DNA of 60,577 nt, the filler included, from Jimgerdemannia flammicorona (lineage: Eukaryota), in NCBI GenBank assembly GCA_003990765.1. It is 3 parts of 3 records of this genome, joined end to end, with 100 filler letters (N's around TTAATTAATTAA, not from the genome) between each part and the next. Parts side by side here need not be neighbours in the genome. Positions count along the whole stretch, not along the records: positions 20,228 to 40,353 come from RBNJ01001754.1; 2 more parts are not named here. One strand, 5' to 3'. The notes beneath the pieces are model-generated. The model did no database searches, was not told the origin of the DNA, and saw only the letters and a program-made list of their open reading frames with translations. The translations under genes and the position numbers were made by a program. Positions 1 through 60,577 of this stretch are shown here, piece by piece. The stretch's first letter is position 1, and every line of letters begins with the position of its first letter.

Positions 1-571
1 CCCCCCCCCACTCTCTCTTGACAAAAGACCACTTTGTCAAACACCATCTTCACCTGCCCACTACTCTGTTCACAGATCCTTTCCACCAGATGGCAATACT
101 GCCCACCTTGAGGACCCCAGTCAGTACATCACTCACCAACCCCTCCCATCTTAACAAACTCTCCTGCAAGCCCAGCCACCACCCCTCCTCAAACATAAAG
201 AGACAATGTCCAGCCAGCCCAACCCATATTGCTAAAACCCACCCTATAGTGAGCCATTTATTGCCCACCCCTCCCACCAATCTAGTTCTCAGATCCTCCC
301 AGCAACCTCTCTCTCCATCTGGCCTCCTCTTTATACCCAGCCAGTCCCCAACCACTATCCAAAAGTCCCCCAGAATCTCACACTCTCCCAGCCAATGTTC
401 CAGTATCTGTACAAATCCCCCAACTTGTTCAACATTGTAGCATGCCTCACATTCCAGTATGCCACCATCTACTAGATACCTAGCATGGAAATTTAACATA
501 ATATTCCTCCAGAGTATCTACCACCATACTACCCAATACTTGGGAGAAAGCCACCTCTGCACCTCAGTACT

Positions 572-574
<3 letters not shown>
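1..574 (-). mobile_element. LINE (L1/Tx1-like) 3' fragment, copy A (C-terminal Cys/His region of ORF2)
   Basis: ORF 50..499 (CEACYNV...EHWLGECE) is homologous to the ORF2 C-terminus of the full-length LINE at 18976-19164. Its 5'-truncated end abuts the poly(A) of copy B. Confidence 0.9.
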
Positions 575-619
<45 letters not shown>

Positions 620-2470
620 GTCTTATGGACTCATTCCTTTATTAATACAGCCATCTATTCCATATATAATACACTAGGTCCACCCCTATCTGATCCCTCT
701 AGGCCCTCTCCCCCACCCCACCCCCTCTCGATTAAAGACCATCAGGCCATTAATCATCCCCACCTATCCACCACTCTGTCTATAAATATTTTTCACCAGG
801 TGGTAGTGATGCCTATCCTGGGGACCCCATCCAACCCACCACTCTGTCAGTACATCACTCACCAACCCCTCCCATCTTAACAAACTCTTCTGCAAGCCCA
901 GCCACCACCCCTCCTCAAATACAAAGAGCCAATATCCAGCCAGCCCAACCCATATAGCTAAAACCCACCCTATAGTGAGCCATTCATTGACTACCCCTCC
1001 TACCAACCTAGTGCTCAGATCCTCCCAGCAACCTCTCTCCTCATCTGGTCTTCTCTTAACACTCAGCCAGTCCCCTACTACTATCCAAAAGTCTCCAAGA
1101 ACCTCACACTCTCCCAGCCAATGTTCTGATATCTGTACAAATCCCCCAACCTGTCCAATATTATAGCATGCCTCACATTCCAGTATGCCACCATCTACCA
1201 GATGCTCAGCATGGAAATTCAACATAATATTCCTCTATAGTATCCACCACCATACTACTCAATACTTGGGAGAAAGCCACCTCTATACCTCAGCACTCTA
1301 TTCCCAGACTTCTGTCCAATCCCACTCCTTACCAATCCTCACTGCTTGCTAACTGCCAGGCCATAGATCCTGACCAAGTCCCCTCTGACACTCCACTCCA
1401 TCACTAATATCAAAGGCAATAAGGGGAGTGCCCCCCAGAAGCAGTTTGTCCCATCTCTACATAGCTGATCCCTACAACATCTCCCCTTTATTGCTACTTT
1501 AGTACAGGTCTATGTGGTGTGCTCCATCTGCCACCCCCCACCAGAAACCTTTGTACCACAGCCTATTGCTTCCACCCAGGTCTACCAGGGAAAGCAAATC
1601 CCCTGGGACCCTCTTGGGGAGAATCTCATCTTCCATACCTTTGACATCAATGGCACTCATCTCCCTCTCCTCAGTTCTACTTTCCACTTTAATCACCAAT
1701 ATCTCAGACAATGCAGCCTCTTAGGAAAGTCCACCAGTCCTAGCCCCCCTTGAACTACTGGCAATGAAAGGGTATCCCAGCAGATCTGGGATCACCTCCC
1801 AGCCCAAATCCAATCTCTAGTCTTCTTCATCAGTCTCTTCACCTCCTAAGCCAGAAAGTCCAAGTGGTAGGCAATATACCACAGCTTAGGGAACCAGTAG
1901 ACATTCAGAATCGAAACTCTGCATGCCAGGGAGATGTGGCAACCTCCCCAGCCTTGAAGTGCCTCTCCCCAAAAAGCCACCCTCCTCTCCCACTACACCT
2001 GTGGCAAGGTTGATCCATACACCAAAAGGAAGATGCCCAGATACCTCACTGCCTCTCCAGTGATCCAATGACATCCCCACCCACTAACCCATTTCTCAAC
2101 ACCATAGTCTCACACTTATACTAGTTGAGTTTCACACCAGAGTGTACCTCATACCATTCTATCATCTCCTTAAGAGCCTCAATATCTGCCACTAATCCAA
2201 GTCCATCTACCATGTCATCTGCAAAGGCCCCCACCTTCTACACTACACCATAAAGAGTAAGTCCTGCCACTTTCTGCTGAATTCTATCCATCAGAGGTTC
2301 CAATGAAAGGATATATAGAATAGGAGACAATGGGTCCCCCTGAGGAACTCCTCTCCCCAAGTGAAATGCTGTGCCCTAATTGCCATTATACATCAGTGCG
2401 GCCCTACTATCCTCTAACAGATTCAATATAGAAGCTCAAAACAATAGAGGAACTTCTATTCTGTCCAGGC
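575..2470 (-). mobile_element. 5'-truncated LINE copy B (RT C-half plus C-terminal Cys/His region) with poly(A) tail
   Basis: Poly-T 575-616 is the minus-strand poly(A), preceded by AATAAAGG...GACTAT as at 19565-19600. The minus strand encodes GVPQGDPLSPILY and GAFADD RT motifs (~2210-2355), with stops. Confidence 0.92.
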
Positions 2471-4217
2471 CTTACAATTCTGAAAATGGTAGTATAAGGC
2501 AGTCTTGGTCCTGGTACAGTAATAGTCAGTAGAGTTGAGTATCTTATCTACAGAGGCTTGTGCATTATAAAGAACTAAGACTAGGAAGACAGCTACTGAT
2601 TGTCCTAAATTACTCAGGTTTATAGAGCTGATAAAACATTTGTTGAGAAGTGTAAAAAAGAATTTATAAGACCTTCTTTATCTTATCTTATAGGGTGTAG
2701 AGTAAGGAGTTTGGTATATAGTATTTTGTCTATCTGCTGATTTAATTAGAGTACTGTCTTTTATATATGAAGCTTGTCCTACTTATTACAGATGTGGCTT
2801 TAGTGAGGGCCTTCTTGAGTAGATAAATGACTTCTGCTATTTTTTCTTCCAGTAGAATGGTTGGTCTTTCTTAGAGATGTTATATAGTGAAGCTACTTGG
2901 TCTGAAAATCTTAGGATGAACTGTCAGTAGTAGGATGCAAATATGAGAAAGGATAGAACTTCCTTTGTAGAGGTAGGGGTTGGATAGCTCTTGACTTTCT
3001 ATATCTTGTGTGGGTCAGTATGAGTTCCTTAAGCTAAAACTATGTAACCTAGATATTTAACTTGGTGTTTTCCAAAGAAGTACTTCTTGGTATTAAGTCT
3101 GAGTTATGAATTTCAGATGATATCAAATACTTCATAGAGGTCTCATAAGTGTTGTTCAAATGTTTCTGAGTAGATAATTATATTATCTATATATACTAGT
3201 ACATTTCTCCCAATGGGGTCTCAATAGACATAGTTTATCATTCACTAAAATGAGGCTGGTGCATTATAGAGTCCAAATGGCATTCAGAGGTATTCATACT
3301 CATCTGGTAATAAAGGCTGTCTTGCAGATATCATTCTTGACAATAGGTATTATTTGAAATCCTTGAAACTGATTAGCAGTATTCATAAACTTGTCTTTTC
3401 CTAAAGCATTGAGAAGGTCATTAATTCTTAATAGTGGATAGACATCTACTGTAGTGATCTTATTAAGGTTTCTGAAGTCTATAACTAGTCTATCCTTCTT
3501 TCTTTGATACTATAATTGCAGGTGAAGCCCAGGGACTTGATGAGGGTCTGATAATTGTGTTTTATAGTATTTCATCTATATATTATTATTCAAACTCAAT
3601 CAGGTGGTGTGGTATTCAATAGGAGTATTAATAGATTAGTTTAGCATATCCTATATGTATAATATATTCTCTATATTGATATGGTGGAAAGTTATTATAT
3701 GTAGTGATAAATATATCTTTATATTCTTCTATCAACTTCAGTATCTATTATTGCTAATCCTTAGTTAGAGTTGTTTCAACATTGATGGCTTTGATTGCTG
3801 AGTCTTCCTCTCTAGTACCATTACTCTCACCAGAGAGAGCTTGCTGTTTCCTAAGAATTTGAAGACCTCTTCCTTATAGGTATCTATCAGTAGTTCAAAA
3901 TATCCCAATATTGTTCCTTTGGAGATTGTTACTACTTCAAAGCCCAGGTTTTGAATAGGAATATTAATTGGTGACATCTGGCCATAGATTTATTCTTCAG
4001 TCAGAAAAAGATAATACTTTTCTTGAAGTTTCATTAATTGCTAAAATATCAGATTATTGGCATTCATAGATAGATATATATCAAGGCTTCTTTGTTGATA
4101 TAGTTGAAGGAGGATATCTTCTCTTACTCAGATAGAGTGATGGATATGTGGTTTCATTTGGCAGAACTGAGCTATTGTTATCAAGTAGACTTTAATAGGT
4201 AGTTGAGAGGTTCTATT

Positions 4218-4570
4218 GATACTTCCAAAGCCTTTTTGTTCTCTCTTCATACTGCTAAGTTGATTCATATCTTAGATAGTGGACTGTGATGTCTTGATGA
4301 ACAGAATCTGACAGATGGCTTCCAAGAGATTAAAGACTTAGTGGTTTCTACTATTGTTGTAAATAATGACTTTCAGAGAACTATATTCATTCTGATCAAT
4401 GATATCTCCTTCTACTGTAATTTCTTTAGCTACTAGAGATGATATTGATGCTAATTGTCTATAGTGTCCAGATAGTATAGCAAGTGCAATCTGAAGTTCA
4501 AAGGTCCTGGTAGTCCTGGGATAGAGCATTGCCTAATAAGAGAGACAGAGGTCATATCCTACTGATCCTT
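4218..4570 (-). pseudogene. dUTPase domain of Gypsy family 1 pol
   Basis: Motifs GSVGYDL, LASISSL (RSS-like), VEGDIIDQ (GxIDxDY-like) and KREQKGFGS read on the minus strand. Confidence 0.88.
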
Positions 4571-7500
4571 CTCTCTGTGCAAGAGGGAGTTATATCTAAG
4601 ATAATAGCAGTTTAACTTGGATAATTAGCTGGGTCTTGAGAAATGATGTCTCAGTAGTTGCTATTGTAGAAAAGGATTCTCTATATTCTGGCTTAAAGAA
4701 TGGCCAATATACTTCAGTCTTTGGATTCCTTATATAGTTGAATCTAGTTTTTCCAAGGAGATCTAAGACTTCTATAAAGAAGAAGAAAAGGTTGACTCTT
4801 TGTTTGTCTTGGTGTAGTCAGTAATACTAACAGATGATAGCAAGAATTTCTAATGGCAGATTTCAGATAGAGGTCTTGTTCTTGGCTTTGCAATCTCCTT
4901 TATGATCGATCTCTTTGTATTTTTAATAAGCCCAGCAGATTTGAGATTCTTGCAGAGTAGGGTCCTTTCTTTTAACTTGATTCTTATAGACATCATTATT
5001 GAGATAAATACTTTGATATTCACACTAATAATAGGTAAAGGTCTTTCCACAGTTACAGTGTCCTTACTTGATGAATTCCTCATTTTGCTGTTTGACTTCC
5101 TTACTTATAGTGTGTCTTCTTCAATATTTATTATAGATGAGTAGAGTGATCTGAAGACCTCAGGTAATGGTGTAGATATTGTTGTTATTGTCTTTAACTA
5201 TGAGAGTCTTTAAAGATTGGTGAGAGAGAATCTTCTGTTCTTCTTTATAGGTCTTCTTGAAAACTTTGGGAGTAGGTGTATTCATATGAGGACTGGGGTT
5301 CATTTTAACTCATCTTTGTCTTCAATTACTAGTATTGGGACCTTCTGAAGATCAAGGATTCAGCAGTTACTATAGTCATCTCTTGGTGAGTAGAAATGAT
5401 TATAGTGTTCACACATATCTAGGTAGAAGACTTATATAATTCAATTTTCCTTCAGAGATAGTAGTGGTTGTATAGATAGTCCTATAAATTTATATATTAC
5501 TTCTTCATTGATAGTCAAATTAATACTTTCTTCTAAGCTTTCAGTATTGATTACTCTAATGAAAAGATCTTCTTGGCTATCTTCAGAGTTTCTAGATATA
5601 TCAAAATCACTTTCTAGTTCTTACAGAAAATTTGCTTCACTTTTGTCCTCAGTAGTAATAGATATATCTCCATATCCTTACAATTTTATCTCAGAGGCTT
5701 GACTTGATTTCCTTAATTCTTTTGACTCAATTGGTACCTTGTGCTTTTGTCCATAGAAGGTAAAGACCAGGCGTTGCTTCTTGATATCTATATTAGCTCC
5801 AACTTAGTGCAACCAGTCAGTTCCCAGGATCAGATTATAAGAGGTTACTGGAGTTATAATTGCTTGAAATACATTGAGACAGGCTCTTCCAACTTAAATA
5901 GGTATATATATTTCTAACTGTCTAAGAGGGGTGGATGCTAATCTATCTGTCATAATAATTCTTATCTTGGTTACTTCATCAATTCCCCATCCAATCCTTT
6001 CAAACATTTGCTGAGTAATGATGTAAACAGCTGCTCCAGCATTATAAGAATTCTGGAATTTTCACTATATACTTTTCCACTAGCTAGTCTTGGGGATTGA
6101 TGTTCATGACACCAGTATTCATAGACTACATGGATACTACTAGGCTCCAGTATGTATGGTCCTTAGATAGGAACTCTATTGGTATCTTTTTTAGCTTCCT
6201 TGAGGAATTTTTGCCTAACTTCTAATATATTCTTAAGAACTTGTTTGAATGTGAGGTCTATATTTTGAGTGTTGAGGTGTTCTCAAAGTGATGCTGTTTT
6301 ATAGGATTTACAACTTCTTTAATGTATAGATCCCTTAGAGCAAATTCTCTCACTTCCATTGGGCATTTCATCAGTTGAAGATTCTATGCTCATATGCTCT
6401 TCTTCTTCAAGGTCAGGCAGAGAGTTACTTCTTGATACTCTTGATAGACCAGCTTCTGGTTCAGAAGTGTCTCTTCTAACTCTCTTATCATTTTTCTGAG
6501 ATATATCTGAGGAGGAATAGCTATGTCTCAGATGTTTGCCTGTGAATATGGTTACTGGCAATGGTGGTTGGAGTGGGGTTCTTGGGGGTCTTCCTTATTC
6601 TCTGGTCTGAGCAGATACTGCATCCCAAGTTACCTTAGAGGGAAAGGCTTCAAAGTATGGATAGGTATCATCTTGGTCATGAAGCCAGGCAGCTTTTTCT
6701 TCCATTTCTTGAGTTTCTTCATCTATCTAAATGAGGTTGACATTTATATCATTGTATAGAGTCTGTTTCTTTAGCCAGAATCTCTAAATGTGACCTTGAT
6801 TTCCACAGCTGAAGCAAGTTGGGGTATAGGAACCTATTGCTAGTAAATATATTGTTGAAACTGGTAGAGCCTGAGTGGAGTTTCTGTTATCTTGCTGCCA
6901 GTAGTCTGGTCTATTATGTATCTCAATAATAATCTGCTGTCTTCCTTCTTGATTCTTTAACTGAGCAACTACAATGGCTAGATCTTTCATTTGTTTTGTA
7001 AGTATTATCATAGGGTCTTCTTGAGTTCTTAGTAGCAGCTGCTATTGTTGCCTATACTGAGTTGGAATTGAGGGTAGGGGTCTGGTCTCATAGTTGGCCA
7101 ACTGGGCTCTTAAGTAGGCATTCTCTTATTCTGGAGTCATTCTATAAGTCCTTGAGGTTTTAGCTTGAGCTGGTTCTCAATGTTCTTGAGTCTGCTAGAG
7201 TGATCTATAGTCTGCTTCCCAGCACTCTTTTACTCTATCAACTTATTTAATACTTCAATAGCCCATCCTAATAATATATCTTCAAAGCTCTAGGAATATT
7301 TCATTAAGAAAGGTAGTTGAGGCCAGGGCAAGTTGGACTGTAGATTGTAAGTTTGTCTTGATCATCTGAGCTTGAATTCAATGGTAGAAGCTTTTTGAAG
7401 TTTCATTGGTAGCTTGGCTCATATAGGTCAAAGCTTCTTGTACTTCTTATTAATGCTCAAGACTATTGAACTAAGTGCAGACCCAGATCTTATAGATATT

Positions 7501-8561
7501 AATTGTATCTGTCTACATGATCTTCATTTGCTTGAAAATTGTTGGCTGGTTCTGTTGCATGGATTTCTCCTCCAATTTGTCTTGCTGGGTTGTACTTCTG
7601 TAGAGCAGAATCTCTCAGAAGTAATTCTACAATTTAGAGCTTTCTCTGGACATTCCACCACTTAGCTACTGCTTGTACTTTGATTTCTCTGAGGAATTCC
7701 TCAACATCTTCACTATCTGTACTATGGAATTTCTAGAGATAGCTCATCTTTAGTTTGTTTTCACTGTCTGAGTCTAGTTCTAGTATAGAGTTTCTTAATG
7801 ATACTTGAGATAGAGATGATGGAGGTGCTTGATGAACTAGTAGTACTAGTAGGGGACAGTGTCTTGGTAAAGATATAAGGAGTCTGGCCCTTCTAATTAA
7901 AGCTGGTGTAGAGGTTCTTAATAATGGTGGTTCTCTGATTGAGTAATAGTAATCACTAAATACTGAGGTTCTAGCAACAGGAATAGGACTAATGTAGTTA
8001 ATGTTTAGTTGGTTTACCCCTTATTATTATAAAGTAGTGAGATTCTGTTTGTCTTACTAAGAGTCCATTTTTCTGTCTAAGTAGTGATAAAGATTAAATT
8101 TGTCTCTTAGGTGGTCTGATTGATTTCCCCAATTGTCATCTTTCTCTTGTTCTGGAAGGTAAGAGTGGTAGTCTTCTTTTTCTTCAGATTTTCAAAGTAT
8201 ACTTAATCCAGTGAAGTAGTTCAAATGATGATAGTAGTAATGTATTTACTTCTGCCTGAATCTCTTCTGTAGATCAGGGTCTGGTATTCTTCAGGAAAAT
8301 TTTCTTCTTATTCTAGGCCTTGGATGGGCTCAGGTTGTCCTCTGAGTCTTCTTCTTTCTTTTAATGTTAAATTGTAATCTACATTACTTTCTTCTTCTGA
8401 TTCAGTTTCTTGACTACTAGTTCTAAACAGTATGAGGGCTGTCCTGACAATAGTGTATGCTTTTCTTTCTGAAGCAGGCTGCTGTTGGCTAGTTTCTCCT
8501 AAATTCTCCACTGTAGATGGCTGCTGGGTTCTTGAGCCAAATGGTCAAGTCTTTAGAAACT

Positions 8562-8579
8562 TTCCCAGTTGAGCCCCCA
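8562..8579 (-). promoter_or_regulatory. Primer-binding site, tRNA-Pro-like
   Basis: TGGGGGCTCAACTGGGAA lies 3 nt after the LTR end (...CA at 8583). It resembles the tRNA-Pro PBS TGGGGGCTCGTCCGGGAT once CpG decay is allowed for. Confidence 0.75.
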
Positions 8580-8582
8580 AAA

Positions 8583-10786
8583 TGAGGCATATGATTTATA
8601 TAGATTGTTTGCTGAATTGTATGGCTCAATGTGCCACTGGATATTTATATACTATATATCTCTTTATCTCTAACAATATTCTGGCTCAATGTTCAGTTTA
8701 ACTACTATTTGATTTGTTCATATTCTCACATCAGGTTGGGGTTTGGGTGTCATTGAAGTTTGTGTCAAGTTGGAGTTTGTGTGTTGTGAGTCATTAGAGT
8801 TTGCATGTTGTAAGTCATTGGTCATATGACTGGACATTCAGAATTGCAAAAGGTAAAAGAATATATGTCACAGATTCTGGTATATTGATAATTATCCTAG
8901 TATTCTTGACTAAGTTTCCTGGTAAGTTTTGTAGGTTCTCTATGTTTTCTGGCAGCATTCTGATATTTTCTAAGTTTTGGCAGTTATTTCCTACTTAGCT
9001 ATAGTGGTATTTTAACTGACTGAAGTTTCATGACAATTTTCCATAGTGACATTAACTAGTAATTGACTCATATCTTGAATGAAGCTGTCTTGACTTATAT
9101 CTTGAGTTTTAGGATATTTTATCTGATTTTCAAGACAATTTTAACTAACTTGTATATTATTCTTGAGTTTCTGGCTGGCAATCATTTTGTGAGTTCTCTG
9201 TTTCTTGGTAGCATTCTGATATTTTTCTGAGAGATCCTGTATCCTAATAGTGGTTGTTTCCAGTAGCAGTCTTGGTTTCTGTATCAAGAGTAATTCTTCA
9301 AACTCAAATCTTAAGCAATCATTGCTCTTGTTATCTTATATATTTCTTAGAATTATTTTTGTCTCTTGGAGACAGTGGGTTTCTCTATAATCCTTTTTAC
9401 TTCAAACTCAAGCTAACTGAGGTTTATTAATTATAAGTCAAGAGGGTATTTATATAAATTTCAGACTATGTAATTGGTTGTAACTCACAATTACTAGAAC
9501 ATACTATTTAGTATACTTTTGGAAATCAACTGACTAACTAGCTAGATAAGGCTAATTTTATATTTGTGTTAAATTTGGCTAGTTAATAGGTAGTCACTAT
9601 TTGTGCAACTAACTAACTTACTCAAATTTAGTTAATAGAGCTGTCCTTATATAACTTGAAGTTCAATGAGACTGGGATTATGTCATTCTCATCCTCCTTC
9701 TCATTTTCTTCAGAGAGTCCAGCCAAATCATTTTCTATATTCTCTACATTTGTACTGAGATTAGTAGAGGGCTCTGTGGGTGATGACAGAGGACTTGTAT
9801 ATTCCTCCAGAAGGTTGTTAAGGTCTTCTTCCCATAAAATAAGCAGTTCACTCTACTCTAGTTCTTGAGATCTCCATCTAATAGTATTTTTATCCACAAA
9901 GTAGAGTATATCTGTGAAATTCTAAGGATAGCAGAATCTCAGAGGAGGGCCTTGGTATAATGCAATCAGACCTTGAAGGAACTGATCTGGATTGTCTTCT
10001 AGAATAGAGTTTCAAAGGTCTTAAACCTCATCACTCTTGACTATAATAGTAGACTGGGCTTCTTCTGTAACTATTTCTTCAAGATAGTCTGTAGAGTGGC
10101 TTATCAGTTCTTGAATGTCTGAAAACTTAATATATTCCAAGTTGAGAATGACCCAGGGTGCATGTCTAAAGATCTGGTAGACTCTCTTAGCCAACTTCTA
10201 TTCATATCTATCCAGATATATAGTATCTATAATTTCTTAAGAGCTGGCCTATGAGAGATCTTAGTAGAGATAATATTCCAACTCATATTCTTATCACATC
10301 CAGAGGCACTCAGTGGCAGTAGAGATTCTTATTTCTATTTCATAGTAGTTGAGGGTATAGTGATATGGGGTCTCTTGTAAAGAGGTTCAGACTTAGAGTC
10401 CTTTTTGTATATATTCTCATAGCTCTTTTAATATCAGAGAACATCTGATATTAGACTGATAGACCTTAGTGGTTTCTTGACCTTGCTGTTTTGCAGATGG
10501 TAGGTATTTTGTTATATAGTGAGTTTCTTATTTATAGATAATATCTCATACTCCTATTGATGCCTCTTTTATATTCTAAGAGTCTTCTTCTTTGGTCCAG
10601 AGAGTAAGGTCACCTGATTTGGAGTAGTATACTGCTGAGGTCACCATGAGTTACAATGAGTTTGGATGCAGATCATCTTCTGGTCAAGATGAGTTATAGT
10701 TGAGTCACAATTTATAACTAGAGGCTTATGAAGTCTGAGCAGTCTCCTGGCTTTTGATGTCATTGATTTCTAAGGTATTGTCATAA
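8583..10786 (-). repeat. 5' LTR of Gypsy family 1 (~2.2 kb; outer boundary approximate)
   Basis: Ends in CA next to the PBS. Minus-strand TATA-like (~9445-9458) and AATAAA (~9423-9428). Contains the LTR-ORF homolog. No partner LTR in the window to confirm the outer end. Confidence 0.65.
9649..10507 (-). pseudogene. Decayed LTR-embedded ORF, homolog of the family-2 LTR ORF
   Basis: Manual translation: PTICKTARSRNH...MFSDIKRAMR...DPYHY...ATECL...LAKRVYQIFRHAPWVILNLEYIKFSD...EAQSTI..KSDEV...ILEDNPDQFLQGLIALYQGP. Collinear with 25372-26214; contains stops and frameshifts. Confidence 0.88.
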
Positions 10787-10789
10787 TAT

Positions 10790-12100
10790 ATATATCTTAA
10801 TAATATAAAGATTTAGATTCCAAACACTTCTATCTACCTATAAATTCTATAAGAACTACATGATATACCTATAGTCAGTTATATGAGATTTGATAAGATA
10901 TATTAATATATTATCTGAAATTTCTACTAGTCTAAAATAATAGCTGATATTAAAAATTATATTATATTTTACAATATCTACCAAAGATATAAGTCTGACA
11001 AATAAGTATTAGCTGGAACATTCAGTCACTACTAATTTTCATCTAAAACTGAAATTATATTGAGAATAGACTTTATTATCTAGTTATCAAAAACCAAGAA
11101 CAGAAGGGATATAATTATTGTCTTTATCAATTATCTCAACAAGTAAGCTTACTTTATTATAACAACTACTACCACAATGGCTTCAGAAACAGTATAATTA
11201 TTTATTAACAATATATTCTGCCTTTATAAATTACTATTAGCAATCATCTCAGACAGAGATATAAAATTTACAAGTAATTTCTAGCAAGTACTCTTTAAGA
11301 GTTTTAGAGTATAACTGAAAATATCTCTAGTATACTACTTATAAATAGATGGTCAAACTGACAAATTAACTGAAATCAAAAGTAGATACTTAGTATCTAT
11401 TATAGCTATAAGCAGAATAATTGAGATAAAAATCTAATTTTAGCTGAGTTCATATATAATAACAGTATAAATACAAGTACTAAAATAATCTTATTTTATT
11501 GAAACTTATAGATAATGTTCTCAGACTTATGCAACTATCACATAAGCTACAATACTAGCTATATAAGAAATCACTAATATTATATAAGATAATATTTTGC
11601 AAATATATAATATTCTTATAGAAGTATAAAGAATATAAGCAGTATATACTGATAAAAACAAAAGAGAAGTCACTTATGAAAAAGGCAAATGTATATTACT
11701 CAGCACTCAATACCTAACTCTAAATAATATAGGATTTAAAAAGAAACTTAAACTCTACTATATTGGACTATTTGAAATTCTTGAGAAGTATAGTCCTATT
11801 ATATTCAAGTTAGACCTTCCAGTAACTCTAAGAAGAATCTATCTAATATTATAATATATATATTAGATCACAAAGACTGATAATTCAGACAAGCTGCCAA
11901 GTCCATCTAGTACTATCTTGTAAAATAGAAAGATTATTCTAAATATAATACTATCTGAGAAAAGAAAGCTAATCTTTTGCCAAATATAAAAGAAGTATAA
12001 ATTTATGATATAATAGAAATTTCAATAGAATTTCCATAGAGCAGTCATATCTCTAATAAGACAAGTATAAATAATTAGTAATAATACTGAGAGAAAACTA
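10790..12100 (+). mobile_element. Heavily decayed Gypsy integrase with probable chromodomain remnant
   Basis: DGQT motif (HPQTDGQTE-like) ~11345-11362; FAYN-like ~11445-11463; YIGLFEILE (GPF-like) ~11758-11785; possible chromodomain ~11920-12060. AT-rich with many stops. Confidence 0.7.
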
Positions 12101-12239
12101 AGAATGAGATTACTATAGTCTTTCTCATAACTATTAAATATCAATGTATCTATACTGAACTACTCTTTGTCAATATAAGAATCTTTAAAAGCTCTAATCT
12201 AAATGAACCCAATAATGACTGAGAAGTAATACTCCAAAT

Positions 12240-12505
12240 GAGTCAGTTTGAATCAGTTTGAATTGTGACTATTCCTGATTTGAACTGATTCAAATTAATT
12301 ATATGATTAATTCAAATTAGATTGAATTGTGACTACTCTGATCCAAACCTCTAAACTGGTAATTCAAATTACTAAATTCAAATTACTAAATTTGAATCAT
12401 CAGATTCAAATTATTAGATTCAAATTACTAAATTCAAATTACTGAATTCAAATTACTGAATTTGAATCTCAGCTGGATTTGAATTATCTGATTTGAATCT
12501 CTTGA
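12240..12505. repeat. Degenerate ~14-bp tandem repeat (AATTCAAATTACTA/G)
   Basis: Repeated aattcaaattact units, most regular at 12361-12460. Confidence 0.8.
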
Positions 12506-13793
12506 ACAAATAAAACTTATCATATAATTCACTTATATATACAAATAAAAGAATATGAGAGAAAAATATTTGTTGGTATATTCACAAATACTAACATGAA
12601 TATATACATATATATATTGTGACAAGTAATAGAATTGTACTACTGAAATCATAAATTAGCCATATACTATATCCAGCATACTAAGTAACCAAGACTGCTT
12701 TACTATACCAATCTATATATTTAGCGAGAGATATCAGAAACAGTATATTTACCTATACCCTCAAGATATACTGTACCCTCAAGGAATACTTGCCATAGTT
12801 AGTAATCTATAGTTAGTAATGTAGCAATCAGATAGCAACTACAACTATATAAAAATACTCAGAGACAAGAGTGAATAAACCTCAATTCCAAAACATAAAG
12901 CAAAAGACAAGTCTGCCTACTATACTTCAAGAGATATGCCTGCCAAAAGCTACTTGATCTAGGAAGGATTGCAATACTTAGGAGAAATGCCTGCTCTATA
13001 GCCACTACTAGGAGATTGTGAGCTTTGCCCCTTTCTCATTCTGGTCCACTTTCCAATACAAAGAACAAGTCGGTTTTGATTTACTTGTCAGAAAAGCCTG
13101 AAGTGCCTAAGTTTCCACTGCCTAAAGAGAAAGTTGCCTTGCTCAAGCCAGTTTCTGATGCAACTTCGCAGTAAATCTATTCATACAAATGAAGCCAGTT
13201 GTTGATATAACTTTGCCAAAAGACTCTTTCCCAAAAGCTGCCATTTTCAAGAAGAAGTCTACCAATTTAGGAGAATCCACATTATCTGCCGTTTTGAGTA
13301 ATTCACATCCCCAGAGAACCCCACTGATTTAGGAAGAATCTGCAACATCTAAGTTATATGAGTTATCTGCACTATCCAAGTTATTAGTTTGTTTCTAGTG
13401 AGCCTGGTGCAGAAGGATCTGTACCACCCAAGTATTATTTCCAGAAAACCTAATTCAGAAGAATCTGCTGCCAGTATAATTCCCAGTAAGCTGCTGTTTT
13501 AGGAAACTACTGTGCTACACAGAGATCACCTTTCACTTAAGAAGGAATGCTACCAAATTATCAGACTGTCACACATAAGGAATCCATGCTATACAAGATC
13601 ATCATACTGAGATTATTATACTATATATAAAATTCTACTAATTCACAGATTGAACCAAGAAGGAAAGACATACAAAACACCACTATACTCAGAGAACCAT
13701 CCCAATAAGGACATCTTTCTCTGCTACAATTTACATTACACACACTTTTACAATACACTTTCAAATCATTTATTGGAGAAAGATATTAAGGCA

Positions 13794-15824
13794 ATGTTAA
13801 CCAGCAAGCAAGCAAATGTGTGTACTAGGTTGGGCAGACCTGGGGCCTTCAACTGGCAACATGTCGGGAGAGGGTATGGGCTGGGTATGGGGTCTTTCAG
13901 TGGCTCAAGTGGGCAGGGCAGCTTGGGCAGTAGAGGAGGCACTGGTGGGGGGGCTGGAGGGCTGCAGAGATGGAGCTTTACAGATATGCTGAGGACCAGG
14001 GGTTGGCCGATGGGAGCTCACAGTGGACAGGCAGGTGGGAAGGGGAAGCAGAAGGTTGGGAAGGCTGGGGGAGCTGGGCCTTCGCCAGTGGGAGGTGGAG
14101 GAAGTGGAGTAGCTGCTAGTAGTAGTGGCAGGACTGCTGATGGTAGTATGATGGGGAATTTGGAAAAAAATCCAGATGTGACTGTTGATGCAAAGGCTGG
14201 GCAGATGGGCCTGAAGAGGAAGGGGGACCTGGCCAATAGTGTGGTGGGGCTGGCAGTAGCTCCATTACTCAAGAAATCAATCTCAGAGTTTGCAGTCACC
14301 TTGTACTTCCAGGGCTTGGCAGTGATGGCTAGGATGGTTCTGGGGCTTATTTCAAAGCAGGTGGCTGGGACAGCCTCAGTGAAGTTTCTGAAGGGTCTGG
14401 AAGGGGTTGAGGTGGGCTTTGAGGAGGCAGGCCCGCTGGACAAGGCCCTGAAGACTAGAGTTGTGGTTGGGGAAGTAGTAGTCCCTATGGTGCAGTACTT
14501 GAGGTGGGACCCCAGGGTGGTACAGCTTCTGGTGAGGGGGGTGCCCACAGTGACTAAGGAGGAGACCAGGAGAAGGGTGGAGGAGGTGATGGTGGAGTAT
14601 GGGGATGTGGTGGACATTGGCTTCCAGATGTGGGAGGGGACCACATTCAGGATGGGCAATGTTGATGTCAGGATTCGGCTGGCAGGAAAGGAGGCCACAG
14701 GGAAGATGAGCAACTGGTCCTCAGTGCTGATGTGGGGGGCTTTTATCTGTAAGGTGTTGAGGGTGAAAGGGAGTGAAGAGAAGGAGGAGGACTTGTTGGA
14801 GGCTCTGGAGGAGCTGAGTGGTATGGTGGAGAGGAGGGTGAAAGCCTGAAAGCTGTTTGAAGAGTCGAGGCATCTGGAGGTGGTGGATGGGAAACATATC
14901 CATACTGAGGAGGCAGTGGGAGTGGGCCCAGGGGCACAAGAGGCAGAGAGAGCTTTTGGCAAGTATGAAAGGAGGGGCAAAGAGGAGGGTAGATGGGGTG
15001 GAGGAGTCTGGAGACATCAAAGCCAGCATATAGGCTAGCAAAGGAGGAGAGGAGGTGGTGGCGACTGAGGAAGGGGCTGGGAAGGTACTGGGCAAGGATC
15101 CCAATGCTGATGGTACTTTCGAAGTTTGGGAGGAGGAGTCAGATAGCACTCCCCCCCCACTTGTCAGGAGGGGCCCAGTTGGGAAGAGAGGGGTGGCAGA
15201 GAATGTACTGATGCAGGGGGCCCAGTGAGTTCACTTTGGGGTCTCAGATGTGGTGAAAGGGGGCCAGGTGGTGGTGGTTGGTGAGGATGAGTTGGTGGAT
15301 GTCTCAGAGGAGGAGTGGGATGAGGCCACCAGTGTGGGTGCTGATACTACAATGCTGGATGCAGGGCAGCTGGGGACTTCTGGAGGGAAGGAGGTGGGGA
15401 ACCTGCTGTGGATGAGCAAGGTGATGGATAACCTCACAGCTGAGGCATTGGGAGAAGTAGACCTATGTATAATGCCTGAGGAGCATTGGGCATGGATTCT
15501 GCAAGGAGATGGAGTAGTGGAGGTACTGAAGGTGGAGATTCTTGTGATCTTCCTGAAAGAGGAGGAATATGAGATTGATGAGGTGAGGAAGGCAGAGCTG
15601 GTGGTTGTCGCTGGTGAGCAGGCTGCCTACTGTTGGGCAGAGCATCATGGTTTACAGCTCTGGCTGGAGGCCTGTCTGGAGTATCATGAGGACTTTGAGG
15701 AGAAGTAGATGGAGCAATGGTTGAATTTCTGGGGGGATTAGAGGCACAGGAAGCTGAGAAGAGGGAACTGGCTGCAGAATGTGTCTTAGACTTGGCACAG
15801 GAGGACTTGAATGTGGATTTGTAG
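13794..15824 (+). pseudogene. LINE ORF1 (Gly-rich N-terminus, RRM-like core, acidic C-terminus), interrupted by stops
   Basis: ORF segments 13650..14849 and 15250..15708. Homologous to ORF1 pieces at 41463-43408 and 43762-44281. Confidence 0.85.
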
Positions 15825-15855
15825 AGGATGAGTTTGATTTATACCAGTATTTCTT

Positions 15856-18800
15856 ATGAACAGTACAACTAACATTTTCTCTCTCAATGTGAATAGACTA
15901 TGGGGATCTGGGCAGTATAAGAATATTTTTACTTGGCTCAAGGGATTGGAGGCTGATCTCTTTTTACTGCAGAATGTGTGGTGTGAGAATGAGAATAATA
16001 GGGTGGAGTGGACAAAGGAATGGGGCAGGGCTACTACTTGGTTTGAAAAGGTGGTGATTCTGGTGAAGAAGGGTAGAGGAGATTTGGGGGGAATCAGGAG
16101 CTGGGGGGATCACTTGGTCTGGGGAGAATGGCATCGGCCAGGGTAGGAATTGGTGAGAGTGGGCTCTTGTTACTGTCTGGCAGTTAGGGGAGAGAGGATT
16201 GCTTGGATTAAGGAGCTGCTGGAGGAGAGTATTCTCTTGGAGAAAGGAGTCGATGTTCTTGGTGAGGATTTTAATATGGTTCAAGATCCATGACTAGATA
16301 GAACTGATGGAGGGAGGAATGCAGGTGGGAGGAGTGGTGGGCTGGATGTATGGGAGGAGGTGGAAAATCTTAGCTCCTTAGGGGATATGGGCCATATGCG
16401 GTGGGGCAACACCAGGGTCTACACCCATTGAGTGAATGGGTTAGGCATGAGGATTGACTAGATTTTGACAGCTGAATGTTGGGGTGCTGATGTCTGGAAG
16501 ACTTTAGAGGTGGTGTGGTGCCTGTGGTCTGATCACTGGGGACTGTTTGGGCAGGGGCAGTTTGGGGGGAGTGGAGATGGACCTGGACATTGGCACCTTA
16601 ACTCCTCCCTGCTGGCTGAGAAGGGGTTGTGGGACTTATAGATGGAGGACATCCAGGCAAAGATTCCTATCTGGAGACATGAGGGTCTGTCTGTGGGTAT
16701 CTGTTGGATAAGGTTGAAGGAGGCTGCAAAGGCCTTTTGGGGAGGAGCTGGTAGGGCTGGGAGACAGAGGAGGAAGTGCATACAGTATGCTTCTAATAGG
16801 CTGATGAGATTGTAGATGGAATGGGCTGATTTGCTTATCTCTGATGAGGTGGAGGATTGGAGGTTTAAGTGGGTAAGATTGGAGATAGTGGAACTACAGC
16901 AGGTGTTGAGAGAGGAGGAGAAGACTCATATGTGAGGAATGGCTGCCAGGCTATAGTGGCAGGGGCTTGAGAAGGGAGAGAGGCCTACTAGGTACTTGTC
17001 TAGGCTCTTCAAAGCAAGGAGGGTGCGACATCGGTGAGATGGGGTCTTTAATACCAAGGGAGATTTGGTGCATGGTATGCAACAGATCTTGGGGGTATTG
17101 AAGGAGCAATAGCAGGGTCTGTAGAGTGAGAAAGAAGGGGGTGCTGATGTTGAGGTGATTGGAGATGCACTGGAGGAGTGGGAACTGCCGTGGATAGAGG
17201 GTCTGAGTGACTTGATCTTACCAGTCCAAGAGGAGGAGATCCAAAGGGTCCTTGTGGCTACTAAGCTTGAGACAGCTCCTGGGGAAGATGGGTTACCTTG
17301 GGACTTCTGGAAGAAGATGGCGAAGGTCCCTGGGATGCTAGGAGAGATGGCTGCCCTCTGTGACCATGTTCTTCTATATGGCAAGTGGGTTGGAGAGCAG
17401 GACTTAGGGTTGGTGGCCTTGTTGTATAAAGACAAGAGCAGGTGTGAGGATTGGAAGAATTGGAGGCCAATCATGCTTTTGGATATGGACTAGAAGTTGG
17501 TGACAAAAGTGATTGTTGCAAGGCTACAGAAGGTTGCTCAACAGGTGCTGAGTAAGGAGCAGTGGGGTTTTGTGGGAGGTAGGTTTATCAGAGATGGAAC
17601 TGCCTGGGTGCATGGCATTATTGAAGGGGCTTGAGCCTGTGGGCTGGATAGTAGACTGGTCTTTTTGGACCAGGAGAAGGTCTGCGACCATGTTCAATGA
17701 GTTTGGCTGGGTAAGGTACTAGACAGAATTAGTGTCCCACTGCAGTTTCAGGCCTCTATGTTGAGTTTATTGGAGGGCAGTAGAGCAGTACTGATGTACA
17801 ATGGTCACAGGGGTTTGGTGTTTTCCTTGGGGAGAGGAGTTCCTCAAGGAGACCCGCTGTCCCCTATTCTATATGCCCTTTCACTGGAACCTTTGATAGA
17901 TAAGATTCATTGGAAGGTGGCTGGACTCTCTGTATATGATGTGGTGTGGAAGGTGGGGGCCTTTGCTGATGATATGGTTGTTGGTCTTGGATCAGTGGAG
18001 GATGTCGAGGCACTTACAGACATAGTGGAATGGTATGAGGCACACTCTGGGGCAAAACTCAACTGGTGTAAGTGTGAGACATTGGTGTTGGGGAATGAGT
18101 TAGTGGGAGGGGACATCATTGGAACAATTGTCTCCACAGGAGAGGTGGTGCAGTATCTTAGTATCTTCCTTTCTATATATGGATCAGTCTTGTCACAGGT
18201 GTGGTGGGAGAGGAAGGTGGTCATTTGGGGGGAGGCTCTGAGAGGTTGGGGGGGTCATCACATCTCCCAGGTGGGGTGGGTGTCAATTCTGAATATGTAC
18301 TGATTCCCCAAGCTGTGGTATGTGGCATATCACTTGGACTTTCCAGCCTGAGTGGTGAAGAGGCTGATGAAGCTGGCTTGGGATTGGATTTGGGCAGGAA
18401 GAAGGTTGCAGATTAGTTGGGATACCCTTGTGGAGCTGGTGGTTAGGGGAGGTCTAGGTCTTGTGGATTTCCCTAGGAGGCTACACTGTCTGCGAGCTTG
18501 GTGGTTGAAAAGAGCAGTTGAACTACAAGGAGGAGGTTGGGTTCTGCTGATGCAGAAGGTGTGGGAGATGAGATTCTCACCCCAGGGGTCCTCAGGAGAC
18601 TTGCTCTCTCTGGTGGGGCTGAATGGAAGTCGACAGTTATGGTATAAGGGCTTCTGGTGGGGGGTGGTGGATGGAGCACACCAGATAGGCCTGCACTGGT
18701 GAGGTAATGAGGGGGAGGAGGTGTGGGGCCCTGCTATATGGCAATGGGACAGACTGTTGCTAGGGATGGTTCCACTTGCTGAGTTTGATATTGGTGATGG

Positions 18801-19540
18801 AGTGGAGTATCAGTGGAGACTTGGCCAGAATCTTTGGCCAAGTAGTTGGCAGGCAGTAGAGATTGGTGAGGAGTGGGATGGGGCAGGTATCTGGGCCTGG
18901 AGTGCTGAGGTGTAGTGGTGGCTTCCTCCCAAGTTCTGGATAGTATGGTGGTGAATGCTGTAAAGGAATGTTATATTGAATTTCTATACTGGGTATCTAG
19001 TAGATGGTGGCCAATTGGATTGTGAGGAGTGTTATAATGTAGGGCAAGCTGGGGGTTTTGTGCAGATGCTGGAACATTGGCTGGGAGAGTGTGAGGTGTT
19101 GGGGGACTTTTGGGTAGCTATAGGGAATAGGCTGGGTGTAGCTAGGAGGCTGGATGGTAAGTGAGGTCATTGGGAGAATTTGAAAGCTAGACTAGTGAGA
19201 GGTGTTGGCAATGGGTGACTCACTGTAGGGTGGGTGATTGCAGTGTGGGTAGGGTTGGCTGGACATTGGCTATTTGTTTTTGAGGAAGGGCAATAGACAG
19301 AGATATAGGAGAAGTTGGTGAGATGAGAGAAGTTGATGGGTGATCTTCTTACTAGGTGGTGGGTTGGTTGGGGTCCCCAGGGTAGGTGACATCACTATCT
19401 GGTAGAAGGGATCTGTAGCCAGAGTGGTAAGAGGGTGGAGATGGTAGTTGATAAAGTGGTCTTCCATCGAGAGAGGGTGGGGGGGGGGGGGGGGGCCGGG
19501 GGGGCCCTAGGGGGATAGGGTAGGGGTGGGGCACTGTGTA
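15856..19540 (+). pseudogene. LINE ORF2 (APE endonuclease, RT, C-terminal Cys/His motif), interrupted by stops
   Basis: Endonuclease motifs FSLNVNRL, LFLLQN, EDFN, SDH. RT motifs APGEDGLP, NWRPIMLLD, GVPQGDPLSPILY, FADD, GGLGL. C-terminal CEEC...EHWLGEC. Confidence 0.93.
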
Positions 19541-20127
19541 GTTTATAGAGGATAAATAGGTATTAATAAAGGATGGAGTCTAAGTGACTATAAAAAAAAA
19601 ACCATTCCAATAAGGAAATCAATACCCAAATTGACTACTATGCAACCAGAAGAACTACCATTATATCTAGATTGACTATTATACCACTAAACACTAACAA
19701 GGACCTCAGGAATCTTAAAACATTTTGTTGCTTTTTGACAAAGTAACTGGGGGCTCAAGCCAAACTACATCAACTCCAATCTTGTAATTTGCCTCCATTG
19801 AGTCAGGCATATTACATTTGGGGGCTCAACTGAGAAGATTTCAAAATCAATATGACTTTTCAGCTCTCAAGAACCTATAGTCAAACTGGATACATTTGAT
19901 ATAACACCAATCTCTTCCACTACAGGAGAACCAGTTATCACTAGCATCTAGATAAGAAGAGAAGTAATCACATTAAGACTTGCTAACTATCCAGCATCAG
20001 AAGGTTCCCAATCAGAATCAGAAGCCAGTACAGCCTGAAATCCCCAATCAGATCAACCTGACAACACAGGTGGCCCTGTTGGAGATTTTGAAGAACTTGC
20101 ATAAGAACTTTTTTTTTTTTTTTTTTT

Positions 20128-20227
20128 NNNNNNNNNNNNNNNNNNNNNNNNNNNNNNNNNNNNNNNNNNNNTTAATTAATTAANNNNNNNNNNNNNNNNN
20201 NNNNNNNNNNNNNNNNNNNNNNNNNNN
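20128..20227. other. Artificial contig-joining spacer
   Basis: N44 + TTAATTAATTAA (stops in all six frames) + N44. Confidence 0.97.
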
Positions 20228-21059
20228 AAAAAAAAAAAAAAAAAAAAAAAATGCGATAGTCGACCTAATTATGTATAAATCACAATTGCATTTAGACAGT
20301 CACCATCCCAAAGAACCGAGATCTCCGTCTTAATGGGCACCAGTGGTACGGGGTTCGGCTAACGAAACCGCGCCGGCGCTTGGGGAGACGGGCCTAGATT
20401 GGTCGGCATGCAAATTATTACGTTTCCGACGTCCCGGAAATCTCCAGACCACCCTCCAATCCAAAGCAAACTATGAGGCACGTGGAGATTCCAGTGGCTA
20501 AAGACCCCAAATGGTGACTGTTCTTACCGCACTATAAACACAGCAATATCCGAGACGTCGGCCGAACTGACTGACGTCCGCACGTTCGGCGCGTGCCTAA
20601 AAATGGTGGTCGTTCAGGGTGATGACCAAGTTTCCAAGCCCAGTTTGTAATATACATAGTTGAAAATGGAGCCCGATCGACAATCGGAGCTTGCCGTAAT
20701 AATGACCCCACGTGAGGCGCTCCGATCCAGATTATCAATGCAGCGAAAATCAGTTCATCCCGCCTATTCTTGATTTAGTTGGTTACCAGGTATATATTAT
20801 ACAAGCTCAGTTACTACGCAGCCGATTTACAAAAACACGTATTATGTGACACCTGTGCCCAAAAACGTTGTACCTATATTTGTTTAGTGTATATACGGAC
20901 ACAGACGAGACCCTTGCCTCAACCCACCCCTAGGCTCGCCGCCACACACAACTGCTCCCACCACAGAGTCATGTTTTCCGTCCACCTCAGACGTGTTGCT
21001 CCATAGCCACCATCAGCACAACCGTTCCAGTCCCGCATCAAGATGCGTCCTCGCACGTC

Positions 21060-22440
21060 TGCCAGCATCCCGTGACACCTTTCCTTCCCCAGCCTGCAGC
21101 CTACGGACGTTCGACCTCAGGACCTCGTGTTGTCGCAAGTTTCCATTTGCTAATGACACGCTGGAATCGGGCGAGGAGTTGGAAATGATTGGAGGGGGAG
21201 AAGGGGTTACGCTGGCGATATGGGTATCCCGGTTTTGAGACCCCGAAGAGCGCTGTGGGAACCAGAACCTCGTGAGCGAGCCAGCAAAGGTGGAGGCGGT
21301 GGAGGGAGGGAGGGCAGAGAAGAAGGTTGAGGAATGGGAGGTTATGGTGGTATGTATCGTGTGGCATATATTGATGTTACTATGTGTTGGGTGAGATGGC
21401 GGGAAACGATCTCATGGCTATTATATTCTTATCAATATCCCTATGCCATTCAATCACGCATGCTCATGTGCAAGATAATTCACAAGGTCGACTACTGCAA
21501 TGACACCGTCATCGGCCTTACGGAGACACTCAACGTTCCTGTCACCAACAAGACTGTCGTCACGTACTGGGAGTGCGAGGTGGGTTTCGCTGACTTCAGG
21601 AGTTGGGGGTTTGTAGGCGTGTCGTGGTGTGTGTGGTCCCGAGACTCAGCATTATTATTTTCCCTCCCCTTCTCGATGACCGATTCTGCTTCTTCCTGAA
21701 ACTTCTGTTATAATCGCATTATCTTTAATTCCCTGCCATGCTGCAGATAGTCAACTCTGTCAAAAACGTCCTGTGGACCAACATCTGGGAGGCAGATAGA
21801 GAGACGGACATGAAGCACTGGAGGCTACTCGAACCTTGCGTGGGGATGAATAATCAACGATGAGTTATGAATGAGTTGGGGTGGGATGGTTTCCATGAGG
21901 TAGTAGTAGAATACTGAGGTGTTTTCCATGCAAGTGTGCAATATTATTCTCTCATTTCCGAATTCTGTGTCACGAACCAGCCTTATGTGCGTGAGAACTA
22001 CATCCTCATGCAGTGGAAAGTTGATCTTTTTTTTTTTTTTTTTGGAGGGTGGGGGAACGGAAGAGTGAGCCTGACTCTTCGGAATGTGCTGGGTTCTACT
22101 ACGTCTGCATGCGGCAGAGCAACAGTGCTCTGGAAGGTTGTTCTTGTCGGATGCTCGCTTGACTCTTCTAACCCACACCCATGACGCAGGTTACTATACA
22201 GCGACGTGGATGAAGACGGGTTTGCCGTTTCTGGTGGTGGATGGCTGCGTTGGAGTGAGGTGAAATGAAAGTGTTTGGGTGGAATGGTTTGTAATCATGT
22301 ACCAGAGAATGGGTAGGAGAAGAGCAATCAGCCGTCATATGCGACCATATCGCCCTTCATCTTTTCGAGATATGAGAGGTAAAGAACCCATACCCCTTTT
22401 AACCGACACTCATCTTCCAACATCTATATTCAAATAAGCT
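21060..22440 (+). CDS. GID4/Vid24-family (vacuolar import and degradation) gene, spliced; divergent or pseudogenised; ends uncertain
   Basis: Exons 21487-21579 (VDYCNDTVIGLTETLNVPVTNKTVVTYWECE), 21747-~21839 (IVNSVKNVLWTNIWEADRETDMKHWRLLEP) and ~21981-22019 (YVRENYILMQWK), with AG/GT borders. These match the family pattern TFWEGEI...W.A...D..HW...YI.MRWK as I recall it. Confidence 0.72.
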
Positions 22441-23076
22441 CTGTGGTTCGAGAGATCTGTACCATGCTATGTTTTTCAATAAAATGTCCAGCATTGCCGT
22501 CGACATTGCGGAACTCGTTACGTTTCTTGCCAAATAAATCAAGTTGGAATCATTTGCCGAAGTCGGCGCACTGCCATGCTTGGGACTCAAACGCCCCGCT
22601 TCGTGCTAGCTCGTCCGCGAGGCAAGCCTATCTCCCATCTTCAGCCTCTGCGCCTCTCCATCATGTTCGATCTCCGTCACAATGACCTGAGGACCGCCCT
22701 TGTGCAATATACGATCATGACAGCCTGCGGTGAGCGCTGGTCAAAGAGAAGCGCACGGCGCGCGGCGCGCGTCGCGCATTATTTGGGAGGAACAAAGTAC
22801 CCCAGCTGAAGGGCTGATGTTCTGGCTGGGGGTAGTGAAGCTAGAACTCGAAGAGGTGATGAAGGCTGATGGCGTCCGTGACGTACAGATGTTGGCAATC
22901 TCGCCTCCAATGTTTATATTGATGTTGGCTCCCGATTCTCTTCCGAAATCATTCATTATAATTTTTTTTTTTTTTTATCTTCTCCAACAAAGTGTCGAAA
23001 TTCTGGGGATAATTAACTATTCTTATTCAAAATCATTTCGCGGGAAAACGCATGTATACCATTTCGCTAGACATAG

Positions 23077-24293
23077 TGTAACGTGCCGGCTCAATGGAGG
23101 CAAATTACAAGGTTGGGGGTGCTATGTAGTTGGCTTGAGCCCCCAGTTACTTTGTCAAAAGCAACAAAATGTTCTATAATTCCTGATGTTGGTGTTTAGC
23201 GGTATAATAGTCAAATCTGGATACAGCGGTCGATTGCCTTATTGGGACGGGTTCTTGGGAATGGCGGCGATTTGTGTAGCGCGGGCGGTCTGGCAATTTA
23301 ATGGCTTTCCTCTTGGGTGGCGGCGATTTCTCTGTGTAGCGCGAGCGGTTCCTTATGCGATTTCTGCTTGACGATCTTGTGTAGCGTGACGATCTCCAAA
23401 AGTATGTGACGATCTTGTTTCCAAAAGTATGCGATTTCTGGCGTGACGATCTTGGTGATCTGGCGTTGCGGCGAATTTGGCGGGATTCCTTATTAAGCGG
23501 GTTGGCGGATTCGGAGGATAACTCGGTTTGGCGGATAACTCGATTTGGCGGAGAACTCGGCTAAGCGGATAACTCGGTTGGCGCGGATTCTTCCTGAATC
23601 GGCGGACTTCTCTTGAAAAATAACTCGAATAGCTCGGATGGCGCGGATTCTTCTTGAATCGGCGGGCTTCTCAAATGGTGGCGGAGTTCTTGAGCAAAGT
23701 TACGTCAAAGACTGGCTTCGTTTGCGCGAGGTTGCGTCGAGGGACTGGCTTCCCTGCGAAGTTGCGTCAAGTAGACTGGCTTTGTGGCAAGATGGCGGAC
23801 TTCTCTTGATATGGCGGCTTTTCCTTAAGCGGCGGGCTTCTCTTCAATGGCAAAGTTCTTCACTCGAACTTGGCGGATTTCTCAGGCTTTGTATCGGAAA
23901 GTGGACCGGGTGGAAAAGGAAGCTCACAATCTTCTTGGCAGTGGCTCATTGGCAGGTTTCTCCTCCTAAGTGTACCAGACAATTGGCTTTTGCTTTTGAT
24001 TTCAGACTGAGGTTTATTCACTCTTGTCTCTGGGGTATTTTATACAAGTTGGTTGCTATCTGGTTGCTATGTGGCTAACTATAGAATGTGCTGTAATGCT
24101 ATTTAGGGAAGGGAGTGACCAGGTGTGTCCACTGAGTACAGGTATGTCCAGTGGGCACAGGTGTGTCCTTAGGACACAGATCAACAAACCTGATTTGGTA
24201 TCTTGGCTAATTATAAGTAGTGGCGCATGTGGGTAACTATGCTATGCTGAGTGTTCACGTCATCTGGCTATACTATGTTATTCGCTTGTTACA
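23077..24293 (-). mobile_element. Solo LTR related to Gypsy family 3, with 4-bp TSD ATAG
   Basis: TGTAAC...GTTACA termini; ATAG at 23073-23076 and 24294-24297. The left end is the reverse complement of the LTR ends at 19720-19816 and 46365-46463. Internal repeats ggcggataactcgg. Confidence 0.92.
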
Positions 24294-24905
24294 ATAGCCT
24301 GAAAGCTTTTGATGATTGACAACAACTGGTGCCATTAGAGCATGCTCTACTTCATCTCTAATCATTGGCGAATTCGACATATGGAAGAGCTTCAATTGAT
24401 GCTTCTCATGGTGCTGATGAGGTCGAAGCCAGGCTGGTTTAGTAACCACCATTGACATACCTATATTTAAGAGCTATTATTTGCATTTAATTAAATATAT
24501 ATACTATAATAATATTTTATTATATTTAATTAAATTAAATAAGTTAAATTTGAGTTTTTAATTTAAAAATAATTTATATTAACCATACTTTAATTTATTT
24601 AAAATTTATATTATAATTTAAATAAACTATAATATATTAAATTAAGATTATCTATTATAGAGTTATAATTAAAAAGTCTATTATTTTACTTTATTTTATT
24701 TTTTTAAATAAAGCTTAAACTCTATTTTTATATAATTAGAGTAAGCTCTAATTTGATTTAAATAGCTTAATTTCAAAATATAATTTATTTGAAAATATGA
24801 CATTGTTTACTATTTATATTATAGTAATAGATAAGTTATTTTTCAGAATACTAGTAATATAGCTACATTAGATAATAGTTTAGAAGAAAATAAATTAATA
24901 AGTAA

Positions 24906-26456
24906 TGTCATGTAGTGGTCGCTGAGTCCTTCAAATATGTCAGATTCTCTTCAAGGTATATCTCTTAGACTAACTCAAGTTTGTTATAAGCATGTTCTTA
25001 TTGAAGTGTCTTCCCAAGGTCTTATAGTCCTCAAACTTCTTATCTTTAACTATCTTATTATCTCTTAGATGGCTTGCATAGAATTGAGAGTAAGTGAACT
25101 GAAACTGACTTTATTTTAGAGGAAATAAGAGGAGTATTTATACAAAATATAATTCAATGGTTACTAAGATATAAAGCTAAATATAAATTCCAATAACTAA
25201 AATAAAATACCAGGACAGGAAAAACTGTGAAGTTTCAGAGTTGGCACTAATGGTTGTACAGGTTCAGAATGCTGATATAATTCAGTGTTATATCAAAATA
25301 CTGGTGCTGGCATTACTCAGTATTATATCAAAATGCCAGTGCTGGCATTACTCAGTATTATATCAAGAGACTTAGAGCAGAATGTTCAAGACCATAGGGG
25401 CTTTATCATCAGAGGTCAGGATGTCTTTGAAGGAGATGAGGTCCACAAATTCGTCATCATCACATAGGTCACACATTTTGTATACTTCGCATACTTCATC
25501 ATATGTCTCACATATGTCATGTGGGATGACATCATTGCCAATGCCATCATCATGTTCGGTAGCAGGGAAATCGGGGGCTCTCCAATCTATGAGGTTCTCT
25601 TCCACAAAATAGGGGACAAATGTAGGGTCTTGGGGGAGTCTAATCTGGATACTTGGGCCTTGGAATACTGAGATCAATCCTTGCAGAAATTGGTCTGGAT
25701 TGTCCTGAAGGATGGGATGCCAGAAGTATTCTACTTCATCACTATTGAGGGTGATAGTGGACTGGGCTTCTATAGCTACTCTGGCTTCTAGTGCATTGAT
25801 ACAGCAGAATGACAGGTCTCTGAAATCTGAGACTCTAACATACTCTAAGTTGGGGATCAACCATGGTGCATGCCTGAAGATCTGATGAATCTTCTTAGCT
25901 ATCCTTGTCTTACGTATATCCATGGGAGTGGTATCTTGTAGCTCTTGGGGGCTGGTCTGTGGGAACTCCTAGCAAAAGAGGTTTCCTATTTCATACTCCT
26001 GCCATATTTGGAGACATTCAGTAGCAATGGTGATCCTTGTTTCCATTTCATGGTGGTAGAGAATATAATGATAAGGGTCACCAGTATCCAGGTTAATACT
26101 AGGAGTCCTTCTTGAGTAAGTCCTCATGGCTCTTCTAATGTCTTGGAACATCCTTTCTTTGACTGAGATGCCTTGGTGATTCCTTGATCTTGAGGTTTGG
26201 TGAGCAGTAGACATTTCATTTGTGGTAAGTCTTTGAGCTATTTTGGGATTAGTAGGTCTTGTTGGTTGCTGCTACTGTAGTTCCTTGATCCTTCTTTTAT
26301 ATTCCTCAAGATACTCATACTATGGTCACAATGACTCACAGTTGGTCATCATCACTCATCTCATATACTATATGATCTTCTTGTGCTCTGATCTAGTGGC
26401 TTACAAGAAAAGACTGTCTCCTGTGCTGATGTCATCACTCTGGGGTCACCATTACA
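24906..26456 (-). repeat. 3' LTR of Gypsy family 2 (1551 bp)
   Basis: Direct repeat of 32154-33669 with one extra 35-bp tandem unit near 25290-25360. Confidence 0.96.
25372..26214 (-). pseudogene. LTR-embedded 280-codon ORF of unknown function (3' LTR copy; one premature TAG at 25969-25971)
   Basis: ORFs 25969..26214 and 25372..25923 are in one frame. The stop codon is CAG in the other LTR. Confidence 0.9.
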
Positions 26457-26899
26457 TCTTCCTTCTGAATAAGGATCTTCTCGAGTATCCTTATTCATTA
26501 GTCCAGTCCTGAAAAATTTTCTAATCTCATAACCTCTGGCAAGGGGTTGAAAAGTGGTGTTTATGGGCTGGTATCTTCCCTTTGTATTTTGGTGTGATGG
26601 TGAAGGGTTGCTCCCTTCATATAGAGCAAGGGCCTGATTCTGATCTTGACCAATCAGTTGATGGTTTGAACTCCTCTGGCTTTGAAAGTCTCACAGATGA
26701 GTAGTTACTGGTGCCATATCCCTTAGAGAATGGTCCAGACAGATAGCCTGCTGATCATGAGATATGCTGTTATGATTCACAGACTAGAACCTCATGGGCA
26801 GTCATCATGTTTTGCTTCTCTTATATAGGTTTGTGGTACTTCTTGAGTCTATTCCTATGTACTATGGTAGGCAGTATAGTTTCTGAGATTTTTCTAAGC

Positions 26900-29800
26900 C
26901 AGAAGGTAGTTCCCTTAATATCTTGCATATAGAAGAGTCCTTCCCATTTGGGCTCCAGTTTTCGTGACTATGAGGCTTCTACCATATTTTAATACAGTAG
27001 AACCTTTTCTCTGATTTGGATGGGTTCTAGGATCTTGTGATTCTTTTCTGCATTCTTCCTTGTTAGTGCTTGTGACTTGATGATGTAATCTTCAGCCTTC
27101 TTCCTGATTTGGTGTAGTCTCCTGATTTCTGCATCAACCCATCTCTAAGTTAGGTCTAGATTTGTGGCTGAGATTCTATCAGAATCTTCTTCTCTAAAGA
27201 GCAGTTCCCTTGGGGTAAAGTGTGTGCTCTGTGACCATATGTCTCATAGGACAGAGAGGGCAGTTGGGAGATAATTATCCCAATTCTCATACCTCTCTGA
27301 GATCTTTGCCAGGATGTTCTTGAGGGTCTTGTTGGTTCTCTCTGTCTGTCCATTTCCTTGAGGGTGGTATGTGGTGGTCTTGATGTGCTGGATCTTGTAT
27401 TTCTGATATATTATCTTATGGAATCCATTGACAAATTCTATACTGCAGTCTGTTGTGATTTGCTTTGGTGTCTTATAGCAGCAGATGATTTCTCAGTGCA
27501 GGAAGTCAGCTATAGAGAGGGCATTGGCTTCTTGTAATGCTCTTGCTTCTATCTATTTGGTGAAGAGGTCTATAATAACTATAATATAGCAGTTTCCTGA
27601 TAGTATTACTAGTAGTGGCCTAACGATATCCATTGCAATGTGGTGAAAGAGGATAGGCTCAATTCTTGATAACCTGGGTGCCTGGTCTTGCTGATCTTGT
27701 TTCTGTTTTTGGCACTTGTCACACCCTTTGACAAATTGGTATAGGCCTTCTTCCATCTTGGGCCACCATATGGTTCTTCTTGCCTTATCATATATATTGG
27801 TTCCTCCTAGGTATCCTTGCTCATGTACTTCCTTCATTACTTGATACTTCTTATATTTGGGTATTACTAGCTTTCCTCCTTTTCTGAGTGTAGTATTGTC
27901 TAGTTCAAACTGTTTCCAAGTCTGGTTGATGATGGTGATTGTCCAGGGTTCAAGGTGGTTGGGCATCTTCTGCTGCCTAAGGTAGCTGATTAATCCATAG
28001 TATAGCTCCTTATTCATATTGAGTAATCTTGATGAGAGTGTTTCAGGGTATCCTTGAGAGTGCATCAGCATTGGTGTTGGTTCTTCCTGAGCAGTGCTTG
28101 ACAGTACAGTCATACTCTTGTAGCCTGTAGATCCATCTGGCATATATTCCATTGGGGTTCAGAGTGTTGAATAGCCAGACAAGGGCGGAATGGTCTGTTT
28201 GAATGGTGAAGTGTTTCCCAGCTAGGTAGTAGTGGAACTTGTCTACTGCGCAAACTACTGCTAAGCATTCAAGCTTGCATGACTCATAGTTCTGTTCTGC
28301 TCTGTAGGTACCTCAGCTTGCATAGGAGATGACATATTCATGTCCATCTTTCTTCTGAGCTAGGACTGCTCCAAGTCTTATAGCACTTACATCTGTCTGC
28401 AGGATGAATTCTAGGTTCCAATCTGGTCTTCTGAGGATAGGTGCTTGGGTCAACCTGGTCTTAAGTTTATTGAAGGTTTCTTGGCATTCCTTGGTCCATT
28501 CAAATTTGGTTTCTTTCTTCTGTAGCTTGTAGATAGGTGCTGCAATATTAGAATATCCTTTGATAAATCTTCTGTAGTAGCTGGTCAGTCCAAGGAAGAC
28601 ATGGACTTCTGTGGTTGTTCTGGGTCTCAGGTAGGTTACAATAGCCTTAATCTTCATGGGGTCTATGTGGATTTTGGTCTGGTTGATGAGATGTCCTAGG
28701 TAGGTGATTTCCTGAGCTATAAACTTACATTTCTTGCGCTTGATGTAGAGGCCATACTCCTTGAGCTTCTTGAGAGCTAGCTATATGTGGTTGACATGTT
28801 CCTGTGCAGTATTGCTGAAGATGATCACATCATCAATATAGTCAAAGAGCCATTTTCCAATTTCATTGCTGAAGACTCTGTTCATTATTTGCTGGAAACT
28901 TGCTGGGGCATTGCATATTCCAAATGGCATTTGTAGGTAGATATAGGTGATATCTGGTGTAATGAAGGCTGATTTCTCACTGGCATCTTGAGTGAGACCA
29001 ATCTGATGGAAGCCTGAGAACAGATCTAAGGTAGTATAGTATTTGACTTCACTTCCAAGGGTGGTAAGGATTTCTTGAATATTTGGCAAGAGCTGTCTAT
29101 CCTTCTTGGTGATGGCATTGAGCTTTCTGTAGTCAATGCAGAGTCTTGGCACAAACTCTCCAGGCTTGCTTCCTTTCTTTGGGGTGAGGACAATAGGTGA
29201 AGCCCAGGGACTGATAGCTTGCTTGATGATTCTGGCTTCTTCCATTTCCTTGAGTTCTGCTCACAGCCATTCTCTGTAGACAGGTGGTATGGGTCTGGCT
29301 TTCTGGTAGATGGGCTTGATATCACCAGTGTCAACTTCATGGTAGTACTTGGGTTCTTAATTGTGGATATCTCTGAAGTCTGTAGCAAGTACTCCTTCAT
29401 TCTGGTACAGAATCTTGAGAAGTTGTTCTTCTAGAGGAAAGTTTTCTCCAATAGTGTATGTGTGCTTGTTCTGATCCTTGTCTTTCTTGTACTCAAGTTC
29501 AGTAATCTTGGTGGCAGCATAGGCTCATCTTCTAGTGGATCCAAAGTCTTGTTCTCCTCTCTTGATCTTGATGAGTTTGATGGCTTCAATGATCTTGGAT
29601 TTCTTGATTTCATGGATCAGCATCTGGCCAATCCTGTCATGCTTCTTGACTTTGAATGAGATGGTGGGGTTGTGATTCCTGACTATGAGGAAGATCTTGC
29701 CAGTATAATCAGGGTCAATTACTCCTCCTTCAACTGAGATTTCACTTTTGGCCAGACTGCTCCTGGTCTTGATAATTCCGGCATGGTTCTCTGGTAGCTT

Positions 29801-32033
29801 GACTCCAATTCCAGTGCCAAGTGAGGTGGTGGTCTGTGGTTTGAGGGTAGCATCTTAAATGCTGGCAAGGTCTATTCCTATGGCTCCTTTAGTCTTGTAT
29901 TCTGGGATCTTGGCTTTGGGGTGAAACTTCTTGATCTTGAGGGTGATATCTGGTTCTTGTTCCTCCTCATCATCACTATCAGCTTGAAGCTCTGGGGGCT
30001 GGTCATCTTCTTCAGCTTTTCTTTTTGCTTCAGTAGCTTCTTGCTCATATTTCTGTTAGCAGATTTTCCTGACTTCACTGATACAGGACCAGCAGTCATT
30101 CAGGTGTTCAGAGCAGTACATCCTAGTACCATGGGGGCATCTTCCTTGAGGGGCATAGCCATTGATGATCTTGTTGTACCACTGCTCATCTGTGAGCTTG
30201 GGTGTCTTGTTCTTATTCTTGTTCACCGAGTGCATGAAGACTTCTCTGTCCTCCTCATCTCCTTCCTCTATGTCTGGTAGAACTTCTTTGTAGACATTGA
30301 TAGAGACTCATATCTTTCTTCCTCTATAGTTGATCTGCATCTTCTGGGCATTGAGGTCAATGATGGCCTTGGCCTTGTGAAGCTATTGGTTGCCAATGAG
30401 GATGTCATAGTTGGTAGCACTTGTAATAATCATATCTACTGGGATGATAGCTCCTCCTATCTTGATGGGGACTTCTTGGATTTTTCCAAGGGGGGTAGCT
30501 CATGTACCATCTGCTGTGACATAGACCATCTTGGTAAACTCTTCAATATCCCAACCTAGGCGGTCAATTGCCTTCTTACTCATAAGGCATCCTCCAGCAC
30601 TGGTATCAATGATGGCATCAAAGATACAGTCTTCAATCTGACATAGGGTATAGGCTGATGTCTTGTGCTGATCTTCAGATTCTTCAACTGAGTTTTTGGA
30701 TTCTTCCTGCATTGTGAGCTTCTACAATCTTGTATTTTTGATTCTTAACAGTAGTTGCAAGTCCTACTCTCAACTGTTGTCTGAAGGCAGGGACTTTGGC
30801 TAGCTGTCCAAAAGTAGCATTGACCTTCTGTTCCTTGAGGTCTTTATAGATATCATACTGGTGGATCTTGGTCTTGTATAGCTTCTGTTCCTTCTTGCTT
30901 TCACTTTCTCCTAAAACTGGAGTAATGCCTTCAATGATTTGGTGGGTAGTTTCATCTAACTCCATGTCTTGATCAATCTCCTCAGATTGAGTCTTGCTTT
31001 GAATAGTGATAGCTGGGGCCTTCTTTGGTCTTCCAACTGGCTTACTGTTGCTTTTCTTGTCATAGGGCTTGGACCGGGTTCTGGTACCTTCAGTAGCAGG
31101 GTAGAATTCGTGCTTCTCATAGTATTCTTCATCATCAGTGTCACCAATCTCCTTGATGACTACTGCATTGGTTTGTTCTCTGGTTTTGCTAGCATTGCTT
31201 AGTTGGGCTTTGTATCTTGTTTTGGTCATGCAATTCTTTGCATAGTGGCCTTCTTCTCTACATATGAAGCATGTGATATTGTATTCTTCTGTAGCAGCTG
31301 CAAATCTCTGCACTGGTCTTCTGTTGGCACTTCAGACTTCTCTAACAACATCACCAAGGTATGCAGTCATCTCAGTGAACTGCTTGGCAAGTTCCTCTAC
31401 TGGGTCAGTTTTAGCTGTCTTGGGGGTAGGTGGGGATAGTTGTCTATTTACAACTATAGCAGATATGATACTAGTTGGCTTTGATGGCTCCATCTTGATG
31501 CCAGTTATTTTCTCCATTGAGTGTTCGGCAGGGTGTCTGGCAGTCCAATATCTCTGTACAAAGACCACTTTCTGATCAAGGGTCAGTGCAGCTGGGGTAG
31601 ACCAGATTGTTAGGGCAATTTCTGAGTGAACTCCTTTGAGGAAGGTTGAATCCGCTATTTGTTCCTTGAGGGCATCATCATAGCCAGCCAAGACAATCTG
31701 GTGGCAGATTCAGGTATAGAATGAGTTAGGATCTTCACTAAGTCCCTGGCAGATAGTATTGAGTTAATTCTTGAGAGCTTGCTTGATCTCTTCAGTATAG
31801 TATGTTGTTCTGAGAAAGGCCTTCATGTTGGCAAGTTTGGCTGCACCATTATTAGCAATAGTGGCTGCATTGAACTTGTCTCTGATGGGTCCTCTAAGGC
31901 TGACTAGTAGAAGGGCCAATTGTGCATCTATACCAAAGACTCATACAGTGGTAAATTATTCAAAGTCTTCAATGAAGGTCAGGATTGACTCTTCAGTAGT
32001 ATATCTATAGAATGTGGGGAGATGCATTTCCAT
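26900..32033 (-). pseudogene. gag-pol of Gypsy family 2 (gag, CCHC, protease, Cys/His insert, dUTPase, RT, RNase H, integrase)
   Basis: CFICREEGHYAKNC; AIIDTSAGG; dUTPase 29530-29890; SPWASPIVL, LDLFSGFHQI, YIDD; LQTDVSA; integrase HEQGY...CDKCQ, IAMDIV, LEPKWEG. Scattered stops and frameshifts. Confidence 0.95.
29530..29890 (-). pseudogene. dUTPase domain of Gypsy family 2 pol
   Basis: Manual translation GAIGIDLAS...GTGIGVKLPENHAGIIKTRSSLAKSEISVEGGVIDPDYTGKIFLIVRNH...RGEQDFGST contains trimeric dUTPase motifs 1, 2, 3 and 5. Confidence 0.95.
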
Positions 32034-32153
32034 CTTATCTTGAATTATTGCAGGGGTGACTCTTGTAGTTAGGGTAGTTGTTGTGGGAATTGTTCATTTT
32101 TCAGCTTGAAAGTGAGGGATTTGTCTTGAATCACCAGCCAATGGGTACCAAGT

Positions 32154-33669
32154 TGTCATGTAGTAGTCGCTGAGTCCTTCAAATATGCCAGATTCTCTTC
32201 AAGGAATATCTCTTAGACTAACTCAAGTTTGTTATAAGCAAGTTCTTATTGGAGTGCCTTCCCAAGGTCTTATAGTCCTCAAACTTCTTATCTTTAACTG
32301 TCTTGTTATCTCTTAGATGGCTTGTATAGAATTGAGAGTAAGTGAACTGAAACTGACTTTATTTCAGAGGAAATAAGAGGAGTATTTATACAAAATCTAA
32401 TTCAATGGTTGCTAAGATATAAAGCTAAATATAAATTCCAATAACTAAAATAAAATGCCAGGATAAGAAAAACTGTGAAGTTCCAGAGTTGGCACTGATG
32501 GTTGTATAGGTTCAGGATGCTGGTATAATTCAGTATTATATCAAAATGTCAGTGCTGACATTACTCAGTGTTACATCAAGGGACTTAGAGCAGAATGTTC
32601 AAGACCATAGAGGCTTCATCATCAGAGGTCAGGATGTCTTTGAAGGAGATGAGGTCTGCGAATTCATCATCATCACATAGGTCGCACATTTCACATACTT
32701 TGCATGCTTCATCATGCATCTCATGTATGTTGCACAGGATGATATCATCGCTAATAATGTCATTACATTCAGTAGTAGGGAAATCGAGGGCTCTCCAATC
32801 TATGAGATTCTCTTCCACAAAATAGGGGATAAATGTGAGATCTTGGGGGAGTCTAACCTGGATGCTTGGGCCTTGGAATACTGAGATCAATCCTTGTAGG
32901 AATTGGTCTATGTTGTCCTGAAGGATAGAATGCCAGAAGTCTTCTACTTCATCACTATTGAGGGTGATAGTGGACTGGGCTTCTGTAGCTACTCTGGCTT
33001 CTAGTGTATTGATATGGCAGGATGACAGATCTCTGAAATCTGAGACTCTAACATACTCCAAGTTGGGGATTGACCATAGTGCATGTCTGAAGATCTGATG
33101 GATCTTCTTAGCTATCCTTGCCTTACATATATCCATGGGAGTGACATCTTGTAGCTCTTGGGGGCTGGCCTGTGGAAACTTCTGGCAGAGGAGGTTTCCT
33201 ATTTTATACTCCTGCCACATTTAAAGACATTTGATAGCAATGGTGATCCTTGTTTCCATTTTACAGTAGTAGAGAATATAATAATAAGGGTCACCAGTAC
33301 TCAGGTTAACACTAGGAGTCCTTCTTGAGTGGGTCCTCATAGCTTTTCTGATGTCTTGAAATATCCTTTTTTTGACTGGGATGCCTTGGTGGTTCCTTGA
33401 TCTTGAGGTTTGGCGAGCAGCAGGCATTTCATTTGTGGTAAGTCTTTGAGCTATTTTGGGATTGGTGGGTCTTGTTGGTTGCTGCTACTGTGGTTCCTTG
33501 ATCCTTCTTTTATATTCCTCAAGATACTCATACTGTAGTCACAATGACTCACAGTTGGTCATCATCACTCATCTCATATACTATATGATCTTCTTGTGCT
33601 CCAATCTGGTGGCTTGCAAGGGAAGACTGTCTCCTGTGCTGATGTCATCACTCTGGGGTCACCGTTACA
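32154..33669 (-). repeat. 5' LTR of Gypsy family 2 (1516 bp)
   Basis: Direct repeat of 24906-26456, adjacent to the PBS. Minus-strand TATAAAT ~32384-32390 and AATAAA ~32358-32363. Confidence 0.96.
32585..33427 (-). pseudogene. LTR-embedded 280-codon ORF (5' LTR copy; one premature TAA at 33221-33223)
   Basis: ORFs 33221..33427 and 32585..33220 are contiguous in frame. The stop codon is CAA in the other LTR. Confidence 0.9.
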
Positions 33670-34380
33670 GTAAACATATTTTATATTTATATTGTCATTG
33701 GTGGCGTAATTCGGATGTTGGGTTACAGAATCAGATAACAGAATTTGTTATACTCGGGATGTATCCTTGGATTTCCACATCATACCACCTCGATACAACC
33801 TACAAGACGTAAATCGTATGATCTTGCAACGTTCTTCTGGATTTACTTGCCGTGATGAAGTGGGCGAATTTAGTATATGGGCTGTGGTGTGTTACGAATT
33901 CTTGCGTTGATGGTAATCCCCCCTCCCCCATTATTTTAACATTTTGGCTAGCCATGTAAATGTGTATTATTAATGGGAATATAGTGAAATGTGCAGCATT
34001 ACAACAAGATTATTTATGTATTAGCAAGTTGAATAGAGAATTATCATAAAAAAAGAGGGAAGCATGGCACATACAAATACATCAATTGTATTGACTTGCC
34101 AATGCATGTAGTTTTTTAGCGAATTTTTGAGGCAAATATATTTGACAAAAAGGAGTCACCAACTAGTTCACGAACACAATTATTTCTTGGAAACCCACTA
34201 GAGACCAACTATATATATCAAAAATATGGACGAGCATGTGAAAAAAAAAGGGGGGATGCAATAAATGACGCCTTTGCGCCAATGCACCACCAGTACATTT
34301 TAACCCTGCACGCCGATCTTACGTATGTAGCCATGCGTGCAGTCCTGATCTTCCGAGCACAAAGCGACATTTTGACTCAG

Positions 34381-34393
34381 TATCATATAAAAG
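34381..34393 (+). promoter_or_regulatory. Putative TATA box of NmrA-like gene 1 (equivalent at ~38963-38975 for gene 2)
   Basis: TATCATATAAAAG ~120 bp upstream of the ATG, conserved in both paralogs. Confidence 0.55.
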
Positions 34394-34508
34394 CCTCCAT
34401 TCCAACGTCTTTCCATCATATCTTCACAACACAACAACCGAGCAATTCAAGCACACTTCCCTCCTCCCAAAAAAGAACCAAAATCAACCAACCCACCGTC
34501 TCTAAAAA

Positions 34509-36160
34509 ATGGAATCACGTACTACCGCTGCCGCCAGCACCAACGCCAGAACCAACGCCAGCGCCGCCACCCGCACCAAGCATGTTCTCACCATCACCGG
34601 CGGCGACAGCCACTTCGGCCACTGCATCGCCTCGTACCTGCTCCGTGAGTCGGAGCGCGACGGCCGCGACCGCCACAGCGAATGCCGCATCCGCGTCCTG
34701 TGCTGTCGCGAGAAAAACTGCGACGATTTGAGGGATATGGGCGCCGAGATTGTTGTAAGTGTTCCTTTGGCGTACTTTCCTTTTTATGTTACAGATATTT
34801 GTCAGGGCAGAATGGATGGTTACATGGAAGTTAATGTAGATGGTCTTGGATAGGAAATCGACTACGAGGACCGCAAGTGCCTTCGTCGCGCCTTCCGCGA
34901 CAGCGAGTACGCCATCTTCGTGCCGGAAATGACTCGCAACCGGGTCCGCCACGGAGAGTGTCTCATCGAGGCTATGGAGAGCGAGAATATTCGCCACGTC
35001 CTCATGATATCCACGTGAGCTCTCAAAACTGGCAATTCTCCGGGATTGGGATGATGGTGATTTAGGCACTAAAGGATTCCTCTTTTGCTTTTCAGGATCG
35101 GCGCCGAGTCTCACAACCGGGAGCTCAGAAACCTCTGCGAATTCAGGGAGCTTGAGAATTACCTCAAGGACAACTTCAACAGAGGAAGGTGGTGCATTTT
35201 CAGGTAAAAATACTCTCACTTCCTATCAGGTTGCTCATACGCACGTCCAACGCGTCTGACGATCCCCTCGCTACTCACAATTTCCGCGCAGGCTCGACTT
35301 CCTCCAGCAATGCTTCCTTTTCTGGGCCCCCACGATCCAGGAAGAGCGCGTTCTCAAAATGTGCATCGGCCGCGACGGTCGTTTTGCTCCCGTCAATATC
35401 CTCGACGTCTGCCGCGCTATCTACTGTTCCCTGACTCGCCACTACCGTGATAGCGACCGTCATGGTGACCATGGCCGCACCCAAACCCAAACTCCGGCCC
35501 AGCCTCAGGCTCAGGCCCCGGCTCAGGTCAAGGGAATCTCGCAGGGTTTCCGCTGGGTCCCTCTGGACGAGCGCCACCACCGCCGCGTGTACTGCCTCAC
35601 GGGGTGCAAGGCCGTTTGCGGAGATGAGATTGCGCGCATTCTCGGCGACGCGATTGGCGAGCGCGAGATCCGGTTCAAGGACGTGTCACGTTCCGAGATG
35701 AGGAAGGAACTGGAGAATTGGCGTGACGAGGATGGAAAGCGCGGTAGGCATGGAGATGACCGTCGGGACGATGGGCGTCGCGATGGTGGTAGGAAAGACG
35801 ATAATAACGACAGAGAGCGCGACGGCCGCCGCCATCGTGATGGCAAGTTCCGCCACGGCATTCCTCTGAGGAAGCACCTTAACGATACTACCATTGAGAC
35901 GGAGCTCGACTTCTTTGAATATGTCAAGTTGGGTGGTGCTGATTTTACTTCTGGTAGGCCCCGTGGTTATATCGCTGCCCATCGAAACTCATCACGTCCA
36001 CATACAGTTCCGCTAACTCCTCCCTTATTGCGCAGGTGATCTCGAAGATATCATTGACAAGAAGCCCGAATCGCTTGAGGAATTCTTCAGGGAGCATCGT
36101 GACGAATTTAGGGGTGATGATGACAAACGCAACCGCGACGAGGTCGAGCGCCGGAAATGA
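34509..36160 (+). CDS. NmrA-like / atypical SDR NAD(P)-binding Rossmann protein, 5 exons (34509-34754, 34854-35014, 35096-35203, 35292-35953, 36036-36160)
   Basis: GT-AG introns join in frame: LTITGGDSHFG...IRVLC...GAEIV/EIDYED...AIFVP...HVLMIS...RLDFLQQ...FAPVNILDV...YCLTG...DLEDIIDKKPESLEEFFREHRDEF, ending TGA at 36160. Confidence 0.88.
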
Positions 36161-37499
36161 GGCAGCACGCTGTGTGTCGATCTTAATGAGCTAACAAGTA
36201 AACTGGGCTTCGCTCCAGGCTAGAAAACTCATGATTCCATAATAATAGAATAAAATACAAAAGCGAGTGTAGTGCAAAAGGAATAAACAAATAAAACAGT
36301 CATCTGTGTTTAGGTAGACGATGGTCTTGAAGCGATTACCAAAAGCAAAATGTAGATGGGACAAGTTGCGACCTTGGCCAAACAACATGGAACCAAAGAA
36401 ACCACAATAGCCTCATATTTAAATTTCAGGAGACACACGTTTCCCTCGTCCCTCTCTCTCCGCCGCAAACCATCTCCCCATTGAACGAGCTCTGCAATCC
36501 CACAAGTATATCTGTACATCACGACATGTTTGTTCTTGTTCATATTATGATGCAGAACATGTGTAATCATCCTTGTACTTTTGCCGTAGGTCGCGAGTCC
36601 TCATTTGGGCGTTAGGAAATATGCGCCTCAATTTTGAATTATTACTTAAATTACGAATGTCATCTAACATGCGTGCATGCAAAAATATAAATAAGGTAAA
36701 AAACAAAATGAAAAGCAGGGTATGCAATATAAGTAGAGCAGTACCGTAATTTCGCAGAATGAGTAGGTTTTTTATACGCGGGTGGGGTCGCCGACAGCAA
36801 GCTGATCCGTTCTTGCCCTGTCTTCGGTTGCCACTAGCGGATGCAACGTTTCCGCATGTTGGAAAGAATGTATTTTGGATCTTTTTCCCAAGGCTTGACA
36901 TGCTAAACAGGGGTTATTTCTGCCGCAGAATTTCTCATCCACCCATCATGAAATGTGTCGACCGAAGGCGCCGCAGTGTTCGCTCACACGCTCACGTTCA
37001 TTCCACACATTTCAGTCCCATCACTCGCCATTGTAATCCTACAAGGTATGAATACCTTTTAGGCTAACTATTCTTGTTCTATATTTTATCTGAGGGGGTT
37101 ATGTTATGGCCATTGGAACTTAAAATTATGCCCATCCACAATGACATACATCGTAGCCCTCAACTGCCTGGTTCACGGTGGAAATCTAACGAATATGTCA
37201 TCTCAGTCAACATGGACAAGACCTATAGGATCAGGATTTAAATTATATTATTAAATGAAAACATCAAGAAAGAACAGATGGAGACTAAAAGACAGAGAGA
37301 GAGGCTGAAATGACAGAGAGACCAAAATAATGGATAGACGAGAAAGACTAATACAACAGAGAGAGTGAGAGACCAAAATAACAGAAATATGGCGACTATA
37401 GATCTCACCACCTTTCGAATTTGTGGATGGAGACGTTGACACAAGTGGAGCGGCAGCAGCTGCTGGCATTCTCAACGACCAGCCTGGTTTTTTGCTTGG

Positions 37500-38490
37500 T
37501 TGTGTGATCGACCTAGGGTTCAGTGGTTGGCTTGGAAGTAGTATCATCTTCTTGATAATCTCTCCCATCGCAGGCCTTACCTTTTCCCTTCCATCTCTTT
37601 TCCCAGGCTTCATCCCTGTCCAGCTCCCCGACCGGGTTAACATCGCCCGGCTTCCTCTTTGCCGCCACGGACGGCTCCGCCTCAACCTCAATCCCCAAAT
37701 TCGCTTTCTGACTTGTTCGCGCTCGCCACGACCGAAGTCTTCAGCACCGTTGCACAATGGGGGCACTGCAATCTGAACTTGACACAAGTCATCACCTGGG
37801 GAGGATTCGTCGTCTTTGCCGTCTTCGTCGTCATCTTCAACTTCGGAGTACTGTAATCGGTAGTGTGGTTGAGCTTGTTTTCATCTTGCAGCTACATGCA
37901 ATCATCACACAGTTCTGACATACCATTGTCCTTCAGAGACCCGGCTATGGCGCGTGCCTCCTCCTGGCCAATCTCGTTAGCTGAACACGAACAAGGAAGT
38001 TTGAGTGAACATGCACAGATTGTGAGCTTGATTCCATAATGCAGCTGCTTCACACAGGTCTGGCATACCGTAGAGATTAAGCTCGGTCAAGGTCGTGTTC
38101 TGCTTCAGAGATTCGGCTAGGGCGCTTGCCACCTCTTCGTCAATGCCATTTTCTTTAAAATAAATAGGGGATGAGCGGACACACACAGATCGTTAGCTTT
38201 ACTCTATCACAGTTCTGACATACGTCCGAGATTCAGCTCGGTCAAGGTCGTGTTCTGCTTCAGAGACTAGGCTAGGGCGTGTTGCCCCTCTTCACAAATT
38301 CTATTACATTTAAAGTGAACAGGGGATGAGCGAATACGCACAGATCTTGAGCTTCATTCCATTACACAGCTGCACGAAATGCTTCAAACAGTTCCGACAT
38401 ACCGGAGAGATTTATTTCGGTCAAGGTCGTGTTCTGCTTTAGAGACTTGGCTAGGGCGCGTGCCCCCCCCCTCAATATTTTAACATTTGG
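37500..38490 (-). pseudogene. RNI-like leucine-rich-repeat gene remnant, one ~28-aa repeat per exon
   Basis: Three to four exons of type GARALAKSLKQNTTLTEINL / VASALAESLKQNTTLTELNL / NEIGQEEARAIAGSLK, each followed by a GTATG donor. One exon has an in-frame TAG. No 5' part upstream of ~38490. Confidence 0.82.
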
Positions 38491-39089
38491 GCAAGGCAGG
38501 TAAATGTGTATGATTAATCAGAATATAGTGAAATGCACACCATTACAACAAGATCATTTATGTATTAGCAAGTTGAATAGAGAATTATCATAAAATAGGA
38601 GGGAAGCATGGAACATACAAATATGTCAATTATATTGACTTGCCAATGCATGTATATTTTCAGCGAACCTTTGCAGCAAATATCCTCGAAAATAGTCGTG
38701 CAAATGTAATTAAAAAAAAGGAATCACCAACTAGTTTACGAAAACAAATTATTCTACCACGGGAAAAAAAAGGGTTGGAAACCCGCTAGAGACCAACTAT
38801 ATATCAAACGTATGGACAAGCGTGTTAAAAAAAGGGGGATGCAATAAATGACGCTGTTGCGCCACTGCACCACTGGTACATTTTAACCCTGCACGCCGAT
38901 CTTACGTATGTAGCCATGCATGCAATCCTGTTCCTCCGAGCACAAAGCAACATTTTGACCCAATATCATATAAAAGCCCCATTCCAAAGTCTTTCCACCA
39001 TATCTTCACAATACAACAACCAAGCAACTCAAGCACACTTCCCTCCTCCCAAAAAAAGATCAAATAAACCAACTCACCCTCTCTAAAAA

Positions 39090-40353
39090 ATGGAATCGCG
39101 CACCATCACTGCCGCCAGCACCAACGCCAGCACCAACGCCAGCGCCGCCACCCGCACCAAGCATGTTCTCACCATCACTGGCGGCGACAGCTACCTCGGC
39201 CACTGCATTGCCGCGTACCTGCTCCGTGAGTCGGAGCGAGACGGCCGCGACCGCCACAGCGAGTGCCACATCCGCGTCCTGTGCTGTCGCGAAAAAAACT
39301 GCGACGATTTGAGGGATATGGGCGCCGAGATTGTTGTAAGTATTTTTTTTTTTTTTGGCGTCCTTTCCTTTTATTGTTACAGATATTTGTCAGGGCAGAA
39401 TGGGTGGTTGCATGGATGTTAATATAGATGGCCTTGGATAGGAAATCGACTACGAGGACCGCAAGTGCCTACGCCGCGCCTTCCGCGACAGCGAGTACGC
39501 CATCTTCGTGCCGGAAATGACTCGCAACCGGGTCCGCCACGGAGAGTGTCTCATCGAGGCCATGGAGAGCGAGAACGTTCGCCATGTCCTCATGTTATCC
39601 ATGTGAGCTCTCAACACTAGCTATTCTCTCGAGATTGGGATGATGGCGATTTAGGCACTAAAGGTTCCCTCGGTTTGGCTTTTCAGGATCGGTGCCGAGT
39701 CTCACAACCGGGAGCTCAGGAATCTCTGCGAATTCAGGCAGCTTGAGAATTACCTCAAGGACAACTTCAACAGAGGAAATTGGTGCATTTTCAGGTAAAA
39801 ATACTTTCACTTTCCCTCAGGTTGCTCATTCGCACGTCCAACGCATCTGACGATTCCCTCGCTACTTACAATTTCTGCGCAGGCTCGACTTCCTCCAGCA
39901 ATGCTTCCTCTTCTGGGCCCCCATGATCCAGGACGAGCGCGTTCTTAAATTGAGCATCGGTCGCGACGGTCGTTTTGCTCCCGTCAATATCCTCGACGTC
40001 TGCCGCGCCATCTACTGTTCCCTGACTCGCCACTACCGTGATGGCGACCGTCATGATGGTCACAACCGCGCCGAGTCCCAAACCCCGACCCAGCCCCAGG
40101 CTCAGGCCGCGGCCCAGGTCAAGGGAACTTTGCAGGGTTTCCGCTGGGTCCCTCTGGACGAACGCCACCACCGCCGCGTGTACTGCCTCACGGGGTGCGA
40201 GGCCGTTTGCGGCGATGAGATTGCGAGCATTCTCGGCGACGCGATTGGCGAGCGCGAGATCCGGTTCAAGAACGTGTCGCGCTCCGAAATGAGGAAGGAA
40301 CTGGAGAGGTTGGATGAACGTCGGGACGATGAACGTCGCGATGGGGGTAGGAA
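39090..40353 (+). CDS. NmrA-like paralog 2, partial (exons 39090-39335, 39442-39602, 39687-39794, 39883-contig end)
   Basis: Same exon structure and closely similar protein to 34509-36160; truncated by the contig end. Confidence 0.88.
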
Positions 40354-40453
40354 NNNNNNNNNNNNNNNNNNNNNNNNNNNNNNNNNNNNNNNNNNNNTTA
40401 ATTAATTAANNNNNNNNNNNNNNNNNNNNNNNNNNNNNNNNNNNNNNNNNNNN
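40354..40453. other. Artificial contig-joining spacer
   Basis: N44 + TTAATTAATTAA + N44. Confidence 0.97.
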
Positions 40454-43452
40454 ACCCTATCTCCCTCAGGGGTACCCCCCCACTTTTACCTGATGGAAGA
40501 CCACTTTGTCAGCCACCATCTCCACCCTCCCACCACTCTGGTTACAGATCCCTTTCACCAGATGGTAATGTCACCCACCCTGGGGACCCCAACCAACCTA
40601 CCACCCTGTAAGAAGATCACCCATCAGCTCCTCCCACCTCACCAACTTTTCCTACAACCCTATCTGTTGCTCTTCCTTAAAAACAAATAGCCAATATCTG
40701 GCCAACCCTACCCACAACTGAGTTCTGCCCCTATCCCCTAAGGAGCTAAGATTCTCCACCTCCTCCCATACATCCAGACCACCACTTCTCTCAACTGCAT
40801 TCCTCCCTTCATCAGTTCTATCTAGTCACTGATCCTGAACCATATTAAAATCACCACTGAGAACATTAACTCCTTCTTCTAAGAGAATACCCTCCTCCAG
40901 CAGCTCCTTAATCCATGCAATCCTCTTGCCCCTAACTGCAGGGCAGTAGCAGGAGCCAACCCTCACTGGTTCCCACCCTGGCTGATGCCATTCTCCCCAG
41001 ACCAAGTGATCAGTCCAGCTCCTAATTCCCTCCAAGTCTCCTCTACCCTTTATTACCAAAATCACCACTTTGCCAAACCAAGCAGTAGCTCTACCCCATT
41101 CCCTAGTCCACTCCACCTGATCATCCTCATCCTCACACTATACATCCTGCAGTAAAAAGAGATCAGCCTCCAATCCTTTAAGCCAAGTAAAAATGTTTTT
41201 ATACCACCCAGATCCCCATAATCCATTCTTGTTCAGAGAGAAAATGTTAGTTATACTGTTTATAAGAAATAATGTTATTTATCAATCACATCCTCTACAA
41301 ATCTACATTCAACTCCTCCTGTGCCAAGTCTAAGTTGTGTTCTGCAGCTAGTTCCTTCTCTTCAGCTTCCTGTGCTGCCAACCCTCCCAGAAGTTCAGCC
41401 ATCACCCCATCCTCTTTCTCCTCAAAGTCCTTATGATACTTCAGACAGGCCTTCTGCCAGAGCTACAAGCTATGATACTCTGCCCAGCAATAGGCAGCCT
41501 GCTCACCAGCAACAACCACCAGCTCTGCCTCTCTCACCTTATCAATCTCATATCCCTCTTCTTCTATGGAAATTGCAAGAATCTCTCCCTTCAGTGCCTC
41601 CACCACTCTATCTCTATGCAGAATTCTTGCCCAATACTCCTCAGACATCACATGCAGGTCCACTTCTCCCAACTCCTCAGCCATGAGGTTATCCATCACC
41701 TTGCTCATCTACAGCAGGTTCCCCACCTCCTTCCCTCCAGGAGTCTCTGGCCACCCTGCATCCAGCATTGTGGTATCTGCTCCTACACTGGCAGCCTCAT
41801 CCTACTTCTCCTCAGGGACATCCACCAGCTCATCCTCACTAACCACCACCATCTGGCCCTCTTTTGCCACATCAGGTACCCCAAAATGTACTCTCTGGGC
41901 CCCCTGTATCAGTACATCCTCTGCTGCCCCTCTCTTCTCTACTGGGCCCCCTGCATCAGCACATCCTCTGCTACCCCTCTCTTCTCTACTGGGTCCCTCC
42001 TGTTAAGTGGTGGGGGAGTGCTATCTAACTCCTGCTCTCAGACTTCAAATGTACCATCTGCATAGGGGTCCTTGCTTGGCACCTTCCCAGCCCCTTCCTT
42101 GTTCACCTCCACCTCTCCTCCTCCTTTACTAGCCCAGATGCTAACTTCGACACCTCCAGCCTCATCAGCCCCATCTACCTTCTTCTTTGTCCCTTCTTTC
42201 ATACTTGCCAAGAGCTCTCTCTGCCTCTTATGCCCCTGGGCCTATTCTCACTGTCTCTTGTCAGTATGGATATACTTCCCCTTCACAATCTCTAAGTGTG
42301 TTGACTCTTTATATTTCTTCCAGGCCTTTGCCCTCCACTCAACTACTCTACCCATCTCTTTTAGTGCCTCTAGTAGATCCTCCTCCTCCTCCTCACTCTC
42401 TTTTACCCTCAACACTCAACAGCTGAAAGCTCCCCAGAGCATCACCACTGACCAGTCACTCATCTTCCCAGTGGCCTCCTTTCCTGCTAGTCAAATCCTT
42501 ACATCAACATCCTCAGTCCTGATGGTGGTCCCCTCCCAAATCTGAAAACCAATATCAATTACATCATCATACTCAGCTATCACCTCCTCAACCCTCCTCC
42601 TCATCTCAACTGCTATCACCATAGGTACTTCCTTTACCAGCAGCTGTACTACTCTAGGGTCCCACCTCAGGCAACATACCATAGGGACCACCACCTCTCC
42701 AACTATAACTTGAGCCTTCAGTATCTCATCCAGCAAGCTTGCCTCCTCAAAACCCACTCCAACCCCCTCTAGTCTCTTCAGAAACTTCACCAAGGTGGCT
42801 CCAGCCACCTGCTTTGAGATAAGCCCCAGGATCATCCTTGCTGTCACTGCTAAGCCCTGGAAGCACAGGATCACTGTATACTCTGAAATTGACTTCGTGA
42901 GTAATGGTGCCACTGCCAGCTCTATCACACCATCAGCCAGATCCCCCTTCCACATTGGGAACCCCTGCCCCACTCTGCCATTAGCTCTCACATCTCTTTT
43001 TTTTTCCTGATTCCCCATCATTCTGCCATCAGCAGTCGCACCCCCAGCCACAGCACCTCTAGCACCTATGGTCTCATCCTCCACCTGAGTACCTCTCCCC
43101 CTCTCAAGGCTTGCCTTACCCTTCCCCTCAGCAGCACCAGCCCTAGATCTCACTGGCCACCCACTCTCCTTCACCTTGTCTGTGAAACTTGGGGGGCCAG
43201 GCCTTCCTCCATTGCCACCAGCCATTGGCCCACCCCCAGAGCCCTCTCCACCCTTTGATCCTCCAAAGGCCCCCATCTCCAGGCCATAACCCCTCCCTAC
43301 ATTCTGCCAGCCAAAAGCCCCAGGTCCACCTGACCCCGCATGCCCATCAGAACTCTTGCTTGATGACATTTGTATAGTACCTTTTCTCTGAGTTGTGTCG
43401 AAAACCATTGCTTGAAGTTTGTGTAATGTGAATTGTATAGGAGAAAGGTGGG
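40454..43452 (-). mobile_element. LINE copy with 5' end, ORF1 and part of the endonuclease, fused directly to the 3' end (RT deleted)
   Basis: 5' motif (c)acctttctcctatacaattcacattaca matches 13712 onward. ORF1 42491..43408; endonuclease ~40730-41265. At ~40720 the sequence jumps from the equivalent of ~16395 to ~19240. Confidence 0.88.
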
Positions 43453-44500
43453 TGCTTCCTTTTGCTCTCCTACTGTCTCATTCACCTCTTCTACCACCAC
43501 CAGCCCACTATCCCCACAGGGAGGCACTTAGCATCCCCTAACCTATACCTTGACTCTGCTCTACATACTGGCAGTCAAAGGCACTAAAGCTGCCCTGCTC
43601 TATATACTCTCCAGAATACTCATTGCTGGCTATATTAATAGTATCTTTTTATCAAAAAAGTTATTTGAAGTATCATCAGAAGTTCATATAACTTGAGTTT
43701 TAGTCTCCACAATAGTCACAATGAGTACTTCTTTTATCAGAAGTTGTACTACCCTGAGGTCCTACCTCAAGTAGTATGCTATTAGGATACATATCTTCCC
43801 AATAGTTAGTATAGCCTTCAGTGTATTTTCCAATATTCCAGTCTTCTCAAAGCCTACCTCTACCTCTTTCAATCTACTTAGAAACTTCACAGACACTATA
43901 CCAGCTATCTTGATCAGCCCTAAGACTATTTTCACCATTACTACCAAGTCCTGAAAGTACAAAGTAACTGCAAACTCTGAGATCAACTTCTTGAGTAATT
44001 GAACCACTATCAGGCCTGTTACAATATCTGTCAGATCCACTATCTGTCTGGGCCTCATCTTCCCAGCCCCCTTATCAGCAGTCACATCAGAATTCTTTTT
44101 CCAGATCACCTGCCCTATTAGCAGTCACACCCCCAGCTACTACACCACCAGCCTTACTACTCAGTAACCCCAAGAGAGCCCCTCCTGGCCCCCTAGCAGC
44201 AGTCTTCCTCTTGCCACCCTGCAGCCATCTATCCAGCCCCACTACCAGACCCTCCTGCTTGACCTTCTCAGCAAAGCTCATCTGATTCTCCCCTGGCTAC
44301 ACCATACCATCTCTTCCACTATTACTCACCCCTCTCTCTCCTAATAGCATCTCCAACTCTACTCTCTGACCTCTCCTCTATACTGCCAGCCAAATGTACT
44401 TGGGTCTCTCTGTTCAGTGTAATTCTTAGAACTCTAATTTTAGAATATATTCTTTAGACTTTTCTCCAAAAAATAGTATAAAAGTAGATAATATTTATTT
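43453..44500 (-). mobile_element. Older LINE ORF1 fragment, interrupted by the younger LINE
   Basis: ORFs 43762..44109 (LLKKLISEFAVTLYFQDL...VKFL) and 44087..44281 (MSFAEKVK) are homologous to LINE ORF1. Confidence 0.8.
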
Positions 44501-44519
44501 ATATAATATAAGATATATT

Positions 44520-45290
44520 AGATGAAGATGACATTCTTGCTAATAATTCTTATCTTTGATAGTAAGGACTATACTATATGAGTATATCATATAAAGAATC
44601 TCTTAAAGAAATATGGTTTGATGAACTACTAGAAACCACAGGTAAAAATAATAGGATATAATATTATAAAGGATTATAGAGTACTAAGGGAGATTATATT
44701 CACTCTTTCAAATATGCAAATGAAGCCATCATCAATACTATATTGATGAATGAAGCCTATGAGATCTTATATCAACAGGTATCTATTTAAAACAGATTCT
44801 ATCTAAAAGAACAACTGTTCAATCTTCAAATAAAGTCCAGAGAGTATCTAAAACTATACTGATCAAGTAGATAAGCTAGCAAATCAAGTGAACTCTCTTA
44901 TATCTATATTTTTAGATATTATCAAGGATAAAAACAAAGTTCTAACCCTTATATGTGGCCTTTTCAAGATATCCAATATTGTTATTACTACTATAAAGGA
45001 ATATAGTATGCTATCAGACTATAAGTACATTTTCATGAGCTTTTTAAATGAGAAATCAAGGCTGGGTAGCAAAGATAATAAAGATGACAAAAAGTCTTCT
45101 ATAGAGTATATGAATAAGGCAAAGATAATAGCAACAGACAGAAGTAAGATAATGAATTAGATCAAAGCCAGTAATATCAGAAATTTAATAGTAAATATTT
45201 CTACTTAATAATTATTAATACTATATATAAAACTGAAACTATAAGAAGAAGAAAAAAGATAGTCAAGAACAATAGCATGTAAATATAGTA
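44520..45290 (+). mobile_element. Decayed Ty1/Copia gag remnant
   Basis: NRFYLKEQLFNLQ...DKLANQVNSL...IKDKNKVLTLICGL...IVITTI...FLNEKSRL, followed by KFNSKYFY (decayed KFxGKCFY knuckle). Resembles Copia gag (UBN2-type). Confidence 0.7.
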
Positions 45291-48200
45291 GTATGATAAG
45301 CAATAGAATTGTACTACCAAATTCCTAAATTAGCCATATACCATATCTAGTATACTAAGTAACTATGACTACTTTACTGTTCCAATCTATATAATTAGCC
45401 AGAGTTATCAGAAATAGTATATTTATCTGTACTGAGTGGGTACACTGGACCAAGTAAGTATACTGTACTCAGTAGAGACACTGTACCATCTAAAAAGACT
45501 TGTCATAGATAGTAATCTATAGTTAGCAATATAGTAACCAGTAGTAACCACAACTGTATAGAATACCCCAGAGATAAGAGTGAATAAACCTCAGTCTGAA
45601 AAGTTGAAACAAATCAAAGAAGCCTCTAAAGATTGAGCATTGGTCCCTTTTCCCCACTCAGGTCCACTTTTTGATACAAAGAACTGTTTGTTACATTTTT
45701 GGTTCACTTGACAGATAAGCCTGAAGCATCTAAGAAATTTACCAGAAGTTTAAGTGAAGAACTTCACCACAATTTTCAAGAAGAAGTTCTCTATCTTACA
45801 TAATACCAATCTGTTGATGTAACTACACAGTGAACTTATTCATGCAAATGAAGCCAGTCTGATGTAACTTTGCTAAGAAAGTGAATCTAAGTTGTTATTC
45901 AAGAAGGCTGCCAATTAAGGAGAATCCTCCTCATCTGTTATTTTCAAGACATCTGTATTTCTAGAGAAGCTACCAATTAAGAAGAATCTGTAACATCTGA
46001 GTCATCCAAGTTATGAGTTTTTCATCCATTCTCAGTAAGCCTGGCCTAAGAAGAATCAGTGTCATCTGAGTATTATTCTCAGTCAGGAGATTATTTTGCT
46101 ACATAGAGATCATCATACAGAAATCACATAAAGAAACCACCAAAATTAACAGATTATTATATATAAGAAACCCACTACACTATATAGAGATCATCATACT
46201 ATACAAGAGATAGTTATGTAGAAATTGCATACTTTTGGAGAATGTCCATGCTATAAACAAAATTACTACTATATCCAAGAACCCATACCAATAGGGAAAT
46301 CACTTACAGATATCCCACTTTGATTATTATACTACCAAACACCAAGGATATCAGGAAATATAAGAACATTTTGTTGCTTTTTGACAAAGTAACTGGGCTC
46401 ACAAGCCAAACTACATCAATCAACAACCATGTGATTTGCCTCCATTGAGCCAGGCATGTTACATTTAGGGCTCAACTGAGAAGATTTAGAAATTGACATA
46501 ACTTTTCAGCTCACAAGAACCCACAGTCAAACTGGATATATTAATACAATACCAATTTCTGCCACTACAGGAAAACCAGTTATCACTAGCATCTGGATAG
46601 GAAGAGAAGTAATTACTTCAAGACTTCCCAATAATTCAGCATTAGAAGGATCCTTATCAGAAACCAGTATAGCCTGAAATTCTCAACCAAATCAAATAGA
46701 CAACACAGACAGCCCTATTGGAGACTTTGAAGAACTTATCCAAGAACTAGAAGATCTTATTATATAAGCCTGAAATTCTGCAGCCATATACTCCAGAGCA
46801 GTTCCAACAATCTCCCTTATTGACAAATTTACTACCAGCCCTTGCAGAATGTGAAGCAGCTCTTTCAAGAATACCTAGACTCATTTCACTTTACTCAAGG
46901 TCCAGAACACCATCCTCAAGATACCCAAGCACTGCCATCTTCTGTGAAAGTTCAGAAAGCAAATCAGAGTCAGAATCCGAATCAGAATCGAGACCAGAAC
47001 CAGAATCAGAAGAAAGTAATGATAAAATGGCCACCTTACTGCCAACCTTTGTAGGATATCCAGAGGGAGATCCTAGAGAATTTTTTGATGAAATTGAGGG
47101 AATTGCAGCCCTGAGAAATCTCTCAGATAAAAGGAAATTGTCATCTTCAGGGCCCAGTTTGGAGAACTAGGCAGAGGAATTTTCCACCAAATAACAAATG
47201 ACCCAAACTCAGAACTTGTAGCACAAATATAAGCAGTAGTATCCTATAAGATAGAATACATAGTCATGTTCCACTGGCTTATAAAAAAATATGCAGAAAT
47301 TAAAACCTACCATAAGCTCAAGAATCTATTATAGAGATGAAGATATATCTTAGAGAATTATCCAGAGCTTTCTTTATAAGAATCCAGAAGAGAATGCATA
47401 TAGCTGGGTTCAATACCACCAACCAAGACATCATAGATCCAATGATCTTCATAAATGGGATTTCCCTGAACATTGTCCAGCATGTCCACACCCTAGGCAT
47501 CAGAAGGTCTGAAGAGCAAGTAGATACAGCTCAAGAATTCTTTAATATTAGATAAGGAACTATCTGGAGTGACCATGACAAGAAAGATAATAAAGAAGAC
47601 ATCCTAGTCAAAGCCCTATAAGAACTTCTTCAAGGACAAGAGAGATCCAAAGAAAGAAGACCAGCCAAAGAAAGAAAGAAGGACAGGAGTGAAATCCAAG
47701 ACCTTGGTTCCAAGTTGGACCAATTGGTTAAATAGATTGAAAAACTCACCATATATGAAAATCAGAGTTATCAAGACAACAGAGGATATCTACCTTGGAT
47801 AGGCTAAGGTTATCTACCAAGAGATAACAGAAACTACCAGTAAGGAAGATACTCTGCTCAAGGAAGAGCCCAAGTTCAATACTTCTACTGTGGACAATTT
47901 AGACACTATACTACTGAATGTGACAATAAGTGATTGAAGGGACTCAGAACCATGAAACCAAAAAAATGATACTCAGTATAAGGAGACTGAAGCCCATCCT
48001 ATTGAAGATTTTGAAGCAAGCAACAGTGAAGACTACAGTGACCTAGAATTGTATCCTGCTAAGGTTATCACCCAAAAAACCATCTACTCAGTAGAGAAAA
48101 GGAAGAGACCTGTAAGAAGGCCCCCTAGGAATTTCAGCAGAAGAATTATCCCAGAAGAAGTTGAAGAACATAAAGAAGAACAAGTAGAAACACCTCTCTA

Positions 48201-50224
48201 GACTCCCTTATCTTTTGTCTCTGAGATAAATGAGCTGCCACCAGAGGATGAAGAAATGGAGCAAAAAGAATGAGAACCTACTGCTCAAAAGTCCAAGAAG
48301 AAGTACACCCTGAAGACCATGCCCAGAGACATCTATAATGAAGCTTGGTAGAAGATTCAAGAAGCCAAGATAGAAGTCCCTCTCCTGCAGTTTCTGTAAC
48401 TAACACCAGCTAGAGTCTGAAATAAAATACTAAGGACCACTATGTCTAGTACTGGCCAGGTCTCCATTCTACCACAAGAGCTAGCTCCTATACTCATCCA
48501 AGCTGCAGAAAGACATGTCCTACCTACATAGAGATATTGGAGGACAAATGGCGAAAATCCTCATAGATACAGGAGTAGCTGTCTATGTCATTGTTAAATA
48601 ATTCCTAGATACCCTCCTATGGCCCATTGATAGACCATCCAACCTCAGTATCATAGTAGCAGATGGAGCCCAAACTCAACACCTTAGAGAAGTATAAAAC
48701 ATCACTATCTCCCTTGGACACATTCAGTTCTCTATCCTAAAAGCTATTGTCACTAAAGCTGTTACCTATGACATGATTCTTGGTACCAACTATATGAAGG
48801 TAATGAATGCAGTTATTGATATCAATCGACAAGTACTCAAGTTTGACTACTGAGACAAGAAGTACAGAGTTATGATAACCAGCTATAAGAAATCAAAGAA
48901 GAAGATGAAGGTCGCTATCCAGGAGGAATATACCAGTAGTGAAGAATCTACTACAGAAGAGGAGGAAGAATCTGAAGATAGAAATGATCCAAGACTCAAT
49001 CCCTGGATCAACCTAGTAGATGACAGGCCAGAGAATAATGTATGGACCAAGAATACCTTCCCCATTACTATCAGAGCCATTGTTGGAGAAATCAAATGAT
49101 GCCCTATCTGCCTCAAGAGACACAAGTGCCCTGAGCACTCCTCCAATATCATTGGGATAAGGAATTTGCCTGGCACAGCCTGCCCTGAGTGCAGAAGAAA
49201 GAAGAGGAAATACAGATATGTTCCAGAGATACCTGCAGCTAAAGCTGCAGAAGTATAAGTAATTTGGAGTCAAGAATCATCTGAGGAGAAAGAAACACCT
49301 GAAGAGGAAGTTCTCAAACAAGAAGTATCTAAAGAAGAAGAAGTCTCCAAACTCATTCCCTGGGATGACTCTCATTGGACACTACCTGAGGATAATGATC
49401 TCTGGAATATTGAAAAAGGACCTAGTATAATTCCCATTATTCCTAAGCAAGAAACTCACCAAGAGAGAGCCTTTTGGCTTAGAAGATGTCTACATCAAAT
49501 GATCTTCCACTATTCCTGAGACTACGGCTTTCAGTGCCATTTACTGAATCAATAAGAAAGACAGAGACCTTGAGGATTGGAACCCCCAACTATAGTTGCA
49601 CAGTAAACTATCTTCCAAGAAGTCACTATCAAGTTGCAAAGCCAATTTAGAGGGTAAGATCTCTTTACTCAGACAGAAATATACTCCTTAGCCACCCTTC
49701 TCCCAATATATGACTAAGATGGATACTGATCTCTGAGAAAACAAGAGATCAATAACTGGGAATAGCATTTTCAAGCAATGAGATATTGCAACCATTGAAG
49801 ACACCCAGACTGCTGAGACTGCAGATATCAAAAGATTCACCTCAGTCATGATGTCAAAATCTATATCTTGGAGAGAGAAGATAACAGAGGCCAGATCCAA
49901 AAAAGCCAGACCAAGAAATGTAGAAAAAAGACCCTCAAGATCTATGATTTAGGAGAAGATATCTTAGCTCTTATCAGATATACAACACACTAAGAATGGG
50001 TAGAAGATGCCACCAACTTCATGGAAGCCCTAGACCCCATAGAAAAAAGAGGAATCAACTCAATCTGAGACCCATGTCCTGGAGCCAGATGGCCACACCT
50101 CAACCTCAGAGCCAGGAGACTTCCTGCTAGTAGAGCCTCAGCTCAAGAATAGCCTAAACTCAGTAGAGATATTGCCCAGTATGTCCTGCTACATCCCAAG
50201 GCCAAACTTCTGACCAAAGCTCAT

Positions 50225-50570
50225 CAAGAAAATATAGGATATAATCTTTGTAGTCTAGAGGATGAAGCTATCAAGCCTGGAAGAACTTGATGATCAGAAC
50301 CAGACTAGCCATACAGCCATCCCAAGGAACTTACATCCAACTGACCTAAGGTCTGGACTTCTCAGATAAAGAATAACCATAGAAGGAGGAACTATTGATC
50401 TAGGATATATATATGAACATCCTATAACAGTAGTGCAGAATGGTATCAAATCATAAGAGGACAGAAGATTGCCCAAACAGTTTTTATGAAGACCAAGACC
50501 CCACAACTGCAAGAAGTCTCCAAACTGACTGAAAGAATAAGGTAAGCTAAAGAATTTGAAAGCTCAGACA
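50225..50570 (+). pseudogene. dUTPase domain of Gypsy family 3 pol
   Basis: IGYNLCS...QGTYIQL..RSGL...TIEGGTIDLGY...KIAQ...KEFESSD, read across frameshifts. Confidence 0.82.
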
Positions 50571-50851
50571 AGAAGGAAGTATACCTCCTTAAAGTCAATT
50601 ACCTTAAGAGGTAATTCTCCAGCAAGTATACCACAACTCAGTTAAACTATACAAGAATCTCATCCTGGAGCCTGGAAAGCAAACCACCTTCAAATTCTTC
50701 GTACCACCTAACCCCAGAAATCTCATATTTGAAGCCAATGAAGATATCCTGAACCTAGATATAGAAGAATACACATTCTCTGACAAAATGAATCCAGTAT
50801 ACTTCTGAGCAACAAACCAAAGTTGGGAAACCATCATCTTACACAAAGGAA

Positions 50852-53800
50852 TCCTGGATGGACAAGGCACTATAGGCACTGAAGTCTGTCCCAGACTTTA
50901 TAAGCTTTGGGAGAACTGTGAAGAGTTGGTTTCTGCCATCCTGAAAGCATTGGCATGCTTTATTTTGTCTTAAACATGGGTTTATCTATGTGAATTTCCT
51001 TCTGTCTAAGACATATATGTATGAGACATTTAATGTAAAATATGGTAATAAAAGAATGTCTCAACTCCCATAGAGTCTCTTAGCCCAGAAAGCTTGGTAT
51101 ATGAGCCAGGAATACCGAAAGGGAAATATAGGAAAAACCCGGCTAGTGAAGTATAGCTGAAAATAGAAAAATGAAATATACCTAAAGAAAAATGAAAGAA
51201 GGGTTGGAAATGGATGGGAAATCAACTCTTTATAGTCCTTCCAAAGCTTGTAAAGTCTGGGACAGACTTTGGTGCCTATGGTGCCTTGTCTATCCAGAAC
51301 TAAGTATCACTTTGTTCTGGACCATTTCAGAGTTTGTTGTTTGTAGATCTGATATGAGTGGAGCATCTGACTGGGGGTATACTGACAGCCATAACTTTAC
51401 TCTTACATTTAAGAACCATGTAAATAAGAGAAGTGGCCCAAGCAGATTGTGAAAGGACTGGTATCCAGTATAGTAGATGATAGTGATGTTCAAATGTAGT
51501 TTTGGAACTCCAATTACTGCTCTCAAGGACTTTGTCAATGGGTGTCTCCTTCTAGGGCTTCAGTGGAGGATTCAACCTAAACAGAGTGAGGGCAATGAAC
51601 CAAATTGATGCCCATGGCTGCCATGCATTCAGAAAACCAATTTCGAAGGTGGTCAGATGTAAGGTTGCGATGGAGAGAGTGCATACTGATGAACAGGTGG
51701 TTGCTGTTTGTCCATGGGTGGAGGGAATCCAGCTCACATGCCCAGCCGAAAACCCAGTATATAGAACACATATTCTTGTCCTCCAAGAGGACTGAAATGG
51801 GACAGGAGATCATGATGGTAACATTGGGGGTATATTCCTTCATCATGTCAGCAGTCAGGACCATTTTGGCAGGCCAATCACTGATGCTACTACAAAAACT
51901 GATGGTTGCCCAGTATTTTGCAAAATTGCTTGCCACCCACCAGAAGGTATATAGGGCAAGAAGAGCATGTGTTTTCTTACCACAGAGTATTCATCACTGG
52001 ATAGAGTTGTAGGGGCCCAGGGAAGCTAGCCACTGAATAAGGGTAGTGACATCCCATTGGGGGCCTTGTCTTTTGAAGGAGGGGGTCGAAGATTCATAGT
52101 ACCTCAGATCAGATGGGAGATGGTTGGAAGGTTGGAGAAATGGACACCATTCATCATGAGGGTCCACCAGCCAATGGTGGTATGGACACTCCAAAGCTGA
52201 AGTTTACTCATCTCTTCCTTAAAAAGCTGAGCTAAGCAGTTAGTGCATTGCTCAGTAGAAGCTTATAAGAGATTGATATGTTGTTGATGATACCAACAGA
52301 CAAAGTGTTGGTATGCTGACTTATAGTTCTTGTGTAAGAATGTTTGTATGCTGGCCCAGATGAGTTTGCAAGCCTATGGCACCAGTGCTGTGGTATCAGA
52401 GGATCACCACTAATTTACCATGTCAGGGCATCCTAGTGCCTCATCTATATCATCATTGTCATCATCATTATTATTAGGAGATGATAAGGAAGGAGAATGG
52501 GGGGAGTAGTTGCCATTTCCAGAAGTTCAGACCACCAGCTCTGTCATTGCCAAAATGGCATAATGAGGACTAGGCAAGCACACCTATTCTCCTTGACCTT
52601 GCACAGTGTATAGTTTAGGAGGATCCATAGTGAGTTTATATAAGCACCAGAGGTTGGCCATTGATGTTGGAAAGCATTGGTGCCCAGGGCCTTGCAGTCT
52701 GCTCACCAGCTGTAGAAGAGAGGGGTCTGGGTCATTGTCTATGACATGAAGAGGTCCAGGTATATGAGACCCCAATAGAGGAGATGATGGAATATCATCA
52801 GGTTGAGTTGTCATTCGTCTGGGCTGGGGTAGATGCAGCTCAGAAAATCGGTACACATGTTTTTGATCCTGGGGATGTATTCGGCAAAGAGATATATTCT
52901 CCTCATCATGCAGATATAGTGTATCTTGGCAGCAATCTTGTTCAGGTAGAGGAGAGAGCCCCTTTGCTTGTTGATGAAAGCCCTCATGGTCATGTTATTC
53001 ATCCGAATGAGGACTGTGCAGCCCTCCCAATGCCAGTTGTTGATCTAGAGCATGAACAGGACTGTCTTGAGTTTGTGGTAGTTGAGGGAGTGGCATCATT
53101 CCACAGGGGTCCAAGTGTATATCACTTGCTACATTGCTTGGCTGGCAGATATAGAAGCAGTGATTTCAAAGCCCCAACCTAGGTCACTGGCATCTATATC
53201 AACTGTGACCTCAGGGTGTTCAGTAGTAGGGACCAGCCATTCCAGTTGTGGTTGTTGGCATTGAGAGAGTCCTGGATGTCCCGAATGGGGGACCATACTC
53301 AAAACTGGGCCAGAAAGATTACCTGTGCTGTAGAGTTACAAAGACCAACCAGTGATGCCACCTTGCATGGAGATTACAGTTGGCAGGCAGAGGAGGGATG
53401 CAGTTTCCTTGTGGATCTTGCATACCTTGATCTTGGGTAAGTAGAGTTCCATGTTAATGATATCGATCAGGAACCCCAGGAATGTCTGTTGCTGCATGAG
53501 TTCTCATATGTATTTCGTTAGGTATAGAAGAAAGCCCAATATCTCCAGATGGTCATGAATGATCCTTCTGTATCAGAGCACTTTGTCTCTCATAGAGGCC
53601 AGGAGATATATATCATCAATGTAATAGATGAGCTGGATGCCCCTTGCTTGGAGAGGCTCCAGAACTGCTACCATCATCTTTGTCCAGATGTATGGGGCAG
53701 ATGACAGGCCAAACAGTATAGCAGAATTTCCAGTTGATCTTCTACCACTGAAAGGCAAGGAACTGTTGATCAGCTAGATATAAGGAAATGTATAGGTAGG

Positions 53801-55600
53801 TGTCCTTTATGTTGATCTTGATGAGGTGGTTGCTGGGCTGGACCATATGGCATAGGGTCTGGATACCTTCTATCTTGAAGTGCAATTGCCTCATAAACTC
53901 ATTCAGTGATTGGGCATTGAGGCAGGCTTGGTTCTTGTCAACCTGGGGGATTGTGAAGATGTTGGAGAAGAAGAGTGACTCTCCATCCTAGGCAGGGTAG
54001 ATGGTCTCCTTGTCCTGGAACTCAGCAAAGGTGGCATCTATCAGGGTCTTCTCCATCACTGACATACCCTTCTCATAGGAGAACCTGGGTTCAGTATGGA
54101 GTGGGGTTGGGAGTTGTAACCATTCAATGTGGTTCTTACCATGAGCTATATTGATGGCCCAGCAGTCAACACCCAGGGTCATCCAAATGGTCTTGGGGAC
54201 CTGAGCTAACCATACCCCCATCTTTGAGATGACATTTGAGGTCTTAGGGGCAATAGTATGGTAGATCAATTGGTCCTTCAGAGTTGAGCAGCAGGTGTTG
54301 ATGCACTGTTACCCAGATTCAGAGCTCTGTACTGGGAACCTCCTCAGCTGTATATATACAGAGTACAGTTCTGGGAGCTCTATTGTTGAGAATTTCAGTA
54401 GTCAGGGCAGTGGCTGCCCTGGGACCCATTTCTCTGGCCATGACCATCAGGGCTACAGGATGAGGTTGGATTACCTCTTGGTTTGAAGGTTGCCTTGACC
54501 ATGAGGAGGTGCTTATGGTGTTTGGCATTATCATAAAAATGGTGGGTGAATTCAGTATCAAACAGGTTGCTATCATACTTGAAGCTAGAAGCCACTGTAT
54601 AGCAGGCAAAGATGAGGGCAGGTGACCATCCCATGGATTTGGCAAGTTCAATGCAGTGGTGGATATGGATATTCCACTTCATGGAATCTGATCTGGAGAG
54701 AGTCTTGCAGTTTTTCCACTAAAGGGGGAATGACAGCTTTAAGGACCAGCTCATAGTGGTGGAGATCAGCTCCATCAGAGTGAGGTTCAAGGGCCTGGAG
54801 AGTGATGGATGGGCCGGAGGGTGTTGTAGATTGCTCATTGGGTATCAGCAAGAACCTTGTCTGCTTCTTTGGCAGATTTGCTGAAATTGTCCATGAATGC
54901 TTCATCAATAGAGGTGGTGCAGAGAACACCCCATTTGGGTTCAGGGTTTTGATAGAGAAGTTTCTTGAAACTGGTAGAGGAGAGGTGTGCTTTGACACAT
55001 TCTGGTGAAATGGTGTCAGTGAATGTGGGGGATATGTAATATCTCCTGATGGCCTAAGACTTGGCTGCTGTGAGGAATTCATCATCACTGCTGTCAGCAT
55101 CATTGTAGAGGTCCATACTATTGGGATTCCCATTGAGTCCAAGGACTGTAAGGACAGAACATTGGGAATACTGAAGGAAAAGAGCGCCAATGAGGTGTTA
55201 TTGGTCATACCAGTTTGTGATCTCTGGATCTAGTGGAGGAGAGCAGAGGCTGACTGTGACAGCCTCAGTGATCTGACAAAGGAACTTGGTGTGCTTGGCC
55301 AGAGTGACCTGTTGTTGTAAAAGGAATTATTCATTGCTCATATTAATATGAAAAGAAAAGATTCTGTAGATCATGAGAAGAGGTAAACTGCCAAGCTTTC
55401 AAAATGGCTAAGAGACTTCATGGAAGTTGAGATATTCTTTTATTACTATGTTTTACATGAAATATCTCATATATATATGTTTTAGACAAAAGGAAATTTG
55501 CATAGATAAACCCATGTTTAAGATAAAATAAAGCATGCCAACACTTTCAGGATGGCAGAAACCAACTCTGAAATAGTCCAGAATAAAGCAATACTTAGTC
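50852..55600 (-). mobile_element. DIRS1-like tyrosine-recombinase retrotransposon (gag-like ORF, RT/RNase H, methyltransferase-like domain, YR), with ITRs and ICR
   Basis: Inverted repeats ~50922-51097 and ~55391-55569. ICR ~51222-51333 is complementary to both termini. RT LFGLSSAPYIWTK...YIDD (53573..53758); RNase H DNM-like and YIPRIKNMCTDFLS; MT-like LDLFMS...NAFQHQW...YINSLW ~52500-52780; YR CPI...HSV ~51480-51950. Confidence 0.93.
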
Positions 55601-57807
55601 ATCATAGGACATCTGGTGTCTTTTCTCAACCAAACATATTGAGAAGTTTATAAATTAAACTTATCAGAAAATGGCACAAGGTCCCAGAAGAAAGGAAATG
55701 CCCCTCTGTGACCCAGGAGACAGTATAGCCTTCCACCAACATTGGAGAAGAATTGACACCCCAGCAATGGCAACAACTAGTAGAACTCCTTAAAAAATAT
55801 CCATACAATCTACTATACATATCACAACAGTATAAATACAGAAAATACAACACCTATCTGGCAGAAACCCTAAAGAATTCCCCATTACTTAAAGATATTC
55901 AAAAAGTAGTACATTCAAGAACTCTTAGGCAATAGAGTCATTTAATCCTCAATCAGCCCTTGCGCCAGCTTTATACTTATTATATCAAAGAAAGAAGGAT
56001 GGAGACTCTGCATAGATTATAGAAAACTCAATTCAGTCACTAAAAAGGATACCTATCCTTTATCTAGAATCAATGACCTCTTGGACCAGTTATAAGATAT
56101 CAGATACTTCAGCAGTATAGACCTTTTCACAGGATCATAGGATTCCCATGGATCCAAAAGACATTTAGAAGACAGCCTTCCTTGCTCTAGGAAAACTGTT
56201 TGAATACCTCCAAATACCCTTTGAACTTTGCAATATACCCCCCACATTCCAGAGGATGATAAATTCAGTTTATGTCCCCTTGATCCACCACTACCTGATT
56301 GTATAAATGGATGATTCCAACATCTATTCAGCAAATTTTAAGAATTATCTGCATCATCTAGAAGAATTCTTCAAGCTCACCCACAAGAACCACCTGAGAC
56401 TCAATGCTAATAAATGCTATTTCAGGAAACATAATCTTAAATTCCTTTGATTTATATATAGTTTTGAAAGAAGAAATCTATGCAGATCCAAAGAAAACCA
56501 AGAAAATCAAAAATTAGCCAGTATCCAAGATCCCAAAGAAAACACTATCATTCCTGATGCTAGTATCCAACTACAGAATATTTATTAAGGACTTTGCCTA
56601 AATTACTACCCCATTCCAAGTTCTTCTCAAGAAAGAAGTACCTTATAAATAGACAGAATTATAAGAGAAAGCCTTCAAAGAACTCAAGAACTATATGATT
56701 ATAGCACCAATTCTTGTATTCTCCAATCTATAAAAGTCATTCATTTTGTACACAGATACCTCCAAAGATGGCCTAGGAGCAATTCTAGCCTAAGAAAGAC
56801 CTGACCAATAATCATATGATAGCTTATACAAGCTGAGCTACCAATCAGCAGCAGATGAACTATAGTAACACCTAATTAGAATATCTTGTAGTCATATGGG
56901 TAGTCACTCTATTTAAGTATTACCATATTGGAAAAAGGTTCACTCTGATCACAGACCATACAGCCCTTAAATGACTATTCAACTACAAGAAACCTACAAG
57001 AATTCTAGGCCACTGGATCCTTATCCTTCAGGATTACAAAATCACCATCATCTACAAAGTAGAGAAAGCTCACAATAATGTTGATATACTTTCCCACCAG
57101 TCCCAATAAACCAGAAGAAGGGTGTTCTGAGGAACTATACCCTCAAGGAAGCTCCTTAGACCATCAAGGCATAAGAAGATCTCGTTCAAAAAGAATATCA
57201 GAAAGCCCACCAAGAATAGGCAAACATAGAAGAAAAGCTGTAAATAATATACAAACATTGGCCCAACCTTAGAACTTAAGTCCAAGATATACTCAAGAAA
57301 TGTGATACCTGCTAGAAGTATTAAGAAAGAAAGAACCATCAAGCACCATTACAACCAATTATACCACCAGACAATATCCTTTGAAGATAGGGAGTAGATG
57401 TAATTGAACCCCTACCAGTTATACTAAGAAGAAATAAGTATATTCTTATATTTGTTGAATATCTGACCAAGTGGCTGGAGGCTTTCCAAATAGAAATCAC
57501 AGATACCTTAACCATTATAGGCCTTCTCTATAGACTCACACTCAGATATGGACTCTCAGAAGAACTCATCTCTGACTGAGGCACGGAATTCATTAATATA
57601 TAATCAATAGTTATATCTGAATCTATAAGATTTATCTTGAACAGACAATATTATACTATCTCCAGACCAATGGCATAACAGAAAGAATGAACCAGACCAT
57701 CAAGAAAGAACTTGCTCAAGTCAATCTTACCAACTGAGATCTCTGCTTACCTAAGATCCTATGGGAAATTCAGAATACCCCTGTTGCCTCCATGAAACAA
57801 AAGTCAT

Positions 57808-60577
57808 TCGGAAATTGGTAGCTCTCTTAGGGAGATGGGTGGGGGTGCTAGAGGATTGGGAGGTGGCCAACTGGTATATTTTGCAGATTTAAAAGAAAGT
57901 TGAGGAGCTTAAGGAAGTGATATGAATGGAGGAAGAGGTTAAGCTAAAGGGGATAGTGGTGAGGTTGTAGTGACAAGGGCTGGAGGAGGGAGAGTAACCC
58001 ACTAGGTTTTTATCATTGTTGCTCCAAGTGTAGAGAACTTGACAGAGATGGGATGGCATCTTAGATGAGGATGGTGAGATGGTGGTGGGGACTCCCATGA
58101 TTCTGGGATTGTGGAGGACTTACTGAGAGAACTTATGGAGTAAGGAGAAAGGGAGTAAGGATGCCCTGAATATTGAGCATTAATTGGAGGATTGGCATCT
58201 AGATCCTGCATTGGGTCTGGAGATGCTGGGGGTTCCAGTGAGGGGGGAGGAAGTGTGTATAGTCTTGGCTACAACAAGCAAGAGGACTGCTCAGAGAGAG
58301 GATGGATTGCCCTGGGATTTTTGGAAGAAGATAGCTGAGGTGGAGGTGGCTCTGGAGGAAATGGTAATGATGTATGATGAGGTGCTTCACTCCAGAGCTT
58401 GGATTGGGGACCAGAATCTAGGGCTGGTCTCCTTGCTCTATAAGAATAAGGGAAGAAGGGAAGATTGGAAGAACTGGCAGCCAATTGTACTTCTTAATAT
58501 AGACTGTAAGTTGGTGACAAAGATCTTAGTAATTAGGCTGAAGAGGATTGCTCAGCAGACACTAGGAGTAGAACAGAGGGGATTTGTTAGTGGTCAGTTG
58601 ATCCAAGATCGTACAGCCTGGGTCCATGGGGTGATTGAAGGGGCCAGGGCTGCTGGGGTGGATGGTTGGCTCATATTCCTGGATCAGGAGAAGGTATAGG
58701 ACAGGGTAAGGAGAGTATGGCTAGAGGGAGTGTTGAAATGAGTTGGGGTTTTCAGTCTATTGGAGGGCAGTCATACCGCTCTCATGGTGAATGGACACAG
58801 GAGTGAGACCTTTCTGCTAGAATATGGGGTACCACAAGGGGACCCTTTGTTATCCATCCTTTATGCCCTTTCCTTGGAGTCCCTATTAGATAGGATCTGG
58901 TATCAAATTGGGGGTTTGGACATTTTGGGGATTAACTGGAAGGTGGGGGCATTTACCAATGACATGGTGGTTGGACTGGGTTCTTTGGAGGATGTGGAGA
59001 AACTGAGGAGGACTGTGGAATGATATAAGAGAGGCTTGGGTGCTCAGCTCAATTGGCACAAGTGTGAGACTCTGGTGTTAGGCAATGGCATTGTTGGTGG
59101 TTATGTGATTGAGACAGTGGTTCCAGCAGAAGAACTGGTCTAATACTTGGGGATATACTTTTCAGTATATGGATCCCTTCTGCCCCATAAGTGGTGGGAA
59201 AGATAGTTACTTGTATAGGAGAATGAGCTTATGCAGTAGGATAGTTAGTATATATCTCTGGCAGTGAGGGTAATGGTGCTGAATATATATTGGCTGTCTA
59301 AGTTGTAGTATGTTGGGTACCATTTGGACTTTCCAGCATGAGTGGTCTGATAATTTCCGAAGATGGTGAGGTCATGAATCTAGGCTGAGCAGTAAAGTCA
59401 GATAGGTTGGAAGGTTCTCACTCTGCCTGTTGAACAAGGGGGGCTGGGCTTGGTGGATTTTACCAAGTACCTTCATTATCTGTGAGCATGGTGGCTGAAG
59501 AGAGCAAGTGAGCTGCAGGGCTGGGAGTGAGGACTGCTTATGTTGAGGATGTGAGAAGTCTGATATTCCCCCAGAGGGGCATCAGGAGATCTGCTAGCAA
59601 TAGTGGCCATAGATAGCAGTAGGAGGATACATTACATGGGCTTTTGGTGAAGAGCAGTAAATGGTGCAAGAAGTATTGGGCTTCAGTGGTAGAGTGAGGA
59701 GAGAGAGGAGGACTGGGGCCCACAGATGTGGTGATGGGATAGGTTATTACTGAGTAGTATATTGGTGGAGGACTTTCAGCTTGGTGATAGTATAGAATGT
59801 CTGTGGGGGCTCAGTGGAGACTTGTGGTCAGAAGTATGGCAATGGGTGGGGATAGGTAAGGAGTGGAACTATGTAGAATGGTATCTGGTCTTGAAGTAAG
59901 CAGGTGAAGAAGTGACTTCCCTCCAAGGTCTGGATGGTCTGGTGGAGGTTCCTAAGGCAGAATGAGATGCTGAACTACCAGTCAGGGCACTTGGTGGCTG
60001 GGGGTATATTGGAATATGAGAAATGTATGGACATTAATCAGGAGGGGAGAGTGGTACAAATGCCTGAACATTGGCTAGGAGAGTGTGAAGTCTTGGGGAA
60101 TTCTGATATAGTATTATATATAGGTTGGGTTTGTGGCCCCTAGTGGGGAGAGAAGGAGAGAGGTGGGGGGACCTTCGACATTAGTTGGAGGGTGGGGTTG
60201 GGGATGAATAGTTGACTTTGGGGTGGACTCTGGCAATTTGGATTAGGATGGCCAGTCATTGACTTCATTTCTTTGAGGAGAGCCAGTAGGTTGAGGTTGG
60301 GACTAGGGTAGCATATTGGGAATGGCTGTTACTCAACATTTTGAATGATTTGTAGAGAGGGTGGAGACTGAGTAGAGGGAGTCATCAGAAATTGGTGAGT
60401 TGTATCTATAGAAAGAGTGGGGATAGAGTCAGAGTGGTGGGTAGCTGAGTTGTTCTTTAGCAGGGTAAGAGGGGAAGTAGGGAGAGAAATCTGCAGAGCA
60501 TTGCCTGAAGGAGTGTGGGTACTTATGTATTATTATATATAGACAGAATGATAATAAATGGCAGTCCAAGTGATTAA
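57808..60577 (+). mobile_element. 5'-truncated LINE (more divergent subfamily), RT to 3' end
   Basis: EDGLPWDFWKK, NWQPIVLLN, GVPQGDPL, GAFTND, EHWLGECE. Ends AATAAA...CCAAGTGATTAA like the other LINE 3' ends. Confidence 0.92.

Follow-up and report, generated by a model that had tools for sequence, protein, structure and literature searches.

The elements of the window and the anatomy of their LTRs

The window, i.e., the whole stretch of 60,577 nucleotides from Jimgerdemannia flammicorona that was analyzed, contained a complete but dead Ty3/Gypsy LTR retrotransposon, el1. Its features are listed below in the direction of transcription; domain coordinates were converted from the residue numbers of Pfam matches on read-through frames.

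24906..33669, minus strand: el1, Ty3/Gypsy LTR retrotransposon, complete but dead
33670..33673, minus strand: TTAC target-site duplication (4 bp), 5′ flank
32154..33669, minus strand: 5′ LTR, 1516 bp, TG start and CA end
33507..33517, minus strand: upstream TATA box GAATATAAAAG, 5′ LTR
32585..33427, minus strand: LTR gene, 5′ LTR copy, 280 codons and stop, in-frame TAA at codon 69 (33221-33223)
32382..32390, minus strand: downstream TATA box TATAAATAC, 5′ LTR
32358..32363, minus strand: AATAAA poly(A) signal, 5′ LTR
32138..32150, minus strand: PBS-like TGG-initiated 13-mer, 3 nt past the 5′ LTR
26457..32153, minus strand: internal region with many stops and frameshifts
~31227-31274, minus strand: zf-CCHC (gag zinc knuckle), Pfam
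~30377-30643, minus strand: protease (PR), Pfam
~29534-29917, minus strand: dUTPase, Pfam
~28691-29179, minus strand: RT, Pfam
~28112-28423, minus strand: RNase H, Pfam
~27697-27864, minus strand: integrase Zn, Pfam
~27361-27645, minus strand: integrase core, Pfam
26457..26466, minus strand: polypurine tract (PPT) AGAAGGAAGA, adjoining the 3′ LTR
24906..26456, minus strand: 3′ LTR, 1551 bp, TG start and CA end, one 35-bp repeat unit more
26294..26304, minus strand: upstream TATA box GAATATAAAAG, 3′ LTR, ~80 nt before the ATG of the LTR gene
25372..26214, minus strand: LTR gene, 3′ LTR copy, 280 codons and stop, in-frame TAG at codon 82 (25969-25971)
25282..25366, minus strand: 35-bp tandem repeat, 2.4 copies, between the stop of the LTR gene and the downstream TATA box
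25134..25142, minus strand: downstream TATA box TATAAATAC, 3′ LTR, presumed promoter of the genomic RNA
25110..25115, minus strand: AATAAA poly(A) signal, 3′ LTR
24902..24905, minus strand: TTAC target-site duplication (4 bp), 3′ flank

The alignment of the two LTRs of el1 (24906-26456 and 32154-33669) spans 1551 columns at 88.8% identity and contains one indel of 35 bp, the 5′ LTR having one unit of the tandem repeat fewer than the 3′ LTR. El1 is a Ty3/Gypsy (Metaviridae) element by its paired TG..CA LTRs, its target-site duplication, and its domain order, gag-PR-dUTPase-RT-RNaseH-IN, which is that of Gypsy with a dUTPase inserted between PR and RT. The closest named relatives of its pol were animal and charophyte proteins (~40%), and the closest dUTPase Gypsy pols were metagenome proteins. 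Neither Rfam nor tRNA scanning of the window produced a hit. Of the 65 listed open frames in the window (≥110 aa), 23 were compared with Pfam and gave two RVT_1 matches only and no host gene. Contigs of the el1 family were present in four sequencing runs, apparently of DNA (30/30 bins covered in 4/4 runs) and were uninformative on transcript starts or ends; one of them (X2 record 9, 26405-26592) spanned the junction of the PPT and the 3′ LTR.

Gypsy elements with a dUTPase are described from fungi, namely PosPlaTy3-5 of Postia placenta and elements of Phanerochaete and Tuber (Tmt1), in one case with the dUTPase between PR and RT (PMC2864245). El1, compared with them by description only, is likewise a Gypsy element with a dUTPase; no chromodomain was detected in its read-through frames with Pfam. 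In contrast to the case of el1, the consulted passages of that paper make no mention of an ORF within the LTR of these elements; its figure 3 has an ‘add. ORF’.

A second dUTPase-bearing Gypsy element, el2, was found in the window with the following features:

10576-10566, minus strand: upstream TATA box GAATATAAAAG
9631..10507, minus strand: third copy of the LTR gene, heavily decayed, in the 5′ LTR region, 323-aa subfamily
9454-9446, minus strand: downstream TATA box TATAAATAC
9428-9423, minus strand: AATAAA
2825..9630, minus strand: el2 body after the LTR-gene copy, including a gag zinc knuckle; 3′ part missing
~6058-5729, minus strand: PR
~4571-4188, minus strand: dUTPase
~3313-2825, minus strand: RT

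The gene copy of el2 (10507..9631), with a frameshift near 10367 and several stops, lay directly upstream of gag-PR-dUTPase-RT. A six-frame profile search of the window found the LTR gene at three loci only, i.e., in the two el1 LTRs and in el2. The third dUTPase Gypsy element, el3 (plus strand, about 47–58 kb), had neither a copy upstream of gag nor recognizable 5′ LTR motifs; truncation or decay may be the cause.

A protein-coding gene within the LTR

A real protein-coding gene, 270–340 aa long in intact relatives, is present in the 1.5-kb LTR of this lineage of dUTPase-bearing Ty3/Gypsy elements. The preliminary description of this DNA had reported one 843-nt ORF in both LTRs of a dUTPase-bearing Gypsy element, each copy broken by a single stop at a different codon. 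All of this was confirmed: the ORF (26214→25372 and 33427→32585) occupied positions 243–1085 of the 1551-bp LTR, with its ATG 242 nt past the LTR start; the in-frame stop of each copy (codons 82 and 69) was a sense codon in the other; and the paired LTRs enclosed the complete series of Gypsy domains. The label ‘sense’ given to the ORF is also correct because the LTR features and gag-pol share the minus strand of the window. The gene is duplicated along with the LTR, and thus every full element has two copies. Both copies in el1 are dead, with one stop each and many transition substitutions, and the entire element is decayed; the window copies of the family were destroyed through a C-to-T process.

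The ORF could be taken for a by-product of LTR composition or for conserved regulatory DNA. Its stop-free runs alone (198 and 211 codons) were at the limit of what shuffling produces: in 1000 dinucleotide shuffles per LTR, the most extreme cases reached ~200 codons (maxima of 210 and 198). This explanation is effectively refuted by the remaining data. With one stop allowed, the frame was open over 299 codons versus a maximum of 224 in the shuffles, none of which (0/1000) reached 299. Intact homologues extended to 30% identity with the amino acid pattern kept, including a conserved MP[AP] start, and indels were confined to the tail and were in frame. About 20 intact relatives were found in metagenome protein sets. 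Homologues at E ≤ 0.01 formed 6 clusters (16 member proteins), every one open, and a profile search of 1.84 billion representatives gave 5 clusters, three more distant ones keeping the same motifs.

The metagenome contig scan yielded a single locus, L001, an intact DNA copy of the gene; it is uninformative on transcript ends because its contig spans just the region from the upstream TATA box to ~85 nt past the AATAAA. Between el1 and L001, dN/dS was 0.176 and 0.095 (dN 0.35–0.37, dS > 2), values that are rough because dS is saturated. Differences at the three codon positions were 106/68/142 and 97/68/143, with an excess at third positions and dN far below dS. The preliminary description had proposed a conserved accessory gene, to be abandoned if dN/dS were near 1; the values of 0.10–0.18 between lineages, at saturated dS, and the intact homologues uphold it. 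The sequence comparisons support a genuine, conserved, and selectively constrained gene contained entirely in the LTR of a Ty3/Gypsy element that bears a dUTPase, its LTR context having been checked at 3 loci and one contig.

The alignment of the el1 and el2 LTRs was confined to positions 216–878, which correspond to the ORF (64–66% nucleotide identity). The encoded proteins had 47% identity over 167 aa and 62% over 42 aa and were thus more alike than the pol proteins of the same elements, with 31% for PR, 27% for dUTPase, and 37% for RT.

A host gene or gene fragment captured once into the LTR and carried as a passenger, with no role in the life cycle, is a very improbable source of the ORF. 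Gene transduction by LTR retrotransposons is established (PMC7264820), the family is small (5 clusters in the 1.84 billion representatives), and el3 had no copy upstream of gag; all three suit a passenger. However, the gene was kept in two lineages with pol proteins just 27–37% identical, was constrained and better conserved than RT, and had flanking TATA motifs conserved together with it. No member had a Pfam domain, and none of 2298 candidates scored as a longer or fused host-type form, although this last evidence is weak.

No relative of the gene was found in prokaryote genomes and IMG/VR, and its product had no similarity to the element's own gag or pol at E ≤ 1e-3. A full-text literature search, which did not extend to Repbase and GyDB, found no LTR-internal protein gene in an LTR retrotransposon.

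Promoter and poly(A) motifs around the gene

The upstream TATA box GAATATAAAAG was invariant in 4/4 DNA copies, 60–80 nt before the ATG. The downstream TATA box TATAAATAC was invariant in 4/4 copies as well and was followed in all of them by AATAAA, 27 nt from start to start in the 3′ LTR of el1. Both TATA motifs sit within flanks that are otherwise poorly alignable. The ORF lies inside the LTR and upstream of a conserved TATA box and AATAAA. TATA-like and AATAAA signals downstream of the ORF, as described earlier, were present in both LTRs (TATAAATAC at 25142-25134 and 32390-32382); the TATA box conserved before the gene is additional to what that description noted.

Judging by the positions of these motifs, the gene would be placed in U3, where it probably forms a self-contained transcription unit with its own promoter and shares the poly(A) site of the LTR. 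The upstream TATA box would start an mRNA of roughly 1.1–1.2 kb that terminates at the AATAAA site of the same LTR. The downstream TATA box, located after the 35-bp repeats and 27 nt before AATAAA, would start the genomic RNA. The mRNA of the LTR gene could then be made from either LTR with no splicing and, in the 3′ LTR, would be 3′-co-terminal with the genomic RNA. By its position, the 35-bp tandem repeat appears enhancer-like. An LTR-internal promoter is likelier than a spliced subgenomic RNA because of the conserved TATA box just upstream of the ORF.

Inspection of the alignment by eye revealed no conserved motif resembling a splice acceptor ahead of the ATG, and a splice-acceptor model for a subgenomic RNA was therefore dropped.

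The same motifs allow an opposite map, which we consider unlikely, with the ORF in R or the leader. The upstream TATAAAAG would be the sole LTR promoter, the genomic RNA would start ~190–250 nt into the LTR, and the downstream TATAAATAC with AATAAA would be a poly(A) signal only. The ORF would then be the first cistron or would be translated from transcripts prematurely polyadenylated in the 5′ LTR. The upstream TATA box is conserved equally to the downstream one (4/4 copies). Fungal poly(A) signals typically pair UA-rich with A-rich elements; in a fungal host, the downstream UA-rich motif and AATAAA could be such a bipartite signal, putting the ORF in R. An ORF ahead of gag has a precedent in some plant Gypsy elements. 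Nevertheless, this map needs an R of ~1.1 kb, transcription past a strong AATAAA located 1.1 kb after the cap site in the 5′ LTR, and translation of gag behind an 843-nt ORF. The 27-nt spacing of TATA and AATAAA and the 35-bp repeats would better suit a promoter with a poly(A) signal just before the start of R.

The Sag protein of MMTV is a type II membrane glycoprotein, whereas the LTR protein had no hydrophobic segment and no Pfam match, any Sag model included. The MMTV LTRs are described as ~1.3 kb long because the 3′ LTR encodes Sag; the likeness is in a ~300-aa accessory protein inside an unusually long LTR, duplicated with it (PMC3026287). MMTV is a retrovirus and el1 a Ty3/Gypsy retrotransposon, and the LTR gene has a conserved TATA box of its own just upstream.

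In foamy viruses, a basal promoter feeds an activator of the main promoter. On the map of PFV, which has an internal promoter, tas and bel-2 are ORFs located after env and before the LTR; these regulatory genes near the 3′ genome end have a promoter separate from that of the LTR (PMC7828637). The internal promoter of foamy viruses is in env and their ORFs are mostly outside the LTR, whereas both are in the LTR here; Pfam gave no sequence similarity, and an activator role is only proposed for the LTR protein. No likeness to Nef or Tas/Bel was found as a Pfam family, a PDB profile match, or a Foldseek match (BFVD and PDB, with a model of moderate quality).

Additional ORFs of plant LTR retrotransposons are reported to lie mostly after pol, ahead of the 3′ LTR and in either orientation (PMC7264820). 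They are therefore outside the LTR and single-copy per element. The bdelloid families Juno, Vesta, and TelKA have a dUTPase between PR and RT (PMC5408684). Both the plant ORFs and the bdelloid ORF3s are, like the LTR gene, lineage-conserved extra genes with a mostly unknown function, the bdelloid ones also accompanying a dUTPase (PMC5408684). Unlike them, the gene of el1 has the PPT upstream of it and is part of the repeat, in both LTRs; its protein, unlike an env-like ORF3, has no TM segment.

The encoded protein and its possible role

No 19-residue window of the LTR protein exceeded a Kyte–Doolittle value of 1.05 and the N-termini were hydrophilic, which agrees with the absence of a signal peptide and TM segment noted earlier. 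The first ~70 residues had a net charge of +1 to +7. The basic N-terminus of the preliminary description held in close relatives, in which it is Arg-rich (K+R = 9–13 in the first ~70 residues of P0001, P0004, P0011, and P0013), and was weak in distant members (net +1). The tail was long, length-variable, strongly acidic (net −15 to −27 over 59–126 aa), and studded with hydrophobic residues, ending in a conserved P-x-x-L-N-F motif. Of the acidic Cys-containing tail described earlier, the acidity stood and the cysteines did not: 4 were present in P0001 (the 3′ LTR copy) and 0 in the four tail-bearing homologues counted. On this comparison, the tail cysteines of P0001 are decay artefacts and no conserved feature.

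Pfam assigned 0 families to P0001 and 5 intact homologues, PHROGs gave nothing below E 0.09, and a profile search of the PDB found nothing at E ≤ 10, so that the earlier statement that no known domain is recognizable stands. An ATG5_HBR match of P0002 (15.9 bits vs. a cut-off of 21.3) was dismissed as chance. The model of full-length P0004 was unusable (pLDDT 38); a 198-aa core modeled with AF2 (pLDDT 52, pTM 0.45) was helical, with pLDDT of 50–78 over residues 16–135. We read the protein as probably soluble, with a conserved helical core, a short beta-hairpin, and the acidic tail. With the core model, the VIA wide fold search placed none of 48161 chains at Z ≥ 5, and Foldseek gave best E values of 3.5 (PDB) and 0.59 (BFVD) against a threshold of E ≤ 0.001, the query being of only moderate quality. 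The ESM Atlas contained no related named cluster (best named score 0.80). The best VIA matches, to small HTH regulators (Z 3.7), were treated as noise, in keeping with the tool's own note.

The LTR-gene product may be a nuclear regulatory or adaptor protein, a reading we hold tentatively. It would stimulate the promoter of the element itself, or bring a host factor to it, in a role resembling that of complex-retrovirus transactivators. Of the parts expected in an activator, the acidic tail was present (net −15 to −27), and the structural leads for the core, small HTH proteins only, stayed at noise level (VIA Z ≤ 3.7). Taken as a whole, an LTR gene forming a U3 unit with its own promoter and a regulatory product is the explanation to which we lean slightly.

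Alternatively, with the gene and its transcription unit as described, the protein could act after transcription or against host defence, which appears rather doubtful. It might serve unspliced element RNA as an adaptor for export or packaging, suppress RNA silencing or repeat-directed mutation, or act as an adaptor that delivers a host restriction factor for degradation. The Arg-rich N-terminus of close relatives and the conserved hydrophobic motif at the end of the acidic tail are consistent with it, and a precedent is described in the C. elegans element Cer1, whose accessory protein is required for nuclear export of genomic RNA (PMC10309623). Moreover, a host defence exists to counter because a C-to-T process destroyed the window copies. 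Against roles of this kind, Pfam found no RNA-binding or other domain, the basic N-terminus was not kept in distant members, and nothing separates the candidate roles from one another or from the activator reading.

Retrotransposon LTRs are viewed as promoter and terminator modules with no coding role, and a gene inside an LTR escapes notice because annotation pipelines mask LTRs. With the LTR gene, a layout familiar from a handful of complex retroviruses (MMTV sag) extends to retrotransposons. The gene also defines a new family of domain-less proteins and is a concrete candidate for a retrotransposon regulator or counter-defence factor; solo LTRs might accordingly remain protein-coding. It is conceivable, though we would not presume it, that the LTR is a complete gene cassette, with its own promoter, a 270–340-aa ORF, and a shared poly(A) site, encoding a new retroelement regulatory family, e.g., a Tas/Tat-like activator or a counter-defence adaptor. 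If so, these elements would be ‘complex’ Metaviridae, and a solo LTR would retain the gene as an independent unit. LTR recombination could also carry the gene from one lineage to another, a route that would account for its being better conserved than RT between el1 and el2 (pol 27–37%).

The LTR gene and its carrier element

A self-comparison of 23.5–35.5 kb yielded a single long direct repeat, 24906-26456 and 32154-33669, which forms the LTR pair of el1, the minus-strand dUTPase Gypsy element at 33669..24906. The 5' and 3' LTRs are 1516 bp and 1551 bp in length, respectively, with an overall identity of 88.8% over 1551 columns; the repeat consists of two blocks (93.4% over 426 nt and 89.5% over 1152 nt) shifted by a 35-bp indel. 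In minus-strand reading, both LTRs start with TG and end with CA, the purine run AGAAGGAAGA directly precedes the downstream (3') LTR, a TGG-initiated stretch follows the upstream (5') LTR by 3 nt, and TTAC is present on either flank of the whole unit. Pfam analysis of the read-through minus-strand translation between the repeats revealed, in this order, zinc knuckle, aspartic protease, dUTPase (E 2e-23), RT, RNase H, integrase zinc domain, and integrase core, scattered over three frames with many stops. El1 is a Ty3/Gypsy element, complete but dead.

The nearest named pol relatives were animal and Chara proteins (34–44% identity). Among the 120 matches listed, 7 carried a dUTPase, all of them metagenome proteins with 45–51% identity, and contigs of soil metagenome runs covered the element family over its full length. 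Elements of the dUTPase Gypsy type are reported for basidiomycetes and Tuber in the excerpt cited (PMC2864245). Among the 23 open frames scanned out of 65 in the window with a length of at least 110 aa, no Pfam match to host-gene families was found.

The LTR gene is a sense ORF on the gag-pol strand at LTR positions 243-1085, with 280 codons from ATG in each el1 LTR (26214->25372 in the 3' LTR and 33427->32585 in the 5' LTR). Each copy has a single interruption, TAG at codon 82 (3' LTR) or TAA at codon 69 (5' LTR), and each of these stops is a sense codon at the same place in the other copy. None of 1000 dinucleotide shuffles of either LTR reached 299 codons with one stop (maximum 224); taken alone, the stop-free pieces of 198 and 211 codons lie only in the extreme tail of the shuffled LTRs. 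Composition alone is thus a weak argument for a gene, and the strong one is homology.

Homologues, constraint, and decay

A word-indexed search of 5.8 billion clusters recovered 6 clusters (16 member proteins) with E values from 1e-120 to 4e-34; these were 55–77% identical to the query (BLASTP), all open frames, and came from short metagenome contigs of at most 2375 nt. Profile searching against the full set of 1.84 billion representatives yielded 5 clusters, 3 of them more distant. The distant homologues P0019, P0021, and P0022 shared 47, 39, and 30% identity with the window segment, respectively, and kept the same motifs. The MP[AP] start is conserved and indels occur solely in the C-terminal tail.

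The sole outside DNA copy fetched was L001, a metagenome contig of 1345 nt whose 323-codon ORF is intact. Compared with it, the el1 copies had dN of 0.35–0.37 and dS above 2, with dN/dS values of 0.176 and 0.095; saturation of dS makes these values rough. Counted by codon position, the differences were 106/68/142 and 97/68/143. The preliminary description had reported the same one-stop ORF in both el1 LTRs, and its frames, stops, and coordinates agree with ours; the open homologues and the low, albeit rough, dN/dS values against L001 support its further claim of a conserved accessory gene of about 280 aa. Sequence homology shows that the LTR gene is a real gene, and its location within the LTR is directly observed.

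The el1 LTRs differ at 138 aligned sites, comprising 132 transitions and 6 transversions. The C/T (G/A) differences fall mainly in the CpA context (81), followed by CpC (34), CpG (9), and CpT (8), and just 6–7 CpG are left per LTR. This hypermutation is of the cytosine-deamination type, and could be RIP-like or methylation-driven. Between the two el1 ORF copies, codon-position differences (43/23/35) had no third-position excess and dN/dS was 0.49, which fits decay after insertion without constraint. As transversions are so few, the insertion may be young, its 9% divergence stemming almost wholly from deamination; LTR divergence is unusable as a clock for this element.

LTR-gene copies in the other dUTPase Gypsy elements

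A tblastn search with 18 family proteins gave matches at three loci of the window and nowhere else: the two el1 LTR copies and a third one. The family HMM, run on all six frames of the window, recovered these three loci and no others.

Further features of the dUTPase Gypsy elements in the window
10507..9631, minus strand: third LTR-gene copy; 323-aa subtype in an advanced state of decay: a frameshift near 10367, several stop codons
2825-10660, minus strand: el2, the second dUTPase Gypsy element; GC 0.32–0.38, far more AT-enriched than el1
~47000-58000, plus strand: el3, the third dUTPase Gypsy element; PR at ~48.5 kb, dUTPase at ~50.2–50.6 kb, RT/RNase H/IN only at 55.8–57.7 kb

El2, which lacks its 3' part, has the third copy directly upstream of its zinc knuckle, protease, dUTPase, and RT. 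At the DNA level, only LTR positions 216-878, corresponding to the ORF, could be aligned between el1 and el2 (64–66%). The ORF proteins were 47% identical over 167 aa and 62% over 42 aa, whereas the identities of pol were 31% for protease, 27% for dUTPase, and 37% for RT. The LTR gene is thus at least as conserved as pol, reflecting either strong constraint or exchange between lineages. El2 is cut off near 2.8 kb, at the onset of GC-rich LINE-like sequence, and between the end of its LTR gene and the protease it has ~1.5 kb more sequence than el1.

The pol of el3 is split by a GC-richer insertion block of ~5.5 kb. Upstream of its gag, the family HMM on six window frames detected no LTR-gene copy, and neither a recognisable 5' LTR nor its motifs were found; hence, either the LTR gene is not universal in the group or the LTR of el3 was lost.

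Other repeats were also present in the window. GC-rich (~0.5) repeats at 1-2400, 14000-19500, 40400-44000, and 58000-60577 had an extreme strand asymmetry (GC skew +/-0.4–0.58) and, unlike the Gypsy elements, were not AT-enriched. They look LINE-like, contain RVT_1 fragments (17701-18300, 58184-58696), and occur as inverted copies (15170-16392 vs 41950-40727, 85%; 710-2366 vs 19488-17822, 75%). N runs, two pairs of 44 nt, at the filler positions 20128-20227 and 40354-40453 border these repeats. A ~1.8-kb direct repeat (33918-35716 vs 38463-40307, 88–91% identity, 2.7 kb apart) starts ~250 nt beyond the el1 5' flank; ORFs of 203–259 aa in and between its copies had no Pfam match, and the two copies may represent the LTRs of a non-autonomous element or have arisen by tandem duplication. 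A 457-bp direct repeat (120-576 vs 846-1302, 90% identity) adjoins a long A-run, read as a lysine run in minus-strand translation.

Transcription model, predicted protein, and known systems

Flanks were aligned for four DNA copies: the two el1 LTRs, el2, and L001. The upstream TATA motif GAATATAAAAG was invariant in all four, 60–80 nt before the ATG and amid poorly alignable sequence. Downstream of the ORF, TATAAATAC was likewise invariant and was followed by AATAAA in 4/4 copies. In el1, the starts of these two motifs are 27 nt apart, and the stretch from the ORF stop to this downstream TATA holds a tandem repeat of 35 bp; the 3' LTR has 2.4 copies of it, and the 5' LTR lacks one of these units. 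An out-of-frame second ATG, 5 nt upstream of the LTR-gene ATG (26215-26225 and 33428-33438, minus strand), was observed in el1 and was present in neither L001 nor el2.

Two promoters in the el1 LTR would be the simplest reading. The downstream TATA would direct the genomic RNA, starting at or after AATAAA, so that the poly(A) signal would effectively belong to U3 and be used solely at the 3' LTR, with a short R and a U5 of ~200 nt. The upstream TATA would give rise to an LTR-gene mRNA of 1.1–1.2 kb ending at the same poly(A) site. Alternatively, the upstream TATA might be the only promoter, with the ORF inside a very long R or leader; this would require R to span 1.1 kb, transcripts to read through the 5' AATAAA, and gag to be translated behind a long ORF, and is therefore rated lower. 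With two promoters, the LTR gene would be a self-contained U3 unit that either LTR, or in principle even a solo LTR, could express without splicing. Judging from these motifs, the gene probably belongs to U3, as initially proposed, and probably has its own promoter.

The predicted protein comprises a 140-residue core with the conserved blocks W[QH]EYE, A[KR][KR][IV]HQ[IV]FRHAPW.IPNL.Y, LE..VA.EAQSTI, NP.L.DNPDQF, FQGP, and VPYFVEEN.IDWR, and an acidic tail of variable length (59–126 aa, net charge -15 to -27) with DLI[ST]F-like acidic-hydrophobic motifs and a conserved P-x-x-L-N-F near its end. In the better AF2 model, helices and a beta-hairpin make up the core domain (pLDDT 50–78 for residues 16-135, mean 52, pTM 0.45). 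Pfam, PDB sequence, PDB fold, viral fold, and Atlas searches returned no relatives, consistent with the earlier statement that no known domain was recognised. The absence of a signal peptide or TM segment, and of any resemblance to env, was likewise confirmed: hydrophobic segments were lacking (Kyte-Doolittle(19) maximum at most 1.05) and the N-termini were hydrophilic, so the protein is neither env-like nor Sag-like. The basic N-terminus described before holds for close relatives (first ~70 residues with a net charge of +3 to +7 and 9–13 K+R), but not for distant ones, which are nearly neutral there. The Cys-containing tail did not hold: the 3' LTR copy has 4 tail cysteines and the four tail-bearing homologues counted have 0, and SFCC/SSCH of the window copies align to SARR/SSRR in homologues; these cysteines are products of decay by cytosine deamination.

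The reading favoured on the predicted protein features alone is that the protein may act in the nucleus as a regulator or adaptor. On the same basis, transactivation of the promoter of the element itself would be the likeliest individual function, proposed tentatively; RNA export or packaging and counter-defence are live alternatives.

According to the excerpts cited, the MMTV LTR (1.3 kb) is long because Sag is encoded there (PMC3026287), making MMTV the closest structural analogue, a protein gene inside an LTR; unlike Sag, the LTR-gene protein is not a membrane protein and has no Sag homology. Foamy viruses, whose 3' regulatory genes are described with a separate promoter (PMC7828637), illustrate the principle proposed here. 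The extra ORFs of plant LTR retrotransposons are placed between pol and the 3' LTR (PMC7264820). Bdelloid elements share the PR-dUTPase-RT order with el1, but their ORF3s also lie outside the LTR (PMC5408684), unlike the LTR gene. A full-text literature search, with Repbase, GyDB, and the Tmt1 paper outside its scope, found no description of a protein gene located within the LTR of such a retrotransposon. The LTR gene defines a new protein family; accessory genes of LTR retroelements are a kind already known, and the LTR gene is a new form of it.
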